From Rhodospirillaceae bacterium (lineage in GTDB: Bacteria > Pseudomonadota > Alphaproteobacteria > UBA8366 > GCA-2717185): DNA of 45,868 bases. Below are positions 1 to 45,868 of this stretch, piece after piece. The stretch covers positions 1 to 45,868 of the forward strand of contig JABJJH010000037.1 of NCBI GenBank assembly GCA_018660965.1, given 5' to 3'. A model generated the notes under the pieces. That model saw only the letters and a list, made by a program, of their open reading frames with translations, was not told the origin of the DNA and ran no database searches. Positions within the stretch are counted from its first letter, which is position 1, and each line of letters opens with the position of its first letter. The position numbers were made by a program, and so were the translations under genes.

Positions 1-668
1 GAATCCAGTCGATACCGGCGGTTTTCGCGTTCGCTGGCGGCCAACCCGTGGACGGGTTCACCGGCGCGCTGCCGGAAAGCCAGATCAAACAATTCCTAGA
101 CCGGGTCCTGCGCGCGGCGAAAGACAAAACCGCGCCGTCGCCCATCGACGAAGCACTGGAACGCGCCGCCGAGGCCATAGACGCCAACGACCTAGACACC
201 GCCGGGGCGATCTATAGCGAAGTCCTGAAGCATCAGGCCGAAAACGTCGCCGCGATCGCCGGGCTGGCGACCGTCCTGCACGCCAAGGGCGAAACCGACG
301 CCGCGCGCGAATTCCTGAATGGCGTTTCCGCCAAGCTTAAGGAAGACCCCGCGATCAAGGGCGTTCTGGCCAGCCTGGACCTGGCCGAAAAGGCCGGCGA
401 CGCGCTGGTCGATCTGGAGCCGTTACGCCAAAGACTAGCGGTGGACGAAAACGACCATCAGGCGCGCTATGACCTGGCGCTGGCGTTGTATGCGTCAGGC
501 GACGCGGAAGCCGCCATCGACGAGTTGCTGACCCTGTTCGGACGCAATCGCGCCTGGAACGACGACGCCGCGCGCAAGCAGCTTATCGAAATCTTCGACG
601 CGCTGGGCGCGGAAAGCGAACTGGTCGCCGACAGCCGACGGCGGCTATCGACGCTTTTGTTCGCATGA
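1..668 (+). CDS. Thioredoxin-domain/TPR co-chaperone (YbbN/CnoX-like), C-terminal part; 5' end lies outside the window
   Basis: Frame 3 is open from base 3. Residues upstream of the listed Met read IQSIPAVFAFAGGQPVDGF (end of a thioredoxin fold), followed by Ala/Leu-rich TPR-like repeats. The stop overlaps the next start (ATGA at 665-668). Confidence 0.8.
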   Translation, partial: IQSIPAVFAFAGGQPVDGFTGALPESQIKQFLDRVLRAAKDKTAPSPIDEALERAAEAIDANDLDTAGAIYSEVLKHQAENVAAIAGLATVLHAKGETDAAREFLNGVSAKLKEDPAIKGVLASLDLAEKAGDALVDLEPLRQRLAVDENDHQARYDLALALYASGDAEAAIDELLTLFGRNRAWNDDAARKQLIEIFDALGAESELVADSRRRLSTLLFA

Positions 669-1333
669 GCCCCTTCGACCCGCCGTTCGACGAACTTCCG
701 GGCGTCCTGCCCGTATTTCCGTTGACCGGCGTGTTGTTGTTGCCGCGCGGTCGATTGCCGCTGAATATCTTCGAACCCCGTTACCTCAACATGATCCGGG
801 ATGGGCTGGCGCCGCCGCGCATGATCGGCATGATACAGCCCGCCAAAGCGCAATCCGAAGCCGAGGAAACCGACCCAAAGTTATACGCAACCGGATGCGC
901 CGGACGCATCACGCAATTCGAGGAAACCGACGACGGGCGTTTCGTGTTGAGCTTGCTGGGGGTCTGCCGCTTCGATATTGTCGAGGAGTTGGCGCAACAA
1001 AACGGCTATCGGCGCTGCACGGTTGATTGGTCCCAATACGCCCAAGACATGACCAATCCGGCGGAAACCGCGGCGCCATTCAACCGAAACCGCTTGCGAC
1101 CACCCCTGGAACGATATTTCCAACGGCGCGACATCAACGCCAATTGGGACGCTATCGACAAACTGGACGACGACCGGCTGATTAATACAATCGCCATGCT
1201 ATGCCCCTTCGCCGCGCCTGAAAAGCAGGCCCTGCTGGAAGCGCCCGGCCAAATCCAGCGCGGTGAATTACTGCTCGCCATTCTGGAAATGGCGAGCATG
1301 GCGGACACCGATGACAACGAGACCCGGCAATAA
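665..1333 (+). CDS. LON substrate-binding (Lon N-terminal) domain protein
   Basis: LPVFPLTGVLLLPRGRLPLNIFEPRYLNMIRD is the typical Lon N-terminal domain opening. About 220 aa, with no ATPase or protease part. Confidence 0.85.
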   Translation: MSPFDPPFDELPGVLPVFPLTGVLLLPRGRLPLNIFEPRYLNMIRDGLAPPRMIGMIQPAKAQSEAEETDPKLYATGCAGRITQFEETDDGRFVLSLLGVCRFDIVEELAQQNGYRRCTVDWSQYAQDMTNPAETAAPFNRNRLRPPLERYFQRRDINANWDAIDKLDDDRLINTIAMLCPFAAPEKQALLEAPGQIQRGELLLAILEMASMADTDDNETRQ

Positions 1334-1404
1334 AATCGGGTTATTGATCCCGGGGCGATCCGGGTAGACTTTTTGAAAGCCGCTAACAACGGAGGACCGA
1401 CACA

Positions 1405-1617
1405 ATGAGTGCGAAACAATCGGGGAGCACGACACAATCGGGCGTCGATCCGAAACTCCTGGAAATTCTCGTATGTCCGTTGACCAAGGGCCCCCTGGTT
1501 CTGGATGCGGCGCGCAACGAGCTTGTGAGCAAGCAAGCCAACCTGGCCTACCCTATTCGCGACGGCATCCCGATCATGCTGGTCGAGGAAGCACGCCAAA
1601 TTGACGACCCTTCATAA
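1405..1617 (+). CDS. Trm112 family protein (UPF0434)
   Basis: 70 aa with [14 protein letters not shown]...[17 protein letters not shown], the Trm112/YcaR signature. GGAGG lies 9 nt upstream of the ATG. Confidence 0.85.
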
Positions 1618-1630
1618 TTCCGAGGACCGC

Positions 1631-2014
1631 ATGGCCCAATCCCCAAACAAATTTTCAGCCGACCACTGGCCGAATGAAATTCGTTACAAAAAGGATGAAA
1701 AAATCCTGGAGATCAATTTTGACGACGGCGCGACCTTCCGGTTTCCCGCCGAGTTCCTGCGCGTTGAAAGCCCATCGGCGGAAGTACAAGGCCACGGTCC
1801 CGATGACAGGAAAACCGTGCCGGGCTGTCGTCATGTCGAAATCGAGTCCATGGACCCGGTGGGTAATTACGCGATCCGCATAAATTTTGGTGATTCGCAC
1901 AATACCGGCATATTCACGTGGCGGTATCTATATGAAATCGGCCAAAAACAGGACGCCCTTTGGGTGGATTATCTTGACGCCCTGACGGAACAAGGCCTGT
2001 CCCGAGATCCATAA
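1631..2014 (+). CDS. DUF971 domain protein (gamma-butyrobetaine hydroxylase-like N-terminal domain)
   Basis: Motifs FDDGATFRFPAEFLRVESPSAEVQGHG and YAIRINFGDSHNTGIFTWRYL. ATG 1631 is preferred over TTG 1601 because GAGGA lies 4 nt upstream. Confidence 0.78.
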   Translation: MAQSPNKFSADHWPNEIRYKKDEKILEINFDDGATFRFPAEFLRVESPSAEVQGHGPDDRKTVPGCRHVEIESMDPVGNYAIRINFGDSHNTGIFTWRYLYEIGQKQDALWVDYLDALTEQGLSRDP

Positions 2015-2052
2015 TCCGCGAACGCGCCGCCCGATGAAGGAAGCGAGGCATC

Positions 2053-2406
2053 ATGACAAACGATTCTTCCCCGACAATCACCGGATATCACGCCCACATT
2101 TATTTTGATTCCGAAACGGAACCGGCGGCCCAAGCGCTGCGCACAGACATCGACGCGCGTTTCGAAGTTGTGCTCGGTCGGTGGCATCACAAACCCGTCG
2201 GGCCGCACCCGCGCTGGATGTATCAAGTCGCCTTCAAGCCCGACATATTCGCGGACTTCGCGCCCTGGCTGGCGTTGAACCGCCGGGGTCTGGTTGTTTT
2301 CCTGCACCCGGAAACCGGCGATAGCGTCGCCGACCATACCGATCACGCCATGTGGATGGGCGACATTCTCGATCTGAATTTGAGCGTCCTGACGAAGGCG
2401 TCCTAA
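2053..2406 (+). CDS. DOPA 4,5-dioxygenase family protein
   Basis: 117 aa with YHAHIYFD near the N-terminus and later HP/HxxH segments typical of this small family. Confidence 0.7.
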   Translation: MTNDSSPTITGYHAHIYFDSETEPAAQALRTDIDARFEVVLGRWHHKPVGPHPRWMYQVAFKPDIFADFAPWLALNRRGLVVFLHPETGDSVADHTDHAMWMGDILDLNLSVLTKAS

Positions 2407-3689
2407 AGCGGGTCGCCCTTTACAAGGCGGGGCAACGTCCCGACGACCCCCATGGCGTGCCGCATGAAAAGCTGTTTCAGCGGCAGTATTTTCCCGACCC
2501 CCGCCAGACCGATGTCACGCGCCAGACGCACCGGCGCGACATCATTGGAAAACAGACGGGTCAATCCATCGGTCACGGTCGCCAACAAGGTGTTGTCAAA
2601 CCGCCGCCATCGCTCGTAACGCGCCAGCACGGCGGCGTCGCCGATATCGAGGCCGAGCCGATGTGCGTCAACCACGGCTTCGGCAAGCGCCGCGATATCG
2701 CGCAACCCCATGTTGAAACCCTGACCGGCGATGGGATGGATGGCGTGCGCGGCGTCGCCGATCAACGCCAAACGCCGGTCGGTGTAACGTTCCGCATGCA
2801 AGAGCCCCAACGGATAAGCGAAACGGGGCCCGGCCAGTGTCAATTCGCCCAGCCAATCGCCGAAACGCCGCGAGACTTCTTCAAGAAACGCCGCGTCGTC
2901 GAGCGCCATGATGCTGTCCACCAGTTCTGTTTTCTCGGACCAGACGATATTGGTTCGCTGTCCGGGCAAGGGCAACATCGCGAACGGACCGCCCGGCAGG
3001 AACAATTCGACCGCGACGCCATTATGCGGCTGTTCATGGGCGACCGTGCAGACAATCGATGTTTGCGGATAGCGGAAATCCGTCACCGCAATCCCCGCTG
3101 ATTGGCGCTGCGCTGAATTCCGGCCATCCGCGCCAATCGCAAGCGCCGCCTTAACGCGCCGCCCGTCTACCAGCTCCCCCAAGACACCGAAGGGTGTGCG
3201 CTCCACCGAGGACAGGACGGCCGGGGCGAGCAGTTCCACCCCCGACGATTGTTCCGCCGCATCGGCAAGCGCCGTTCGTATGGCCCTGTTTTCAAGGATA
3301 TAGCCAAAAGGCGCATCCGGCGTTATAACGGCGTCTGGCAACAGCTCGCGATGGTCGTAATGCAGAAACAGCGGCGAAACGCCCTCCGACAAATTACCGT
3401 CGGCGACGCGAATATCGAGGATTGGCTCCGCAACGTCGACCATCGCCGGCCACACTCCGATTCCTTCGAAGATCCGCGCCGACCCATACGAAATCGCCGA
3501 GGTTCGGCCGTCGAAAGTCGAAGACTTCAGCACAGATGACGCCTGACGCTCCACCACGACCGCGCGCAATCCGGCGTGAGCGACGGCGAGCGCCATCGTC
3601 ATCCCCGCAAGGCCGCCGCCCGCGATCAGGACATCGGCCACGATTTCAATGTGTGTTGGGTCCGGCTGGTCTGTTGGATTAGGCATCAC
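2403..3689 (-). CDS. UbiH/UbiF/VisC/Coq6-family FAD-dependent ubiquinone biosynthesis hydroxylase
   Basis: N-terminal DVLIAGGGLAGMTMA dinucleotide fold, LIGDAAHAIHPIAGQGFNMGLRD FAD-binding motif, about 428 aa. Confidence 0.9.
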   Translation of the reverse strand: MMPNPTDQPDPTHIEIVADVLIAGGGLAGMTMALAVAHAGLRAVVVERQASSVLKSSTFDGRTSAISYGSARIFEGIGVWPAMVDVAEPILDIRVADGNLSEGVSPLFLHYDHRELLPDAVITPDAPFGYILENRAIRTALADAAEQSSGVELLAPAVLSSVERTPFGVLGELVDGRRVKAALAIGADGRNSAQRQSAGIAVTDFRYPQTSIVCTVAHEQPHNGVAVELFLPGGPFAMLPLPGQRTNIVWSEKTELVDSIMALDDAAFLEEVSRRFGDWLGELTLAGPRFAYPLGLLHAERYTDRRLALIGDAAHAIHPIAGQGFNMGLRDIAALAEAVVDAHRLGLDIGDAAVLARYERWRRFDNTLLATVTDGLTRLFSNDVAPVRLARDIGLAGVGKILPLKQLFMRHAMGVVGTLPRLVKGDPL

Positions 3690-3904
3690 GTCAACATCGC
3701 GCCTTCATGCGAGCTTGTCTAGTGGCGGGGCAGCATATTGGCGGCTCACTGCATTTAGTTTTCCGCATTGTTTAATTTATATTTATTTTACGCAGCTTTT
3801 TTCATCAAGTATTCAAGCATTGAACATTTGTGCTTTCTTTTGACCAACTCTTGCCTTCAAGAAGCCGTACGGGTAGTATCGGTGTTGAATGTTTATGTTT
3901 TGTA

Positions 3905-3936
3905 CCGCGCCGATAGGGATAAACGAGATGGCGCGG
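3905..3936 (+). promoter_or_regulatory. Possible 5'-UTR stem-loop just upstream of the ftsK ribosome-binding site
   Basis: CCGCGCC (3905-3911) pairs with GGCGCGG (3930-3936) around an 18-nt loop. AGGAGG at 3939-3944 and ATG at 3955 follow. Confidence 0.25.
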
Positions 3937-3954
3937 CATAGGAGGCCTGAATAA

Positions 3955-6300
3955 ATGGCCGTTCGCAAGAAAACCGCCCTGTTGCCGGCTGGCGCCATGT
4001 CGTACATGCGTGATCGGATGATTGAGGCCGCCGGGCTCGTGCTGATCGCGCTATCCATTGCTTTTTCGATCGCTCTGGCGAGCCACAACCCAACCGATTT
4101 ATCATGGAACACCGCAGCGCCGCTTGGCGCGGTGTCTAATGTGTTGGGAATGGCGGGGTCCCATGTCAGTGATCTTACGCTTCAGTCTCTAGGGCTTTCT
4201 GGCGTTCTGCTGGCGCCAATCGCCGCCGGTTGGGGTTGGCGGTTATGGAAAACCCACGCTCTGGTAAATATTTGGCTTCGGATTGCGCTGCTGCCCCTCG
4301 GAATTCTGGCCGCCGCGATGGCGCTGGGATCGATAGACGCACCAGATGCGTGGCCATATCAGGCGGGTATTGGCGGTTTCACCGGCGCGCTTTTGTTCAC
4401 GCAGGCCGTGGAGTTCACCACATCGTTCGGAATTGTCCCTGACACCCGGATTATTGGCGCAAGCGCCGGTTTTGCCGGGGTTTTTGTTTTGTACTATGTC
4501 CTTGGCTTCAGCGTTGCTGAATGGCGTAGCGGAGCGTCCCGCACGGCGGAACTGGTCGGCGCTGGCAAGGACGCCGCCCAACAAGTGCGCGGCTGGCCTA
4601 AAATAATAAGTACATTCGCCCGCGCCACCGGACGCCGGTTCGGGACGGAAGAACGCATTGAGCCGACACTTGACCGAACCGCTGGCGCCCGCAAAGCTGT
4701 CCAGCGCGGCTTGGTGGAGACTAAGGAAAAGTCAGTTCGACCGGGGCGCAAGGCCACGGTTCGGCAGCGCACATTAGATCTCGCGACGCCCACGGGCGAA
4801 TTTCAAGCCCCGACACTGGAGCTTCTCGACGACGCACCCGATTCCGCGAAACGAGGACAGGCCGTCAATGAAGAAGGATTGCAGCAAAACGCCCGTTTGC
4901 TTGAAGGCGTTTTAGAGGATTTTGGCGTTCGCGGCGATATTACCAAGGTTCGCCCCGGACCGGTCGTGACGCTGTATGAACTGGAGCCCGCCCCAGGAAC
5001 GAAGACCAGTCGGGTTATCGGCCTGGCGGATGATATAGCGCGGTCTATGAGCGCCATATCAGTTCGCATCGCCACGGTGCCCGGCAGGAGCGTGATTGGC
5101 GTTGAATTGCCCAATGCGCGCCGCGAAATGGTTTATTTACGCGAATTGCTGTCTTCCAGCGCATTCGAGGACGCTAAATCCAAACTGCCCCTTGTTTTAG
5201 GCAAGGATATTGGCGGCGCGCCTGTCATTGTCGACCTTGCGCGCATGCCGCATTTGTTGATCGCAGGTACGACCGGTTCAGGTAAATCTGTTGGCTTGAA
5301 CGCCATGATTTTATCGCTTCTGTACCGAATGTCGCCGGAAGACTGCAAATTCATCATGATCGACCCGAAGATGTTGGAATTGTCGATCTATGACGACATT
5401 CCGCACCTGATTTCTCCCGTCGTGACCGAACCCAAAAAGGCCATCGTCGCGTTGAAATGGACCGTTCGGGAAATGGAGGAACGATATCGCGGCATGTCCA
5501 AACTGGGCGTGCGCAATATAGAGGGTTACAACAAACGCGTCGCCGACGCCCGCAAGAAGGGCGAAATACTGACTCGTAAAGTTCAGACAGGGTTCGACGC
5601 CGAAACCGGTAAACCGGTTTTTGAGGAACAACCTCTCGACCTGTCGGCCTTGCCCTATATCGTCGTCGTGGTCGATGAAATGGCTGACCTTATGCTTGTC
5701 GCCGGAAAAGACATTGAAGCGACGATCCAGCGGTTGGCGCAAATGGCCCGGGCCGCAGGCATTCACTTGATCATGGCGACCCAACGTCCTTCGGTGGACG
5801 TTGTCACCGGCACAATCAAAGCTAACTTTCCAACCCGCATCAGTTTCCAGGTCACGTCTAAAATTGACAGCCGAACCATTCTTGGCGAACAGGGCGCGGA
5901 ACAATTGCTGGGACAGGGCGATATGTTGTATATGGCCGGGGGCGGACGCATCACGCGGGTGCATGGACCTTTCGTTCATGACGACGAAGTCGAAGGCGTT
6001 GTTCGGTTCCTTAAATCCCAGGGCTCGCCATCCTATATAGATGCGATCACCGACGATGATGACAGTGGCGGTTTCGATATTGGGGACAGCGATGGCGGCA
6101 GCGGCGATGAACTTTATGATCGCGCTGTTGCGCTTATCACTTCCGAAGGCAAGGCGTCGACCAGTTTTATTCAACGTCACCTTCAAATCGGCTATAACCG
6201 AGCTGCGCGTATTATTGAAAAAATGGAAAAAGAAGGCGTTGTCAGTGCAGCCAACCATGTGGGCAAGCGGGAAATTTTGGTCGGCGACCACAGCGCCTAA
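3955..6300 (+). CDS. ftsK: DNA translocase FtsK
   Basis: N-terminal membrane helices, linker, motor domain with Walker A GTTGSGKS and VVVVDEMADL, and a C-terminal gamma (winged-helix) domain ASTSFIQRHLQIGYNRAARIIEKMEKEGVV. Confidence 0.95.
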   Translation: MAVRKKTALLPAGAMSYMRDRMIEAAGLVLIALSIAFSIALASHNPTDLSWNTAAPLGAVSNVLGMAGSHVSDLTLQSLGLSGVLLAPIAAGWGWRLWKTHALVNIWLRIALLPLGILAAAMALGSIDAPDAWPYQAGIGGFTGALLFTQAVEFTTSFGIVPDTRIIGASAGFAGVFVLYYVLGFSVAEWRSGASRTAELVGAGKDAAQQVRGWPKIISTFARATGRRFGTEERIEPTLDRTAGARKAVQRGLVETKEKSVRPGRKATVRQRTLDLATPTGEFQAPTLELLDDAPDSAKRGQAVNEEGLQQNARLLEGVLEDFGVRGDITKVRPGPVVTLYELEPAPGTKTSRVIGLADDIARSMSAISVRIATVPGRSVIGVELPNARREMVYLRELLSSSAFEDAKSKLPLVLGKDIGGAPVIVDLARMPHLLIAGTTGSGKSVGLNAMILSLLYRMSPEDCKFIMIDPKMLELSIYDDIPHLISPVVTEPKKAIVALKWTVREMEERYRGMSKLGVRNIEGYNKRVADARKKGEILTRKVQTGFDAETGKPVFEEQPLDLSALPYIVVVVDEMADLMLVAGKDIEATIQRLAQMARAAGIHLIMATQRPSVDVVTGTIKANFPTRISFQVTSKIDSRTILGEQGAEQLLGQGDMLYMAGGGRITRVHGPFVHDDEVEGVVRFLKSQGSPSYIDAITDDDDSGGFDIGDSDGGSGDELYDRAVALITSEGKASTSFIQRHLQIGYNRAARIIEKMEKEGVVSAANHVGKREILVGDHSA

Positions 6301-6931
6301 TCTCCTTAAACGGATTACCCCTGGGCTTGGCGCGTTTTTCCTTTTTCTTTTCCTCACGACGTTTGGGTTTCCCGCTCTCAGCGCTTCATCACCGACCTAT
6401 CCACCGAAAATCAAACGGATAGAAGCGTATCTGAACAGCATCACGACCCTGCAGTCCCGGTTTTTGCAGGAAAACCCGGATGGTTCCGTTTCCGAAGGCA
6501 TTCTGTATCTGGATCGGCCCGGTAATCTTCGATTCGAATATGACCCGCCGGACCCGTATCTCATCATGGTGAAGGAAAAATGGCTTATCTTTGTCGATAA
6601 GGAACTCCCTCAAACCACTTATATCGCCGTCGAAAAAACACCCGCTTACTTTCTCACCCAGGAAATTGTCGATTTCTCAAAAGGCCTTGAAATTACGCGG
6701 TTTGAACACCGCGACGGGGCTTTCCGGTTGGATATTCAACAAAACGCCGAAGACAACGCGGGGAGCGTAACCCTTATTTTTTCCGATAAGCCGCTGACGC
6801 TGCGTAAATGGCGATCCTATGGCGTCGATGGCGGCATCACCGACACAACGCTCATCAACCCTGAATTTGGCGCTTCTTTAGATGGCGCCATCTTTGAGTT
6901 CGAAGAACCCCGGGGCGAGGGTGCGAATTAG
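6257..6931 (+). CDS. lolA: LolA-like outer-membrane lipoprotein carrier protein
   Basis: Hydrophobic signal-like N-terminus (GAFFLFLFLTTFGFPALSA), then LQSRFLQENPDGSVSEGILYLDRPGNLRFEYDPPDPYLIMVKEKWLIFVDKEL. The first in-frame ATG giving a signal peptide is 6257, which overlaps the ftsK 3' end by 44 nt. Confidence 0.72.
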   Translation: MWASGKFWSATTAPNLLKRITPGLGAFFLFLFLTTFGFPALSASSPTYPPKIKRIEAYLNSITTLQSRFLQENPDGSVSEGILYLDRPGNLRFEYDPPDPYLIMVKEKWLIFVDKELPQTTYIAVEKTPAYFLTQEIVDFSKGLEITRFEHRDGAFRLDIQQNAEDNAGSVTLIFSDKPLTLRKWRSYGVDGGITDTTLINPEFGASLDGAIFEFEEPRGEGAN

Positions 6932-7009
6932 TGCCGTGTGTTCGGCGCCATGCCGAATTGAGCGCCCCTATCTTGTCGGCGCACCTTGATCATGATAGGT
7001 ATATTTCCC

Positions 7010-7807
7010 ATGATATTAGATGATTCGATGCCGCTTGTCGGAATTCCGGCCTGCCTGATAAACGACGAAGGCCGCAGGATTCACCGGGTTGGCGATAAAT
7101 ATGTCGATGCCGTTTACGACGCTTCCGGATGCGCGGCTGTGCTTGTCCCCGCGATGGGAGATCGGCACGACTTTAAGACTCTAATTGATCGCTTAGACGG
7201 AATTCTCTTAACTGGCGGGGCTTCCAATGTTGAACCTTTCCATTATGACGGCCAACCTAGCCGACGGGGAACGCTTCACGATTCACGGCGCGACCACACG
7301 ACGCTGCCTTTGATTCGACAGGCGGTGGAGGCCGATGTCCCTGTTTTTGCCGTTTGTAGGGGAATTCAGGAATTGAATGTCGCTTTAGGGGGTACGCTGC
7401 ACCAACTTATCCACGAATTGCCGGGTAAAACCGACCACAGAATGGACCGCAAACTGCCTTCTTCAGAAAGGTTTGTCCCGCGCCATACGATCAATATTAC
7501 CCCAGGGGGCGTGTTGCACGATTTGACTGGCGGCGCGGTGAACGCCATCGTTAATTCCGCCCACGCCCAGGCGATCGATAAACCGGCGGAACGGCTATCT
7601 GTCGAAGCCCTTAGTGAAGACGGCGTCATCGAATGCGTTAGTGTTAAGGGGTCAAACACGTTCTCAATCGGCGTGCAATGGCACCCTGAACACCCGCTTG
7701 CCATAAAAACACCACTGTCCATCACTCTATTCAAAGCATTTGGTGAAGCATGCCGGAGCAGGGAACGCGCGCGTCGTGAGCCGACCCGGCGAACCCAAGC
7801 CGCCTGA
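7010..7807 (+). CDS. Gamma-glutamyl-gamma-aminobutyrate hydrolase family protein (class I glutamine amidotransferase, peptidase C26)
   Basis: Motifs LLTGGASNVEP, AVCRGIQELNVALGGTL (nucleophile Cys) and VQWHPE. The start is uncertain (TTG 6986, ATG 6992, 7010 or 7028). Confidence 0.85.
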   Translation: MILDDSMPLVGIPACLINDEGRRIHRVGDKYVDAVYDASGCAAVLVPAMGDRHDFKTLIDRLDGILLTGGASNVEPFHYDGQPSRRGTLHDSRRDHTTLPLIRQAVEADVPVFAVCRGIQELNVALGGTLHQLIHELPGKTDHRMDRKLPSSERFVPRHTINITPGGVLHDLTGGAVNAIVNSAHAQAIDKPAERLSVEALSEDGVIECVSVKGSNTFSIGVQWHPEHPLAIKTPLSITLFKAFGEACRSRERARREPTRRTQAA

Positions 7808-7899
7808 CAATGCGTGCGGGTGGTTGTCCTCGCCATTAGTTACGATACCGAAATATTCTTCCTTTCTGCTGTTAGGTCCACCCGTACATTGAGGCTTTC

Positions 7900-8589
7900 A
7901 TGACTGCTTTCGCCATCCCGACCTGGGAAACGCCCTCTATCCCCATCACCGGCGCCGCCAACGCTTTTCCGGTCCGGCGCATTTATTGTGTTGGGCGGAA
8001 CTACGCGGCCCATGCTCGTGAAATGGGGCATGACCCGGATCGCGAACCGCCGTTTTTCTTCACCAAACCCGCCGACGCCATCGTTCCCAACGGCGCAGGG
8101 ACCCCTTATCCCGTTCAAACCACGAATTTGCACCCGGAAATCGAGATGGTCGTCGCCCTTGCAACCGGCGGCAAGGACATTCCACTCGACCAGGCGAACG
8201 ACTGTATTTACGGCTATGGCGTCGGGCTTGATCTGACACGCCGTGATATGCAGGGCGTCGCCAAGGATATGGGCCGCCCTTGGGACATGTCCAAGGGATT
8301 TGATCATTCCGCCCCGGTTACATCGATAACCCCGATATTTCAATGCGGTATTATTGAATCGGGGCGGATATCTTTAACGGTGAACGGCGAGCTTCGCCAG
8401 GATTCGGATTTAAACGCCATGATTTGGAGCGTCCCTGAAACTATTAACTACTTGTCCGGGTTGATTGAATTGAAACCAGGCGACCTTATTTTCACCGGCA
8501 CCCCCGATGGCGTCGCCGCCATTGAGCGAGGCGACGTTCTGGAAGGCCATGTCGATGGGCTCGAAACTTTAAAAACCACGATGATTTAA
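7900..8589 (+). CDS. Fumarylacetoacetate hydrolase (FAH) family protein
   Basis: Motifs RIYCVGRNYAAHAREMG, PFFFTKP, EIEMVVA, GDLIFTGTPDGV. Confidence 0.9.
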   Translation: MTAFAIPTWETPSIPITGAANAFPVRRIYCVGRNYAAHAREMGHDPDREPPFFFTKPADAIVPNGAGTPYPVQTTNLHPEIEMVVALATGGKDIPLDQANDCIYGYGVGLDLTRRDMQGVAKDMGRPWDMSKGFDHSAPVTSITPIFQCGIIESGRISLTVNGELRQDSDLNAMIWSVPETINYLSGLIELKPGDLIFTGTPDGVAAIERGDVLEGHVDGLETLKTTMI

Positions 8590-8599
8590 GGCGCGAAAA

Positions 8600-9394
8600 A
8601 TGCGGCTTGCAACATGGAACATTAATTCGATTCGATTGCGTATCGATTTATTGAAACGCCTGACTGAAGAGCAATCGCCCGACGTCATTTGTCTGCAGGA
8701 AACCAAGGTAGTGGACGATTTGTTCCCGGCGGACGCGGTTAAGGCCTTGGGCTACCTTCACATCGCGTTTCACGGGATGAAAGGATACAATGGCGTCGCG
8801 ATCTTATCCCGCCAGCCCTTGGAGGCCGTGGAGTCGCTCCAGTGGTGCGGAAAACAGGATTGCCGTCATCTGAGCGCCGTATTGCCAGGTGATATCGAGC
8901 TTCATAACTTCTATGTCCCCGCCGGTGGTGACACGCCCGACCCCGAAGAGAACGATAAATTCGCCCACAAACTGGCGTTTCTCGACGAAATGAACGCCTG
9001 GTTCACCGCCAACAGGTCTTCGAGCCGCAAGATGGTGCTGGTGGGCGATCTGAATATCGCGCCACTGGAATCGGATGTCTGGTCCCACAAACAATTATTG
9101 AAGGTCGTGTCCCATACTCCAATCGAGGTTGAGAAACTAACCGCCATCCAGACACAATCGGATTGGGTCGATGCGGTCCGACAATTTATTCCGGAACCGG
9201 AACGATTGTACAGTTGGTGGAGCTATCGATCCCGCGATTGGACCAAGGGGGACCGGGGGCGACGCCTTGATCATGTCTGGGTCAGCCCGCCCTTACGCGA
9301 TTTTCTATCCGGGGCCACCGTGCTTCGCGACGCGCGGAGCTGGGAAAAACCCTCGGACCATGTTCCGGTCATCGTCGATATAAACACCGACTGA
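8600..9394 (+). CDS. xthA: Exodeoxyribonuclease III
   Basis: MRLATWNINSIR...VICLQETK...GDLNIAP...RLDHVW...SDHVPV; full EEP-fold ExoIII motif set. Confidence 0.92.
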   Translation: MRLATWNINSIRLRIDLLKRLTEEQSPDVICLQETKVVDDLFPADAVKALGYLHIAFHGMKGYNGVAILSRQPLEAVESLQWCGKQDCRHLSAVLPGDIELHNFYVPAGGDTPDPEENDKFAHKLAFLDEMNAWFTANRSSSRKMVLVGDLNIAPLESDVWSHKQLLKVVSHTPIEVEKLTAIQTQSDWVDAVRQFIPEPERLYSWWSYRSRDWTKGDRGRRLDHVWVSPPLRDFLSGATVLRDARSWEKPSDHVPVIVDINTD

Positions 9395-9454
9395 ACTAGG
9401 CGTCAAAACTATTTAATTGCGTAATAAACTGAAAGTTAATCGGTCAGCACGCCA

Positions 9455-9946
9455 CTACACCTTTTGATACCCGTAGTAACGGCCCGCACAAACATCGCTT
9501 GGCACTGCTATCGTTTTAAATTCTGAAATTCGCTCAAGGGATTGATCACAATACACGAACCCGCCTTGGCGAAGGAGGCCTGGCAGGAGCGGCCCTATCG
9601 CCGCGACATTGCGTTCGGTCGCTTCCGCGTCCCCATACCCGATATCGGCATGGATCAGCGCGGCATTCGGGCCCAGTTTCGCCGCCGCCGCAACCAAAGT
9701 GTCCGCCATGGCGCCCAGAAACAACCGATCCTCGGGGGGCCGACAATCGGGATGGGACGCAACTTCCTTGTCGAAAACATAAATGTTACGATTTGGAAAC
9801 AAATTCCGTAAATGATCGTATGTGCGCCCATTGCCGAGCCCAAGCTCCAGAATATGACCCTGTGAGTTACCGATATGGTCGACGGCGGCGTTCAGGCAAC
9901 TCCGTTGCGCCTTCAGGCGGCCAATGACCGCGTCCAGTCGGGACAT
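9455..9946 (-). CDS. Small class I SAM-dependent methyltransferase-like protein
   Basis: ILELGLGNGRTYDHL resembles SAM-binding motif I. 163 aa. The start lies 1 nt after the stop of the upstream cNMP-binding gene, so they are likely coupled. Confidence 0.55.
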   Translation of the reverse strand: MSRLDAVIGRLKAQRSCLNAAVDHIGNSQGHILELGLGNGRTYDHLRNLFPNRNIYVFDKEVASHPDCRPPEDRLFLGAMADTLVAAAAKLGPNAALIHADIGYGDAEATERNVAAIGPLLPGLLRQGGFVYCDQSLERISEFKTIAVPSDVCAGRYYGYQKV

Positions 9947-9947
9947 G

Positions 9948-10400
9948 TTACTGGGAATTCGCCACGGCTTCGCGGAGCCGCACCGTGGTTACTTCAAGCC
10001 GGTGCGCCAGTTCACGCATGATTTCGACCGCAATTTGCGGAAATTCAACGACGAGGCTGAAAAATAAATCCTTGGTGATCCGCAGCGTTGTTACCTCTGT
10101 TTTCGCTTTCACCGTCGCAGTTCGCGGTACATCGCAAAGGATCGCAATCTCGCCAACGATTTCATTTTCGTCCAGTGTCGCCACGACAAGCGGGCCGCCC
10201 GGAGTATCCACCACAACATCGGCTTTCCCACCGATAATGATATACGCCGCATCCCCCGCGTCGCCCTGCTCGAACAACACATCGCCTTCCGCATAGGTCA
10301 GGCGTTCGCTGGTGAACGCCAGCAATTTCAGCTTCGATGGTTCGATTTTCGAGAAAAGTGGAATCTTTCGAAGGAGTTCCACCTCATCCAATAAGCCCAT
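9948..10400 (-). CDS. Stand-alone cyclic-nucleotide-binding (CAP/PKA-type CNB) domain protein, no output domain
   Basis: FEQGDAGDAAYIIIGGKADV...GEIAILCDVPRTATVKA is the phosphate-binding cassette pattern. The 150 aa end right after the C-helix, with no HTH. AGGAG lies upstream of the ATG. Confidence 0.85.
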   Translation of the reverse strand: MGLLDEVELLRKIPLFSKIEPSKLKLLAFTSERLTYAEGDVLFEQGDAGDAAYIIIGGKADVVVDTPGGPLVVATLDENEIVGEIAILCDVPRTATVKAKTEVTTLRITKDLFFSLVVEFPQIAVEIMRELAHRLEVTTVRLREAVANSQ

Positions 10401-10454
10401 TTCGGCGTCTCCTTGACCAGCGGCGCGGCGCCGACGGCTTCATGGTTAATACAG

Positions 10455-10496
10455 TTTATCACATGAATGCATTAATTTATCACATGAATGCATTAA
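10455..10496. repeat. Perfect tandem direct repeat, 2 x 21 bp (TTTATCACATGAATGCATTAA)
   Basis: Read directly: 10455-10475 and 10476-10496 are identical. AT-rich island in the 108-bp gap between the ABC exporter stop (10509) and the cNMP-binding gene start (10400). Confidence 0.95.
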
Positions 10497-10508
10497 AAAG
10501 AGGTGAAA

Positions 10509-13175
10509 TTATCCCTCATCCAGCAATGTCTTGAATTCACCGTCTTTCGAGGACAGGTCGTCGAATGACCCACTTTGCGCGACACGGCCATCCTTCATAA
10601 CAATGATTTCATTAAAACTCTTGGCGTCGCCGATGCGGTTTAAGACCCAAACAAGGCCCTTACCCTGCCGTAGCTTCAGGAGGTTCTCTAAAATTTTCAC
10701 CTGAGAAGATTGGTCTAGGCTGACCCCTGCTTCGTTCAGAATCAAAAGCTTAGGATCCTTGATCACCGCGCGCGCAATCGCCAGTTTCTGACGTTGGGCC
10801 TGTGACAAACGCGCGCCGCCAATGCCGGCGGGGAAATCCAGCCCAACCGTGATGACGGTCTGACGTAATTCAAGGCTATCGATGACATCGCCAATCACCG
10901 CGCCCATCTTGGCCGCCGATTGCGCCTGTCCATAAGCCAGTTTGCCAAACAGGATATTGTCCTGCAGCGACGCCGAGGGGTTGTAGGCGTCGACATCGAA
11001 AAAGGCGATCTTGTCGCGCAACGTCTCCGGCAAATCCCTGGCGAAAACCTCACGGGCTTCAAGGATGCGCTCCATCATCCGCTCGTCGATCAAATCGAGA
11101 CGATGACGCGCCGGACTTAACATGAAGGGCAGCGACTCCAGCCTCAGCCGGTCTTCTTCCGTCAACCCCTCCACGCCGCGCGCAGCGCGCCCAAGCAAGG
11201 TCTGGTAGTCCGGCAAGTCTTCGGAATCAATAAAGCTGAACTGTTCAAAAAATTCGTGTCCAGGCGGCAAATCGGCGAACAACTCGACCATGGTCTGCGC
11301 AACATTCTGCCCCATTGTCAGAAAGTCGTCGCTGAGTCCGACCGTGTCGAGAACCTGACGCATATAGGGGTGTTCCGCCAATTTTTCGAGATCGAACGAA
11401 TCGTCCGCGGGCAAGCCAAACAAGATGTTTTCGGCCACCGTCGCATTCGTGTTGAAACGGGATTGATCGAAAGGCTCGATCAGCGGCGCGATTTCCGGTT
11501 CCGACAAGCGGTCGCGCAACAACCGGCGGGCGGACATTATTCGATCCGCGATATCGCCGCGCCGGGTAGGGTCAATCGTCCCCCGCAGCCCCATTTGGTA
11601 GACGTCCTCCGACAAATCCACCATCGACAGCAATTCATTGACCCGTTCCATCATCTCTTCGCGCCCCGACACTCCCGCCGCCGCATAGTCGATCCAGTCC
11701 GCGTTGTAGTCATGCGGCGAATTGCCGGTTACGTCCGCTTCTCCCTTTTCCAACTCGGCCCGTGTGGCCTCCTCGCCGTCGTATTCATGCGCGACCACGG
11801 GACGATGCTTAAGGCCATAAACCAAATTGTCGCCAACGGAAAACGCCTGCAGATACGCACTCGACCCGACATAGGCGATGTCCCGACCGGTAACGGCCTC
11901 GGGCATATTGGCGATGTCCTGGCCCCCGAACAGCACCCTGCCGCTGGTCGGCGTCAGAAGCCGGGCCAAGACTTGAGCCAAGTCGTCCTTTCCGCTGCCG
12001 CTCGCCCCGACAATCGCCAAATGTCCATCGCACTGCGCCGTAAAGGAGACAGCCTCAAGCGAACGCACCCCGTCTTCATCGGAAAGGCTGACGTTGTTGA
12101 CCGCAAGCTCAGCCGTAATGGGCGACGAAGCGGTCGGTTCGTCATGCTGCAGATGTTCTTCCAGCATGCCTTGCGGCTCGAACTGTTCGACCACTTGTTC
12201 ATATTTGATGCGGACATCCTCTTTCTGTTGGTACCAGGCCAACAGTTCCTTCCACGGACTGGCTAAATCCTTGTAGGCGTTCAACACCGCCACCAGTGCG
12301 CCGACGGTTAGTTCGCCTTCGATCACCAGAAAGCCGCCAATGGAAAAGAAAAAGAACGGCGTCAGCTTATCAATGAAATTGTTGAGGAACTTAACGAAGA
12401 ATTTTCGCCGGTAAATTTCATAGCGAATCAGGTAAATCCCGCCCAATCGATTGGCGAAGCGGGCCATTTCCAGATTCGACGTATCATGCGCGTGAATTTC
12501 GCCGATACCCGACACCGATTCGCCAAGATGGTCCGCCAACCGCCGCACGTTCTGGACGCGCTGCTTGCCAAGGGCGTTCACCTTTTTTTGCAATTTCGGG
12601 ATAATGAAGCCTTGCACGGGAATCAGCGCCGCCGCCGCCAAACCAAGCTTCCAGTCCTGCAGCAGGATGTACCCGATAATCAGCGCCAGTTGACCGCCAA
12701 AAAACAACGGGTCGGCGAAAGCGATGCCGATAAACCCGCCCAGCGGCTCGACTTCCGCCGTGATCATCGGAATCAATTCGCCCTGACTGACTTTTTTAAA
12801 ATGCGGAATGGGGAAGCGGAGAATCCTCGTGTAAAGTTGATAGCGTAGCCGCCGCAGCAAGCGTTCCCCCATCCGGCCCTTGAACACGCTGATGTAGTAT
12901 TTGAAGCCGCCGGTTATGAAAACCAGCGCCAAATACGTGAAACTTAAAATAAGCAGAAAGGTCAGCTGCGATACGTCGAATTCGATTTCATACCCGAAAA
13001 TCGGCGCTTCGAATATGTCGCCGCCTGCATTCGGTTTGATCGCCCGGTTGACGATAATCTTTGGCAAATCGAGCGAAACGAACAAAAACGGATAGAACGC
13101 GAGGATCACGCATAACAGATAAATCTGCTGCGCCGCGCTATAGCGCAAAATATATTTGAAGATTGATTTTTCCAT
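10509..13175 (-). CDS. ABC exporter-type fused permease/nucleotide-binding protein with degenerate ATPase motifs and an enlarged NBD
   Basis: About 350 aa N-terminal six-helix ABC exporter TMD. The NBD has Walker A GASGSGKD, signature LSQAQ, Walker B LLILNE, D-loop SLD and H-loop position VLNRI. About 390 aa separate Walker A from the signature motif. Confidence 0.85.
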   Translation of the reverse strand: MEKSIFKYILRYSAAQQIYLLCVILAFYPFLFVSLDLPKIIVNRAIKPNAGGDIFEAPIFGYEIEFDVSQLTFLLILSFTYLALVFITGGFKYYISVFKGRMGERLLRRLRYQLYTRILRFPIPHFKKVSQGELIPMITAEVEPLGGFIGIAFADPLFFGGQLALIIGYILLQDWKLGLAAAALIPVQGFIIPKLQKKVNALGKQRVQNVRRLADHLGESVSGIGEIHAHDTSNLEMARFANRLGGIYLIRYEIYRRKFFVKFLNNFIDKLTPFFFFSIGGFLVIEGELTVGALVAVLNAYKDLASPWKELLAWYQQKEDVRIKYEQVVEQFEPQGMLEEHLQHDEPTASSPITAELAVNNVSLSDEDGVRSLEAVSFTAQCDGHLAIVGASGSGKDDLAQVLARLLTPTSGRVLFGGQDIANMPEAVTGRDIAYVGSSAYLQAFSVGDNLVYGLKHRPVVAHEYDGEEATRAELEKGEADVTGNSPHDYNADWIDYAAAGVSGREEMMERVNELLSMVDLSEDVYQMGLRGTIDPTRRGDIADRIMSARRLLRDRLSEPEIAPLIEPFDQSRFNTNATVAENILFGLPADDSFDLEKLAEHPYMRQVLDTVGLSDDFLTMGQNVAQTMVELFADLPPGHEFFEQFSFIDSEDLPDYQTLLGRAARGVEGLTEEDRLRLESLPFMLSPARHRLDLIDERMMERILEAREVFARDLPETLRDKIAFFDVDAYNPSASLQDNILFGKLAYGQAQSAAKMGAVIGDVIDSLELRQTVITVGLDFPAGIGGARLSQAQRQKLAIARAVIKDPKLLILNEAGVSLDQSSQVKILENLLKLRQGKGLVWVLNRIGDAKSFNEIIVMKDGRVAQSGSFDDLSSKDGEFKTLLDEG

Positions 13176-13443
13176 GAATTCGCGGCGCGCCTTCCAAGAG
13201 GCTCTAGATCAAGCCCGTGTTTTAAAACCTTGATTTTACCGGTGGGCACCTTAGCGCAGCTTTCCAAACCCGTAAATGTCTGGCATTTAACCATTGAATG
13301 GCGTTAGATTTCCATAACGAGGGTGCGGACATCGGCGCAAATTCATTCGACCACCGCTGCTTCGCATAAACGTTTGAACAGGGATAAGGTCGCGAACACC
13401 TGTCGGGGGGACACGGTTTTCGCACCGGCGAGGACAAGAACCC

Positions 13444-14673
13444 ATGCAGCAACGGAAGTCGCCGCGTGTGCTGATTTACAGCCACGATACGTTTGGTCTG
13501 GGCCATTTGCGGCGATGCAGCGCGATCGCGCACGCCCTGTGCGAAAGCAACGAGGACCTGTCGGTGCTGATCCTGTCAGGCTCGCCCATTATAGGCAGTT
13601 TCGATTTTCGATCCCGCGTCGATTTCGTCAGAATTCCCGGCGTCATTAAGTTGCACAACGGGGAATACACCTCGCTGACACTGCCCATGGCGGTGGACGA
13701 CACCATCGCCATGCGCGCATCGATCATTCAACACACCGCAGAATTTTTCGATCCGGACATATTCATCGTCGATAAAGAACCGTTGGGATTGCGAGGCGAA
13801 CTCGCCGCCACGCTCGACGTTTTGAAAAAACGCGGCGCCCACATCGTCCTTGGTCTCCGCGACGTGCTGGACGAACCACGCTTGCTCGCGCCGGAATGGA
13901 AACGAAAAAACGCCGTCCCCGCGCTGGAAACCTATTACGATGAAATTTGGGTTTATGGCCTGCCGCAAGTCTGCGAACCGCTGGCGGAGATCGACCTGCC
14001 CGACTCGCTTCGGCGTAAAATGATATACACCGGTTATCTAAGACGCTTCGAAGGATCGAAACCGGTCGGGCAGCCCGCCTTCACGAAAACCGACAAGCCC
14101 TACATCCTGGTGACGCCCGGCGGCGGCGGCGACGGCGAAACCCTGGTGGACTGGGTGTTGCGCGCCTATGAAACCGATCACGACCTGCCCTATGCGTCGA
14201 TGATCGTGCTGGGTCCGTTCATGCAATCCGAGCGCCGTTCCGAATTCATCACCCGCGCCGACGCGCTGGACAAGGTCGATGCGATCACCTTTGAAGCCCA
14301 CATGGAAAGCCTGGCCGCCCACGCCGTCGGAATTATCGCCATGGGCGGCTACAACACCTTCTGCGAAATCCTGTCCTTCGACAAAAAGGCCCTAATCGTG
14401 CCGCGCACCGCGCCCCGGTTGGAACAATACATTCGCACCAGCCGCGCGGAAGACCTTGGCCTCGTCAGCATGTTATGCGACGACGGCATTCGCGCGGCGG
14501 AAACCATGGCGACCGCGATTCGGCATCTGCCGCAGCAACAATCGCCGTCCGACATCGTCGTGCCCGGCCTTCTCGACGGGTTGGACAATGTCAATATCCT
14601 GACCCGGCGCATGCTGGAGCGTCGTCCCAAAACAACCCGGCCGGAAATTGCGTCGGCGCGCAAACAGGCTTAG
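13444..14673 (+). CDS. Glycosyltransferase, GT-B fold (MurG/GT28-C-like, COG4671-type)
   Basis: N-terminal RVLIYSHDTFGLGHLRRC and C-terminal AMGGYNTFCEILSFDKKALIVPR (GT28 C-terminal-like nucleotide-sugar pocket). Confidence 0.72.
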   Translation: MQQRKSPRVLIYSHDTFGLGHLRRCSAIAHALCESNEDLSVLILSGSPIIGSFDFRSRVDFVRIPGVIKLHNGEYTSLTLPMAVDDTIAMRASIIQHTAEFFDPDIFIVDKEPLGLRGELAATLDVLKKRGAHIVLGLRDVLDEPRLLAPEWKRKNAVPALETYYDEIWVYGLPQVCEPLAEIDLPDSLRRKMIYTGYLRRFEGSKPVGQPAFTKTDKPYILVTPGGGGDGETLVDWVLRAYETDHDLPYASMIVLGPFMQSERRSEFITRADALDKVDAITFEAHMESLAAHAVGIIAMGGYNTFCEILSFDKKALIVPRTAPRLEQYIRTSRAEDLGLVSMLCDDGIRAAETMATAIRHLPQQQSPSDIVVPGLLDGLDNVNILTRRMLERRPKTTRPEIASARKQA

Positions 14674-14723
14674 GAGCCATCGCCCGGAATGACCAAAAGC
14701 ATAATGAATAGACCCCAGGATTT

Positions 14724-15953
14724 ATGGCGATGGCCGTCGCATTCGTCCTAAAGGGATATCCGAGGCTGTCGGAAACCTTTATCGCCCAGGAAATTAGGGC
14801 CCTGGAACAGCGCGGCCTCGACATACGAATTGTATCCCTTCGCCACCCCACCGACACCGATGCGCACCCGGTGCACCGGGAAATCCAGGCGCCGATTCTT
14901 TATCTTCCCGAATACCTTCACCACGAACCCATGCGCGCGGCGCGCGCGATAATCCACGCCCGGACCTTGCCAGGTTTCGCCGCTGCATTCGCGACATGGC
15001 GAGCGGATTTGCGCCGCGATTTTACGCGAAACCGCATACGCCGGTTTGGCCAGGCCTGTGTGTTGGCGCATGAATTACCGCCAGGGGTCGACAGGCTGCA
15101 CGCCCATTTCCTCCATACCCCGGCGTCGGTCGCGCGTTACGCGGCCATCATGAAAGGCCTGCCTTGGAGCGGGTCGGCCCACGCCAAGGACATCTGGACA
15201 ACGCCCGCATGGGATATTCGGGAAAAACTGGAGTCTCTCGATTGGCTGGTCACCTGCACACAAGCGGGCGCAGACTATTTACAAAGCCTGGCGCCGACCC
15301 CATCGACCGTATCGCTGGTCCATCACGGTCTTGATTTCAGCCGCTTCACGACGCCCGACGCCCGCGAAAAGGTCAAGAATGCGCCCCTGATAATTCTGTC
15401 GGTCGGGCGCGCGGTGGCGAAAAAAGGCTATGACGATTGCCTGCAGGCCCTGGCGTCCTTACCGCCGCAATTGGATTGGCGATTCCGCCATATTGGCGGC
15501 GGCCCGCTATTGAGCGAATTGCGCGAGCGCGCGCGCGGTCTGGGACTGGACGACCGCATTGAATGGCTGGGCGCGCAGCCGCAAAATGTCGTGCTGTCCG
15601 AAATGCGGCGCGCCGACATCTTTGTGCTGCCCAGCAAACAAGCCCCCGACGGCGACCGTGACGGCCTGCCGAACGTCCTGATGGAGGCGCAAAGTCAGCG
15701 TGTAGCCGTGGTCAGCACCCGGCTGTCGGGTATTCCCGAACTTGTCCTCGACAGGGAAACCGGTCTTCTGGTGACGCCCGGCGACGCAAAGGCGTTATCC
15801 AGCGCGCTGCGAAACCTTTTAGAAGACTCGGCCTTGCGGTCCCGGTTGGCGCAGGCCGGTTTCGAAAGGGTCAGGTCCCGGTTTTCAATGGATGACGGCA
15901 TTGATTCGCTATCGAATAATTTTGGCCTGCGGGCGCGGCCCGCCGCCGCCTGA
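14724..15953 (+). CDS. Glycosyltransferase family 4 (WcaL-like)
   Basis: N-terminal GYPRLSETFIAQEI and C-terminal DGLPNVLMEAQSQRVAVVSTRLSGIPELV (E-x7-E region). Confidence 0.85.
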   Translation: MAMAVAFVLKGYPRLSETFIAQEIRALEQRGLDIRIVSLRHPTDTDAHPVHREIQAPILYLPEYLHHEPMRAARAIIHARTLPGFAAAFATWRADLRRDFTRNRIRRFGQACVLAHELPPGVDRLHAHFLHTPASVARYAAIMKGLPWSGSAHAKDIWTTPAWDIREKLESLDWLVTCTQAGADYLQSLAPTPSTVSLVHHGLDFSRFTTPDAREKVKNAPLIILSVGRAVAKKGYDDCLQALASLPPQLDWRFRHIGGGPLLSELRERARGLGLDDRIEWLGAQPQNVVLSEMRRADIFVLPSKQAPDGDRDGLPNVLMEAQSQRVAVVSTRLSGIPELVLDRETGLLVTPGDAKALSSALRNLLEDSALRSRLAQAGFERVRSRFSMDDGIDSLSNNFGLRARPAAA

Positions 15954-17095
15954 TGCATATCGCCTTTTACGCGCCGTTGAAGCCGCCGAGCCATCCGGTT
16001 CCTTCCGGTGATCGCCGCATGGCGCGATTATTGATTAAGGCGCTTCGCGGCGCCGGGCATCGGGTTTCCATCGCGTCCAGGCTGCGCAGTTACGACGGGC
16101 AAGGCGACGCCAAACGCCAGGACGTCATTCGCCGCCGCGCCGCGCGAATCGTCCAAACCTACATCGACAAAATTAAGGGCGAAAACCGCCCGGATATCTG
16201 GTTTACCTATCACCTTTATCACAAGGCGCCCGATCTTCTGGGTCCAACGGTCGCCGAGGCGCTGGCGCTTCCCTATGTCGTCGCCGAAGCGAGCTTCGCC
16301 CCCAAACAAGACCGTGGCCCCTGGCGACGCGGGCATGCGGAAGTCGGAGACGCCCTGCGTCGCACTGCGCGGATCATCATGCTCAACCCCGATGACGCCC
16401 CATGCGTTCGCGCTTTAATCGGCGACAATGACAACGGTCGCCGAATCACCGCCCTGGCGCCCTTTATCGACACCCGTCCGGCCCGGGCGGCGGCTTCAAA
16501 GCGGGCGACGCATCGGGTGGATTTCGCGCGCCGCCTCGGACTGAACCCGAACGTGCCCTGGCTCGCCGTCGTGGCGATGTTGCGGGGTGGCGACAAACGC
16601 GATTCCTATCGGGCCTTGGCCGGGATCATTCGCCGACTGCGCGAGACGCCGCTGCATCTTCTTATTGCAGGCGATGGACCGGCGCGCGCGGAGATCAAAG
16701 GGTTTTTCGGAGACGACCCCCGCATTCGCTGGCTTGGCGAGATAGCAGCGTCGGAAATTGACGCCTTGCACGCCGCCGCCGATCTCGTGGTGTGGCCCGC
16801 CATGCGGGAAGCCTACGGCATGGCGCTTTTGGAAGCACAGGCCGCTGGCGTTCCGGTGGTCGCCGGCGGCGCGCCCGGCGTCCGCCAAATTGTTGCGCAC
16901 GGTGAAACAGGATTGATTGTTCCCATGGACCCCGACTCTCTGGTGACCTGCATGACGGATGCGGTATCGAGTTTGTTGAGCGACGCCGAACGACTGCGCG
17001 CCATGGGCGACGCCGCACTGGAACGCGCACGGCGCTGTCACGATATTGAATCAGCGGCCCAACGATTGAACAAGATTTTGGAAGACGCGATATGA
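15953..17095 (+). CDS. Glycosyltransferase family 4
   Basis: PSGDRRMARLL N-terminal region and EAYGMALLEAQAAGVPVVAG...IVAHGETGLIV. The start overlaps the upstream stop by 1 nt. Confidence 0.85.
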   Translation: MHIAFYAPLKPPSHPVPSGDRRMARLLIKALRGAGHRVSIASRLRSYDGQGDAKRQDVIRRRAARIVQTYIDKIKGENRPDIWFTYHLYHKAPDLLGPTVAEALALPYVVAEASFAPKQDRGPWRRGHAEVGDALRRTARIIMLNPDDAPCVRALIGDNDNGRRITALAPFIDTRPARAAASKRATHRVDFARRLGLNPNVPWLAVVAMLRGGDKRDSYRALAGIIRRLRETPLHLLIAGDGPARAEIKGFFGDDPRIRWLGEIAASEIDALHAAADLVVWPAMREAYGMALLEAQAAGVPVVAGGAPGVRQIVAHGETGLIVPMDPDSLVTCMTDAVSSLLSDAERLRAMGDAALERARRCHDIESAAQRLNKILEDAI

Positions 17096-17703
17096 CTCTG
17101 CTGGCCGTGATCCGGCATGGACCCACCGAATGGAACGAAAAGGGCGTCGTTCAGGGCCACAGCGACATTCCGCTCAGCGCCTCTGGCCGTGTCAGCGTTT
17201 CCGCATGGACCCCGCCGCGCGATCTCGATATCTTTGATTGGGTCGCCAGCCCGTTAAAGCGGGCCCAGGAAACTGCGGTTATTCTGTCCGGGCGGCGCCC
17301 CCGCACCGATGGCCGGCTGACCGAAATGAACTGGGCGGTGTGGGAAGGAAAACGCCTGCCTGAATTGCGCGCGGAACTGGGCGATCTCATGAAGGCGTGG
17401 GAAGCGAAGGGGCTCGATTTTCGCGCGCCCGGCGGCGAAAGCCCACGCGATGTGCAAGACCGCTTGAAGCCTTTCCTCGCCGAATGCGCGGCCAAACGCC
17501 AGGATACCGTTGCCGTGTGTCATAAAGGCGTCCTTCGCGCCCTGTACGCGCTATCGGTATCCTGGGATATGACGGACAAGGCGCCAGAAAAGCTTCACGA
17601 CGAGTGTGTTCATTATTTCCGGCTCGATTCAAACGGCGCGCCCACGCCCCATCGTCTGAACCAGCCGATGACCGATTCTCCAACGGCGTATGGCGGCGGT
17701 TAA
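17092..17703 (+). CDS. Histidine phosphatase family protein (phosphoglycerate-mutase-like)
   Basis: AVIRHGPTEWN (catalytic RHG) and a later VCHKGVLRAL (second catalytic His region). ATGA overlap with the upstream gene. Confidence 0.85.
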   Translation: MTLLAVIRHGPTEWNEKGVVQGHSDIPLSASGRVSVSAWTPPRDLDIFDWVASPLKRAQETAVILSGRRPRTDGRLTEMNWAVWEGKRLPELRAELGDLMKAWEAKGLDFRAPGGESPRDVQDRLKPFLAECAAKRQDTVAVCHKGVLRALYALSVSWDMTDKAPEKLHDECVHYFRLDSNGAPTPHRLNQPMTDSPTAYGGG

Positions 17704-17707
17704 CGGA

Positions 17708-18847
17708 ATGGCGCGGGTCCTTTTCCACGTTCAACATTTGCTGGGCATTGGTCACCAATCACGCGCCGCCGCGATCACGCGCGCCATGACCGCCGCTGGT
17801 CTCGACGTTATTTACGCCACGGGCGGATTTCCCGACTCCACACTCGACCTTGGCGGCGCAAGCGTCGTGCAATTACCGCCCGCCCGCGCCCGCGACGCCA
17901 CTTTCAAAACGGTATTGGACGAAACCGGGCGCCCCATCGACGACGCCTGGGAAACCCGGCGGCGCGAGGCGTTGCTCGCCGCGTATCACACGGCCAAACC
18001 CGACGCCGTCCTCGTCGAAGGGTATCCCTTCGCGCGACGGCGATTTCGCTTCGAGCTATTACCGTTGTTACAAGCCACCAAGGACGACGGCGCACCCGTC
18101 GCAGTGTCGGTGCGGGACATTGTTGCGCAGAAAAGCAGCCCCGCCCGCGCGCAGGAGACCGTTGATATTGTCCAACGTTTTTGTACATCCGTGCTTGTGC
18201 ATGGCGATGCGGCGTTCATTTCGTTCAACGCGACATTTCCCGCCGCAGCCGACATCGCCGATAAAATCCGCTACACCGGCTATGTTTCGCCTCCGTTTAC
18301 ACCCCCCCAGAAAGCTCCAACCCGCGACGGCGTGGTTGTTTCGGTCGGTGGCGGCGCCGTCGGCGGGCCGTTAATACGATGCGCCCTGGCGGCGCGACCG
18401 TTGACCCGCCTCCGCGACGCGCCATGGCGATTTATGACCGGCCCGAACCTTCCTGAACCGGACCGTCGCGCGTTGTCGGCGTCTGACGGCGTTTCAATCG
18501 AACAATTCAGTTCCGATTTTCGCGGCCTGTTGTCGCGCGCCGCCGTGTCGATAAGCCAGGCGGGCTATAATACCGTCATGGATGTACTGATCACCCGCAC
18601 TCCCGCCGTGTTGGTCCCGTTCAGCCAGGAAGGGGAAATCGAACAAACCATTCGAGCCGAATTATTGACCCATCAATCGGGATTCAAATTTGTTCCGGAA
18701 CCGGAATTAACTGCCAAGCGCCTGGCGCTCGCCGTGGACGAGGTCGTTTTCGATACCGCGCCGACAACCTCAATCCACACCATGAACATGGACGGCGCGG
18801 CGGAAACCGCAAAGATTATGCTTCATCTTGCCTCTTTAAAGCGCTGA
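17708..18847 (+). CDS. Glycosyltransferase, GT-B fold (paralog-like of 13444-14673)
   Basis: RVLFHVQHLLGIGHQSR and SQAGYNTVMDVLITRTPAVLVP mirror the motifs of the first glycosyltransferase. The start could also be ATG 17690. Confidence 0.7.
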   Translation: MARVLFHVQHLLGIGHQSRAAAITRAMTAAGLDVIYATGGFPDSTLDLGGASVVQLPPARARDATFKTVLDETGRPIDDAWETRRREALLAAYHTAKPDAVLVEGYPFARRRFRFELLPLLQATKDDGAPVAVSVRDIVAQKSSPARAQETVDIVQRFCTSVLVHGDAAFISFNATFPAAADIADKIRYTGYVSPPFTPPQKAPTRDGVVVSVGGGAVGGPLIRCALAARPLTRLRDAPWRFMTGPNLPEPDRRALSASDGVSIEQFSSDFRGLLSRAAVSISQAGYNTVMDVLITRTPAVLVPFSQEGEIEQTIRAELLTHQSGFKFVPEPELTAKRLALAVDEVVFDTAPTTSIHTMNMDGAAETAKIMLHLASLKR

Positions 18848-18870
18848 TCGAATTCGCTATACAGAATCAC

Positions 18871-19632
18871 ATGCCTCAATTGCGCTACGCCGACGAGCAA
18901 ACAGGTTGGGCCGCGTTCTTCGCGGAACTCGACGCATGGCGTGACGCCGGACGTGTCGCGACGTTCTGGTGGCGCGACGACGATGCGACGGACGAGACCC
19001 CGGCGTTGACGCGCTTGCTGGACATTGCAGGCGACATACCGGTTTCGTTGGCGTCGATCCCCCGCGATGCGACGACCGCGTTGGCGAACGCCATCGCCGA
19101 CCAGCCCAACGTATCGGTGCTTCAGCATGGATATGCGCACACCAATCATGCGCCGCCTCTGGAAAAAAAGGCCGAGTTCGGACCCCACAGGCCCCTTGAT
19201 GCGATGCAACGGGACCTGACGACCGGATTCATACGACTGCGCGACCTTTTCGGTCCCCGCTTCCAGGCGATATTCGTTCCGCCTTGGAATCGAATGGCGG
19301 ATAGCGTCGCGCCCCTGTTACCACAGGTTGGGTTGCAATCGTTTTCAACCTATGGACTGACGCAGAAGTCCCTGGCCGCGCCGCAAGTCAATACACACGC
19401 CGACATCATCAATTGGCGCGGTGGCCGTACCTTTCTGGGGGAAAGCGCCGTCCTCGACCTCATGACAAACCACCTTTCGGCGCGCCGTCGAGGCGACGCG
19501 GCGGAAAATGCGCCAACCGGGCTGTTGACTCATCATTTGGTCCACGATGACGCCTGTTGGCGGTTCACCGGGGATCTGGTGCAGGCCGTCACGGACCACC
19601 CTGCAGCCTCATGGAAAGCGCCGACGGCATGA
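18871..19632 (+). CDS. Polysaccharide-deacetylase-like family protein
   Basis: FWWRDDDAT...LQHGYAHTNHAP...FVPPWNR, a motif pattern I associate with proteins annotated as the polysaccharide deacetylase family in alphaproteobacteria. Family assignment is from memory only. Confidence 0.55.
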   Translation: MPQLRYADEQTGWAAFFAELDAWRDAGRVATFWWRDDDATDETPALTRLLDIAGDIPVSLASIPRDATTALANAIADQPNVSVLQHGYAHTNHAPPLEKKAEFGPHRPLDAMQRDLTTGFIRLRDLFGPRFQAIFVPPWNRMADSVAPLLPQVGLQSFSTYGLTQKSLAAPQVNTHADIINWRGGRTFLGESAVLDLMTNHLSARRRGDAAENAPTGLLTHHLVHDDACWRFTGDLVQAVTDHPAASWKAPTA

Positions 19633-20126
19633 ACGCCGCCCACCAATACCCCCTGAACAGCCTTTACGGCGATTACATTCGCGCGGCGATCGGCGTGGGA
19701 TTTTGCAGTGTCCCTTTATCTTTTGTTAACGACAGCCCAGTATTGTTAACCATTCTTGCCGGAGTCTTATTATTATTCTTGGGCTTTGGCGCGAAGACGG
19801 CCATGCGGCATTTGACCGTCATTCAAACCGAAGAAGAAGGCATCATCGCCAACGGACCATTTGGTCGGCGGATCGCCTGGCGGGATATTAATAAGGTAGC
19901 CCTTAAATTTTATTCGACGCGCCGTGATACTAAAGAAGGTTGGATGCAATTGACGATATTCGGCGCAACGGGAAAATTGACGATCGAATCCTCTTTGGAC
20001 GGGTTCAACGATGTCGCCAATTCCGTCATTCAGGCCGGTTTTCGCAACAACGCGCAAATGGACGAAACGACAATGGAAAATGTCGCCGCCCTGGGCATTG
20101 TCGTTGATATGGCGGATGGAGCGTAA
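19629..20126 (+). CDS. Hypothetical small membrane protein (two predicted helices plus a beta-rich, PH-like C-terminal domain)
   Basis: ATGA overlap with the upstream stop. Hydrophobic stretches [14 protein letters not shown] and [16 protein letters not shown], then [18 protein letters not shown]...[16 protein letters not shown]. Confidence 0.5.
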
Positions 20127-20130
20127 AAGA

Positions 20131-22020
20131 ATGTCGCCCGCCTTGCTCAGCATCGAAAACCTGAAGGTCCAGTTCACCTTGCCCGAAGGTATTATCGAAG
20201 CGGTCAAAGGCGTTTCCTTTCAAATTCAGCAAGGCCAGACCGTAGCTCTGGTCGGTGAATCCGGATCGGGGAAATCCGTCATCTCACAATGCATCATGGG
20301 CATCCTGCCCAAGGCCGCGTCAATTTCGTCGGGCCGGATTTTATACAATGACCCGAAAGACCCGGGAGACGCGATCGACATCGCGGCGCTCAACCCGGAC
20401 AGCGCGGCGATGCGCGCCGTCCGCGGCAGCCACATCTCCATAATTTTTCAAGAGCCAATGACGTCCCTGTCACCGCTGCACACGGTCGGCGATCAGGTCA
20501 GCGAAGCGCTTCATCTGCATCGCAAAACCAGCAGGGCGGAAGGGCTGGAGATCACCCAGGATATGCTGCGTCTAGTCGGATTCCCCGACCCGGCTCGCGC
20601 GCTACGAACCTATCCGTTTGAATTATCCGGTGGTCTGCGGCAACGCACGATGATCGCCATGGCGCTGGTGTGCCGCCCCAGCCTGTTGATCGCGGACGAA
20701 CCGACGACGGCGCTTGACGTCACGATCCAGGCGCAGATCCTCAAATTGCTCCGCGATCTTCAAGGCGAACTCGGTATGGCCGTACTGATGATTACACATG
20801 ACCTTGGCGTCGTCGCCAACATGGCGGAAAACATCGTCGTCATGCATCATGGCGAAGTTATGGAGTCCGGGGGCCTCAACGACATTTTTCGCAATCCCCA
20901 ACACCCCTACCTCAAAGCGCTGCACAAGGCCGTACCGCGCTTCGATTTGGCGCCCGGCGAACGCTTGGTGCCCATTCGCGAAATCGAACATCACAAGGGC
21001 TTCCTTCAAGAAGCAAAGGAGCCTTGGCCGGAAACCGCCGGCGCGGAAGCGCCCCTGCTGAAGGTGGAAAACCTGTCCAAAGCATTCCAGATTCGCAAAA
21101 GCAGCCTCTTCGGCGGCGCGGCGGGACAGGTCAAGGCAGTCGATGGCGTCAGCTTCGAAATCCCCCGCGGCGAATGTCTGGGCCTTGTCGGGGAAAGCGG
21201 CTGCGGCAAAACCACATTGTCGAAAATGCTGATGCGCGCGCTGTCGCCCGATACCGGCGCGGTGACCTATAACGACCGCGGCGCGCTTGTCGATGTGTTG
21301 GCGCTAACACAACATGAATTAACGTCCTTTCGCCGCAAGATGCAGTTTATCTTTCAAGATCCCTTCAGCTCGCTTAATCCCCGCATGCCGGTCTTCGACA
21401 TCATCACCGAACCGCTGGTCATTCATGGAATCGGCGATGACGATAGCCGCCGGGAAGCGGCGCGCGAGTTGATGCGCCTGGTCGGTTTGGACGTTCGGCA
21501 TCTCAACCGCTATCCGCACAGTTTTTCGGGCGGCCAACGCCAACGCATCGGCATTGCCCGCGCCCTGGCGCTGCAACCCGATTTGTTAATTTGCGACGAA
21601 CCGGTCTCCGCGCTGGATGTATCAATTCAGGCGCAAATCCTCAACCTTCTCAAAGATTTGCAGACCGAGCTCGGGCTTACCTATTTGTTCATTTCCCACA
21701 ATTTAGCGGTCGTGAACTATATTGCCGACAACATCGCGGTCATGTGCCACGGGCAACTGGTCGAACAAGCCCCGCGCGACATTTTGTTCAAACGACCAAC
21801 GCACCCCTACACCCAGGCGCTGCTGCAAGCCGTGCCGGAAGCCAATCTGAACGCACCGTTGAATTTCGATCATCTCATGGCGGAAAAGGCGTCCACGCCA
21901 TCACAATGGCCGCACCCCTTCGCCGATTTAGACGGAACCCGCCCTGTTCTGCGGGACATCGGAGATGGCCATATTGTCCGCGCTTTGGCGGACGCCGAAA
22001 TTCGGGAACCAGCATCGTGA
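20131..22020 (+). CDS. Fused double-NBD ABC ATPase of a PepT (peptide/opine/nickel) type importer
   Basis: Two complete cassettes: [28 protein letters not shown] and [31 protein letters not shown] 20131 is preceded by GGAG. Confidence 0.92.
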
Positions 22021-23969
22021 CTTCAGCCTCCTTTCGCGCCGCCCCTTTGTTGATGGCGCTGGCGTTGATGACTGGCGCCATGGCCCCGGTCAGCGCCGTC
22101 GCGGCGTCTTATATCGAAACGCCCGTATTTGCGGCGGACGTTGCGGCGGGAAAATTGCCGCCCGTCGCGGGACGCCTGCCGGAAACGCCCTACCTTCGAC
22201 CCATGAACCAGATGGATCAAACCATCGGGCGCCACGGCGGAACCATGACGATGCTGATGGCGCGACCGAAAGATATTCGGTTGATGATCGTCTATGGCTA
22301 TGCGCGACTGGTCGCATACGGTCGCGACCTTCGAATCGATCCCGATATCTTGCGCGATTTAGAGATTGAGGACGGTCGAAAGTTCACCCTTCACCTTCGG
22401 CCCGGCCATAAATGGTCGGATGGCGCGCCGTTCACCACCGAGGATTTTCGCTATTATTGGGAAGACGTGGCGAACCACGACATGCTGGCGCCGACGGGTC
22501 CGCCAGCCGTGCTGCGTGTGAATGGCAAACCACCGGTCGTCACCATCATCGACGAAACCACCATTCGCTATGAATGGGAAAGTCCGAACCCGGCGTTTCT
22601 GCCGGCCCTTGCCGGCGCGCGCCCGCTATATATCTACCGGCCCGCCCATTACCTTCGCAAATATCACGCGCGCTACAAGGACAAAGCCAAGCTAAACGCC
22701 AAAGCGAAAAAGAAAGGGCAGCGAAACTGGGCGGCCCTGCACAACAAGCTGGACCACCAGTACAAAAACAAAAATATCCGCTTGCCCTCACTTCAGCCCT
22801 GGGTCAACACCACCAAGGGACCGTCGGAACAATACATCTTCAAGCGCAACCCGTATTATCACAAGGTCGACCCGGAAGGCCGCCAATTACCTTATATCGA
22901 TCGCGTCGTCTTTAGCATCGCCAGCGGCAAGATCATTCCCGCCAAGGTGGGAACGGGCCAGGCCGATTTGCAGGCGCGTTATCTGCGCTTTGATAACTTC
23001 ACCTTTCTAAAGCGCAACGAGAAGAAAAGCGGATTTAACACCCGTCTGTGGCGCACCGGCAAGGGCGCGCATATGGCGCTTTTTCCCAACCTCAACACCA
23101 ACGATCCGGTGTGGCGAAAACTACTGCGTGACGTGCGCTTCCGTCGCGCGCTGTCGCTCGCCATCAACCGCCATGAATTAAACCGGGTGATTTATTTCGG
23201 TCTGGCGCTGGAGGCGCAAAACACGGTGCTTCCCGATAGTCCACTATTTCGCGAGCAGTATCAGAAAAGCTGGACCCAATACGATATCGCCGAAGCGAAC
23301 CGGCTGCTTGATTCGATGGGACTGGAAAAGCGCGACAGCCGTGGCATCCGTCTTCTGCCCGATGGTCGCCCGCTTGACATTATCGTTGAATCCACCGGCG
23401 AAAGCACCGAAGAAGCGGATGTTCTGGAGTTGATCCAGGATAGCTGGCGCCTGGTTGGCGCGAAACTACACACCAAACCGACGCAGCGGGAGGTCATGCG
23501 CAACCGCATCTACGCCGGCGAAACCGTTATGGCGATTTCCTCCGGCATGGATAATGGCCTGCCCACCGCCGACATGGATCCAGAAGAACTCGCGCCAACA
23601 TCGCAGGTTCAATATCAATGGCCTAAATGGGGACAGAACCATGAAACCATGGGCCGCACGGGGGAGGCGATCGACATGCCCGAGCCGAAGCGGTTAAAGG
23701 CGCTTCATGAACAATGGCTGCGCGCCACGTCAAGCGAAACCCGGGAGATGATCTGGCATGACATGCTGGCGATCCACGCCGGTCAACTTTATTCCATTGG
23801 TCTTATTGCAGGCGTCCTCCAACCCGTCGTAGTGCGCACGACAATGCGCAACGTGCCGGTCCAAGGCATCTATACATGGTTGCCCTGCGCGCAATTCGGC
23901 ATGTACGAACCAGACAGTTTCTGGTTCGCCGACGCCGCCGCTCCGATAAAACAAGCCGCATCCAGGTAA
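22017..23969 (+). CDS. ABC transporter substrate-binding protein, family 5
   Basis: Signal-like N-terminus ([20 protein letters not shown]) and a long SBP_bac_5-like body ([11 protein letters not shown]..., [10 protein letters not shown]). GTG 22017 overlaps the ATPase stop (GTGA). Confidence 0.88.
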
Positions 23970-23981
23970 GGCAAAGGCATA

Positions 23982-24980
23982 ATGCTCGAGTATATCGCCC
24001 GCCGCATTCTGGTGATGATCCCAACGCTGCTGGTGATCAGCGCATTGGTTTTCATCATCATCCAGTTGCCGCCCGGCGACTATTTCACGACCTACATGAA
24101 TGAGCTGCAAAGCCGCGGCGAATCCATCGACGAAGCAAAGATCGCATTCATCAAGCAGCAATACGGTTTCGATAAATCGATGGTGGAGCAATATTTCACC
24201 TGGGTGGTGGGCATGCTGCATGGCGATTTTGGCTATTCCTTCGAATACAGTCAACCGGTGTCGGATGTCATCGGCGACCGTTTGCTTTTAAGTTTCATCG
24301 TGTCGTTTACGACAATTGTGTTTACCTGGATCGTGGCGTTTCCGATTGGCGTTTATTCGGCCGTGCGGCAATACAGCATCGGCGATTACAGCCTGACGTT
24401 TCTTGGTTTCCTGGGATTGGCGACGCCAAATTTTCTACTGGCGCTGGTGCTGCAATGGCTCGCGTTCAGCACGTTCGGCACGTCCATCGGCGGCCTGATG
24501 GACCCGCAATACATCGAGGCCGGGTGGTCGCTCGACAAGGCGATGTCGATCCTCGAACATCTTTGGGTGCCGGTTCTGGTCATCGGGACGTCGGGTACGG
24601 CGGGCATGATCCGGCGACTGCGCGCCAATCTTCTGGACGAATTGAACAAGCAATATTACGTGACCGCGCGCGCCAAGGGGTTGCCGCCGGGCCGGGCGCT
24701 TTTTAAATATCCATTGCGCATGTCGTTGAACCCGTTCATCGCGGATATCGGCAATTTGTTGCCCGAAATTATTTCCGGAGCCGCGATCGTGTCCATTGTG
24801 CTGTCGCTCCCGACCACGGGACCGATGCTGCTGACCGCGCTGCAAAGCCAGGACATGTATCTCGCCGGGTCGTTCCTGATGTGCCTGGCGACGCTGACCG
24901 TCATCGGCACGCTGCTGTCCGATTTAGCGCTGGCTGCGCTTGATCCGCGCATTCGGCTTGGCGGAGGGGCGAGCCGATGA
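23982..24980 (+). CDS. ABC transporter permease (DppB/OppB-like)
   Basis: MLEYIARRILVMIPTLLVISALVFIIIQLPPGD opening and the permease EAA-region YYVTARAKGLP. Confidence 0.92.
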   Translation: MLEYIARRILVMIPTLLVISALVFIIIQLPPGDYFTTYMNELQSRGESIDEAKIAFIKQQYGFDKSMVEQYFTWVVGMLHGDFGYSFEYSQPVSDVIGDRLLLSFIVSFTTIVFTWIVAFPIGVYSAVRQYSIGDYSLTFLGFLGLATPNFLLALVLQWLAFSTFGTSIGGLMDPQYIEAGWSLDKAMSILEHLWVPVLVIGTSGTAGMIRRLRANLLDELNKQYYVTARAKGLPPGRALFKYPLRMSLNPFIADIGNLLPEIISGAAIVSIVLSLPTTGPMLLTALQSQDMYLAGSFLMCLATLTVIGTLLSDLALAALDPRIRLGGGASR

Positions 24981-26134
24981 AACACTTTGTTAACGACGCG
25001 CCCTTCGACCCTTATGTCGCCGACACACTGACGCCGGAACAGGAACGCTATTACATGGCGTCGCAATGGCGCTTGATGTGGTGGAAGTTCAGGCGCCACC
25101 GGCTGGCCGTGGTCAGCGGCGCGTTTTTGTTGGTGGTGTACCTATCCATCGCTATCAGCGAAATGCTGGCGCCTTACGATTTACAAGCGCGGCACACCGA
25201 CTATTTATACGCGCCGCCGCAATCGATTCATCTGTTCCACGAGGGCGAATTCGTCGGTCCGTTCGTGTATGGCTACAATGTCAGCCTTAACCTGGAACAT
25301 TTGCAGTGGGTCTATACCGATAACAATACCCGCGTTCAGAAACTCCGGTTTTTTTGTAACAGCGCGGACTACGACGGCGCGCGTTATGAATTCTGGAATC
25401 TGTTCGAGGCTCAGTTTCACATGGTGTGCCCGGCGGCGGGTGGACAGTTGTTTTTCCTGGGCACAGACCGCCTGGGCCGGGATGTGTTGAGCCGAGTCCT
25501 CTACGGCGCGCGCATATCGCTGACCGTCGGGCTGATCGGCATTATCATTAGCTTCGTCATGGGTCTGACCATCGGCGGCCTCGCCGGGTATTACGGAGGT
25601 ATGATCGATTCCGTCGTGCAGCGGATCATCGAAATCATTCGCTCTTTCCCATCCTTGCCGTTGTGGATGGCCCTGTCGGCGATTCTGCCGGTGACGTGGA
25701 GTCCCATTCTGGTCTTCGCGGGCATTACGGTCATTCTCGGCATGCTGGATTGGCCCGGATTGGCGCGCGCGGTGCGCTCAAAACTGCTGGCCTTGCGCGA
25801 GGAGGATTTTTGCGTCGCGGCCCAGCTAATGGGCGCCAAGCCAAGCCGGATCATCGGACGTCATTTGTTGCCCAGCTTCATGAGCCATCTGATCGCATCG
25901 GCCACCTTGTCGATTCCGAGTATGATATTAGGTGAAACGGCGTTGAGTTTCCTGGGCTTGGGCCTGCGCCCGCCGATCACCAGTTGGGGTGTCCTGTTAA
26001 ACGAAGCGCAAAACATTAACGTCGTCGCGTTGTACCCCTGGCTGATGTATCCGGTTGTCCCGGTAATCCTGATCGTGCTGGCGTTCCAGTTCCTCGGCGA
26101 TGGTTTGCGTGACGCCGCCGATCCGTACAAGTAG
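24977..26134 (+). CDS. ABC transporter permease (DppC/OppC-like, long N-terminal extension)
   Basis: LGTDRLGRDVLSRVLYGARISL and EDFCVAAQLMGAKPSRII. ATGA overlap with the upstream permease. Confidence 0.92.
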   Translation: MKHFVNDAPFDPYVADTLTPEQERYYMASQWRLMWWKFRRHRLAVVSGAFLLVVYLSIAISEMLAPYDLQARHTDYLYAPPQSIHLFHEGEFVGPFVYGYNVSLNLEHLQWVYTDNNTRVQKLRFFCNSADYDGARYEFWNLFEAQFHMVCPAAGGQLFFLGTDRLGRDVLSRVLYGARISLTVGLIGIIISFVMGLTIGGLAGYYGGMIDSVVQRIIEIIRSFPSLPLWMALSAILPVTWSPILVFAGITVILGMLDWPGLARAVRSKLLALREEDFCVAAQLMGAKPSRIIGRHLLPSFMSHLIASATLSIPSMILGETALSFLGLGLRPPITSWGVLLNEAQNINVVALYPWLMYPVVPVILIVLAFQFLGDGLRDAADPYK

Positions 26135-26138
26135 GGCA

Positions 26139-27485
26139 TTATCGGGCCAGGACGATCACATCGACCGGGCTGGCGACGCCTTCAATGGTCATGAGCGACC
26201 GGTCACGCGGCGCCGCCAACGCATAGCCCTGCGCTTTACCGTGTTCGTAAACAACGGCGGTGACCAGCGCCCGCGTACCCGCCGACCGATTATGTTTTTC
26301 CAACTTGGCGCTAAGGTTCACCGGTTCGCCGATCACGGTGTATTCCAAACGAGTTTCGTCGCCAACCGCGCCGAACACGACGCGCCCGGACGCCACGGCC
26401 ATGCCAATCTGGATGGGATCCAGCCCCGCCGCCCGGCGCTCCTCGTTCCAGGCGTCCGCGACCGCCACCAATTCATCCACAGCATTCAACGCATCGACGG
26501 CGTAACGGTCACTCGGCAACACGGCGCCGAAAGTCGCCAAAATGCCGTCGCCCAGGAATTTATCGATGTTGCCGCCATGTTTCTGGATCACCGGAACCAT
26601 GCGAGATTCATAGTCGTGCAGTAATTTTATCAGGGCGGATGGGTCCATTGTCCCAGCCAGGGCGGTGAACCCGCGAATATCCACGTTCAGGATTGCCGCT
26701 TCGCGCGCCTCGCCTTCACCGGGCTTCACCTGATGCGTCGACCCGGTGATTTTCGAAGCGATTTCCGGCGAAAAGAATCGCGACAAATCCTGATGCGCGG
26801 CGGTTTCAATCACGGAGCTTTCCAGCAACCGACGCGCCCGGCGCAACGCCACGGCCAAAACCACCGTCACCACAAGAATGGAAATGATCTTGTCGAACTC
26901 AGCACCGAGCAACACGCTGTTCGATGTCATGTAGTCCACGTAGTTGCGCGTGATCATCGTATCTTCCGGGTCGATTTTGACGACATAGACGACCAGCGCA
27001 AGCCAGCCAAGCGCCGCCGTCACCCCGGCGAGAAGAACATAGCGCGCCTCAAACCGCAGCGCGCGCAAGGCTATAAAGATGAAAACGTACAGCAATGTCG
27101 GCGCCTTCAAATAAAACGATGCCGGTTGATCGTATTGAACGTGAAAGCTCCAAATCAGCGTCATCAACAGCGCCATGTCGGCGACCACCGAAACCGCCAA
27201 AAACCAACCTGGCAACCGAATGCGAAAGGACAGCCAGATGCGAAATACCGTAAACAGAAAATAAATCGCCAGGGTCATGCCAACCGGCGTCATCCACGGC
27301 GCCACGGACGATGTTTTCGGTGCAATCGCGTATAGTGTTCCGAACGTCAAAACCACGCCGAGCTGGGTCCAAGCGATCAGCCGTTCGCTGGCGTCCTGTT
27401 GGCGCCGGATCGCTTCTTGAATCCGAACGGATGTTTCGCCCTTCAGATGCCGGGCCGTTAACGCGTTCTTGTCTTCGCCAAACAT
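26139..27485 (-). CDS. Membrane-anchored class III adenylate/guanylate cyclase
   Basis: About 220 aa multi-helix N-terminal domain, then AILNVDIRGFTALAG...GGNIDKFLGDGILATFGA...GDETRLEYTVIGEPVNLSAKLE. Confidence 0.88.
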   Translation of the reverse strand: MFGEDKNALTARHLKGETSVRIQEAIRRQQDASERLIAWTQLGVVLTFGTLYAIAPKTSSVAPWMTPVGMTLAIYFLFTVFRIWLSFRIRLPGWFLAVSVVADMALLMTLIWSFHVQYDQPASFYLKAPTLLYVFIFIALRALRFEARYVLLAGVTAALGWLALVVYVVKIDPEDTMITRNYVDYMTSNSVLLGAEFDKIISILVVTVVLAVALRRARRLLESSVIETAAHQDLSRFFSPEIASKITGSTHQVKPGEGEAREAAILNVDIRGFTALAGTMDPSALIKLLHDYESRMVPVIQKHGGNIDKFLGDGILATFGAVLPSDRYAVDALNAVDELVAVADAWNEERRAAGLDPIQIGMAVASGRVVFGAVGDETRLEYTVIGEPVNLSAKLEKHNRSAGTRALVTAVVYEHGKAQGYALAAPRDRSLMTIEGVASPVDVIVLAR

Positions 27486-27556
27486 CGCCGCACCACCTAC
27501 TGGTTTCCACCTCGGGTATGTATCCGTTTCAGAACAAAATCCCGATCAATCCTGCA

Positions 27557-28405
27557 TCACCCTTTCTTGAGCCACAGACTCGATTCCACCGCGCCGTCAA
27601 GCAGCGGTAGTTCTGACACCCGCGACGCCTTAAACTCCTCAAACATCCGGGTTAGAACATATTGACTTGAAAACACGGGCTCCCACCCGCCGCCGCTCAA
27701 CAGCGCCGCGACGCCTTGCTGTTCATTGTAGCCCCGCCACGCCCAAGGGCGCGGATAGCCGTCCGGCAAAAACATATCGTGGATATGCACATAAACGCCC
27801 GAGGACAACGCGGGCGACACCCGATTCAACAACAGATCAACATCGCTGCCCGGCATCAGGATGTGACTTGAATCAATCGACAGGATATCGCCGGAACCGA
27901 GTGCGGCAAAGACATCGCTTTCCACGGACTGCACAACCGAACGCCGCAAACGCACATTCGTCAGTCCTTCCAAGTCCGCGCGCGGCGCGGGGTCGATGGC
28001 GGTAATAACCGTCGCGAGACCCCCGTCTTGGACAGCGCGCGCAAAAAACCGGGTGGAATGCCCGGAACCGACTTCCACAATTCGCGCGGGCTTCAGGCTT
28101 CGGGTCAAGCCATACGCCATAGCAGCGTCAAGTCTTGGAAACCAGTCCTGTCGCCAGCGCGGCGCCGACGGCGAAGCCGCACCTATACCCGACAATTCCG
28201 GCCAATACCGGTTCATATCGGTAAGTCGTTCCGCGAAAGCGTCGGCATGGTCAGCGAATAGCCCCTCGATTGCGGCATACGGCGGCGCCGTTCGGTCGAT
28301 GGACCCAGCGTGACGATAGGGTATGAAGAATCCGCGGGGCGCCAACCCCAAAATAGTTGGCAGGCCATATTGAAGCCGCTTCCACCAACCGTGAAATCCG
28401 GTCAC
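27557..28405 (-). CDS. Class I SAM-dependent methyltransferase-like protein
   Basis: RIVEVGSGHSTRFFARAV (motif I-like). The GTG start overlaps the upstream MBL gene stop (GTGA). Confidence 0.6.
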   Translation of the reverse strand: MTGFHGWWKRLQYGLPTILGLAPRGFFIPYRHAGSIDRTAPPYAAIEGLFADHADAFAERLTDMNRYWPELSGIGAASPSAPRWRQDWFPRLDAAMAYGLTRSLKPARIVEVGSGHSTRFFARAVQDGGLATVITAIDPAPRADLEGLTNVRLRRSVVQSVESDVFAALGSGDILSIDSSHILMPGSDVDLLLNRVSPALSSGVYVHIHDMFLPDGYPRPWAWRGYNEQQGVAALLSGGGWEPVFSSQYVLTRMFEEFKASRVSELPLLDGAVESSLWLKKG

Positions 28406-29235
28406 GGAAACAGCGTCTCGCCTTCGCGGGCGACAAGCGTCCCCGGGCGTCGGGCTTCCGCGTCTTTCGCCACCTGGTCCATGAAATCGTCGTCATGCGA
28501 CGGTTCATGGTGAAACAAAACAAGGGTCTTGGCGCCCGCCGCTTCGACCAGGCGAACGCCTTCCTCCCACGTTGAATGCCCAAACCCCTTGAAGTTCGGG
28601 TATTCCGCATCGGTATACGTCGCGTCGTAAATGACCAGATCCGCATCCTGGATAAGCGCGATGATCGCGTCGTCGCGTTCACCCTCTTTATGTTCGGTGT
28701 CGGTGATATAGCACAGCGCGCGGCCATCGAATTCGACGCGATATCCCGTCGCCTGGTTTGGGTGGTTGAGCGCGCAAGTGCGAATTGTCACGCCATCGCC
28801 CGGCTTTAATGTTTTCCCGCACTGGAAATCGGCATAGGACACATCGGCCTGAAAAACCGTCGGCGGCACGGGAAATAGCGGCGCCATCATCATCTCGATC
28901 AGCACATGCTCCAGGCCCAGCGGCGCCTCCAGATGGCCCGCCCACAACCGGATTTCATTGCCCGGCACAAAGAGTGGTCCGAAAAAAGGCAACCCGCAGA
29001 CATGATCGAAATGCGTATGGGTTAGAAATAAATCCGCCTTGCACGGGCGTAACCCCATAAGCGTTTGGCCAAAGTTACGCAGCCCCGTACCCGCGTCGAA
29101 AATCAAACGGTGATCGCCACACATGACTTCCAGGCATGAGGTGTTGCCGCCATACCGCACGGTCAATGGGCCCGGACACGCAATGCTGCCGCGCACGCCC
29201 CAGAACTTGACGAAAAAATCCTGCTTTGCCGTCAT
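28402..29235 (-). CDS. MBL-fold metallo-hydrolase
   Basis: LFLTHTHFDHVCGLPFF (HxHxDH motif) plus downstream His/Asp ligand regions. Confidence 0.85.
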   Translation of the reverse strand: MTAKQDFFVKFWGVRGSIACPGPLTVRYGGNTSCLEVMCGDHRLIFDAGTGLRNFGQTLMGLRPCKADLFLTHTHFDHVCGLPFFGPLFVPGNEIRLWAGHLEAPLGLEHVLIEMMMAPLFPVPPTVFQADVSYADFQCGKTLKPGDGVTIRTCALNHPNQATGYRVEFDGRALCYITDTEHKEGERDDAIIALIQDADLVIYDATYTDAEYPNFKGFGHSTWEEGVRLVEAAGAKTLVLFHHEPSHDDDFMDQVAKDAEARRPGTLVAREGETLFP

Positions 29236-29241
29236 GCCAAA

Positions 29242-29928
29242 TCAGGGGACCAAGCGATAGCCGCCGGGCTCCGTCACCAGAATTTTTGAATTAGACGGGT
29301 CCCGTTCGATTTTTTGCCGTAACCGGTAAACATGCGTTTCAAGCGTATGCGTCGTGACGCCGGCGTTATACCCCCAGACCTCGTCCAACAAAGTGTCCCG
29401 ATCAACGACCTTGTCTCCCGTCCGGTACAAATATTTCAGGATAGAGGTTTCCTTTTCCGTCAACCGAACCTTCTGTTCCGTTTCATCGTCGACAAGTATT
29501 TTCCCGCTTGGTCGAAACGTGTAGGGCCCAATCGTGAAAACCGCATCCTCGCTTTGTTCGTGTTGGCGAAGCTGAGCCCGCAGGCGCGCCAGCAACACGC
29601 CAAGCCGAAACGGCTTGGTCACGTAATCATTCGCACCGGCGTCCAGGCCCAAAATCGCATCCGCATCCGTGTCGGCGCCGGTCAACATGATTATCGGCGA
29701 TTTAACCCCGTTGCGGCGCATCAAACGGCAGGCTTCGCGACCGTCCATGTCCGGCAATCCGACATCCAGAAGAATTGCGTCGAAATAATCATTCTTTACA
29801 ATTTCCAGCCCGTCGGCCGCCGTGCCCGCAACGGTGGTTTCGAATTCCTCGTGCAGCCGCAACTGTTCCGCCAACGAACCGCGAAGCGCGTCATCATCGT
29901 CCACCAACAATACTTTTTTTCCCGTCAT
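29242..29928 (-). CDS. OmpR-family response regulator transcription factor (resembles the alphaproteobacterial CenR group)
   Basis: Receiver KVLLVDDDD...AILLDVGLPDMDG...TKPF and winged helix VWGYNAGVTTHTLETHVYRLRQKIE. ATG 29928 has GAGGA 4 nt upstream. The CenR likeness is from memory. Confidence 0.9.
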   Translation of the reverse strand: MTGKKVLLVDDDDALRGSLAEQLRLHEEFETTVAGTAADGLEIVKNDYFDAILLDVGLPDMDGREACRLMRRNGVKSPIIMLTGADTDADAILGLDAGANDYVTKPFRLGVLLARLRAQLRQHEQSEDAVFTIGPYTFRPSGKILVDDETEQKVRLTEKETSILKYLYRTGDKVVDRDTLLDEVWGYNAGVTTHTLETHVYRLRQKIERDPSNSKILVTEPGGYRLVP

Positions 29929-30017
29929 TCGATCCTCGTTGCCCATTCTTGGCGCGCACGACGTCATTATACTGCAATTGGAAAAATTTCGCCATTTTCT
30001 ACATAACTTTCACGGCC

Positions 30018-30812
30018 TTATGATGTGTTGTCTGCGCCGGGTACGGCGAGAAGATCCATGTGCCCCAACCGCAACCGCAAGACGCCGCGCTCTATCTCAT
30101 GGCGCCGACGCGCCAGCCAATCCGACGCATCCAGGCCATATGGCAGAACGGCGGCGGCGATCATCCGCGTTAAAGCGTCCAATAAACCCGCATCGGCGGC
30201 GCCAAGACGCCAATCGGCGCGACGGCTGGACACCATGAACCCGTGCGTCGTTAAAATCCGGATCATCGCCATTGCGGCCCCGCCGCCCAGCGCAGGACCG
30301 AATCCCTTGTCGCGCCGTTGATCGCGGGCGAATAGCGCCATGATGTCATTGTCTCGGTCATGCGCCGGGCTCCACCGCCACCGGCCATCCACGCTCAACG
30401 CCAACAGCAAGGGAACGCCGCATACGGACCGCGCGAAGTCGTCAAACCAGTCCTCGGACACAAGGTCGAAAAACGCCGACGCAGTGACGCCGTCCACCCC
30501 AGCCAATAACTCCGGCGAAATTCCGGGGGTTAAATCGGCGATAACGACGTCGGCGCACCCGTTCAAGCCTCGCGCCCGCATCAACAAGTCCGGATCGCCA
30601 TCAACAAGAGTCCAGTCCGGCGCCAGGCCCGGCGCCGACCAGCCCGTTTCGGTTTCGAAATAAAATGCGTTGGCGCCGGCGCCGGACGCCACATCCAAAA
30701 CGCGCGGGTGCGCCGGGAGTTGCTTGATAAAGCGGTCCGCCAAAGTCTGCGACCGCGCAGCGCTATCGGCCTGTACGCGCAAGCTCAACCAGTCACCAGC
30801 AAAGGATTCCAT
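30018..30812 (-). CDS. Class I SAM-dependent methyltransferase
   Basis: RVLDVASGAGANAFYF (motif I) and VVIADL (post-I acidic region). Confidence 0.7.
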   Translation of the reverse strand: MESFAGDWLSLRVQADSAARSQTLADRFIKQLPAHPRVLDVASGAGANAFYFETETGWSAPGLAPDWTLVDGDPDLLMRARGLNGCADVVIADLTPGISPELLAGVDGVTASAFFDLVSEDWFDDFARSVCGVPLLLALSVDGRWRWSPAHDRDNDIMALFARDQRRDKGFGPALGGGAAMAMIRILTTHGFMVSSRRADWRLGAADAGLLDALTRMIAAAVLPYGLDASDWLARRRHEIERGVLRLRLGHMDLLAVPGADNTS

Positions 30813-30821
30813 GACGGATCG

Positions 30822-31904
30822 CTACACAGTAAGCGGCGTCGCGCGAATTGCCGCCTCAAGCACGGTGTCAAACTTGGCGGCGGCGGCGCCCCAGGACGGC
30901 AATTGACGACCAGCCCGCGCCGCACCCGCAGCCAGCCCACATCGCAACGGCGCATCCGTCATGACCCGGTCCAGCGCATCGGTTAACGCCGCCGCGTCGC
31001 CAACAGGAACAAGCAATCCGCAATCCGCCTGCACGGTGTCGGCGACCGCCCCACCGCCACTGCCGACAATGGGAAGGCTCTGCGCCATCGCTTCGGCGAA
31101 GGCCATACCATAGCCTTCGAATTCCGATGCCAGCACGAACACATCGGCGCGGCGGTATTCGGCTTGTAGCTGCGCATCGTCAAGTTCGCCCGTCAGATGG
31201 ATACGGTCCACTAGGTCTTCACGGTCGATCAGTTCGCGAACTTCAGCGGTCGTCGCGGAGTCCGCGCGCAACGATCCCACGATGGTCAATCGCCAATCGC
31301 GCGTGCGGCACGCGGCCAAGGCGGAAATCAATATTCGATACCCCTTGCGCGGGATCACAGACCCGACGGACAACAATCGCAACGGACCGGTTTCGTCGCA
31401 GTCTGGAATTATCGCGGTGGAAACAGGTTTCGTGCCCGGTGTCACCACGGAAATATTTTTGCGCGAAACGCCCGCCCGCAGCACTGAAGTCGCCGTGGTC
31501 GGGCTGGTGACAATGACGCTCCGCGCCGCGCCAAGGCATCGGATCTCGATTTCGCCAAGCACGCATCTGTCAGCGTCATCAAGACTGGTTTCATCCGCCA
31601 GAAGATGATGGATGAGGGCGATTATGCAAAGACGCGGCGCGTTACGCTCAACCAGCGACGCGAACGCAGGCAAGGCCAATCCATCCACAATCACGAGCGC
31701 GCCGTCGAGCGCCGACTCGATCATGTTTGTCGCCGCCGTTACGGCCGTGGCGTCAGGGCGCGGGAACCGCCCTTCCAGCTCATGCAAGCGCACATCGCGC
31801 CCGCGCTTCCGCAACCCGTCGATAATGCGTCGGTCATAGCCGTACCCACCGGTCTTGCGTTGGATCGTTCCGGGAACGACAAAATGAATCGACCGCTTAT
31901 CCAT
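30822..31904 (-). CDS. Glycosyltransferase family 4
   Basis: GGYGYDRRIIDGL N-terminal region and EGYGMAFAEAMAQSLPIVGSGGGAVADTV (E-x7-E). Confidence 0.85.
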   Translation of the reverse strand: MDKRSIHFVVPGTIQRKTGGYGYDRRIIDGLRKRGRDVRLHELEGRFPRPDATAVTAATNMIESALDGALVIVDGLALPAFASLVERNAPRLCIIALIHHLLADETSLDDADRCVLGEIEIRCLGAARSVIVTSPTTATSVLRAGVSRKNISVVTPGTKPVSTAIIPDCDETGPLRLLSVGSVIPRKGYRILISALAACRTRDWRLTIVGSLRADSATTAEVRELIDREDLVDRIHLTGELDDAQLQAEYRRADVFVLASEFEGYGMAFAEAMAQSLPIVGSGGGAVADTVQADCGLLVPVGDAAALTDALDRVMTDAPLRCGLAAGAARAGRQLPSWGAAAAKFDTVLEAAIRATPLTV

Positions 31905-32310
31905 CTTCGCGGATGGCCGCTTCGTAGGCGGCCCAGGCGTCTGGTTTTTCGCGCAAGGTCACGCCAACCCGCGCCACCTGATCCACCGCATCGCCACCCA
32001 ATCGATCTTCGCGAATTCCAGCGACAAAACGGTCGAAGATATCTTTCGCCAGGACTTCCGTGGTTGTGTTGCGTCCCGTAAATTCCGGCAAGTCGTCAAG
32101 ATTTCGATACGATAGCGGCGCCAGCACGTCGCCCAATAATGCCGCCGCACGGCCAATATCGGCGACAATGCCATTTTCATCCAGGGTGCGGCGGGACATC
32201 GTTATTTCCACCACATAGGTGGCGCCGTGCAACCGTTGCGCCGGACCGAAGATATCCCCTGCAAGCGAATGTGCTATCATCACGCTATTGGATACGGTCA
32301 CGCTGAACAT
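31897..32310 (-). CDS. 6-pyruvoyl-tetrahydropterin / 6-carboxytetrahydropterin synthase (PTPS/QueD) fold protein, non-canonical active site
   Basis: 137 aa. IAHSL...RLHGATYVVE...YRNLDD...NTTTEVLAKDIF follows the QueD/PTPS layout, but the HGH motif reads HGA and the usual Cys is absent. Confidence 0.78.
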   Translation of the reverse strand: MFSVTVSNSVMIAHSLAGDIFGPAQRLHGATYVVEITMSRRTLDENGIVADIGRAAALLGDVLAPLSYRNLDDLPEFTGRNTTTEVLAKDIFDRFVAGIREDRLGGDAVDQVARVGVTLREKPDAWAAYEAAIREDG

Positions 32311-32334
32311 AAAGTCGGCCTCCGGATTGATCTC

Positions 32335-33315
32335 TTAGGAATATGTCACAACGTGACAAAGGGTGTCACCCGGGTCGCTCACCAGGCTAGCCATTGTTTC
32401 CGGTAAATCCTCGAACGCCGAGCGGCCTGTAATCAAGCAATCGAACATAGGGTCCCGCAATAACCCCATTGCGAATGTCAGCCGATCGCGCCGGGTTCGC
32501 CGCGACCGGCGGCTGGCGGCGACGGCGCCAACCTGACTGGCGCGAATGGACAACCGCTTGGCGTGAAACGCCTCGCCGAGCGGCGCCGACACCGCGCGGT
32601 CGCCATACCAGCTCATCTCGATAATAGGTGCCTCGAATCCGGCCAGCCCCAGCGCCGTCGTCAAGCCCGCGCTCACGCCACTGGCGTGGAAGACAATATC
32701 AGCCGATCCTGTCGCGTCCTTCGGGGCGGCGAAGCCAACATTTAGAGCGGCCGCCACCGCCGCACGGTTCGGGTTGACGTCCACCAACTGAACCCGCGCG
32801 CCGGGCAAGCGCCCACACAACGCCGCCACCATGCAACCGACAACGCCGCCGCCGACCACCGCAATCCGGTCGCCGATCCGGGGGCCCGAATCCCACATCG
32901 CGTTGACGGCGGTTTCCATGTTGGCCGCCAAAACGGCCCGGTCGTCGGAAACATCGTCGGGAATGGTGATCACCGATGCGGCGGGAGCGACATACCGGTC
33001 CTGATGCGGATATAAACAAAACACCCGCGCGCCACTGTCCTGGACAACGCCAGCGGACGCATACCCGTATTTAACCGGCGCGGGAAAGTCGCCGTCCTGG
33101 AACGGACATCGCATCGCGGAATATTGGCTTTCGGGTACGTGGCCCATAAACACCAACGCTTCGGTGCCCCGGCTTATGGCGCTGCGAACCGTTTCGACCA
33201 CGACATCATCGGGTCCTGGCGCATGAACGGGCGCGGCGCGAATTTCGCCACGGCCCGGCGCCGCCACCCAAAACGACCGTTCGACCGCTTTGTTCAGCAT
33301 CGAGGCTTCACCCAT
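32335..33315 (-). CDS. Medium-chain (zinc-type) dehydrogenase/reductase family protein
   Basis: GroES-like N-terminal region and Rossmann motif RIAVVGGGVVGCMVAAL. The start overlaps the upstream gene by 8 nt. Confidence 0.78.
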   Translation of the reverse strand: MGEASMLNKAVERSFWVAAPGRGEIRAAPVHAPGPDDVVVETVRSAISRGTEALVFMGHVPESQYSAMRCPFQDGDFPAPVKYGYASAGVVQDSGARVFCLYPHQDRYVAPAASVITIPDDVSDDRAVLAANMETAVNAMWDSGPRIGDRIAVVGGGVVGCMVAALCGRLPGARVQLVDVNPNRAAVAAALNVGFAAPKDATGSADIVFHASGVSAGLTTALGLAGFEAPIIEMSWYGDRAVSAPLGEAFHAKRLSIRASQVGAVAASRRSRRTRRDRLTFAMGLLRDPMFDCLITGRSAFEDLPETMASLVSDPGDTLCHVVTYS

Positions 33316-34234
33316 CGTTAAAGCCGCAATCGAACAAAATATCGTCTCCGAAATCGAACCGGCGTACAGTCGGGCGCCGTCCCTCGGCCAGGGTTTCCAC
33401 CGGCGGCAACGTTATGGCCGGGCGACCCGAGCCCAGAATCATCGGCGCGACGGTGATATGCAGCCGGTCGAGACATCCGGCCTGCAGAAATCGCGACACC
33501 GTCACGCCACCGCCTTCGACAAAAATTCGCGACAATCCACGCGCGGCCAAAACCTCCAAAATCGCGTGGGGACACAGGCCCGTTTCCACTGAATTATCAA
33601 CAAGTCCTGCGGCAAGTCCCGTGGCGGCGCGGCGCGCCCCCAGAACCATGGACAAGCCGTGCCGATCACGATCGCCGGCCAACGCTTCATCGCAAATCAG
33701 CAATGTCTCGGCGGCGCCGTCCTGAAACACATCGAAATCGACCCCAAGGCGGCGGCGCGGGTCAAGCACCACGCGAACCGGATTGTCGCCATCGCACAAC
33801 CGCACGGTCAAGCGCGGATTATCGGAGGCGACCGTACCCGCCCCGACGACCACGGCGTCGAACAACGCCCGCATCCGGTGATTGTGCAGTATGTCCACCG
33901 GGCCTGTGACGAAGTGCGAAGCGCCGGTCACGGTGGCGATCCGACCGTCAAGACTCTGTCCCAAATGCGCCGCGACATACGCGTCCTGACCGGCGCATAG
34001 CGGTCCGTATAACGCCATCAACGATGGCCATGGCGGCGGTGTTGTTTCCAGATTAATGGGTTGGCGATTCCATCGGTAATCAAGCAAAGTGCGCCAGTTT
34101 TCGTCAGGTATCTCGCAATAAGCCAGATTTTCCTCGACTAAATTTGCGGATACATCAATGGTGCGGGTCAAACCGTTGGTCAATTCATGGGACCGTTTAT
34201 TATTTTCCATTAGCCAATTCCGCTGTTCGACCAT
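33308..34234 (-). CDS. RibD C-terminal (pyrimidine reductase / DHFR-like) domain protein with an about 85-aa N-terminal extension
   Basis: GQSLDGRIATVTGASHFVTGP...HRMRALFDAVVVGAGTVASDNPRLTVR...NPVRVVLD...IFVEGGGVTVSRFL. I see no cytidine-deaminase HAE/PCxxC motif. Confidence 0.8.
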   Translation of the reverse strand: MVEQRNWLMENNKRSHELTNGLTRTIDVSANLVEENLAYCEIPDENWRTLLDYRWNRQPINLETTPPPWPSLMALYGPLCAGQDAYVAAHLGQSLDGRIATVTGASHFVTGPVDILHNHRMRALFDAVVVGAGTVASDNPRLTVRLCDGDNPVRVVLDPRRRLGVDFDVFQDGAAETLLICDEALAGDRDRHGLSMVLGARRAATGLAAGLVDNSVETGLCPHAILEVLAARGLSRIFVEGGGVTVSRFLQAGCLDRLHITVAPMILGSGRPAITLPPVETLAEGRRPTVRRFDFGDDILFDCGFNDG

Positions 34235-34245
34235 ATATCAATCAG

Positions 34246-34998
34246 ATGACGGATTCCACCGCGTTAAGCCGCCCTTTGGACCATGCTGGATGCACATTGC
34301 TGGCGACTGGCGGGCTTGTGGCGGCGCTGATGTGGTGGACCAATCCATCCCTCGCCGCCAGTTTCACCGCTGCGGGCGCGTATTTCGCCGCTGCGATGAT
34401 GGTGCTGGCGATTGGCGCACGCGGCGGCGCCCTGCGCCGCTTTGGCCACGCGAACCGGATCACATGGCTGCGGACCGCCCTCGCCGCGATGTTGGCCGGG
34501 TTCGCGATTGACGCCTCGACCGCCAATGCCGCCATCTGGTGGGGCGTCATCAGCGCCGCCTGCATCGCGCTGGCCCTGGACGGGCTGGATGGGTTTGTCG
34601 CGCGACGGCGCAATGAGTGCACCGCTTTCGGCGCGCGGTTTGACATGGAAACCGACGCCGCCCTGATCCTGGTTCTTACGGTATTGGTCTGGCAGTCCGG
34701 CAAAACCGGGTCTTGGGTTTTGATTATTGGTGCGATGCGCTATGTTTTCATTGCGGTGGGGCATGTTTATCCGATATTGACCTCCCCATTACCGCCAAGC
34801 ATACGCCGCAAGTTGGTTTGCGTCGGTCAAGTCGTTGGTCTCGTCCTGTGCCTTTTGCCGATCATTCCCACGGAAATTGCTTCCTTCATGGCCAGCCTGG
34901 CGCTGGCGGCCTTGACCTTGTCCTTCGCCAAGGACGTAATGACGTTAATACGACCAGAACCAAACGAACACCTTACCGGGCGAACACTGTATAAATAG
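34246..34998 (+). CDS. CDP-alcohol phosphatidyltransferase family membrane protein
   Basis: DGLDGFVARRRNECTAFGARFDMETDAA matches D-G-x2-A-R-x8-G-x3-D-x3-D (nt 34579-34656). The protein has multiple hydrophobic helices. Confidence 0.8.
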   Translation: MTDSTALSRPLDHAGCTLLATGGLVAALMWWTNPSLAASFTAAGAYFAAAMMVLAIGARGGALRRFGHANRITWLRTALAAMLAGFAIDASTANAAIWWGVISAACIALALDGLDGFVARRRNECTAFGARFDMETDAALILVLTVLVWQSGKTGSWVLIIGAMRYVFIAVGHVYPILTSPLPPSIRRKLVCVGQVVGLVLCLLPIIPTEIASFMASLALAALTLSFAKDVMTLIRPEPNEHLTGRTLYK

Positions 34999-35001
34999 CC
35001 A

Positions 35002-36192
35002 ATGACACACGGAACACAGCCACCAACGATGACGCGCCAGACTCAGACTAAAACACAGGCCCAGGCTCAAGCGCAGGACCAGAGCCGGGCCTTAAATCGG
35101 AGTGTCACCGCCGTCGCACGGGCGATAGGCGATTTACGCCGTGGCGCGCCCGTTGTTCTGCGCGCCGCCCAATCAGCCATCATCGTCGCGGCCGCCGAAA
35201 ACGGCCCCGGCGCCTTGACCGCCGTGACAGATCATGACGCCGCCTGCGTCATCACGGCGCCACGCGCCCAGGCGCTGGGATTGGATCAAGGCGACGCGAC
35301 GGCGATCGTGATTGAGTCGCCAGACCCGTTAAGCGTGCTGGACATCGAAACCATCATCGGCGACGCCGCAGCGCAGAACCCCACGCTCTTGGGATCGACG
35401 CTGTCGGGTTCAACGGCGAACCCGTTGCAGATGGCGGCGGTTGAACTGGTGAAATTGGCCCGATTATTGCCAGCCGCGCTGGTGAGCGATTGCCCCCCTG
35501 CGACAAACGCCACGCCAGAAGTTACTCCGGAAGCCTATGCCGCGCAGGAAAACCTGCTGATCGTCGACGCAGACGACATCGTACGTTATCGCGCCGCCAG
35601 CGAAGAACTGCTCGACGCGGTGGTTGAAGTCGATGTGCCGTTGGCCGGCGCTGAAAACACCCGGATGGTCGCATTCCGCCCCGCCGATGGCGGCAAAACC
35701 CATCTTGCGATTATCGTCGGCGCCCCCGACCCCGCCGAACCGGTGCTGACCCGATTGCATTCCGAATGTTTCACGGGGGACCTTCTGGGAAGCCTTCGTT
35801 GCGATTGCGGCGATCAGTTGCGCGGCGCGATTGACGCCATTGCCGCCGCCGGAGGTGGTATTCTTCTCTACCTGGCGCAGGAAGGGCGCGGCATCGGACT
35901 GGTCAACAAGCTCCGCGCTTACCAATTGCAGGACGCGGGGTTCGACACCATCGACGCCAATGAACGTTTAGGCTTTGACGCCGACGAGCGCGTCTATACG
36001 CCAGCCGCCAACATGCTGAAGCAACTGGGATACCGCTCGGTGCGCCTGATGACCAACAACCCGGTCAAGGTCGCAGCGTTGAGCGCGCACGGGGTCATGG
36101 TGTCGGACCGTGTACCGCACGCCTTTCCCGCCAATGGACACAACGAACACTACCTTCAGACCAAGGCCGCTCGCGGCGGCCATATCCTGTAA
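35002..36192 (+). CDS. GTP cyclohydrolase II (RibA-like) with a degenerate RibB-like N-terminal domain
   Basis: LHSECFTGDLLGSLRCDCGDQL (Zn Cys triad) and LLYLAQEGRGIGLVNKLRAYQLQDAGFDTIDAN. The N-terminal half resembles DHBP synthase but lacks an acidic NEGD-type catalytic motif. Confidence 0.9.
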   Translation: MTHGTQPPTMTRQTQTKTQAQAQAQDQSRALNRSVTAVARAIGDLRRGAPVVLRAAQSAIIVAAAENGPGALTAVTDHDAACVITAPRAQALGLDQGDATAIVIESPDPLSVLDIETIIGDAAAQNPTLLGSTLSGSTANPLQMAAVELVKLARLLPAALVSDCPPATNATPEVTPEAYAAQENLLIVDADDIVRYRAASEELLDAVVEVDVPLAGAENTRMVAFRPADGGKTHLAIIVGAPDPAEPVLTRLHSECFTGDLLGSLRCDCGDQLRGAIDAIAAAGGGILLYLAQEGRGIGLVNKLRAYQLQDAGFDTIDANERLGFDADERVYTPAANMLKQLGYRSVRLMTNNPVKVAALSAHGVMVSDRVPHAFPANGHNEHYLQTKAARGGHIL

Positions 36193-36390
36193 CCCCACGC
36201 CCTTACGGTCCTGCTCACTAATTTGACGGCGCAACGGCCCAACCTACGGCTGATCCTGCCGTTCGGGGGACAAGCTTGCCGCATGACCGGGGCAAAAGAT
36301 TCCGCCGCGCGCCTTACCATCCGCCAAAACCCGTGAAAATTCACATTCCCGCGTGGCGCCGGGTTTGCAAGTGATATGGCGGAGACAAAT

Positions 36391-37527
36391 ATGCAAGAAA
36401 TGACATCACAGGGCGTCGCCCCGCCGCCAATGGCGCCGGTCGCGAAGGCGTTCGGGGCGAAAGCGTTTAGCGCGAAGGCGATTGACGCGAAAACAACCGG
36501 GGTAAAAGCGACCGATGCGCCACCCAAGGTGACGCGTGAACCGCTTTCCGACCATGAACTTTTCCATCTGGAAATCCTCGCTGAAGAGGATGCGTCCATT
36601 GACCTTCCCACCAACCCCAACAGCGCGGGCGCGCAATCCGCTTTTTTCGGCGAGGATGGCCTGACATTCGGGGATGTACTCGACATCATTAACCCGCTGC
36701 AACATATCCCCGTCGTTTCAACCCTGTATCGTGAATTGACAGGGGACGAGATTTCACCGGGCGCGCGCATGGCGGGCGGGGCGCTGTTCGGCGGCCCCAT
36801 CGGGCTCGCTGCAGCGACCGTGAACAGCATCGTCGAAATGTCCACGGGTTCGGACATTGGTAAGGCGGTCGTGGCCGCCATTAACGGCGACGACGCAGCG
36901 CCAGTGACCGTCGCAACGCCCAATCCCACCCCCACAAGCGACGTTTCGCCGGCAATTATCGCAGCGATAACGCAACCTGCCGCCGCGCAAACAATCGCCC
37001 CCCGAATTGCCAGCGGAGAGGCGCCGAGGCCGCCCACGGCCAACAATCCCCAGATGGCGAGCGAAGCGACACCGGGGTCATTGATGAATTTATACAAATC
37101 GACAACGCCGGCGCGGGCCATGACTCCGACCGAAGCCTTATTGCAAGCCAGGGCCGCGGTTCCCCTTGCCGGGTCGGTCAAGGGTTTGGGATATGCATCG
37201 CGGTCCCGGTTCCAACCCGCAGTAACCCCTACTCCCGCACCCACGACGCCGACCACGGCGCCAAAGATTGGCGCGCGTCTGTCCAAACAGTTAACCTTGC
37301 TCGCCGCGCAATCCCAATCGGGGCCAAGCATCCCTCGATCTGACAAAGCCGCGCTCGCAAGGGAGGCGCCGACGAAACCTGTCGGCCAAACGGTTCCGAA
37401 CCCGTCAGCGGGCGCGCACGCGGCCACAACCTCCGAACCTCTTCCAACAAGCCAAATTCCCACCGCCATGCGTGACGCGTTGGACCGATACGAACAGATG
37501 AAACGCCAGCGACTTTCGCCCGGTTAA
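36391..37527 (+). CDS. Hypothetical Ala/Pro/Thr-rich protein with a central conserved-looking core
   Basis: GC3-rich codon pattern in this frame. GGAG lies 6 nt before ATG 36391 (ATG 36376 is also possible). The core reads FGDVLDIINPLQHIPVVSTLYRELTGDEISPGARMAGGALFGGP. No family recognised. Confidence 0.55.
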   Translation: MQEMTSQGVAPPPMAPVAKAFGAKAFSAKAIDAKTTGVKATDAPPKVTREPLSDHELFHLEILAEEDASIDLPTNPNSAGAQSAFFGEDGLTFGDVLDIINPLQHIPVVSTLYRELTGDEISPGARMAGGALFGGPIGLAAATVNSIVEMSTGSDIGKAVVAAINGDDAAPVTVATPNPTPTSDVSPAIIAAITQPAAAQTIAPRIASGEAPRPPTANNPQMASEATPGSLMNLYKSTTPARAMTPTEALLQARAAVPLAGSVKGLGYASRSRFQPAVTPTPAPTTPTTAPKIGARLSKQLTLLAAQSQSGPSIPRSDKAALAREAPTKPVGQTVPNPSAGAHAATTSEPLPTSQIPTAMRDALDRYEQMKRQRLSPG

Positions 37528-37568
37528 CCGGCTTGGCGCAACATCGGCCCATGGTATAAGTCCAATCC

Positions 37569-38087
37569 ATGGACATGCAGGTTTTCGCGGATAATCGTTT
37601 GCTGTGGCGGGATCGAACCTATCGGTGCGCACTCGGCCGATCAGGACTCAGCGCCGATAAGTCCGAAGGCGACGGGGCGACGCCCGTGGGATGTTTTGAC
37701 CTTCGCCGCGTGATGTATCGCGATGACCGTCTTGCGCAACCGAAAACCCGCCTGCCCGTCGCGCCCTTGGCGCCGAACGATGGTTGGTGCGACGACCCGG
37801 AACACCCGCGCTATAACCAGCCTGTCACCCGACCGTTCGAGCATAGCCACGAAGCCCTGTGGCGAGACGATAATCTCTACGACGTCATCGTGATTTTGGG
37901 CCACAACGACGACCCACCGGTTCGCGGTGCGGGCAGCGCGATATTTCTGCATGTCGCCCGCCCCGATTACGGCCCCACCGAAGGCTGCGTCGCCATGGCG
38001 GCGACGGATCTGCTCGAAATTCTATCGACCTGTGGCCCCGGCGACAGGATACGGATTCTTAACGCGGCTGGCGTTCCCCGAAAATAG
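37569..38087 (+). CDS. L,D-transpeptidase (YkuD-like) catalytic domain family protein
   Basis: GSAIFLHVARPDYGPTEGCVAM carries the His...Cys catalytic arrangement of YkuD domains. No signal peptide is obvious. Confidence 0.78.
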   Translation: MDMQVFADNRLLWRDRTYRCALGRSGLSADKSEGDGATPVGCFDLRRVMYRDDRLAQPKTRLPVAPLAPNDGWCDDPEHPRYNQPVTRPFEHSHEALWRDDNLYDVIVILGHNDDPPVRGAGSAIFLHVARPDYGPTEGCVAMAATDLLEILSTCGPGDRIRILNAAGVPRK

Positions 38088-38742
38088 CCGTGCCAACACG
38101 CACATGCGTGGCGCCGAACGCGATGGCGATTTCATAATCCGCCGACATGCCCATGCTAAGGTTTTTCAACCCATGGCGCGCCGCGATTTCCCGCAGCAAA
38201 GCGAAATGAAGCGACGGCTCCTCGCCGACCGGCGGAATGCACATAAGCCCCGTAACCCAAAGGCCATGGTCCTTAAGGCAGCTTTCGATAAACGCATCGG
38301 CGTCTTCCGGCAGGATTCCCGCCTTTTGCGCCTCCGCGCCGGTATTGATTTGCACAAAACATTCGAGCCGTTTATTGGCGTGCGTCATTTCCTTCGCCAA
38401 CGCTGCCGCCAGTTTCGGTCGATCGACGGTCTCGATAACGTCGAACAGCGCAACGGCGTTGCGGACTTTATTGGTCTGCAATGGCCCGATAAGATGCAGC
38501 CGCGCGTCGGGATACTGCGCTTTCAGTTCCGGCCATTTTGCTTCGGCTTCCTGCACGCGGTTTTCGCCGAAGACCATATGACCCGCCGCCAACGCCGCGC
38601 GCGACCGTTCGCCCGGATGCGCCTTGCCCACTGCCACCAACGTCACCGAATTCGGATCACGGTCAGCGTTGCGCGCCGCATCGGCGATTTTTGCTTCAAC
38701 TGCTTTCAAATTCGCCGCGATATCCAACACATCCACCATCAT
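38059..38742 (-). CDS. yggS: YggS-family pyridoxal-phosphate homeostasis protein
   Basis: VTLVAVGKAHP (PLP Lys), GENRVQE, LHLIGPLQTNK, LSMGMSADYEIAI, THVRVGTAIFG. Confidence 0.9.
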   Translation of the reverse strand: MMVDVLDIAANLKAVEAKIADAARNADRDPNSVTLVAVGKAHPGERSRAALAAGHMVFGENRVQEAEAKWPELKAQYPDARLHLIGPLQTNKVRNAVALFDVIETVDRPKLAAALAKEMTHANKRLECFVQINTGAEAQKAGILPEDADAFIESCLKDHGLWVTGLMCIPPVGEEPSLHFALLREIAARHGLKNLSMGMSADYEIAIAFGATHVRVGTAIFGERQPR

Positions 38743-38900
38743 TTCGTCTTTCGATCACGCGTTGCATAATGAACCGATGGCCCACATCTTATATTATAAT
38801 GGCCCTTTAGATTTGTAAGCCATGCAATCCATGATCATTAAATATTCACCACGGCATAATCCTATGGCAAAGTTGCCCCGTTATCGGGCATAAAGCGTTC

Positions 38901-39419
38901 ATGATGATGATAAACCGTTTCCTGAAAATACTGCCGCTACTCCTCGTGATTGGCGGCTGCGGCGCTTTTGGCATTCAACCAGACCCACCACCGCCAACGG
39001 CGGTTCCGCAGGCCACTTCCTCTGGCGCCGGCGAGGGGGGGCTTATAGACAAGTGGTTTGGCGATAAATCTTCCGGCGAGGGCGGCGGCGGCGGAATCGC
39101 GGTAAACAGCTTTCTGTGGCGCGCATCGCTCGACACTATGTCCTTCATGCCGCTTAAACATTCCGACCCGTTCGGCGGCGTCATAAATTACGACTGGTAT
39201 TCGCCGCCCGAATCTCCCGGCGAACGGTTGAAGGTCACGATCTACATTCTGGACCGCCAATTGCGGGCCGACGGCCTGCGCATTTCGGTTTTTCGGCAAA
39301 CGCGGTCCGGCGAGGCCTGGCTTTCGGCCAAGATTGATCCGAAGACGACGCGCGATCTGGAAAACGCGATTCTGAAACGGGCGCGCGAAATGCGCATTGC
39401 GTCCAGCGTCATAAAATAA
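38901..39419 (+). CDS. DUF3576-like lipoprotein
   Basis: Lipobox LLVIGGC, then [17 protein letters not shown]...[12 protein letters not shown]. The position upstream of leuS fits what I recall for this family. Confidence 0.72.
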
Positions 39420-39465
39420 TAAGCGCCTGAAATTTTCATCTGTATTTGAATACGCGAGTCACGGC

Positions 39466-42036
39466 ATGAGCCGATACAATCCAAAAGAAACCGAAGCCAA
39501 GTGGCGAAAAGTCTGGGAAGACCAGGCCGTCTTCGAAGTTTCGGAGAAACCCGGCGTCGAAAAGTATTATGTTCTCGAAATGTTTCCGTACCCGTCCGGG
39601 CGGATTCACATGGGGCATGTCCGCAACTACACCATGGGCGACGTCGTCGCACGTTTCAAGCGGGCGCAAGGCTATAACGTATTGCATCCCATGGGATGGG
39701 ATTCATTTGGGTTGCCGGCGGAAAACGCCGCTTTTGAAAACAAGGTCCATCCGGCCAAATGGACGCGCGAAAACATCGCCATCATGCGCGACCAACTCAA
39801 ATCAATGGGTCTTTCCATCGACTGGAGCCGGGAAATTTCGACATGTGAGCCGGAATACTACCGCCACGAACAAAAGATGTTTTTGGACTTTCTCAAACAC
39901 GACCTTGCCTACAAACAAGAATCCTGGGTGAACTGGGATCCTGTCGAAAACACGGTGCTGGCGAACGAACAGGTTATCGACGGACGCGGTTGGCGCTCCG
40001 GCGCGGCGGTCGAACGCAAACAGCTCTCACAATGGTTTTTTCGCATCACCGCCTTTGCCGACGAACTTCTCGATGCGCTTGGCGCCATGGAGCGGTGGCC
40101 GGAAAAAGTCCGAACCATGCAAACCAACTGGATCAACCGGTCGGAAGGCGCGCGGGTTTTTTTCCCGTATGCCGACCAGACCGCCAAAAACGGTCGCCAG
40201 GGCTCCTTGGAAGTGTTCACGACGCGGCCGGACACATTGTTCGGCGCTTCGTTCTGCGCTTTATCGCCAAATCACCCTCTGGCTCTCGAATTGGCGAAAA
40301 CCAATACCGAACTGGCCGCGTTCCTGACCGAATGCGCGCAACTGGGCACCAGCGAGGAGGCGATCGAAAAGGCCGAGAAACGCGGCTTCGACACTGGCGT
40401 GACCGTGCGCCATCCCTTTGATCTTGATTGGGAATTGCCAGTTTACATCGCTAATTTTGTCCTCATGGATTACGGCACCGGCGCGATATTTGGCTGCCCA
40501 GCGCACGACCAGCGGGATCTGGACTTCGCGCGCAAATATGATTTACGCGTCGTCCCCGTGGTGCTCCCCAAGGATGTGGACCCTGCCGAATTTTCGGTCG
40601 GCGACGAGGCCTATGTCGGCGACGGTGCGTTGTATAATTCGGGGTTTCTGGACGGTTTAGACGTCAAATCAGCCATCAGCCAAGCCATCGAGAAGCTTGT
40701 CGCGGACAATCTTGGCGAAGGAACGATCAACTACCGTTTGCGTGACTGGGGTGTTTCGCGGCAACGCTATTGGGGTTGCCCGATCCCGGTTATCCATTGT
40801 AGCGATTGCGGCATCGTGCCGGTTCCCGAAGCGGATTTGCCTGTCACCTTGCCCGATGACGTGTCTTTTGACGTGCCGGGCAGTCCGCTGGACCATCACC
40901 CAACCTGGAAACATGTCGATTGCCCGAGTTGCGGCAAGCCCGCCACGCGGGAAACCGATACATTCGACACCTTCGTCGAATCGTCCTGGTATTTCGCACG
41001 GTTTTGCGCGCCCGTCGATGACGCCGCGTTTACCCGCGCAGCGGTCGATTACTGGATGCCCGTGGATCAATATATTGGCGGTGTCGAACACGCGGTGCTG
41101 CATTTACTGTATGCGCGGTTCTTTACACGTGCGTTAAAACAATGTGGATATCTCGGCGTCGATGAACCCTTCGACGGCCTGTTTACCCAAGGTATGGTGT
41201 GCCACGAAACCTATCGAGACGCCGATGGCGGTTGGGTCTTCCCCGATGACGCGCGCCCCGACGGCGACGGCGGTTACCTCAACGCGAACACAGGCGGACC
41301 GATTACCGTCGGGCGCTCGGAAAAAATGAGCAAATCGCGCCGCAATGTCGTTGATCCCGAAGTGATCCTTGATGCTTACGGCGCAGATGCGGGGCGGCTG
41401 TTCATGATGTCCGACAGCCCGCCCGAACGGGACCTTGAATGGACTGAAGCAGGAATCGACGGGGCCTGGCGCTATGTTAACCGGCTTTGGCGGCTGGTGA
41501 CGGGCGCCGTTGACACAATACCGGCGGCAGATAGCGAAATTCCGGATGACATCAGCGCCGCTGATTTGGAAAAATTACGCGTCATGCACAAAACCATCGA
41601 CGCCGTCACCGCCGATCTTGAACGGTTCCGGTTTAACCGCGCCGTCGCGCGGGTTCGTGAATTGAGCAATTTGCTGTCTGGCGACGTTGAAAACCCCGGT
41701 GTACTGCGATTTGGGCTCGAATCACTGGTCCAGCTTCTTGGCCCAATGATGCCGCACATCGCAGAAGAGTTATGGCGTCGTCTGGGCCACGAAACGTTTC
41801 TGGCCGACACGCCATGGCCACGCGCTGATTCGACGCTGCTTTCCGATGAAACCGTGACCCTTGCGGTCCAGGTGAGGGGCAAACTGCGCGGGACGATAGA
41901 CATGCCGATTAACAGTGATGACGCCGCCGTCGAACAGGCGGCGCTCGCCCTGGATGGCGTCCAGCGGATTACCGGCGGCGCGACGCCGCGCAAGATCATC
42001 GTTATTCCCAACAAGGTGGTCAATGTCGTTCTTTAG
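39466..42036 (+). CDS. leuS: Leucine--tRNA ligase
   Basis: [16 protein letters not shown] (HIGH), KMSKSRRN (KMSKS), 856 aa, with a CP1 editing insertion. Confidence 0.97.
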
Positions 42037-42541
42037 CAAAACACTTTGTTTCGCAGCGATGCTATGGCTCCTGGCTGGGTGCGGCTTCGAACCATTATAT
42101 GGGTCCAGGGGCCAAGGCTCCCGGGTCGATTCCGCTTTGAGCGAGATACGCATCGCACCTATCAAGGACCGGGCCGGACAGCAGCTGTACAATTATTTAC
42201 TGGATCGACTTAATCCGCGCGGCGCTCCTGATCGCCCACGCTTTATTCTGACGACAACCCTGGCGATCAGTAAAGTCGAACTGGGGATCGAACGCGACGA
42301 AACCGCGACCCGCGCCAAATTAAGCCTGTCCGCCAATTTTTCCCTGCGCAATGCAGCCGATAACGCCGTCGTCTATGCCGGCTCGTCTCAATCGACCAAC
42401 AGTTTCAACATCGTCGAATCAGATTTCGCGACATTAAGCGCCGAAAAGGACGCCATTGATCGCGCCGCACGGGTCGTTAGCGAGGAAATCAAGACTCGGT
42501 TGGGGCTTTATTTGAACCGGACAGTCCCTCCACGCCCCTGA
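42023..42541 (+). CDS. lptE: LPS-assembly lipoprotein LptE
   Basis: [27 protein letters not shown] (lipobox), about 170 aa, in the canonical leuS-lptE-holA position. Overlaps the leuS end by 14 nt. Confidence 0.75.
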
Positions 42542-42567
42542 AATATGGCGAGTGAAAGTTCGAGCGA

Positions 42568-43605
42568 ATGAAAATTCAGGCTAGCCGTATCGAACAATTC
42601 GTTAAATCTCCCGACCCGGCTGTTCGCGCCGTGCTGGTGTACGGCCCGGATTCCGGCCTCGTCCGCGAACGCATAGACGTCCTTACCAAGACCGTTTCGG
42701 AAGACCCCGGGGACCCCTTTCTTGTTGTTGAAATTATGGGATCGGCATTGCGCGACGACCCGGCCCTGCTGGCCGATGAGGCCGCGGCGATTGCATTGAT
42801 GGGCGGTCGCCGGGTGGTTCGTATTCGCGACGCTGCAGATTCCCAAGCCGCAGTATTTAAAATGTTTTTCGAAGACTTGCCTGGCGACGCCCTGGTGTTG
42901 GCGCAGGGCGGTGACCTCTCCCCGCGTTCGGCGCTGCGCAAACTGTTCGAAAGTGAGGACGCTGCCATTGCACTGCCTTGCTATGCGGATGACGAACGAA
43001 GCCTGGACGCCGTCATTCAAGACACACTGAAACAAGACAACGTCTCGATTACGCCCGACGCCGTCGCCTATTTGCAGGCCAATCTTGGAACCGACCGCGG
43101 TCAAACCCGGTCCGAGCTGCGCAAATTGGCGCTATACGCCGGAGACGGTGCACAGGTGACTTTGGATGACGCAATGGCCTGCGTTGGCGATTCCAGCGCC
43201 TTGACCCTCGACACGTTGATTTACGCCGCCGCAGGCGGGGATGCGCCGGGTGTTGATCGCGCCCTGGCCCGAAGTTACCAGGAAGGTATTAATCCGGTTA
43301 CGATTTTGCGCGCCGTCGGGCGTCATATGTTGCGGTTGCAATTGGTTCGCGCGCAAGTGGACAGCGGCAAACGCACCGATGACGCCATGAAATCGCTGCG
43401 CCCTCCGGTGTTTTTTAAAATGAAAGGCCCGTTTAGTCGACAGGTCAGCCTGTGGCGCGGCGCGGCGATTGCACGCGCACTGACTTTGATCCTCGACGCC
43501 GAAACGCAATGTAAGGAAACCGGCATGCCCATGGAGGCTATTTGCGGGCGCACCCTGTTGCAGATCGGGCGTTTGGCCGCCCTCCGCCGAAACGCTGCGC
43601 ATTAG
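42568..43605 (+). CDS. holA: DNA polymerase III subunit delta
   Basis: VRAVLVYGPDSGLVRER opening, about 345 aa, synteny after lptE, with C-terminal helical domains. Confidence 0.85.
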   Translation: MKIQASRIEQFVKSPDPAVRAVLVYGPDSGLVRERIDVLTKTVSEDPGDPFLVVEIMGSALRDDPALLADEAAAIALMGGRRVVRIRDAADSQAAVFKMFFEDLPGDALVLAQGGDLSPRSALRKLFESEDAAIALPCYADDERSLDAVIQDTLKQDNVSITPDAVAYLQANLGTDRGQTRSELRKLALYAGDGAQVTLDDAMACVGDSSALTLDTLIYAAAGGDAPGVDRALARSYQEGINPVTILRAVGRHMLRLQLVRAQVDSGKRTDDAMKSLRPPVFFKMKGPFSRQVSLWRGAAIARALTLILDAETQCKETGMPMEAICGRTLLQIGRLAALRRNAAH

Positions 43606-43620
43606 TTCCAGAGTTGCTGG

Positions 43621-44505
43621 TTAAGGCGCCCCGTGGGTCAAGCGCTGTAAGACATCGTCGAGTTGTTCCAGCGTCTTGTACTGGATGGTCATGGATCCGC
43701 CCTCGCCGCGAACCTTGAATGCTACCTTCAGGCCCAAAAGATCCGTTAAATCCGATTCCAGCGCCGCGATATTTGGGTCCTTATCCTTTGCGGTTGCCGG
43801 CGCTGCAGCGGCAGATTTCGGTTTCGCGGCCTTGACCAACCGCTCGGCCTGACGGACGTTCAAACCGCGCCGGACGATCTGCTGCGCCATCGCAGCAGGG
43901 TCTTCGGCGACGACCAGCGCCCTTGCGTGTCCCGCCGAGAGCTGCCCGTCGTCAATCATCCGCTTCACGTTTTCCGGCAACGACAACAATCGCATCATGT
44001 TGGCGATGTGGCTGCGGCTTTTCCCAACGGCTTGCGCCAAGGTTTCCTGGGTATAGGAAAATTCTTCGGTCAACCGTTGATATGCCGACGCTTCTTCGAC
44101 CGGCGTTAAATCTTCTCGCTGTATATTTTCAACGACGGCGATTGCCAAGGCCGCACTATCGGACAACTCCTTGATAACAACAGGAACTTCGGTTAACTGC
44201 GCCTGTTGCGAGGCGCGCCAGCGACGCTCGCCCGCGACAATTTCATAACTATTCGATTGTTCCGAGTGACGACGAACCAACAGTGGCTGCAGTACGCCTT
44301 GTTCGCGAATGGATTGGACCAGGGTCGCCAGCGCGTCCGGATCGAAAACACGGCGCGGCTGGAATGGTCCCGGCTGCAACTGTTCAATCGGAACCATCTT
44401 CGACAGGCGTAACCGGTCAAGCGACGCGTAATCTTCCGACTCGTCGCCAAGCAGCGCCGACAGGCCCCGTCCCAAACCGCGTTTTTTCGTGTCGTCGGCC
44501 GCCAT
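43621..44505 (-). CDS. parB: Chromosome partitioning protein ParB
   Basis: KRGLGRGLSALL, IVAGERRWRA, ENIQREDLTPVEEA, and an HTH region TQETLAQAVGKSRSHIANMMRLL. Confidence 0.95.
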   Translation of the reverse strand: MAADDTKKRGLGRGLSALLGDESEDYASLDRLRLSKMVPIEQLQPGPFQPRRVFDPDALATLVQSIREQGVLQPLLVRRHSEQSNSYEIVAGERRWRASQQAQLTEVPVVIKELSDSAALAIAVVENIQREDLTPVEEASAYQRLTEEFSYTQETLAQAVGKSRSHIANMMRLLSLPENVKRMIDDGQLSAGHARALVVAEDPAAMAQQIVRRGLNVRQAERLVKAAKPKSAAAAPATAKDKDPNIAALESDLTDLLGLKVAFKVRGEGGSMTIQYKTLEQLDDVLQRLTHGAP

Positions 44506-45371
44506 CAGGCGCTCAATCTACGTTCCAAGTTCAGGCTCCGCTCTTGTTTAAGAACCTCGCCCGCCAAATGAATATACGCCTGGCTGCCCGCGCAGCGCCA
44601 ATCATACAACAACACGGGCTTGCCGAACGACGGCGCTTCGGAAACGCGAACATTTCGCGGAATCACGGTTTGGTAGACCTTGTCACCGAAATGGTCGCGA
44701 ACATCCGCCGCAACCATGTCCGACAAATTGTTGCGCCGGTCATACATGGTCAACACGACTCCCTGAATTTCCAGCGCCGGGTTGAACGCCCGCTTGATCC
44801 TATCAACCGTCTTCACCAAATGACTGAGGCCTTCCAGGGCGTAGAATTCACATTGCAATGGCACCAATACGGCATGCGCAGCGCAAAAGGCGTTCAACGT
44901 CAACAGCCCCAACGCCGGCGGACAATCAATCAAAATGTAATCGAAGTCGCCGGACACGTCGGCCAAAGCGCTCTTCAAGCGAAATTCGCGGCGCGGTACG
45001 TCGATCAACTCCAACTCCGCGCCCGATAAATCCACAGACGATGGCACCACCGACAAACCCGGCACCATCGTTGGGACAATGGCCTCGGCGATTCGCGCGT
45101 CGCCCACCAAAAGACTGTATGTGGTTTCCTTTCGCATGGCGCGCTCAACGCCAAGCCCGGTGCTGGCGTTTCCCTGGGGATCAAGATCGATGATCAGAAC
45201 CTTTTTGCGGATGGCGGCCAAGGCCGTCGCTAAATTCACCGCTGTCGTCGTTTTACCGACGCCGCCTTTTTGGTTCGCGACCGCCAAAATGCGTGGGTCG
45301 CCCCCACTGGCGCCAAGCGTTTTCGTAAGGTCTTCGACTGCATCGCCGGATTCAGGGATTTGGAACGCCAT
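44505..45371 (-). CDS. parA: Chromosome partitioning ATPase ParA (Soj)
   Basis: ILAVANQKGGVGKTTTAVNL (deviant Walker A), VLIIDLDPQGNAS, YILIDCPP. ATG 45371 is chosen because GGAGAGG lies upstream. Confidence 0.95.
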   Translation of the reverse strand: MAFQIPESGDAVEDLTKTLGASGGDPRILAVANQKGGVGKTTTAVNLATALAAIRKKVLIIDLDPQGNASTGLGVERAMRKETTYSLLVGDARIAEAIVPTMVPGLSVVPSSVDLSGAELELIDVPRREFRLKSALADVSGDFDYILIDCPPALGLLTLNAFCAAHAVLVPLQCEFYALEGLSHLVKTVDRIKRAFNPALEIQGVVLTMYDRRNNLSDMVAADVRDHFGDKVYQTVIPRNVRVSEAPSFGKPVLLYDWRCAGSQAYIHLAGEVLKQERSLNLERRLSA

Positions 45372-45868
45372 TTTGGTCCAACCTCTCCACTTGCAAGATG
45401 ACCCCTTCCGGATCAACACTGCTTTTTAAAGTATGAACCCTAATATCCCATAATTTCTGCGCTTTGGTCAATTCATCTTTATGCCGTTTTCCTTTGAGGA
45501 ATAAACATATTGAATTCGGCGCCATATAGGGATTCGCATATTCGATAAGCCGTGGCAACGGCGCCAACGCCCGCGCGGTCACGACATCAACGGGCCACGG
45601 GGTTAACGCTTCGATCCGGTCATTATGAATGTGAATGTCAACGCCGGTTTCACGAGCGGCTTCGCGGAGAAAGGCGCATTTCCGCGTATTCGCTTCCACA
45701 AGGTGGGCCGCCCGCACGCCCATCACCGCCAAAACTAACCCCGGAAACCCGGCGCCCGACCCGAAATCCAGAAGCTCGATATCCATCGAGGGCAGCAAAG
45801 GAACCAGTTGCGCGGAATCGAGAAAATGACGCCGCCAAAGGTCAGAAATCGTGGCGGGTCCCACCAAA
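45352..45868 (-). CDS. rsmG: 16S rRNA (guanine527-N7)-methyltransferase RsmG (GidB); N-terminus outside the window
   Basis: LLDFGSGAGFPGLVLAV SAM motif, VVTARALAPL, and synteny rsmG-parA-parB. The ORF runs to the window edge. Confidence 0.9.
   Translation of the reverse strand, partial: LVGPATISDLWRRHFLDSAQLVPLLPSMDIELLDFGSGAGFPGLVLAVMGVRAAHLVEANTRKCAFLREAARETGVDIHIHNDRIEALTPWPVDVVTARALAPLPRLIEYANPYMAPNSICLFLKGKRHKDELTKAQKLWDIRVHTLKSSVDPEGVILQVERLDQNGVPNP

Follow-up and report, generated by a model that had tools for sequence, protein, structure and literature searches.

ABC exporters are defined by the ATP-driven dimerisation of their nucleotide-binding domains (NBDs), and the partners of a heterodimeric exporter are normally adjacent paralogues. 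In MetN, ModC and MalK, ligand-binding domains on the NBD C-terminus control NBD closure, and in the soluble ABC ATPases Rad50/SMC and UvrA the stretch from Walker A to the signature is interrupted by large insertions. Degenerate sites are, to our knowledge, known only beside a working site. They are normally paired with a consensus site, and their role is considered structural or regulatory (PMC7756269). HetC of Nostoc PCC 7120, a PCAT-type ABC exporter, requires for its function a cyclic-nucleotide-binding (CNB) domain that binds ppGpp in vitro (PMC10986499), and SbmA/BacA (SLiPT) combines an exporter-like transmembrane domain (TMD) with alternating access by the proton gradient, without ATP hydrolysis (PMC13316013). 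A literature search for a homodimeric exporter with both sites degenerate, or for a pseudo-ABC protein with a CNB partner, found none.

The window analysed here, i.e. the whole 45.9-kb stretch of DNA, encodes an ABC half-transporter that we compare with these systems. Our reading, to which we assign a probability of about one half, is that the protein is a homodimeric pseudo-ATPase with an exporter fold, whose NBD closure is controlled by CNB and which acts as a second-messenger-gated conduit or flippase, with a glycolipid or oligosaccharide as cargo in the clade of the window. Given that every ATP-binding and hydrolysis motif deviates, the NBD of the family is most likely a non-catalytic pseudo-ATPase, and the protein is probably controlled by a second messenger and not by ATP hydrolysis.

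Gene and domain organisation

The gene and its main parts are as follows.

10509..13175 (stop codon included), minus strand: whole gene, 888-aa open reading frame for an ABC-exporter-fold half-transporter with a pseudo-NBD
12156..13175, minus strand: TMD, residues 1-340, six long helices (PF00664 and helices of the AF2 model)
11880..12155, minus strand: N-terminal core of the NBD, residues 341-432 (ABCB4/ABCB1 alignment)
10992..11807, minus strand: insertion relative to canonical exporters, residues 457-728, all-alpha, about 270 aa (split HMM matches)
10512..10817, minus strand: C-terminal core of the NBD, residues 787-888 (ABCB4/ABCB1 alignment)

The preliminary description had confined the exporter to 10509-12110, which covers only the NBD part of the frame. 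Its view of the TMD as a normal type-I exporter domain was borne out by the ABC_membrane match of 77 bits (PF00664, 77.3 bits against a cut-off of 28, residues 70-298), and the protein has the six-helix TMD of a type-I exporter. It also has an NBD of the ABC_tran fold, although the match is divided into two stretches by about 270 residues (PF00005, 67.7 bits, cut-off 25); no other domain was reported by Pfam for the 888-aa protein, which is 100% identical to P0001 of a Rhodospirillaceae MAG.

The best NCBIfam profile was TIGR02203 (MsbA) with 197.5 bits against a curated cut-off of 602, and further matches included HepA (172 bits) and NdvA. The scores are far below the cut-offs of 602-1000 bits set for MsbA/HepA/NdvA-type profiles, and all 25 listed matches, out of 175 matching families, remained under their own cut-offs. 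Foldseek comparison of the AF2 model, which has a mean pLDDT of 78.8 with low confidence in TM3/TM4 and part of TM6, returned TmrAB, TM287/288, PCAT1 and MsbA with target-normalised TM-scores of about 0.6. A pseudogene or a one-off decay was ruled out by intact orthologues of about 880-900 aa and 55-88% identity in hundreds of genomes.

Motif deviations in the nucleotide-binding domain

Motifs were placed by phmmer alignment of the protein to ABCB4 and ABCB1. Walker A is GASGSGKD (11985-12008, minus strand), in which the Lys is kept and the Ser/Thr is replaced by Asp397 ('vgasgsgkddl' against 'vgssgcgkstt'). The signature reads LSQAQ (10794-10808), followed by RQK (LSQAQRQK, 10785-10808; 'rlsqaqrqklaiara' against 'qlsggqkqriaiara'). 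Walker B is LLILNE (10731-10748), with Asn814 (10734-10736) in place of Asp and the Glu kept ('kllilneagvsld' against 'killldeatsald'), and the H-loop VWVLNRI (10632-10652) has Asn846 (10638-10640) instead of His ('vwvlnrig' against 'tiviahrls'). The D-loop is VSLD (10713-10724, minus strand). Ser438 stands at the Gln of the Q-loop ('yvgssay' against 'vvsqepv'), and the A-loop Tyr is missing, a 2-residue gap with S-D-E-D flanks facing 'YP'; the corresponding segment S365-D368, inside 12072-12092, is without an aromatic residue. The protein conforms to none of the consensus forms of Walker A (GxxGxGK[ST]), Walker B (hhhhD-E) and signature (LSGGQ), and it has neither the Q-loop Gln nor the H-loop His nor the A-loop aromatic residue.

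The deviations in Walker A, signature, Walker B and H-loop had been noticed by eye; the HMMER alignments put all four exactly where they had been quoted and thereby rule out a shifted motif assignment. The preliminary description contained neither the Q-loop and A-loop deviations nor the insertion of about 270 aa, the CNB partner and the family-wide decay. A charge swap in which Asp397 of Walker A offsets Asn814 of Walker B was rejected, as positions 397 and 814 show no covariation.

Conservation across the family

The family comprises at least 375 species and 889 representative clusters and is centred on Rhodospirillales and other Alphaproteobacteria. All of the best 120 database relatives listed share the architecture at 55% identity or more, with no close canonical paralogue among them. 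For 178 non-identical orthologues with at least 50% identity, the conservation of the substitutions, proposed earlier as a check, could be followed position by position. None of the 178 retains five or more of the seven canonical catalytic residues. Position 366 in the A-loop is D or E in 177 of 178; the Walker A Lys at position 396 is kept in 148 and replaced by R in 24 (together 172/178); position 397 is occupied by D, S, E, T, G, N, Q or A (D52, S43, E23, T20, G19; S or T in 63/178). The Q-loop position 438 is mostly P62, A49, S33 or Q28, the Walker B Asp position 814 is N142, S15, H13 or D6, the Walker B Glu position 815 is E139, D27 or Q10, and the H-loop position 846 is N104, H34 or S18. 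Both Gly positions of the signature, L-[ST]-x-x-Q across the set, are variable.

Other parts have been retained despite this decay, namely the TMD, the coupling loops, the D-loop Asp (D821, 173/178) and the QRQK after the signature, of which Q794, R795 and Q796 are essentially invariant. Averaged over columns, conservation reaches 0.75 in the TMD versus 0.58-0.64 in the NBD parts, the reverse of the usual ABC pattern. It is highest in the windows of the intracellular coupling loops (residues 91-150 and 241-330, 0.81-0.87), and the NBD core is the least conserved region, with the catalytic positions among the most variable. Among relatives that share 24-51% identity, loss of the Walker A Lys is frequent and a P-loop shortened by 4 residues occurs in some, yet those with a damaged P-loop retain the remaining architecture. 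The free variation of the catalytic positions in the orthologues, together with the loss of the Walker A Lys or part of the P-loop in distant relatives, supports the earlier suggestion of a non-hydrolytic protein, which is the most likely reading.

The same data bear on the reading that the protein is an ATP-driven exporter with non-canonical chemistry, in which, for example, Asp397 replaces the Walker B Asp in Mg2+ coordination and Glu815 is the catalytic base, and the CNB protein only regulates an active pump, as in HetC. The close subfamily mostly retains the Walker A Gly/Lys and the Walker B Glu, the D-loop Asp and L-S..Q of the signature are conserved, and with HetC an active ABC exporter under the control of a CNB domain is already known (PMC10986499). 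However, position 397 varies without being paired with position 814, the aromatic residue of the A-loop, like the Gln of the Q-loop and the His of the H-loop, is missing or variable, the NBD core is the part conserved least, and distant relatives have dispensed with the Lys or part of the P-loop while the architecture is otherwise kept. We consider such a pump clearly unlikely. The subfamily of the window, which retains Walker A G-x4-G-K (K/R 172/178) and the Walker B Glu (139/178), could still bind nucleotide without hydrolysing it or hydrolyse it weakly and atypically.

The insertion in the nucleotide-binding domain

The NCBIfam matches stop at residue ~457 and restart at ~717, so that the insertion sits between Q-loop and signature. 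Three repeat units were compared by hhalign.

11481..11879, minus strand: repeat unit 1, residues 433-565, with the Q-loop strand IAYVG-S438, 'SVGDNLVYG', helices and the invariant GLRG
11013..11480, minus strand: repeat unit 2, residues 566-721, IEPFD..NTNATVAENILFG..VLDTVGL..TMVELFADLPPGHEFF..ARHRL, the core of the insertion
10818..11012, minus strand: repeat unit 3, residues 722-786, IAFFD..SLQDNILFG..VIDSLEL

Unit 2, which is highly conserved in the family, was matched to unit 1 with 85.6% probability (E 5.6e-6) and to unit 3 with 97.2% probability over 61 columns (E 3.8e-11); the remaining E value for the internal triplication was 2.2e-5, and 60 column shuffles used as a control all gave E values of at least 0.007. 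Unit 3 runs on into the canonical helical subdomain and the X-loop. The segments 'EPFD' and 'FSFID' were considered as relict Walker B and D-loops and rejected, given that hhalign pairs both with the Q-loop strands IAYVG and IAFFD; because of this pairing, the repeat unit corresponds to a Q-loop strand and the start of the helical subdomain. These profile alignments show that the insertion arose by tandem triplication of the Q-loop/helical-subdomain unit, which is a new way for an NBD to gain a domain. It is conserved in the family and confined to it, with 889 representative clusters that carry it. No match to the insertion was found in a Pfam scan, in a profile search of PDB sequences or by Foldseek against PDB with an AF2 model of the insert alone (pLDDT 81, best E 0.68).

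The cyclic-nucleotide-binding partner

The ABC gene is followed on the same strand by two genes.

9948..10400, minus strand: stand-alone CNB protein of 150 aa, 108 nt downstream of the ABC gene (PF00027)
9455..9946, minus strand: Methyltransf_17 gene, third of the same-strand group (PF12692, E 7e-49)

The Methyltransf_17 gene lies downstream of the CNB gene in most, not all, related loci. The CNB protein scores 69.8 bits with PF00027 (cut-off 27.5), and its best PDB matches are the CNB domains of PKG and PKA, to whose phosphate-binding cassettes its own cassette GEIAILCDVPRTATVKA (10104-10154) aligns. The cassette with its RTA motif is conserved across 81 family members, and the 150-aa partner is, by its sequence, a CNB beta-roll protein with the cassette G-E-x-A-L-x(4)-R-[ST]-A. 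With TIGR03896, the profile for bacteriocin-type transport-associated CNB proteins, it reaches 41.9 bits, below the cut-off of 161.

The CNB gene is found immediately downstream of the ABC gene in 80 of 80 related loci, and 18 of 62 distant full-length relatives have CNB fused to the ABC C-terminus. All nine long relatives scanned with Pfam have a C-terminal cNMP_binding domain, and all 18 representatives of at least 1000 aa align to the full length of the window's CNB protein with 30-46% identity. Synteny and fusion point to docking of the CNB module on the NBD.

Search for a partner half-transporter

The preliminary description had also considered that the protein needs an unseen consensus partner. 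No second exporter gene, and no adjacent consensus paralogue that would mark a heterodimer, was present within +/-8 kb in 80 related loci or in the 45.9-kb window; three weak NBD matches occurred at the edges of the 80 loci, where the window carries a peptide-importer ATPase gene. The chain itself offers no consensus signature to a partner site, with LSQAQ in the window and variable GG positions family-wide. Because it deviates in Walker A, Walker B and H-loop as well as in the signature, both composite sites would be non-consensus with any partner, and from the way ABC sites are built a consensus partner is not expected to restore a consensus site.

That the protein is the degenerate half of a heterodimeric exporter, with its consensus partner encoded elsewhere in the genome, is very improbable on these grounds. 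Such a partner would usually be an adjacent paralogue, which the flanks do not contain, neither composite site would be a consensus site, and the best 120 relatives listed include no close canonical paralogue. On the other hand, degenerate sites are usually paired with a consensus site (PMC7756269), and the search covered the +/-8 kb flanks of 80 loci and the window. Within this range, the results do not support the idea of a required consensus partner.

Gene neighbourhood

A conserved cluster is transcribed divergently from the ABC gene (assignments by Pfam and NCBIfam).

13444..20126, plus strand: divergent conserved cluster, whole
13444-14673, plus strand: GT1/GT28-like glycosyltransferase
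14724-15953, plus strand: first GT4 glycosyltransferase
15953-17095, plus strand: second GT4 glycosyltransferase
17092-17703, plus strand: His_Phos_1 phosphatase
17690-18847, plus strand: GT28-like glycosyltransferase
18871-19632 and 19557-20126, plus strand: two genes of unknown family

By tblastn, the first two glycosyltransferases are present in nearly all related loci and the other genes of the cluster in 49-65 of 80 at more than 60% coverage, a count limited by flank length. Synteny of the cluster extends from the close clade to relatives with 44-51% identity, and a link between the ABC protein and the divergent glycosyltransferases is probable. The fused relatives examined have other contexts, and the link is not family-wide. 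A 253-aa protein that resembles CE4 deacetylases by eye gave no match in Pfam, and an Rfam scan of the window returned no matches.

Some distant members adjoin class III cyclases and Apyc1-like MBL-fold proteins, which belong to a cyclic-nucleotide phosphodiesterase family. As a conserved neighbour, the class III cyclase holds up only in part, being adjacent in several distant members and in 4/85 loci. Orthologues of it are present in the same genomes as the ABC family; in the complete genome OZ272519.1 it lies 1.5 Mb away from the ABC gene.

The signalling genes raise the possibility that the protein is not a transporter, and that its TMD senses a membrane or periplasmic cue or anchors glycosyltransferases, with the pseudo-NBD, the insertion and CNB forming a hub for cyclic-nucleotide signalling in the manner of SUR, whose function is to regulate a channel and not to transport. 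Consistent with this, two distant relatives have an additional C-terminal GGDEF domain, a class III cyclase gene overlaps the gene of one fused relative, another has two cyclases and an Apyc1-like MBL-fold protein as flanking genes, and in the window a class III cyclase and an MBL-fold protein are encoded 13-16 kb from the ABC gene. However, the adjacency of the cyclase is sporadic and absent in the complete genome, the strongest conservation is in the TMD and the coupling loops, which fits a working translocation pathway, and the nearest profiles are the lipid and glycan exporters MsbA, HepA and NdvA. In addition, the close clade is tightly syntenic with a divergent glycoconjugate cluster that has no other exporter. 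A role outside transport appears rather unlikely.

Proposed mechanism and implications

We favour a homodimeric pseudo-ATPase that is gated by a second messenger. The ABC protein would work as a homodimer, and a ligand on the CNB module, docked on the NBD or on the insertion, would drive or permit closure and opening of the two pseudo-NBDs, in place of ATP hydrolysis. The conserved coupling helices would pass the movement of the pseudo-NBDs to the TMD, which may act as a second-messenger-gated conduit or flippase, either energy-independent or gradient-driven. In the clade of the window, the most likely cargo would be a glycolipid or oligosaccharide made by the divergent glycosyltransferase cluster. 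The term nucleotide-gated, used in the preliminary description, may hold, with a cyclic nucleotide on a separate domain as the gating ligand and not ATP at the degenerate site. More tentatively, and with considerable doubt, we suggest that this may be the first exporter-fold machine without ATP, a homodimeric translocator or flippase that is cyclic-nucleotide-gated via CNB on a triplicated helical platform.

All ATP motifs have been free to drift, yet selection still acts on the TMD, on the coupling loops and on the scaffold of the NBD. If our reading is true, ATP is not the only means of running or gating an exporter fold, and the family would form a natural intermediate that stands between primary ABC pumps, CFTR as an ATP-gated channel and SbmA as a secondary transporter lacking an NBD. 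In Rhodospirillales, the handling of envelope glycoconjugates would then have a direct link to cyclic-nucleotide signalling. Among the genera concerned, Azospirillum, Thalassospira, Nisaea and Skermanella can be cultivated, which makes the idea directly testable.

Comparison with known systems

MsbA, NdvA/ChvA and HepA, homodimeric type-I exporters of the type IV fold, have the same order of a six-helix TMD followed by the NBD. MsbA, HepA and NdvA are the best profile matches, MsbA is also among the best fold matches, and the likeness to NdvA and HepA extends to the glycoconjugate gene neighbourhood. In contrast to these exporters, all catalytic motifs of the ABC protein are deviant, its NBD contains a 270-aa insertion and its CNB partner is obligatory.

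Non-consensus residues in Walker B, H-loop and signature are likewise found in TM287/288, TmrAB, CFTR, SUR and MsRv1273c/72c, and in CFTR and SUR the exporter fold serves gating or regulation instead of pumping. However, in exporters with one degenerate site the second site is always a consensus site and ATP is held tightly at the degenerate one, whereas a homodimer of the ABC protein would have two degenerate sites. Furthermore, the ABC protein has lost the contacts to adenine and Mg2+ made by the A-loop, by Ser/Thr of Walker A and by Asp of Walker B, and there are relatives without the P-loop Lys.

HetC shares with the family the physical coupling of an ABC exporter to a CNB-type domain. The HetC-type PCAT exporters have an N-terminal CNB domain, a C39 peptidase and an active ATPase, while here CNB is encoded by the downstream gene or fused to the C-terminus, and the protein has neither a peptidase nor the ATPase motifs. 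The CNB domain of the fused relatives occupies the same position as the regulatory domains of MetN, ModC and MalK, but these are ATP-driven importers whose regulatory domains are not CNB folds. The insertions of Rad50/SMC and UvrA are at the same topological place of the NBD as that of the ABC protein; they form coiled coils or domains that bind DNA, and the ATPases with these insertions are active and have no TMD, in contrast to the triplicated helical-subdomain unit in a membrane exporter. SbmA, finally, is without any NBD, whereas the ABC family keeps a well-conserved, non-catalytic NBD with an insertion, and the likeness between the two is one of functional analogy.

Results

The ABC protein is encoded by a single open reading frame, with the deviant motifs falling in its 3' two-thirds:

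10509..13175 (-): ABC gene, 888 aa

Its transmembrane domain (TMD), regarded in the preliminary description as a normal type-I exporter domain, was matched by Pfam PF00664 (residues 70-298, 77 bits), and its nucleotide-binding domain (NBD) by ABC_tran (68 bits, two separate stretches); no NCBIfam model reached its own cut-off for the protein. The full-length AlphaFold model matched the type-I exporters TmrAB, TM287/288, PCAT1 and MsbA in Foldseek. Four NBD motifs had been assigned by eye as deviant, and the phmmer alignment to the solved ABCB4 and ABCB1 structures placed them at the same positions, without any shift and with all quoted coordinates exact: Walker A is GASGSGKD (Asp for Ser/Thr, Lys retained), the signature is LSQAQ, Walker B is LLILNE (Asn for Asp, Glu retained) and the H-loop His is replaced by Asn. 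In the same alignment the Q-loop Gln is replaced by Ser438, and the A-loop Tyr lies opposite a 2-residue gap flanked by S-D-E-D, which raises the total from four deviant motifs to six. Its fold clearly places the protein in the ABC superfamily, but its catalytic motifs depart from the consensus.

All exporter profiles matched residues ~70-457 and resumed at ~717, indicating an insertion of ~270 residues that separates the Q-loop region from the helical subdomain with the signature. The insertion is strongly conserved across the 29 homologues of our alignment, with the invariant blocks GLRG, EPFD, NTNATVAEN-LFG, TMVELFADLPPGHEFF, FSFI and ARHRL. It matched no Pfam family and no PDB sequence, profile search included. 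AlphaFold modelled it with good confidence as all-alpha (pLDDT ~85-93 in the full-length model, 81 alone), and a Foldseek search of the PDB with the stand-alone model found no match (best E 0.68). The block strand - x3 - Y/F-N-x2-A-[ST]-[VL]-x2-N-[IL]-L-F-G - helix - VLD-x-VGL is present three times in the protein:

Unit 1: starts at residue 433, the true Q-loop position
Unit 2: starts at residue 566
Unit 3: starts at residue 722 and continues into the canonical helical subdomain

Profile-profile comparison of the non-overlapping units gave probabilities of 97.2% for units 2 and 3 (E 3.8e-11, 61 columns), 85.6% for units 1 and 2 (E 5.6e-6) and 76.4% for units 1 and 3 (E 2.2e-5), compared with at most 5.4% and E never below 0.007 in 60 column-shuffled controls. 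These sequence similarities support an origin of the units by tandem triplication.

The ABC protein is 100% identical to a protein of a Rhodospirillaceae MAG, and more than 100 relatives of 870-940 aa were listed at 55-88% identity. A scan with one genome per species found a relative in at least 375 species, cultured hosts including Azospirillum spp., Inquilinus, Skermanella, Thalassobaculum and Nisaea.

Residues at the nucleotide-binding motifs in 178 non-identical family members
A-loop, position 366: D or E in 177/178
Walker A Gly: near-invariant
Walker A Lys 396: K148, R24
Walker A Ser/Thr, position 397: D52, S43, E23, T20, G19, N8, Q8
Q-loop Gln, position 438: P62, A49, S33, Q28
Signature: L-[ST]-x-x-Q-R-Q-K, both Gly positions variable
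Walker B Asp, position 814: N142, S15, H13, D6
Walker B Glu, position 815: E139, D27, Q10
D-loop Asp 821: D173
H-loop His, position 846: N104, H34, S18

The deviations, described initially for one protein, extend to its orthologues: none of the 178 members has five or more of the seven canonical residues. No covariation links positions 397 and 814 in this set. The NBD is ordinarily the best-conserved part of an ABC transporter; here the TMD is more conserved (mean column conservation 0.75, compared with 0.58 in the N-terminal NBD core, 0.64 in the insertion and 0.62 in the C-terminal NBD core), so that the pattern is inverted. Conservation is highest (0.81-0.87) in the intracellular loops and coupling regions, at residues 91-150 and 241-330.

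Searching 1.84 billion representative proteins with the insertion only (E <= 1e-3) yielded 889 clusters. The full-length relatives among them (24-51% identity) retain the overall architecture with a further eroded ATP site: another residue often stands in place of the Walker A Lys, four residues of the P-loop are deleted in several, and no pattern is apparent at the Walker B and H-loop positions. Judged from these alignments, the whole family shares the degeneracy, with selection relaxed, and the NBD pattern appears to be the signature of a pseudo-enzyme domain kept as a scaffold. The conserved function of this domain is presumably neither the hydrolysis of ATP nor, for much of the family, its binding. 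That the protein is an atypical but active ATPase is improbable: the close subfamily does retain G-x4-G-K and the Walker B Glu, but all other contacts vary freely and are lost in relatives.

The gene next to the ABC gene encodes a cyclic-nucleotide-binding (CNB) protein:

9948-10400 (-): CNB gene, 108 nt downstream of the ABC gene on the same strand, 150 aa, one cNMP_binding domain

By sequence, its closest relatives of known structure are the CNB domains of PKG and PKA. The phosphate-binding cassette, GEIAILCDVPRTATVKA, has the canonical form. In each of the 80 related loci retrieved, the gene directly downstream of the ABC gene encodes a CNB homologue (39-96% identical) with the cassette conserved. 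In none of these 80 loci is a partner half-transporter adjacent, and the ABC chain deviates on both faces of the composite site, so that no partner could restore a consensus site. The unseen consensus partner considered previously is thus not borne out, and a heterodimer with a distantly encoded one is very unlikely.

Eighteen of 62 distant full-length representatives are longer (1010-1206 aa), and all 18 align to the whole CNB protein (30-46% identity, E 1e-17 to 1e-41). A C-terminal cNMP_binding domain was found in each of the nine scanned, followed in two (P0234 and P0182, from loci L083 and L086) by a GGDEF domain, suggesting that some lineages are connected to c-di-GMP signalling. Fused forms occur in the cultured Thalassospira lucentensis and T. 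lohafexi and in a Candidatus Sulfotelmatobacter MAG, with generic annotation only. Fusion and fission together with strict adjacency are strong sequence evidence that the CNB domain would work physically with the pseudo-NBD. MetN, ModC and MalK carry regulatory domains at the position matching that of the fused CNB domain.

The gene contexts of the fused distant members differ from those of the close clade and point to cyclic-nucleotide signalling. One fused relative overlaps a class III cyclase gene; another has as neighbours on its two sides two cyclases and an MBL-fold protein of the Apyc1-like type, whose family comprises cyclic-nucleotide phosphodiesterases; one stands after an Apyc1-like gene and an ion-channel gene; and one is followed by an additional stand-alone CNB gene (locus L082, 3690-4127). 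A possible cyclic-nucleotide signalling group also lies in the window (26139-29967, (-)), 13-16 kb from the ABC gene:

26139-27485 (-): class III adenylate/guanylate cyclase
27557-28405 (-): Methyltransf_24
28402-29235 (-): MBL-fold Lactamase_B_2 protein
29242-29967 (-): OmpR-type response regulator

Orthologues of this cyclase share contigs with ABC homologues. In one complete genome, the orthologue is not syntenic (1.5 Mb from the ABC gene), and a cyclase is within reach in only 4 of 85 loci; its tie to the ABC and CNB genes is therefore suggestive only.

Upstream of the ABC gene and divergently transcribed is a cluster of seven genes, whose synteny is kept in nearly all close loci and extends to relatives at 51% and 44% identity:

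13444-20126 (+): two GT1/GT28-like and two GT4 glycosyltransferases, a His_Phos_1 phosphatase and two unknown proteins

Since the close-clade locus holds no other exporter, the natural candidate for handling the product of the cluster is the ABC protein. A non-transporting signalling scaffold, for which the GGDEF fusions and cyclase neighbours speak, is unlikely in view of the very high TMD conservation and of this cluster without another exporter.

The cluster matches no named product. A GT4 of the cluster gives weak BshA/MshA-like matches, and a 253-aa protein (18871-19632) is NodB/CE4-like by eye (WRDDD, HGYAH) without HMM support; GT4, phosphatase and possible deacetylase recall mycothiol- or bacillithiol-type glycoside pathways. 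A small Methyltransf_17 gene (PF12692; 9455-9946, (-)) follows the CNB gene co-directionally in the majority of related loci, though not in every one. An Opp/Dpp-type peptide ABC importer (20011-26134, (+)) comprises a fused double ATPase (669-aa ORF in the window, 634 aa as called in the public contig), an SBP_bac_5 binding protein and two permeases; such an importer also adjoins the ABC/CNB genes of three distant relatives (loci L086, L087 and L088), a recurrence that is perhaps not coincidental. A further GT4 glycosyltransferase (30822-31904, (-)) lies beside a 264-aa protein (30018-30812, (-)) with no Pfam match and no homologue in the 80 loci. Housekeeping genes (33308-36192 and 39466-45419) encode RibD_C and GTP cyclohydrolase II of riboflavin synthesis and leucyl-tRNA synthetase, and parB/parA at the end of the window suggest a region near the chromosomal origin. 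The gathering-threshold scan found no Rfam family in the whole window (1-45868).

Discussion

We consider it likely, with a probability of roughly 0.85, that the ABC protein is a pseudo-ATPase with a CNB partner and without a consensus half-transporter partner. The NBD retains its fold, the D-loop Asp and the post-signature residues and has lost the catalytic residues, and the coupling loops of the exporter-fold TMD are conserved. The protein would act as a homodimer, in which coupling and dimer-interface elements may be conserved because association and dissociation of the NBDs still drive the TMD. Ligand binding at the CNB module, instead of ATP hydrolysis, would be the switch, and the TMD would serve as a gated conduit or flippase, energy-independent or gradient-driven, with the product of the glycosyltransferase cluster as putative cargo in the close clade. 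Gating by the CNB module is itself a tentative proposal, to which we give even odds at best.

Full-text searches found no literature on a doubly degenerate homodimeric exporter or a CNB-partnered pseudo-ABC protein, and the database names of the relatives are generic. As the family includes cultivable bacteria, the hypothesis is directly testable.

Known systems offer precedents for parts of this proposal. With an ABC-like TMD, SbmA achieves alternating access independently of ATP (PMC13316013), and thus provides a precedent for such a TMD working without the nucleotide. In CFTR and SUR, the fold serves gating or regulation, and the non-hydrolytic site is structural (PMC7756269), a precedent for gating or regulatory use. 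HetC resembles the ABC protein as an ABC exporter that requires its own CNB domain, the in vitro ligand being ppGpp; in contrast to the ABC protein, the catalytic residue of its ATPase domain is essential (PMC10986499).

What the first reader, a model, noticed from the sequence alone, without database searches (positions are those of the whole stretch)
10929..11888. About 290-aa expansion inside the NBD containing three copies of the post-Q-loop motif
Walker A (aa 390-397) and the signature motif (aa 790-794) are about 390 residues apart, versus roughly 100 in ordinary ABC NBDs. The stretch that normally follows the Q-loop occurs three times: SVGDNLVYG (aa about 446-454), ATVAENILFG (578-587, nt 11415-11447) and ASLQDNILFG (735-744). 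The copies are 130-160 aa apart. This suggests an internal triplication of the helical-subdomain region. Such an elaboration could create extra binding or regulatory surfaces, for example for the adjacent cyclic-nucleotide-binding protein.
Basis: seen in the sequence. Interest (0 to 1): 0.6.

Follow-up and report, generated by a model that had tools for sequence, protein, structure and literature searches.

The report
ABC exporter with triplicated Q-loop/helical segment
The ATP-binding domain of this ABC-exporter-like membrane protein holds three diverged tandem copies of one of its own sub-parts; this layout is conserved in hundreds of alphaproteobacterial species, always beside or fused to a cyclic-nucleotide sensor, and I found no published description of it.

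Summary
The gene at 10509-13175 (-) encodes an 888-aa ABCB-type half-transporter. Its Walker A and signature motifs are 400 residues apart, against a median of 103 in 29 ordinary NBDs of the same genome. The post-Q-loop motif occurs three times, and these are its only three occurrences in the genome's six-frame ORFs.

The repeat extends well beyond the short motif. Profile-profile comparison gives 90-98% probability for all three pairs over 55-64 columns; 20 controls stayed at or below 8.8%. Each copy maps onto the same Q-loop and helical-subdomain columns of a canonical NBD profile. About 125 residues of the insert (457-504, 625-697) resemble nothing known.

Copy 2's motif is invariant in 173 family members, whereas the catalytic residues are mostly lost. 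The downstream cNMP-binding gene is adjacent in 8 and fused in 3 of 12 relatives examined.

My best reading is an old internal triplication that enlarges the helical lobe of a degenerate NBD, probably as a docking platform for the cyclic-nucleotide sensor. The platform role is inferred, not shown. I could not determine how the copies are arranged in 3D.

This scan has already noted the same family in six other genomes.

The parts
10509..13175 (-). Gene for the 888-aa ABC half-transporter-like protein (P0001)
   Evidence: Intact ORF. Pfam ABC_membrane matches aa 70-298 and ABC_tran matches as a split hit. Most family members are also about 888 aa.
12156..13175 (-). Transmembrane domain, aa 1-340, type IV exporter fold
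   Evidence: PF00664 E=2e-21. The AF2 model has six long helices. Foldseek top hits are TmrAB, PCAT1, TM287/288 and P-glycoprotein.
11880..12143 (-). N-terminal part of the NBD core, aa 345-432, with Walker A GASGSGKD (aa 390-397, nt 11985-12008)
   Evidence: Matches ABC_tran profile positions 1-80. Walker A position confirmed.
11808..11918 (-). Copy 1, first half (aa 420-456): pre-Q strand IAYV, Q-loop with Ser in place of Gln, and SVGDNLVYG
   Evidence: hhalign against the canonical NBD profile: prob 96.6%, E=5.9e-10, profile columns 67-106. Against copy 3: 94.9%.
11664..11807 (-). Family-specific insertion inside copy 1 (aa 457-504), with conserved E479, G484 and W494
   Evidence: No similarity to the NBD profile (prob 0.1%). 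Invariant residues. Helix 468-483 in the AF2 model.
11583..11663 (-). Copy 1, second half (aa 505-531): helix pair VNELLSMVDLSEDVYQMGLR
   Evidence: Aligns to the matching helix pairs of copy 2 (prob 85%) and copy 3 (80%). It follows motif 1 in the same order as in the other copies.
11505..11582 (-). Linker and long helix (aa 532-557) leading into copy 2
   Evidence: AF2 helix 540-557. It aligns with helix 698-713, which precedes copy 3. Similarity to the signature helix is not significant.
11304..11504 (-). Copy 2 core (aa 558-624): strand IEP, ATVAENILFG, and helix pair MRQVLDTVGLSDDFLTMG
   Evidence: hhalign against copy 3: prob 98.1%, E=1.3e-13, 64 columns. Against the canonical NBD profile: 80.1%, E=1.4e-5. 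N583 and G587 are invariant in 173/173 sequences, E582 in 166 and F586 in 168.
11085..11303 (-). Family-specific helical extension of copy 2 (aa 625-697), including the motif ELFADLPPGHEFFEQFSFI
   Evidence: Residues 634-697 of this part are the most conserved segment of the insert (mean top-residue frequency 0.67). No significant similarity to the NBD profile (prob <1%), Pfam or PDB.
11037..11084 (-). Long helix (aa 698-713) leading into copy 3
   Evidence: AF2 helix 698-713. Aligns with helix 540-557.
10827..11036 (-). Copy 3 (aa 714-783): strand AFF, ASLQDNILFG, and helix pair IGDVIDSLELRQTVITVG. This is the copy continuous with the signature motif.
   Evidence: hhalign against the canonical NBD profile: prob 98.4%, E=5e-15, profile columns 83-157. 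Pfam ABC_tran positions 61-135.
10512..10826 (-). C-terminal part of the NBD core (aa 784-888): signature LSQAQ, Walker B LILNEA (Asp replaced by Asn), D-loop SLD, and Asn at the H-loop position
   Evidence: hhalign against the canonical NBD profile: 99.5%. Motif states and their family-wide frequencies.
9948..10400 (-). Partner gene: stand-alone 150-aa cNMP-binding protein (P0002) with an intact phosphate-binding cassette GEIAILCDVPRTA
   Evidence: PF00027 E=2e-19. Adjacent in 8 and fused in 3 of 12 related loci. Fused to the C-terminus in 9/9 long relatives examined. The cassette is conserved in 9 of 11 partners.
9455..9946 (-). Small SAM methyltransferase (Methyltransf_17), the last gene of the operon
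   Evidence: PF12692 E=7e-49. Directly downstream of the cNMP gene in 3 of the 12 related loci, and elsewhere within the 20-kb stretch in 2 more.

Best explanation
The NBD of this ABCB-type half-transporter carries three tandem, diverged copies of one segment. The segment runs from the beta-strand before the Q-loop, through the Q-loop and the (S/T)hx(E/D)NhhFG helix, to the next helix pair of the alpha-helical subdomain, with about 60-65 alignable residues per copy. Copy 1 (aa ~420-531) continues from the Walker A lobe and carries a 48-aa family-specific insertion. Copy 2 (aa ~558-624) is free-standing and is followed by a ~75-aa family-specific helical extension. Copy 3 (aa ~714-783) leads into the signature motif and Walker B.

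Shown: the copies are homologous to each other and to the canonical segment. The architecture is ancient in a large alphaproteobacterial family and is under purifying selection. The canonical ATP-hydrolysis residues are largely lost. The gene is functionally tied to a cNMP-binding protein.

Inferred: two internal tandem duplications in the family ancestor enlarged the helical lobe, which is the lobe that normally talks to the TMD coupling helices. The extra modules now serve as an ordered platform through which the cNMP sensor controls NBD/TMD conformation. Export or gating of the product of the divergent glycosyltransferase operon would then be governed by a second messenger rather than by fast ATP turnover.

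My odds: triplication about 0.9; functional constraint on the extra copies about 0.85; cNMP-sensor docking platform about 0.35.
For: Repeat homology: on a 173-sequence alignment, hhalign gives copy 1 vs 2 at 90.1% (E=1.6e-6, 55 columns), 1 vs 3 at 94.9% (E=4.2e-8, 62 columns) and 2 vs 3 at 98.1% (E=1.3e-13, 64 columns). Twenty reversed or unrelated controls reached at most 8.8%. A single-sequence BLAST of copy 2 against copy 3 gives 29% identity over 80 aa, E=1.8e-5.

Mapping onto a canonical NBD: against a profile of 29 canonical NBDs from the same genome, each copy lands on the same Q-loop/ENI columns, at 96.6, 80.1 and 98.4%.

Predicted structure: in the AF2 full-length model the region has pLDDT 85-93. 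All three copies show the same strand-to-helix spacing: E433 to H447, E566 to H580, and E723 to H737.

Conservation: copy-2 residues N583 and G587 are invariant in 173/173. The insert is as conserved as the TMD and more conserved than the NBD core. A relative at about 25% identity still shows all three copies.

Degenerate catalytic site: Walker B Asp is Asn in 122/173, the H-loop position is His in only 23/173, and the Q-loop position is Gln in only 20/173. Only 2/173 keep Walker A Lys, Walker B Asp-Glu and the H-loop His together.

Link to the cNMP sensor: it is adjacent in 8 and fused in 3 of 12 loci from different families. All 9 long relatives examined have a C-terminal cNMP domain. The phosphate-binding cassette is conserved.

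Distribution: 3423 hits among 90%-identity clusters, 874 clusters at 50% identity, and at least 535 species genomes.
Against: No coordinates or PAE were available, so I could not tell which copy occupies the canonical helical-subdomain position, or whether the extra copies are exposed. Foldseek with the isolated insert model found nothing (best E=0.82), so there is no structural confirmation that copies 1 and 2 adopt the helical-subdomain fold. The isolated model also lost the short strands. Contact between the insert and the cNMP protein is untested. One related locus (L022) has the insert but no cNMP gene within the 20-kb stretch examined. cNMP-type domains also occur on ABC exporters that lack such an insert (HetC, PMC10986499), so the sensor does not need the insert in principle. 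About half of the insert has no detectable relation to NBD parts.
Confidence: 0.55

Rival explanations
1. The extra copies are mainly architectural. They lock the two NBDs of the homodimer into a permanent or semi-permanent dimer, as the C-terminal regulatory domains of MalK or MetN do. This would replace ATP-driven dimerisation in an NBD that no longer hydrolyses ATP. The cNMP sensor would then act elsewhere.
For: Catalytic residues are degenerate across the family. One clade has lost Walker A altogether. The insert is ordered and conserved.
Against: There is no evidence for inter-subunit contacts, because only a monomer was modelled and no coordinates were available. The Walker A Lys is still kept in 134/173 members, which suggests that nucleotide binding still matters.
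Confidence: 0.2
2. The extra helical modules dock other partners from the conserved gene cluster, such as the glycosyltransferases or the small methyltransferase. This would couple synthesis of the unknown glycoconjugate to its export.
For: A GT28-like gene is divergent and adjacent in 7 of 12 related loci. The GT4, GT4, histidine phosphatase and second GT28-like genes are co-conserved.
Against: No fusions between the ABC protein and any GT or methyltransferase were seen. The only fusions seen involve cNMP, with or without GGDEF. Methyltransferase adjacency is less constant than cNMP adjacency.
Confidence: 0.15
3. The extra copies are a decaying relic of an old duplication and have no present function.
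For: Copy 1 and the extensions are strongly diverged. The extensions match nothing.
Against: The copy-2 motif is invariant in 173/173 sequences that are as little as 27% identical overall. The insert is more conserved than the NBD core. The insert length is kept even in relatives at 21-27% identity.
Confidence: 0.05
4. There is no real repeat. A short motif recurs by chance inside an unrelated inserted domain, or the gene model is an assembly artefact.
For: Foldseek and HMMER do not recognise the insert as NBD-like.
Against: hhalign gives 90-98% against controls of at most 8.8%. The motif occurs nowhere else in the genome. The same 888-aa architecture is found in thousands of independent assemblies.
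Confidence: 0.03

Closest known systems
Homodimeric type IV (ABCB-like) bacterial ABC exporters: MsbA, Sav1866, PCAT1 core, TmrAB, NdvA/ChvA, HepA
   Same: One TMD (PF00664) is followed by one NBD in a single chain. The fold is that of TmrAB, PCAT1 and TM287/288 by Foldseek (E about 1e-18). The best NCBIfam similarities are to MsbA, HepA, HlyB and ChvA.
   Different: All NCBIfam scores fall far below the family cut-offs, for example MsbA at 197 bits against a cut-off of 602. The NBD is split by about 260-295 extra residues that hold two further copies of the Q-loop/helical segment. The Walker B Asp, H-loop His, Q-loop Gln and the signature GG are replaced.
HetC of Nostoc PCC 7120, a PCAT-type ABC exporter with a cNMP-type domain (PMC10986499)
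   Same: It is an ABC exporter that depends on a cyclic-nucleotide-binding-type domain. That domain is required in vivo.
   Different: In HetC the domain is N-terminal and fused, and it sits next to a C39 peptidase. It bound ppGpp rather than cAMP in vitro. The HetC ATPase catalytic residue is essential, and no NBD insertion is described. Here the sensor is a separate downstream gene (C-terminally fused in relatives), its cNMP phosphate-binding cassette is intact, there is no peptidase, and the NBD is degenerate and triplicated.
Soluble ABC ATPases with large insertions between the Q-loop and the signature motif: Rad50/SMC coiled coils, and the UvrA insertion and UvrB-binding domains (own knowledge, not tested here)
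   Same: The topological site of insertion is the same: after the Q-loop lobe and before the signature motif. The inserted material is used for partner or substrate contact.
   Different: In those proteins the inserts are coiled coils or unrelated domains, not repeats of the NBD's own helical subdomain. They are not membrane transporters and they keep active ATP sites.
Regulatory elaborations of transporter NBDs: the CFTR regulatory insertion and R domain, the ABCF arm and linker, and the C-terminal regulatory domains of MalK, MetN and ModC (own knowledge, not tested here)
   Same: Extra NBD-attached elements act as sites of regulation or partner binding.
   Different: None of them is an internal repeat of the Q-loop/helical-subdomain segment. 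Their positions differ, and most are disordered or have unrelated folds.
Heterodimeric exporters with one degenerate nucleotide-binding site: TM287/288, TmrAB, MsRv1273c/72c, CFTR (PMC7756269 and PMC12038006, which I listed but did not read in full)
   Same: They show non-consensus Walker B, H-loop or signature residues.
   Different: Those proteins retain one consensus site. Here a single gene, presumably forming a homodimer, would make both sites degenerate. They also lack the triplication.

Membership tests
ABC transporter, type IV exporter fold (ABCB-like half-transporter) | Six-helix ABC_membrane TMD followed by an NBD in one chain | tested here: met
   PF00664 E=2e-21 over aa 70-298 and PF00005 E=2e-18. 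Foldseek matches TmrAB, PCAT1 and P-glycoprotein at E about 1e-18.
ABC transporter, type IV exporter fold (ABCB-like half-transporter) | Contiguous NBD with about 100 residues between Walker A and the signature motif | tested here: not met
   The distance is 400 residues, against a median of 103 (range 79-126) in 29 NBDs of the same genome. Profiles match only aa 348-470 and 766-887.
Catalytically competent ABC ATPase | Walker A GxxGxGK[ST] | tested here: inconclusive
   The sequence is GASGSGKD: the Lys is present, but the Mg-coordinating Ser/Thr is replaced by Asp. Across the family, Lys is present in 134/173 and Ser/Thr in 52/173.
Catalytically competent ABC ATPase | Walker B hhhhDE, H-loop His, Q-loop Gln and signature LSGGQ | tested here: not met
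   The sequence has LILNEA (Asp replaced by Asn), Asn at the H-loop position, Ser at the Q-loop position of copy 1, and LSQAQ. Only 2/173 family members keep Lys, Asp-Glu and His together.
MsbA / HepA / NdvA-ChvA / HlyB equivalogs (NCBIfam) | Score above the curated cut-off of the family model | tested here: not met
   MsbA scores 197.5 against 602, HepA 171.9 against 725, HlyB 162.7 against 725, and ChvA 123 against 585.
HetC-like PCAT with a cNMP-type domain | N-terminal cNMP-type domain plus a C39 peptidase domain fused to the exporter | tested here: not met
   No cNMP or peptidase domain is present in P0001. The cNMP domain is a separate downstream gene, and in relatives it is fused at the C-terminus.
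Internal tandem repeat of the Q-loop/helical-subdomain segment (the claim itself) | Pairwise homology of all three copies beyond the 9-10-residue motif | tested here: met
   hhalign gives 90.1, 94.9 and 98.1% over 55-64 columns, with controls at or below 8.8%.
Internal tandem repeat of the Q-loop/helical-subdomain segment (the claim itself) | The three copies adopt the same 3D fold as a canonical helical subdomain | tested here: inconclusive
   The DSSP element order and the 14-residue strand-to-helix spacing are the same in all copies. However, no coordinates were available, and Foldseek on the isolated insert found no NBD.
cNMP-binding domain (the partner, P0002) | PF00027 fold with the phosphate-binding cassette GE..A....PR[ST]A | tested here: met
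   PF00027 E=2e-19. The cassette GEIAILCDVPRTA is conserved in 9 of 11 partners. Ligand binding itself was not tested.

The most novel reading that the evidence does not exclude
The two extra Q-loop/helical modules may form pseudo coupling-helix grooves. In place of a TMD coupling helix, they would capture a helix of the cNMP sensor, for example its C-terminal helix, in a ligand-dependent way. That would turn an ABC-exporter scaffold with a dead ATPase into a translocator or channel gated by a second messenger and independent of ATP hydrolysis, serving the product of the neighbouring glycosyltransferase operon.
Probability: 0.12. Interest if true: 0.85.

Novelty: new variant of a known kind. 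Interest (0 to 1): 0.62.

Why it matters
ABC NBDs are among the most conserved protein modules known, and their helical subdomain is the part that passes conformational change on to the membrane domain. A family in more than 500 species that has triplicated exactly this element would be a natural experiment in how the ABC scaffold can be rewired from ATP drive to second-messenger control. That family keeps the extra copies under stronger selection than the catalytic residues and always pairs with a cyclic-nucleotide sensor. It also marks the exporter of an uncharacterised, widely conserved glycoconjugate pathway. Cultured hosts are available for experiments: Azospirillum halopraeferens DSM 3675, A. 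soli, Inquilinus, Sneathiella and Kordiimonadales IMCC3096.

Tried and rejected
1. A longer repeat unit. I tested whether the unit extends to the signature helix, Walker B or D-loop. This would mean helices 540-557 and 698-713 are signature-helix homologues, ELFADLPPG is Walker B, and GLTEEDRLRL is the signature. The slices 457-504, 530-566, 623-700, 623-668 and 660-716 scored prob <1% against a canonical NBD profile, the same as reversed controls. I rejected this as unsupported. Only the roughly 60-residue core is repeated.

2. Pfam and PDB sequence searches with the insert alone found no family and no structure.

3. An AF2 model of the isolated insert (pLDDT 81, pTM 0.57) searched against the PDB with Foldseek gave a best E of 0.82, with only generic helical bundles. 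This is uninformative for the fold question.

4. No model coordinates are delivered to the Python box. I therefore could not superpose the copies, identify the copy that contacts the coupling helices, or check exposure of the insert.

5. I looked for two-copy intermediates or family members without the insert. All full-length hits down to 21-27% identity cover the whole insert. The shorter hits are truncated contig-end fragments.

6. Three literature searches found no description of this architecture. Only HetC is a partial precedent.

7. Chance recurrence of the motif is rejected.
Full report
**What is there.** The finding lies inside one intact minus-strand gene, 10509-13175, which encodes an 888-aa protein. 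Pfam sees an ABC exporter transmembrane region (PF00664, aa 70-298) and a split ABC_tran domain. NCBIfam gives only sub-threshold similarity to MsbA, HepA, HlyB and ChvA; each model matches in two stretches, ending near aa 455 and resuming near aa 717. A profile of 46 family members searched against PDB sequences matches canonical exporters only over aa ~348-470 and ~766-887.

**The observation.** Walker A and the signature motif are 400 residues apart. In 29 canonical NBDs taken from the same genome the median distance is 103 (range 79-126). The pattern [ST][ILVM]x[ED]N[ILVM][ILVM][FY]G occurs three times in 1.81 million residues of six-frame ORFs of this genome, and all three are in this protein.

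**Is it a true repeat beyond the motif?** It is.
- A plain BLAST of aa 540-700 against 690-888 aligns 80 residues at 29% identity, E=1.8e-5.
- Profile-profile comparison on slices of a 46-sequence alignment gave copy 2 vs copy 3 at 97.4% (E=1.4e-11, 75 columns) and copy 1 vs copy 3 at 86.5%.
- With a broader 173-sequence alignment (27-88% identity to the query), all three pairs are significant. Copy 1 (420-560) vs copy 2 (558-716) gives 90.1%, E=1.6e-6, 55 columns. Copy 1 vs copy 3 (714-810) gives 94.9%, E=4.2e-8, 62 columns. Copy 2 vs copy 3 gives 98.1%, E=1.3e-13, 64 columns.
- Twenty controls, using reversed profiles, TMD slices or other NBD slices, reached at most 8.8% with E of at least 0.0038.
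- The alignments span two colinear elements. The first is the pre-Q strand, Q-loop and (S/T)hx(E/D)NhhFG. The second is a helix pair: VNELLSMVDLSEDVYQMGLR, MRQVLDTVGLSDDFLTMG and IGDVIDSLELRQTVITVG.
- As an independent test I built a profile from 29 canonical NBDs of the same genome. Each copy aligns by itself to the same Q-loop/ENI columns of that profile, at 96.6%, 80.1% and 98.4%.

**What is not repeated.** Residues 457-504 (inside copy 1), 530-566 and 623-716 show no significant similarity to any NBD part; probabilities are below 1%, like the reversed controls. I had considered a longer unit reaching the signature helix, Walker B or D-loop, and I reject it as unsupported. The insert alone matches nothing in Pfam or among PDB sequences.

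**Structure.** AF2 on the 46-sequence alignment gives a confident model: mean pLDDT 82, with 85-93 across the NBD and the insert. The full model matches type IV exporters such as TmrAB, PCAT1, TM287/288 and P-glycoprotein at E about 1e-18. In the DSSP string the three copies share the same order of elements and the same 14-residue spacing from the short strand to the ENxxFG helix: E433 to H447, E566 to H580, and E723 to H737. Copies 2 and 3 are each preceded by a long helix (540-557 and 698-713).

The insert modelled alone is still ordered (pLDDT 81, pTM 0.57). It loses confidence at aa 525-533, the second helix of copy 1's helix pair, whose motif-1 partner lay outside the slice. That is consistent with each copy packing as its own module. 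Foldseek with this isolated model found nothing (best E=0.82). No coordinates were available to me. I therefore cannot say which copy sits in the canonical position against the coupling helices, nor confirm fold identity by superposition.

**Family and selection.**
- The insert region finds 3423 proteins among 90%-identity clusters and 874 clusters at 50% identity.
- It is present in 32 of 401 sampled genomes of the phylum.
- At least 535 GTDB species genomes encode a relative, nearly all labelled Alphaproteobacteria. They include cultured Azospirillum halopraeferens, A. soli, Inquilinus, Sneathiella and Kordiimonadales IMCC3096.
- Most members are about 880-890 aa. Relatives at only 21-27% identity still cover the whole insert, and a relative at about 25% identity shows three recognisable copies. 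The triplication therefore predates the family's radiation.
- Copy 2 is the best conserved: N583 and G587 are invariant in 173/173, E582 is kept in 166 and F586 in 168. By comparison, copy 1 has D449 in 123 and N450 in 134.
- By mean conservation, the copy-2 core and its extension equal the TMD and exceed the RecA-like core.

**The catalytic site.** It is degenerate across the family. The Walker B Asp is Asn in 122/173 and Asp in only 21. The H-loop position is Asn in 81 and His in 23. The Q-loop position is Gln in 20. The signature is LSxxQ. The Walker A Lys is kept in 134, but the following Ser/Thr in only 52. Only 2/173 keep Lys, Asp-Glu and His together. One distant clade, which has the cNMP domain fused, has lost Walker A entirely.

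**Context.** The gene is followed on the same strand by a 150-aa cNMP-binding protein (9948-10400) and a small Methyltransf_17 enzyme (9455-9946). It is divergently transcribed from a cluster of GT28-like, GT4, GT4, histidine phosphatase and GT28-like genes and a peptide-type ABC importer.

In 12 loci taken from different families, the cNMP gene is directly downstream in 8 and fused in 3. The GT28-like gene is divergent and adjacent in 7. All nine relatives of about 1020-1200 aa that I examined carry a C-terminal cNMP domain, and two of them add GGDEF. The partner's phosphate-binding cassette (GEIAILCDVPRTA) is intact and is conserved in 9 of 11 partners.

**How it most likely works.**
- Shown: a triplicated Q-loop/helical-subdomain segment, an ancient origin, purifying selection on the extra copies, decay of the hydrolytic residues, and a conserved genetic link to a cNMP sensor, including fusions.
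- Inferred: two tandem duplications enlarged the helical lobe. Copies 2 and 3 are the most alike, so they either split last or copy 1 diverged faster. The extra ordered modules and their family-specific extensions then provide the surface through which the cNMP sensor controls the NBD/TMD conformation. The exporter of the neighbouring GT product would thus be switched by a second messenger rather than driven by fast ATP turnover. I put about 0.35 on this platform role.
- Rivals: a permanent-dimer scaffold (0.2), docking of the biosynthetic enzymes (0.15), a neutral relic (0.05) and no real repeat (0.03).

**Comparison with known systems.** The protein works like, and folds like, a homodimeric type IV ABC exporter. 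It fails the membership tests for any named equivalog, for a contiguous NBD, and for a consensus ATP site.

HetC of Nostoc is the nearest published case of an ABC exporter that needs a cNMP-type domain. In HetC, however, the domain is N-terminal and bound ppGpp in vitro, the ATPase catalytic residue is essential, and no NBD insertion is described (PMC10986499). Large insertions at the same topological site are known from Rad50/SMC and UvrA (my own knowledge), but those are not self-repeats. Three literature searches found no description of this architecture.

**Earlier notes of this scan.** The same family has been noted and followed up in six other genomes, with concordant readings. A neighbouring report describes the conserved gene module of about 17 kb, and I re-tested part of it.

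**Verdict.** The regulatory-surface idea is plausible but untested. I rate it a new variant of a known kind, with interest 0.62.

Noticed in passing
window 10455-10496 (the gap between the ABC gene and the cNMP gene): There is a perfect 21-bp tandem duplication, TTAATGCATTCATGTGATAAA x2 as read on the minus strand, in the 108-bp AT-rich gap upstream of the cNMP-binding gene. Each unit contains TGTGA, a CRP-type half-site, but no inverted partner is present.
   Followed up: partly
L023 (G176:C1) 8169-11364 and L024 (G132:C1) 8176-11416: A distant clade at about 25% identity has the cNMP domain fused at the C-terminus. L023 has lost the Walker A motif altogether (VAIQSSSEAERAAF) while keeping three recognisable copies of the repeat. 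In both loci the cNMP phosphate-binding cassette has also diverged.
   Followed up: partly
relatives P0185 (1156 aa) and P0227 (1206 aa): Two family members carry cNMP_binding followed by a GGDEF (diguanylate cyclase) domain at the C-terminus. This links the scaffold to c-di-GMP signalling as well.
   Followed up: no
window 9946-9948: The stop codon of the cNMP-binding gene and the start codon of the Methyltransf_17 gene are 1 nt apart, which suggests translational coupling. In the 12 related loci the methyltransferase lies directly downstream of the cNMP gene in 3, and elsewhere within the 20-kb stretch in 2 more.
   Followed up: partly
window 20011-22020: This gene encodes a 669-aa protein with two ABC_tran domains and oligo_HPY tails, that is, a fused DppD/DppF-type importer ATPase. 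It sits at the end of the glycosyltransferase operon and is co-conserved with the exporter locus in at least 6 of 12 relatives.
   Followed up: partly
P0001 aa 54-67 (window ~12975-13016): AF2 predicts a beta-hairpin (E54-59 and E62-67) in the first extracytoplasmic loop between TM1 and TM2. This is an unusual feature for a type IV exporter TMD.
   Followed up: no

Follow-up and report, generated by a model that had tools for sequence, protein, structure and literature searches.

A conserved module of glycosyltransferase and deacetylase genes with its own exporter, importer and cyclic-nucleotide signalling parts in a Rhodospirillaceae bacterium

The window analysed in this study is a 45,868-nucleotide stretch of DNA from a Rhodospirillaceae bacterium (assembly GCA_018660965.1, contig JABJJH010000037.1, positions 1 to 45,868). 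ORF mapping confirmed seven co-directional ORFs with gaps of at most 50 nt at 13444-20126 of its forward strand, as a preliminary description had stated. They encode a GT-B glycosyltransferase (GT28a, 13444-14673), two GT4 glycosyltransferases (GT4a, 14724-15953; GT4b, 15953-17095), a branch 1 histidine phosphatase (17092-17703), a GT-B enzyme with a MurG-like C-terminal domain (GT28b, 17708 or 17690 to 18847), a deacetylase (18871-19632) and a small membrane protein (19629-20126). The successive spacings are +50, -1, -4 (ATGA), +4 or -14, +23 and -4 (ATGA) nt, and the start/stop overlaps are conserved in relatives. The phosphatase gene had been described as flanked by ATGA overlaps; this holds on the upstream side only, and the downstream junction (+4 or -14 nt) is set by the choice of ATG for GT28b (17708 or 17690). 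The operon does not end at 20126, as had been assumed, since a Yej/Opp-type ABC importer follows after a 4-nt gap. The full operon comprises 11 co-directional genes with gaps of at most 50 nt and five start/stop overlaps, shows no excess of internal terminator-like sites and ends at 26134. A divergent operon on the reverse strand encodes an ABCB-type exporter, a cyclic-nucleotide (cNMP)-binding protein and a PF12692 methyltransferase. Beside the module lies a gene for a nucleotide cyclase. The seven genes are part of a roughly 17-kb module that stays linked in hundreds of bacterial species and has its own exporter, importer and cyclic-nucleotide signalling parts. Pfam scans of the window's large ORFs found no priming phosphoglycosyltransferase, Wzx/Wzy, Wza/Wzc or Wzm/Wzt, in agreement with the preliminary description, and no outer-membrane export, polymerase or chain-length genes. 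Even with no priming transferase at the locus, a lipid carrier may be used.

The transferase set consists of two GT1/GT28-like and two GT4 enzymes, and no membrane anchor is predicted in any of the four protein sequences. The families named earlier were borne out, with GT28a falling just under the Pfam cut-off (Glyco_tran_28_C, 21 bits versus 22). GT28a, which is of the COG4671 type and annotated redA in R. etli, is the most conserved gene of the module, and its relatives across many Alphaproteobacteria are 66-86% identical to the window protein. It is a paralogue of GT28b (25% identity), which scores 47 bits for Glyco_tran_28_C and has weak PDB matches to MurG. The best fold matches of the GT28a model (pLDDT 72.5) are GT1-type GT-B enzymes, namely GT1 UGTs, GtfA/B and CalG. 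GT4a (Glycos_transf_1, 115 bits in Pfam) is WcaL/EpsE-like below the NCBIfam cut-offs (EpsE, 145 bits versus 400; WcaL, 119 versus 538). GT4b (Glyco_trans_1_4, 82 bits in Pfam) is translationally coupled to the phosphatase, and its best PDB relatives are MshA (3c4q, 68 bits), BshA, sucrose-phosphate synthase (SPS) and GlgM; PimA and WaaG are also among the matches, and the PDB match is confined to the C-terminal, donor-binding half. The closest solved relatives of GT4b take UDP-GlcNAc as a substrate or have small acceptors (acid or phosphorylated); the named synthases lie far under their family cut-offs (MshA, 65 versus 462 bits; BshA, 71 versus 274; SPS, 38 versus 576).

The phosphatase (His_Phos_1, 133 bits in Pfam) retains R8, H9, R57, E78 and H144 in 63-65 of 65 orthologues. 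Its best PDB relatives, PspA, GpgP and CobC, score alike, and the match to glucosyl-3-phosphoglycerate phosphatase (44 bits) is no better than those to phosphoserine or alpha-ribazole phosphatases. The deacetylase has no Pfam match of its own. Its AlphaFold (AF2) model (pLDDT 91) gave CE4 deacetylases as the best Foldseek matches (E 1e-7 to 1e-5), and the residues that fall where CE4 enzymes carry their metal and catalytic motifs do not vary (D36-D38, H86, H90, R141 and H221/H222). Among 23 relatives, 12 match DUF2334 weakly and two match Polysacc_deac_1. The sequence has no N-terminal hydrophobic segment or signal peptide, and we assign a cytoplasmic CE4-fold (NodB-homology) enzyme, which substantiates the earlier term deacetylase-like. 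The small membrane protein (165 aa), whose gene overlaps the deacetylase gene by ATGA, does show two N-terminal hydrophobic helices, followed by a soluble domain, and matches the STM3941 family weakly. The SAM methyltransferase (PF12692, Methyltransf_17, 166 bits in Pfam; 9455-9946, reverse strand) is encoded by the last gene of the divergent operon; among solved structures it has one relative, the structural-genomics entry 3IHT, whose function is unknown. In roseobacters, its gene directly follows the deacetylase gene.

The exporter is an ABCB/MsbA-type half-transporter of 888 aa (10509-13175, reverse strand) with ABC_membrane and split ABC_tran domains in Pfam. Its nucleotide-binding domain (NBD) holds an insertion of about 290 aa that is found only in this exporter family, and the distance from the Walker A lysine to the signature serine is about 395 residues, compared with about 105 in a canonical E. 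coli plasmid relative. The best NCBIfam match is MsbA (198 bits versus a cut-off of 602), and the best PDB relatives are ABCB4, ABCB1, BmrA, MsbA and NdvA. Degeneracy of the Walker A, Walker B, signature and H-loop motifs extends across 45 orthologues, some of which have no Walker A lysine; ATP-driven export is therefore doubtful. The preliminary description had named this divergent, atypical exporter as the obvious partner of the enzymes, and its co-conservation upholds this; in Rhizobium, Shinella and some Rhodospirillales, it lies inside the transferase operon. The gene adjoining the exporter in nearly every exporter-bearing locus encodes a single-domain cNMP-binding protein of 150 aa (9948-10400, reverse strand; cNMP_binding, 70 bits in Pfam), in which no DNA-binding domain was detected. 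A class III adenylate/guanylate cyclase gene (26139-27485, reverse strand; Guanylate_cyc, 44 bits in Pfam) is convergent with the operon end, and occupies the same place in L083, L084 and several other loci; cyaA genes adjoin the rhizobial versions.

The importer comprises a fused double-ATPase subunit of the Yej/Opp/Gsi type (20131-22020) with two ABC_tran and oligo_HPY domains, a periplasmic SBP_bac_5 binding protein (22017-23969; 185 bits in Pfam) and two permeases (23982-24980 and 24977-26134; BPD_transp_1 with BPD_transp_1_N and OppC_N), all on the forward strand. The ATPase gene begins 4 nt after the stop of the small membrane protein gene, the GTG start of the binding protein gene at 22017 overlaps the preceding stop, and the permease genes overlap by 4 nt. 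In NCBIfam, the ATPase scores 603 bits for GsiA and 524 bits for YejF (cut-off 834 for YejF), both below cut-off. A signal peptide is visible in the translation of the binding protein, whose best PDB relatives are 5ipw, SPH1118 (232 bits) and an alpha-galactoside-binding protein (103 bits), a designation under which 6epy was deposited. SPH1118 is a pectin-oligosaccharide-binding protein. Yej/Opp importers usually carry peptides, so that a similarity of about 230 bits is all that points to a sugar ligand.

Relatives were found in at least 587 species by scanning, and 80 loci, mostly from Alphaproteobacteria, were retained. In the 43 loci with complete flanks, from which all presence percentages were taken, GT28a was present in 95%, GT4a in 98%, GT4b in 98%, GT28b in 100%, the deacetylase within the same 95-100% range, the methyltransferase in 70% and the small membrane protein in 56%. 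Any Yej gene was present in 86%, the exporter in 67% and the cNMP-binding protein in 67%; exporter and importer were counted within 10 kb, which together with contig ends partly lowers their values. The module genes were linked in 43 of 43 of these loci, all from other species, and the gene arrangement is far beyond chance. Rearranged versions with the same parts occur in Gammaproteobacteria, on roseobacter megaplasmids and on plasmids of Sinorhizobium, Rhizobium and Shinella, and the linkage outlasts rearrangement, for example, in the gammaproteobacterium Marinobacterium zhoushanense (L052) and on replicons of Ruegeria, Shinella, Rhizobium and Sinorhizobium. That the genes are neighbours through inherited synteny only, which the predominance of Alphaproteobacteria among the 80 loci might suggest, is highly improbable. 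It is contradicted by the co-conservation in 43 loci, by the overlaps kept in relatives and by the re-linking of the set, in other orders and orientations, in Gammaproteobacteria, Betaproteobacteria, mobile plasmids and megaplasmids. The module is supported as a co-conserved functional unit. In two roseobacters, a mechanosensitive channel gene adjoins it.

The phosphatase is an accessory member, which is found in 84% of the complete loci (missing from seven of 43) and in none of the three plasmid versions mapped in Rhizobiaceae, and is dispensable in many lineages. Because of these absences, a phosphorylated-acceptor step cannot define the pathway. Such an acceptor, proposed in the preliminary description, is possible: the relatives of GT4b and its coupling to the phosphatase agree with the proposal, and the loci lacking the phosphatase speak against it.

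Searches by family, structure and literature found no characterised homologue of the module, be it an EPS, LPS-core or compatible-solute locus, and no function is given for it in the accessible literature. The rhizobial module region is strongly down in a rosR mutant, which is uninformative on function (PMC4696191). The S. meliloti msbA2 operon on pSymB (SMb21188-SMb21191), which encodes glycosyltransferases and an MsbA-like exporter for an uncharacterised polysaccharide (PMC3687685), was rejected as the same module: the S. meliloti copy lies at a different locus, at 837 kb of pSymB, and no GT28a, GT4 or deacetylase homologues were found at 920-960 kb. Chromosomal yejABEF of S. meliloti is smc02829-32 (PMC5539429); the pSymB importer genes differ from it, and the module therefore carries its own paralogue. 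With YejABEF and YejBEF-YepA, the importer shares the same four components (fused double ATPase, SBP_bac_5 protein and two permeases), but it lies under all equivalog cut-offs, is a dedicated paralogue travelling with glycosyltransferase genes, and has SPH1118 and MelB as sugar-binding relatives. Of the solved binding proteins, SPH1118 and the alpha-galactoside-binding protein are among the closest.

The early steps of mycothiol and bacillithiol synthesis (MshA, MshA2 phosphatase and MshB; BshA and BshB) likewise combine a retaining GT4, a phosphatase and a deacetylase, and among solved structures GT4b is closest to MshA and BshA, at scores far below family cut-offs. In contrast, the deacetylase of the module is CE4-fold rather than LmbE, no cysteine ligase was seen, the phosphatase is dispensable in many lineages, and the module has three more transferases as well as an exporter and an importer. 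The Nod-factor pathway (NodC, NodB, NodS and NodIJ) joins cytoplasmic oligosaccharide synthesis and a CE4 deacetylase, likewise in the cytoplasm, with a SAM methyltransferase and ABC export. The module would follow the same logic for a small secreted glycan. Pfam scans, however, found neither a GT2 chitin-oligosaccharide synthase nor a NodA acyltransferase, the methyltransferase comes from PF12692 and not from the NodS family, a type IV half-transporter takes the place of NodIJ, and an importer is added. The closest named relatives of the exporter, MsbA, PglK and NdvA/ChvA, export lipids, lipid-linked glycans and cyclic glucans with the same transmembrane-domain and NBD architecture; they differ from it in its long Walker A-signature spacing, degenerate motifs and cNMP-binding partner.

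We tentatively favour the reading that the module makes a short glycan or glycoconjugate with a de-N-acetylated amino sugar. Synthesis would be cytoplasmic, cyclic nucleotides would control export, and the product would then be taken back into the cell. We infer each step from gene content, folds, conserved catalytic residues and co-conservation. The four soluble GT-B transferases would build a short cytoplasmic glycan or glycoside of about tetrasaccharide scale. At least one residue may enter it as an N-acetyl-hexosamine, from which the CE4 enzyme would then remove the acetyl group. The methyltransferase may modify the freed amine or another position, and the phosphatase, where present, may take a phosphate off the product of the coupled GT4b. 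The half-transporter would carry the finished molecule over the inner membrane, with the cNMP-binding protein beside it and the nearby cyclase probably controlling its unusual NBD, and the co-operonic binding-protein-dependent importer would recover the released molecule or a fragment. The named close solved relatives of the binding protein, which are sugar binders, favour this reading. Rhizobial and E. coli relatives additionally carry nucleotide-sugar dehydrogenases, and the E. coli version has an alginate-export-type outer-membrane protein, which suggests an exported carbohydrate. Against it, the acceptor could be a lipid, and the exporter (67%) and importer (86%) are not universal within 10 kb in the 43 complete loci.

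The main rival is a lipid-anchored glycan, which we regard as rather unlikely. A short oligosaccharide would be built on a membrane lipid, be it diacylglycerol, polyprenyl phosphate (primed by a housekeeping enzyme with its gene elsewhere) or a lipid A/core-like acceptor, and the MsbA/PglK-like protein would flip it to the outer leaflet, the importer serving recycling or being an unrelated neighbour. The ABCB/type IV fold of the exporter suits this, its best named relatives (MsbA, PglK, ABCB4 and NdvA) being lipid or lipid-linked-glycan flippases, as do the GT28/GT4 families, which include MurG, MGDG synthase, PimA and WaaG, with diacylglycerol and lipid-linked acceptors. ABC-dependent glycan loci often lack a priming enzyme, as this one does, and the small membrane protein and the absence of outer-membrane export genes fit as well. 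However, the transferases have no predicted membrane anchor, GT28a is nearest in fold to small-molecule GT1 enzymes rather than to MurG, the degenerate ATPase motifs misfit a conventional flippase, and it would be hard to explain why a dedicated binding-protein importer accompanies the module in different phyla and on plasmids.

It is improbable that the product stays inside the cell as a glycoside or compatible solute, with a GT4 enzyme acting on a phosphorylated small acceptor and the histidine phosphatase dephosphorylating it, in the manner of glucosylglycerate, sucrose-phosphate or mycothiol chemistry. The ATGA overlap of the GT4b and phosphatase genes, the PDB relatives of GT4b, the invariant phosphatase residues and the roseobacter channel gene are consistent with it. 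GpgP is among the top phosphatase matches, and the glucosylglycerate pathway (GpgS/GpgP) likewise has a histidine-phosphatase-family enzyme beside a glycosyltransferase; yet the GpgP score of the module's phosphatase is undistinguished, the module locus is much larger, and Pfam and NCBIfam scans found no glucosyl-3-phosphoglycerate synthase family match. We know of no solute pathway that needs four transferases, a deacetylase and a methyltransferase, and the module's own exporter and importer, the loci lacking the phosphatase and the sub-threshold synthase matches also argue against such a product. The probability is similarly low that the importer takes up an oligosaccharide, glycopeptide or peptide from outside, which the enzymes would deacetylate, dephosphorylate and glycosylate before export or storage. 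The role would then be salvage, detoxification or the editing of signals, and not de novo synthesis. Importer and enzymes do share one translationally coupled operon, peptidoglycan and chitin fragments are CE4 substrates, and known Yej cargo includes microcin C, antimicrobial peptides and muropeptides (PMC9790009, PMC10128002). However, Pfam and NCBIfam scans found four biosynthetic GT-B transferases in the operon but neither a glycoside hydrolase nor a kinase or amidase, which points towards synthesis, and in roseobacters the importer lies about 4 kb from the enzyme genes.

The observation behind the preliminary description is confirmed, and its interpretation is partly supported. Once the co-operonic importer, the methyltransferase and the cyclic-nucleotide parts are considered, the product looks less like a cytosolic solute and more like a molecule that is exported and then re-imported. 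The seven genes may form the biosynthetic half of what would be a self-contained module of the 'make, export, take back' kind.

The preliminary description proposed a block of seven co-directional genes, and our ORF calls recovered every one of them on the + strand: the GT28-type glycosyltransferase GT28a (13444-14673), the transferases GT4a (14724-15953) and GT4b (15953-17095), both assigned to GT4 by Pfam and NCBIfam, a branch 1 histidine phosphatase (17092-17703, 133 bits), the second GT28-type transferase GT28b (17708 or 17690-18847; Glyco_tran_28_C, 47 bits), a 253-aa deacetylase (18871-19632), and a small membrane protein (19629-20126). The junctions between them were +50, -1, -4, +4 (or -14), +23, and -4 nt, respectively. 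The start of GT28b is ambiguous, being 17690 in the JGI call and 17708 in the NCBI call. The block was confirmed and then enlarged. The gene of a fused double-ATPase importer subunit (two ABC_tran domains and oligo_HPY) starts at 20131 on the + strand, 4 nt past the stop at 20126, and its own stop codon overlaps the next gene (22017-23969, +), which begins with GTG and encodes an SBP_bac_5 binding protein whose signal peptide is clear. The ORF of the ATPase opens at 20011, and 20131 is the start that agrees with its relatives and with NCBI. Two importer permeases follow (23982-24980 and 24977-26134, +), which overlap each other by 4 nt. Because of the 4-nt gap and the start/stop overlaps leading into the importer, the unit comprises 11 co-directional genes (13444-26134) without any gap above 50 nt. 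On the - strand, a divergent operon (13175-9455) carries an 888-aa ABCB-type half-transporter (10509-13175), here called the exporter, a 150-aa single-domain cNMP-binding protein (9948-10400) and, at its far end, a PF12692 methyltransferase; the gene of a class III adenylate/guanylate cyclase (26139-27485, -) is read toward the end of the 11-gene operon. These four were assigned by Pfam, and we refer to the whole set as the module. The window originates from a marine metagenome-assembled "Rhodospirillaceae bacterium", and proteins encoded in it match MBT5107322-30 exactly. Terminator-like sites within the 11-gene unit were not more frequent than in shuffled sequence, and nothing exceeding chance emerged when the locus and the divergent intergenic region were scanned for Rfam families, tRNAs, promoters/terminators, and inverted repeats.

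Several genes flank the module. Just past the cyclase lies a Methyltransf_24 / Lactamase_B_2 pair (27557-28405 and 28402-29235, both -), syntenic in 13-14 related loci extending that far, which may be a module member or merely conserved neighborhood. Further on (30018-33315, -), an extra GT4 glycosyltransferase (30822-31904) stands between two ORFs without a Pfam match (30018-30812 and 32335-33315), and this region showed no conservation beside the module in other loci. At the methyltransferase end, an endonuclease/exonuclease/phosphatase-family gene (8600-9394, +) occupies the same place in loci L081 and L082 and in five others.

At E <= 0.001, the deacetylase family counts at least 4799 members, and when one genome per species was scanned, relatives turned up in at least 587 species. 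The module proteins were mapped onto 80 retained loci, and presence was counted in the 43 whose flanks extended 9 kb or more upstream and 6.7 kb or more downstream. GT28b was present in 100% of these complete loci, GT4a and GT4b in 98% each, GT28a in 95%, any importer (Yej) gene in 86%, the phosphatase in 84%, the methyltransferase in 70%, the exporter and the cNMP protein in 67% each, and the small membrane protein in 56%. The exact order GT28a-GT4a-GT4b-phosphatase-GT28b-deacetylase was kept in 30 of the 43, and the gene calls of relatives repeat the 4-nt overlaps from the phosphatase through the importer. A lack of co-conservation, which the preliminary description had named as grounds for refutation, was not observed: the block is co-conserved and its linkage outlasts rearrangement. 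For example, Gammaproteobacterial loci, including Marinobacterium zhoushanense (L052), have GT28a-GT28b-deacetylase together on a single strand; GT4b, GT4a, and the importer are arranged differently, as is the exporter in some of these loci. Some Rhodospirillales (L017 and L048) have the exporter and cNMP genes inserted between GT28b and the deacetylase. The megaplasmid of Ruegeria sp. TM1040 has the order importer, CoA transferase, MscS channel (divergent), six enzymes, and methyltransferase. A phosphonate C-P lyase cluster comes after the module in this strain. In roseobacters (L073, 869-4785; L085, 9184-11538), the gene of a large MscS-family mechanosensitive channel diverges from GT28a, and in Ruegeria L073 a 467-aa protein without a Pfam match lies between the two.

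The carriers include S. meliloti pSymB, R. leguminosarum and R. etli plasmids, the TM1040 megaplasmid, Inquilinus, and Marinobacterium, and homologues of GT28a were also found in Azospirillum and Skermanella. On plasmids, 275 records carry a GT28a homologue, mostly from Rhizobium (143) and Sinorhizobium (80). The plasmids of Shinella, R. etli CIAT 652, and S. meliloti share the order cyclase, importer, GT28a, GT4a, GT28b, exporter, and cNMP protein; the replicons of this version are Shinella pShin-02 (L087), R. etli CIAT 652 pA (L088), and also L089, and the copy of S. meliloti 1021 is at pSymB 837144-838358. In Shinella and S. meliloti, GT4b and the deacetylase lie near the cluster; in R. etli, neither turned up over a distance of 14 kb. 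Shinella and R. etli have the methyltransferase, and both carry a nucleotide-sugar dehydrogenase gene close by. None of these three mapped Rhizobiaceae versions has the histidine phosphatase. A more distantly related E. coli plasmid cluster (L091, pCFSAN004180G; positions 11998-22176 of the locus) has the order GT28, GT4, GT4, and a canonical ABC exporter, continued by two kinase-like proteins, an alginate-export-family outer-membrane protein, and a nucleotide-sugar dehydrogenase. Its neighbors are K88 fimbrial genes and the gene of an S6 (SPATE-type) peptidase.

In public databases, the module genes are annotated as "glycosyltransferase", "polysaccharide deacetylase", or "hypothetical", and no functional study of the module was found in the accessible literature. 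The annotation of R. etli CIAT 652 names GT28a redA ("membrane-anchored protein") and GT4a redB; the origin of these names in connection with Rhizobium was not found in the accessible literature, and an older characterization outside open access is possible. The only experimental trace we found is in the RNA-seq supplement on a rosR mutant of R. leguminosarum bv. trifolii (PMC4696191), where the gene order of Rt622 agrees with the R. etli map. In that supplement, the cyclase Rt622_21 changed by log2 -6.3 in the mutant, the cNMP-binding protein Rt622_30 by -7.2, and cyoAB (Rt622_32/33) by -6.9 and -7.7, respectively, and the COG4671 glycosyltransferase Rt622_26 fell from an FPKM of 71 to 0. The whole Rt622_21-33 region had near-zero expression in the mutant, and no function was proposed for it (PMC4696191). 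The wild-type counts indicate that the module is expressed in the free-living wild type (PMC4696191). In the mutant, the module is either silent or perhaps deleted, given that the near-zero counts reach the unrelated cyo genes.

Among the biosynthetic enzymes, GT28a and GT28b are paralogues (25% identity, E 6e-9), and GT28a scored 21 bits against Glyco_tran_28_C, for which the Pfam threshold is 22. Because PDB sequence searches with GT28a (single and profile) and with the deacetylase profile gave no useful match, structure prediction and Foldseek were used for both. The GT28a model (pLDDT 72.5) resembled GT1-type GT-B enzymes such as plant UGTs, GtfA/B, CalG, and YojK, which is weak evidence that its acceptor may be small or lipophilic. 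The best solved relatives of GT4b were MshA (68 bits), BshA, a sucrose-phosphate synthase, GlgM, PimA/B, and WaaG, with the alignment confined to the C-terminal donor-binding half. The catalytic residues R8, H9, R57, E78, and H144 of the phosphatase were invariant in 63-65 of 65 orthologues. It matched phosphoserine (PspA), glucosyl-3-phosphoglycerate (GpgP), and alpha-ribazole (CobC) phosphatases alike at 42-50 bits, so its substrate cannot be read from sequence. The window deacetylase had no Pfam match (the PF01522 threshold was not reached), and among 23 relatives weak DUF2334 matches occurred in 12 and weak PF01522 (Polysacc_deac_1) matches in 2. Its AlphaFold model, built on the alignment of the 23 relatives, had a pLDDT of 91, and the top Foldseek matches were CE4 enzymes (E 1e-7 to 1e-5, TM approximately 0.55-0.6), namely a mycobacterial polysaccharide deacetylase, acetylxylan esterases, and peptidoglycan and chitin deacetylases. 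The invariant residues D36-D38, H86, H90, R141, and H221/H222 coincide in position with the metal-binding and catalytic motifs of CE4 enzymes. The predicted structure thus has the barrel fold, Asp-His-His metal site, and catalytic Asp/His of the CE4 (NodB-homology) class. Since the protein has no N-terminal hydrophobic segment, it is a cytoplasmic enzyme. The only structural match of the PF12692 methyltransferase was the structural-genomics entry 3IHT.

The exporter has the fold of a type IV ABC half-transporter and is genetically linked to the transferases. Its nucleotide-binding domain carries an insertion of approximately 290 aa, which has no Pfam match and is confined to the exporter family. 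The distance from the Walker A lysine to the signature serine is approximately 395 residues, compared with approximately 105 in the canonical E. coli plasmid relative (GPSGAGKS ... LSGGQ ... FILLDE), and 44 of 45 orthologues keep the Walker A-signature spacing at 389-400 residues. Walker A reads GxxGSGK[D/E], Walker B hhhhNE, and the signature LSxxQ. At the Walker A lysine position, 30 orthologues have K, 9 have R, and 6 have another residue; the next residue is Asp/Glu in 30 of the 45 and Ser/Thr in just 6. Of the 45 orthologues, 35 carry Asn in place of the Walker B Asp, and only 15 retain the H-loop His. The canonical set of Walker A, Walker B, signature, and H-loop was therefore not found, and the motifs were degenerate in all 45 orthologues examined. 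With degenerate motifs at both sites of a homodimer, a conventional ATP-driven pump is unlikely, and this weakens the plain label "exporter". A short motif, [DE]N[IL]x[FY]G, is present three times (449, 582, and 739). An origin of the insertion by tandem duplication of the helical subdomain was considered and set aside: the motif recurs three times without significant similarity between the segments.

The gene for the cNMP-binding protein adjoins that of the exporter in nearly every exporter-bearing locus, and this partnership suggests that the nucleotide-binding domain may have turned regulatory. The class III cyclase flanks the module in the window and cyaA genes flank the rhizobial versions. 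Together with the cNMP protein, these flanking cyclases suggest cyclic-nucleotide control that would act at the protein level.

The importer has the full set of the Yej/Opp/Dpp type: a signal-peptide-bearing SBP_bac_5 protein, a pair of BPD_transp_1 permeases, and oligo_HPY ATPases. Its ATPase scored 603 bits against GsiA and 524 against YejF (cut-off 834), both under the NCBIfam cut-off. It is not YejABEF proper, given this YejF score and the separate chromosomal yejABEF locus of S. meliloti. The closest solved relatives of the binding protein were an unnamed "oligopeptide-binding" entry (276 bits), SPH1118 (232 bits), a binder of pectin oligosaccharides, and an alpha-galactoside-binding protein (103 bits), with classical peptide binders below 50 bits. 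This importer paralogue probably carries a sugar rather than a peptide.

A search for homology to characterized EPS, LPS-core, or compatible-solute loci found none, and the NCBIfam matches were all far under equivalog cut-offs. In S. meliloti, the msbA2 operon (SMb21188-91, 938 kb on pSymB; PMC3687685) was rejected as the module, as tblastn of pSymB 920-960 kb found no module transferase, and the Clr-regulated nodP2-smb21248 cluster (PMC5498481) and the smb21252-71 "PPP" cluster (PMC10128002) are also different loci. When the large ORFs of the window were scanned with Pfam, no priming phosphoglycosyltransferase, flippase/polymerase, PCP/OPX, or Wzm/Wzt was found, which bears out the early remark that canonical polysaccharide assembly and export genes are missing. 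Nor did the scanned window ORFs contain the GT2 (NodC-type), NodA, or ABC-2-type (NodIJ) exporter domains of the Nod-factor pathway. In comparison with mycothiol and bacillithiol synthesis, GT4b scored 65 bits against MshA (cut-off 462) and 71 against BshA (cut-off 274), yet these are its best PDB relatives; the module deacetylase is of the CE4 fold instead of the LmbE type, and no cysteine ligase was found among the scanned window ORFs. The MsbA/PglK flippase pathway shares with the module a linked type IV half-transporter but not its lack of canonical ATPase motifs. The module is real, and it is an apparently uncharacterized, widespread variant of cytoplasmic glycan assembly with ABC export, set apart from known systems by its coupled importer, its cyclic-nucleotide parts, and its degenerate exporter ATPase.

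We tentatively favor, at somewhat less than even confidence, the reading that the module makes an exported short glycan or glycoside in the cytoplasm and then retrieves it, the chemistry of which we infer entirely. Four GT-B transferases and their partner enzymes would assemble the product in the cytoplasm, at least one N-acetyl-hexosamine would be de-N-acetylated and possibly methylated, the half-transporter, controlled by cyclic nucleotides, would carry the product across the inner membrane, and the importer would retrieve it or a fragment. The tight co-conservation of the transferases, deacetylase, phosphatase, methyltransferase, half-transporter/cNMP pair, and complete importer supports this reading. 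A small exported molecule is preferred to a polymer because genes for a polymerase, for chain length, or for outer-membrane export are absent, and because a dedicated importer is present whose named nearest solved relatives bind sugars and which, as a paralogue distinct from the housekeeping yejABEF of S. meliloti, travels with the enzymes. The main rival, which we consider somewhat less likely, is a lipid-anchored glycan flipped by an MsbA/PglK-like protein. The GT28/GT4 families and the relatives of the exporter are compatible with it, and the missing priming enzyme is not decisive, whereas it is harder to reconcile with the conserved importer and with transferases that look soluble.

The preliminary description had instead proposed a cytosolic glycoside built on a phosphorylated small-molecule acceptor. 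The co-conserved block on which it was based has stood, and the coupling of GT4b with the phosphatase and the MshA/SPS-type relatives of GT4b speak for this acceptor; the absence of the phosphatase from 16% of loci and from the three mapped Rhizobiaceae versions, the number of enzymes, and the two transporters disfavor it, and we now regard it as improbable. A sugar-phosphate synthase and phosphatase pathway (as in GpgS/GpgP, SPS/SPP, and MfpS/MfpP) would call for a cognate phosphatase as obligatory partner of the synthase, whereas here 7 of 43 complete loci and these Rhizobiaceae versions lack it. The module also has no such synthase reaching a cut-off: sucr_P_syn_N scored 24-38 bits against an NCBIfam cut-off of 576, and no match to the glucosyl-3-phosphoglycerate synthase family was listed in Pfam/NCBIfam. 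A further reading, which we consider a long shot, is that the module makes a small diffusible glycan that serves as a signal or public good. In keeping with the logic of Nod factors, this oligosaccharide would contain an amino sugar that is de-N-acetylated and possibly N-methylated. Its release would be gated by cAMP/cGMP through the cNMP-binding protein acting on an exporter whose ATPase site has decayed to a regulatory role, and the importer would take it up again, completing a loop of sensing or recycling.

At least 587 species-level genomes contain the module, among them those of experimentally tractable and ecologically important bacteria, and genetic systems exist for several of its hosts, so direct testing is possible. 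The degenerate, possibly regulatory domain of the exporter merits study in itself. Identification of the product would add a glycoconjugate to the envelope or secretome of much of the Alphaproteobacteria, give a function to a Yej/Opp-type importer paralogue, and explain a half-transporter family with systematically degenerate ATPase motifs and a cNMP-protein partner. If the glycan were a signal, it would mean widespread cell-cell or host-directed signaling in marine Rhodospirillales, roseobacters, and rhizobia alike.

Follow-up and report, generated by a model that had tools for sequence, protein, structure and literature searches.

A widely conserved PTPS-IV gene cluster in a Rhodospirillaceae bacterium, with a possible membrane-anchored pyrimidine or pterin product

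Gene content of the locus

The window analysed here is a 45,868-nucleotide stretch of DNA from a Rhodospirillaceae bacterium (contig JABJJH010000037.1), in which a sequence-only reading had placed an orphan cluster of seven genes. Checking the open reading frames of the window, we located all seven at the coordinates given by that reading, with the same overlaps and gaps, in two divergent units:

30018..30812, minus strand: class I SAM-dependent methyltransferase, 264 aa; closes the minus-strand unit
30822..31904, minus strand: GT4 (GT-B) glycosyltransferase, 360 aa; Glycos_transf_1 and Glyco_trans_1_4
31897..32310, minus strand: PTPS-IV type T-fold protein, 137 aa; PF01242, SCO6650 orthologue family
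32335..33315, minus strand: zinc-less MDR-fold NAD(P) dehydrogenase, polyol-dehydrogenase-like, 326 aa; weak sequence matches and AF2/Foldseek
33308..34234 (start uncertain), minus strand: RibD_C-type pyrimidine reductase without a deaminase domain; PF01872
34246..34998, plus strand: membrane CDP-alcohol phosphatidyltransferase, 250 aa; PF01066, divergent from the minus-strand unit
35002..36192, plus strand: two-domain GTP cyclohydrolase II (GCH II), with a degenerate RibB-fold N-domain and an intact GCH II domain; PF00925

The reductase gene, which is the first of the minus-strand operon in the window, overlaps the dehydrogenase gene by 8 nt (33308-33315), as does the PTPS gene the GT4 gene (31897-31904); gaps measure 9 and 24 nt in the minus-strand unit and 3 nt in the plus-strand unit. 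Some starts can be placed differently: the CDP-alcohol transferase ATG (34246) sits within a longer TTG open reading frame (34144-34998), public gene calls begin GCH II at 35029 rather than 35002, and the reductase has candidate starts at 34234, 34210 and 34018, its length being 300 or 236 aa in public gene calls. Its homology to relatives begins at residue 56-72, the first 55 or so residues not being conserved.

Six of the seven families proposed from sequence were borne out directly, five of them by profile searches with Pfam and NCBIfam, the methyltransferase being recovered only via its orthologues. The window copy of the latter has no Pfam match; clustering places its family in 58 related loci, 30 of 33 aligned orthologues match Methyltransf_25 with the SAM-motif residues G44, G46 and D71 invariant, and the family profile matches SAM methyltransferases in the PDB. 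The dehydrogenase has weak sequence matches to BchC and to the dehydrogenases of threonine, xylitol and sorbitol; its family is settled by an AF2 model (pLDDT 91.8), whose top Foldseek matches are idonate, sorbitol, threonine and xylitol dehydrogenases and TarJ, so that the protein is, as modelled, of the MDR fold. Its zinc-ligand motifs are replaced by SRGTE and KYGY, and GxGxxG is kept.

The glycosyltransferase matches Glycos_transf_1 and Glyco_trans_1_4 at about 1e-27, and its closest solved relatives (sucrose-phosphate synthase 6kih, MshA, PimA and PimB) have sugar phosphates, polyol phosphates or phosphatidylinositol as their acceptors. The CDP-alcohol transferase matches PF01066 (CDP-OH_P_transf) at 2.1e-16, with the motif residues D112, D115, G116, A119, R120, G129, D133 and D137 invariant in 50 orthologues; its PgsA score of 37.5 bits falls below the cut-off of 109, which rules out a PgsA equivalog. 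GCH II matches PF00925 at 6.8e-58 and keeps the zinc cysteines C256, C267 and C269 as well as Tyr307, at the position of E. coli Tyr105. RibB structures match its N-domain by fold (E about 1e-6), Mtb RibA2 and RibBX match the whole protein, and the acidic catalytic loop of RibB is gone, in agreement with the earlier description of this domain as degenerate.

A non-canonical T-fold protein and an archaeal-like reductase

The PTPS protein matches PF01242 at 3.1e-22 and has a solved orthologue in S. coelicolor SCO6650 (PDB 3D7J, E = 1.7e-37). An invariant FGPAQ signature assigns it to the PTPS-IV subfamily, which shares the T-fold, PF01242 and the TTE substrate (pterin) anchor with canonical PTPS/QueD proteins (PTPS-I, -II and -III) but lacks their CxxxHGH, CxxxxxHGH and ExxHGH motifs. 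HGH has become HGA, removing one zinc-ligand His, and both the catalytic Cys and the Asp-His pair of the catalytic triad are absent. Since these canonical features are missing, the public annotation of the window protein as '6-carboxytetrahydropterin synthase' is likely wrong; judging from its residues, PTPS-IV may do no more than bind or carry a ligand. According to a 2016 review, which cites unpublished work, PTPS-IV takes part in F420 synthesis, a role that counts against the reading we favour below.

The reductase matches PF01872 at 1e-36, and its best PDB matches are the DAROPP reductases 6p8c and 2azn, with 4xrb (Rv2671) also among the matches. RibD_C-family members can also be dihydropterin or dihydrofolate reductases, and this breadth of the family, 4xrb included, likewise weighs against our favoured reading. 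His90 of the window protein occupies the position of the AROPP-specific Lys in EcRibD/BsRibG (PMC3631187). This riboflavin-type Lys was found in none of 56 cluster-linked reductases, which carry His, Gln or Ser there and in this respect resemble archaeal-type enzymes acting before deamination. The early riboflavin pathways of archaea and fungi (ArfA/ArfB/ArfC, Rib7) also employ a stand-alone reductase with a non-lysine specificity residue and no deaminase domain, the best matches are archaeal-type DAROPP reductases, and creatininase-family genes occur in loci related to ours. In contrast to these pathways, the cluster has no later riboflavin genes, its reductase is always found amid MDR, PTPS-IV, GT4 and CDP-alcohol transferase genes, and the archaeal and fungal specificity residue is Asn or Thr.

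Conservation and rearrangement across phyla

The PTPS-IV gene is present in at least 585 species-level genomes. Among 46 loci with full flanks, drawn from Alpha-, Beta- and Gammaproteobacteria, Actinomycetota, Acidobacteriota and Gemmatimonadota, it is accompanied by MDR (46/46), GT4 (46/46) and CDP-alcohol transferase genes (44/46), a core more constant than GCH II (33/46) or RibD_C (29/46, rising to 56/81 at a looser threshold). The methyltransferase occurs in 37, an MprF-type flippase domain (PF03706, 9e-41) in 30 and a creatininase-family gene in 14 of these loci; GCH II or RibD_C lies within 10 kb in 41 and neither does in five. Chance adjacency, which the sequence-only reading had named in advance as a possible refutation, is excluded: the genes lie together far beyond chance, co-occurring widely outside this genome in 80 fetched loci from at least five phyla, with the same set kept in at least three different gene orders. 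In one locus (L088), GT2, EamA and FkbM genes replace the CDP-alcohol transferase, so the phosphodiester or lipid step cannot be common to all loci. Next to actinobacterial clusters lies an ECF sigma/anti-sigma pair, which fits a link to the envelope.

In L083-L085, which lack the block, GCH II orthologues occupy the corresponding syntenic position; in L002/L003 the block has no GCH II gene next to it. The cyclohydrolase of Rhodospirillales is therefore a backbone gene, found whether or not the block is there, and the proposed seven-gene unit was overstated: six genes are dedicated, joined by a cyclohydrolase probably common to the block and riboflavin synthesis. It may even be the organism's riboflavin GCH II, so that the objection that these are simply riboflavin genes could apply to the cyclohydrolase. 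The exclusion of a riboflavin, queuosine, folate or toxoflavin operon was upheld. The neighbour families with identified domains, which cover some of the small families, include no deaminase, no lumazine or riboflavin synthase and no F420 gene, and neither an FMN riboswitch nor any other Rfam match is present.

A closely comparable system is the S. coelicolor SCO6650-SCO6655 region, whose SCO6650 shares the FGPAQ and HGA features of the window protein; a published neighbourhood analysis had already linked PTPS-IV to PF00925 and PF01872. In Streptomyces loci with a PTPS 87-89% identical to SCO6650, CDP-alcohol transferase, MDR, GT4 and methyltransferase genes stand together with GCH II. Their GCH II is short, with a single domain and Met in place of the Tyr; they also carry creatininase-family and flippase-domain genes, and RibD_C is not detectable in them. 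The window, by contrast, combines a two-domain, Tyr-type GCH II with RibD_C and has neither creatininase nor flippase. All nine loci with Met, His or Leu at the GCH II Tyr position also carry a creatininase-family gene, a pairing that fits a FAPy-forming cyclohydrolase with its deformylase; in S. meliloti, a creatininase-family formamidase serves riboflavin synthesis (PMC9478397).

A possible pathway and its alternatives

We tentatively favour the reading that an orphan cluster of PTPS-IV/SCO6650 type, conserved across many taxa, is represented here in its alphaproteobacterial form and makes a membrane-anchored, glycosylated and methylated aminopyrimidine or pterin. Alongside the enzyme families, active-site states and co-occurrence observed above, we infer an order of steps, substrates for the four tailoring enzymes and a lipid link. 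GCH II would convert GTP to 2,5-diamino-6-ribosylamino-pyrimidinone 5'-phosphate, an activity established for its family, and the stand-alone RibD_C would act on this product without prior deamination, an order suggested by its specificity residue and the missing deaminase, so that the 2-amino-4-oxo ring is kept. More speculatively, the zinc-less, polyol-type MDR and PTPS-IV could then alter the side chain (ribityl or ribosyl), with PTPS-IV retaining a pocket for 2-amino-4-oxo pyrimidines or pterins; the ring might, for example, close to give a neopterin-like pterin with no need of GTP cyclohydrolase I. GT4 would then add a sugar and the methyltransferase a methyl group, and the CDP-alcohol phosphatidyltransferase may link a polyol-phosphate head group to phospholipid through a phosphodiester, in parallel with PgsA, or with PIP synthase followed by PimA. 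In many other taxa, the MprF-type flippase domain could transfer the product into the outer leaflet.

The pairing of a CDP-alcohol phosphatidyltransferase with a GT4 recalls the entry to PI/PIM and mycothiol synthesis (PIP synthase or PgsA, then PimA; MshA), where the acceptors are polyol phosphates. Unlike those systems, the cluster scores far below equivalog cut-offs and has no inositol-phosphate synthase, and its polyol phosphate would derive from GTP. Several observations sit uneasily with our favoured reading, namely the separability of GCH II from the block in this lineage (L083-L085, L002/L003), the five loci without GCH II and RibD_C, the Streptomyces loci without detectable RibD_C, and the window without a flippase.

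The same early chemistry could instead yield a soluble pterin or aminopyrimidine glycoside, a cofactor or pigment of the cyanopterin, limipterin, solfapterin or vicine type, with the CDP-alcohol transferase adding a small phospho-alcohol (glycerol, inositol etc.) or using a different substrate. These compounds likewise combine a GTP-derived heterocycle with a glycosyltransferase, a setting in which GT4, the methyltransferase and a pterin-binding T-fold would be at home, and a GCH II product is reportedly the start of the pyrimidine glucoside vicine (bioRxiv 10.1101/2020.02.26.966523); the window without a flippase and L088, with GT2 and EamA (a small-molecule exporter family) for the CDP-alcohol transferase, point the same way. 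We nevertheless regard a soluble product as unlikely, since nearly all loci keep the CDP-alcohol transferase, an enzyme integral to the membrane, most have a lipid-flippase-type domain, and the conserved neighbours include no cytidylyltransferase for a CDP-activated small alcohol, which favours CDP-diacylglycerol as the donor. The established routes to pterin glycosides begin with GTP cyclohydrolase I together with a catalytic PTPS, and we know of no pterin glycoside or vicine route with a CDP-alcohol transferase or flippase domain.

More doubtful is a juxtaposition of two independent modules, one for an envelope glycolipid (CDP-alcohol transferase, GT4, methyltransferase, MDR, flippase and a PTPS-IV with a non-pterin substrate) and one for GTP/pyrimidine chemistry. 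The greater constancy of the MDR-PTPS-GT4-CDP-alcohol transferase core, the separability of GCH II in Alphaproteobacteria and the lost PTPS catalytic residues are consistent with it, but GCH II or RibD_C stays nearby across phyla despite rearranged orders, in the window RibD_C comes first in its operon and shares 8 nt with the MDR gene, and the 2-amino-4-oxo anchor of PTPS-IV matches the reductases' loss of a deaminated-ring selector. Least probable of the three is an auxiliary, archaeal-style early riboflavin or F420-precursor pathway, running from cyclohydrolase through deformylase to a reductase acting before the deaminase, with PTPS-IV filling a missing step and the glyco- and lipid genes as unrelated neighbours. 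The archaeal-like reductases, the creatininases accompanying Tyr-substituted cyclohydrolases, with their S. meliloti precedent, and the persistence of GCH II without the block would suit such a pathway; against it stand the invariable partners of PTPS-IV, which are not rib-like, the identified neighbour families without later riboflavin or F420 genes, the missing FMN riboswitch, the degenerate RibB domain, and a 2026 riboflavin review that calls the function of the S. coelicolor cluster cyclohydrolase 'unrelated to flavin biosynthesis'.

Taken as a whole, the earlier interpretation is partly supported. The literature within reach identifies no product for the gene set, and we found no characterised pathway containing it; the description as an orphan holds in this sense, but the cluster is not unrecognised, its PTPS-IV/SCO6650 neighbourhood having been noticed before. 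The idea that such clusters make a decorated pyrimidine or pteridine with a membrane link has gained strength from the T-fold pterin anchor, the missing AROPP Lys, the intact CDP-alcohol transferase motif and the frequent flippase domain.

Gene content and layout of the block

The seven open reading frames (ORFs) of the sequence-only reading were verified in the window, together with the 8-nt overlaps and the gaps of 9, 24 and 3 nt between them.

30018–30812, minus strand: methyltransferase
30822–31904, minus strand: GT4 glycosyltransferase
31897–32310, minus strand: PTPS-IV protein, of the T-fold subfamily of Streptomyces coelicolor SCO6650
32335–33315, minus strand: MDR dehydrogenase
33308–34234, minus strand: RibD_C reductase
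34246–34998, plus strand: CDP-alcohol transferase
35002–36192, plus strand: GTP cyclohydrolase II (GCH II)

Gene calls identical to these exist in public data, on contigs of a Rhodospirillaceae MAG and on a JGI contig of 261 kb. Pfam and NCBIfam searches bore out the families named before, that is, GTP cyclohydrolase II, RibD_C without a deaminase domain, PTPS, GT4 and CDP-alcohol phosphatidyltransferase. The dehydrogenase gave weak sequence matches only; in a confident structure model (pLDDT 91.8) it folds like MDR proteins of the polyol-dehydrogenase branch. When the window methyltransferase itself was searched against Pfam and PDB, no match was returned; its family is present in 58 related loci, and in the orthologue scan 30 of 33 aligned members matched Methyltransf_25.

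The start of the RibD_C gene is ambiguous, with 308 aa in the longest ORF, 300 aa in the JGI call and 236 aa in the NCBI call. Homology to relatives begins at residue 56–72, and for residues 1 to ~55 none of the related loci has a homologue; a conserved extra domain in the first 88 residues was rejected on the same ground. If the longest ORF is taken, the divergent intergenic region spans just 11 bp. A promoter and terminator scan returned background levels only, and an Rfam search of the window and seven related loci revealed no riboswitch, the window having no Rfam match at all, FMN riboswitch included.

Two other features of the window were recorded. A 437-aa ORF (36156–37469, minus strand) runs antisense to a conserved 383-aa gene (36376–37527, plus strand), a syntenic neighbour of GCH II, and most likely arises as an artefact of high GC content. 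The window also has a second group of sugar-related genes, for which no link to the block was found.

10509–19632: second sugar-related group, with an 888-aa ABC exporter (minus strand), a 409-aa ORF without a Pfam match, two GT4 proteins and a GT28 C-domain protein

Conservation across phyla and the position of the cyclohydrolase

In a scan with one genome per species, the PTPS-IV gene was found in at least 585 genomes, and its carriers include Streptomyces, Micromonospora, Salinispora, Chromohalobacter and many soil Acidobacteriota and Proteobacteria. By record title, 80 fetched loci comprise about 38 from Actinomycetota, 12 from Alpha-, 7 from Beta- and 9 from Gammaproteobacteria, 6 from Acidobacteriota, 2 from Gemmatimonadota and 6 from loosely named Proteobacteria. 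Gene content was counted in those 46 related loci whose 10-kb flanks are complete.

Genes found in the 46 related loci with full 10-kb flanks
MDR dehydrogenase: 46
GT4 glycosyltransferase: 46
CDP-alcohol transferase: 44
Methyltransferase: 37
GCH II: 33
RibD_C: 29
GCH II or RibD_C: 41

A looser threshold, which catches a divergent actinobacterial form, detected RibD_C in 56 of 81 loci. Two families absent from the window are found in the full-flank loci, namely a protein with an LPG_synthase_TM (MprF-type flippase) domain (30 of 46) and a creatininase-family protein (14 of 46). The gene set is kept in three orders, an alphaproteobacterial type, a type shared by Beta- and Gammaproteobacteria, Acidobacteriota and Gemmatimonadota, and an actinobacterial type. 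Co-occurrence in other genomes had been named in advance as the test on which the cluster would stand or fall, and the retention of the set across phyla despite its different orders shows that the adjacency is not due to chance.

Some lineages carry additional genes. In Streptomyces clusters (locus L073, 15451–16626; also L067 and L076), a gene for a DAO-family FAD oxidoreductase lies just after GCH II and RibD_C was undetected; the oxidoreductase may provide an alternative redox step there. As general members of the cluster, the DAO oxidoreductase and an SDR protein were rejected, being present in 4 and 2 loci only. In ~8–11 actinobacterial loci (L042, L065, L074 and others), the region ~2–5 kb upstream of the CDP-alcohol transferase gene encodes an ECF sigma factor together with a zf-HC2 anti-sigma factor, which hints at envelope-stress control. 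Nine loci of the beta/gamma/Acidobacteriota/Gemmatimonadota group (L031, 15998–16792; L008, L009, L013, L014, L035, L048, L058 and L078) carry a second methyltransferase gene, whose product is of the FkbM type.

Within Rhodospirillales, a conserved order runs from a response regulator through a two-domain GCH II, a 325–406-aa protein of unknown function, YkuD and YggS to LeuS further on. Three genomes (loci L083–L085) have this order without any block, with a GCH II 53–55% identical to that of the window. In four others (L001, L057, L086 and L087) the six remaining genes are inserted between regulator and GCH II, as in the window, and in L002 and L003 the six genes are present with GCH II absent from the site. 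The dedicated unit of the window is therefore the six genes apart from GCH II, because in Rhodospirillales this cyclohydrolase occurs without the block and the block without it; the gene set proposed from sequence stands, as a unit of six rather than seven. Probably the window cyclohydrolase is the organism's riboflavin GCH II or is shared with riboflavin synthesis. The link of the block to GTP chemistry nevertheless holds, because the operon starts with RibD_C, whose gene overlaps the one that follows, and because in other phyla a GCH II of its own belongs to the cluster.

The OmpR-type response regulator (29242–29967, minus strand) is 74–85% identical in related Alphaproteobacteria, lies beside the block in genomes that have one and is directly divergent from GCH II in those that lack it; it is a backbone gene and not a block-specific regulator. 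A leftward extension of the cluster to the genes for this regulator, an MBL-fold protein and a Methyltransf_24 protein was rejected, since their synteny is that of the lineage and persists where the block is absent. In one alphaproteobacterial relative (locus L088, 5343–8844), genes for a 594-aa GT2 protein, an EamA transporter and an FkbM methyltransferase replace the CDP-alcohol transferase between RibD_C and GCH II. Phage-type head genes lie just past the methyltransferase end of the block in this locus.

Active-site residues of the encoded proteins

The sole close solved relative of the window T-fold protein is the "uncharacterized protein SCO6650" of Streptomyces coelicolor (PDB 3D7J, E = 1.7e-37). 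The FGPAQ signature, invariant in the window protein and eight relatives, marks the PTPS-IV subfamily, whose gene neighbourhoods contain PF00925 and PF01872 (PMC5445326). Catalytic PTPS and QueD enzymes carry the motif CxxxHGH, CxxxxxHGH or ExxHGH (PMC5041015). Aligned to rat PTPS, the window protein has HGA for the HGH zinc motif, lacks the catalytic Cys and has its Asp-His pair replaced, with Tyr68 standing in for the catalytic His; the Thr-Thr-Glu that anchors the 2-amino-4-oxo ring in pterins is kept. Signature, SCO6650 homology with loss of zinc site and triad, and a GCH II/RibD_C neighbourhood all place the protein in the PTPS-IV subfamily of COG0720. Assignment to catalytic PTPS/QueD (PTPS-I, -II or -III), which have three zinc histidines, was rejected, the sequence reading PAQRLHGA. 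With these residues the protein falls outside the catalytic PTPS and QueD enzymes, and its public label "6-carboxytetrahydropterin synthase" is doubtful because the zinc motif, Cys and Asp-His pair are lost.

The cyclohydrolase matches PF00925 (6.8e-58) and TIGR00505 (score 207.8, cut-off 205.85), as well as E. coli RibA (2bz0, 50–52% identity). Its zinc cysteines C256, C267 and C269 and Y307, at the position of E. coli Tyr105, are invariant; with these four residues kept, the normal GCH II product is expected. The N-terminal half had been described as a degenerate RibB domain, correctly so: it has the RibB fold, but in comparison with E. coli RibB the acidic catalytic loop is gone, as are other motifs of that enzyme. 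A sequence search with this domain alone placed RibB first at E = 0.19, which is not significant, and the assignment came from structure prediction and fold search.

In Sinorhizobium meliloti, a creatininase-family enzyme deformylates a formylated GCH intermediate (PMC9478397). Among the related loci, a creatininase-family neighbour accompanies 9 of 9 cyclohydrolases in which Met, His or Leu replaces the Tyr, as against 9 of 33 Tyr forms. According to Spoonamore and Bandarian, S. coelicolor SCO6655 reportedly has Met for this Tyr and stops at the formylated intermediate (FAPy). The presence of creatininase beside Tyr-substituted cyclohydrolases fits both this stop and the S. meliloti deformylase. 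For the window, an FAPy-forming GCH II with a deformylase (SCO6655 type, ArfA/ArfB logic) was rejected, as the window has the Tyr and no creatininase.

A Lys in bacterial RibD selects the deaminated substrate, and yeast and archaeal enzymes, with Thr and Asn respectively, reduce the 2-amino compound (PMC3631187). The window reductase has His90 at this position, and 56 cluster-linked reductases have His (22), Gln (10) or Ser (24) and in no case Lys; its best PDB and NCBIfam matches are archaeal-type reductases. Since the cluster has no deaminase and its reductase is Lys-less and archaeal-type, the 2-amino-4-oxo ring should be retained, and this should be the ring recognised by the T-fold anchor.

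The CDP-alcohol transferase (PF01066, 2.1e-16) has an invariant D-x2-D-G-x2-A-R-x8-G-x3-D-x3-D motif (D112, D115, G116, A119, R120, G129, D133 and D137), and it scores far below the NCBIfam equivalog cut-offs for pgsA (37.5 vs 109), PIPSynth (19.9 vs 170) and pssA (22.3 vs 107). The MDR model was matched to idonate, sorbitol and threonine dehydrogenases (Foldseek E ~1e-19), all polyol-type matches scoring alike, so that the substrate is not narrowed. G155, G157 and G160 of the Rossmann GxGxxG motif are invariant, as are several Arg and Lys residues. At the zinc-ligand positions of the MDR family (Cys, His, Glu), SRGTE and KYGY, invariant in 77 orthologues, leave no zinc ligands. Among solved structures, the closest to the GT4 protein are enzymes that act on fructose-6-phosphate, inositol-3-phosphate or phosphatidylinositol.

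A possible product and its alternatives

In its boldest form, which we consider rather unlikely, our proposal is that the clusters make a membrane lipid or lipid-anchored cofactor of a new class, with a GTP-derived 2-amino-4-oxo pyrimidine or pterin head group formed without GTP cyclohydrolase I; a sugar, a methyl group and a phosphatidyl group would be added to this head group, and in many phyla the product would be flipped to the outer leaflet. In the mechanism that we take to be the most likely, GCH II would open GTP, the resulting ribosylamino-diaminopyrimidinone phosphate would be reduced without deamination, and the polyol-type dehydrogenase, together with the T-fold protein, would rework the side chain. 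A reduction with a subsequent 2'-oxidation would amount to the Amadori step of GTP cyclohydrolase I, so that closure to a neopterin-like pterin is possible; in the boldest form, GCH II, the archaeal-type reductase, the dehydrogenase and the non-catalytic-looking T-fold protein would together stand in for the Amadori and ring-closure part of that enzyme's work. The head group may finally be glycosylated, methylated and joined to a phosphatidate derived from CDP-diacylglycerol, and the product flipped outward in many taxa. What the analysis shows are the enzyme families, the motif states and the co-occurrence; which substrates the tailoring enzymes use and in which order, the ring closure to a pterin and the attachment to a lipid are inferred. 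A decorated pyrimidine or pteridine with a membrane link had been suggested before; as a kind of product it is plausible and now better supported, short of proof.

One alternative is an auxiliary route to a riboflavin or F420 precursor; a 2016 review gives PTPS-IV a role in F420, citing unpublished work (PMC5041015). On the riboflavin side, a bacterial operon of the ribD, ribE, ribBA, ribH type was rejected: only RibD_C is present, without a deaminase domain, and the AROPP-specific Lys is absent here and in all 56 relatives. No lumazine synthase, riboflavin synthase or functional RibB was found in the cluster or the scanned window ORFs, and a 2026 review calls the function of the S. coelicolor cluster cyclohydrolase "unrelated to flavin biosynthesis" (PMC13151069). 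As to F420, no Fo synthase (FbiC/CofGH) or CofC/D/E family was found among the identified conserved neighbour families, and the unpublished work cited in the 2016 review is the one link.

The product might instead be a soluble glycoside, a reading that suits the constant GT4 gene and leaves the nearly constant CDP-alcohol transferase to be accounted for. Known pteridine glycoside pathways, which combine GTP cyclohydrolase I, a catalytic PTPS and a glycosyltransferase, were rejected, as the cluster has no GTP cyclohydrolase I and its PTPS is non-catalytic. Two independent neighbouring modules would agree with the separable cyclohydrolase of Rhodospirillales; the retention of the set in three gene orders points the other way, towards the joint pathway proposed here.

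Some of this family has been noted before. One member protein has a crystal structure (SCO6650), and for another an unusual activity was reportedly described in 2006. The cluster is thus less of an unknown than the sequence-only reading held, PTPS-IV being a named subfamily with a reported neighbourhood (PMC5445326). A characterised pathway with this gene set was not found in the full-text literature searched, and searches on the gene combination, SCO6650/SCO6655, 3D7J and CDP-alcohol transferase with GCH II returned nothing useful. With the key subscription papers set aside, the constant membrane partners (CDP-alcohol transferase and flippase domain), the Lys-less reductases and the backbone status of the Rhodospirillales GCH II were likewise not found in the accessible literature. 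The earlier description of the gene group was otherwise right, "seven-gene" and "unknown" being all that had to be trimmed.

The cluster is real and conserved, and the window holds one more member, in the alphaproteobacterial layout. If a GTP-derived pterin or aminopyrimidine is indeed carried on a phospholipid, this would add a new kind of envelope component or of cofactor bound to the membrane, as well as a second route into pterin-like chemistry, and it would correct a widespread mis-annotation of proteins now labelled QueD, "zinc-binding alcohol dehydrogenase" and RibA.
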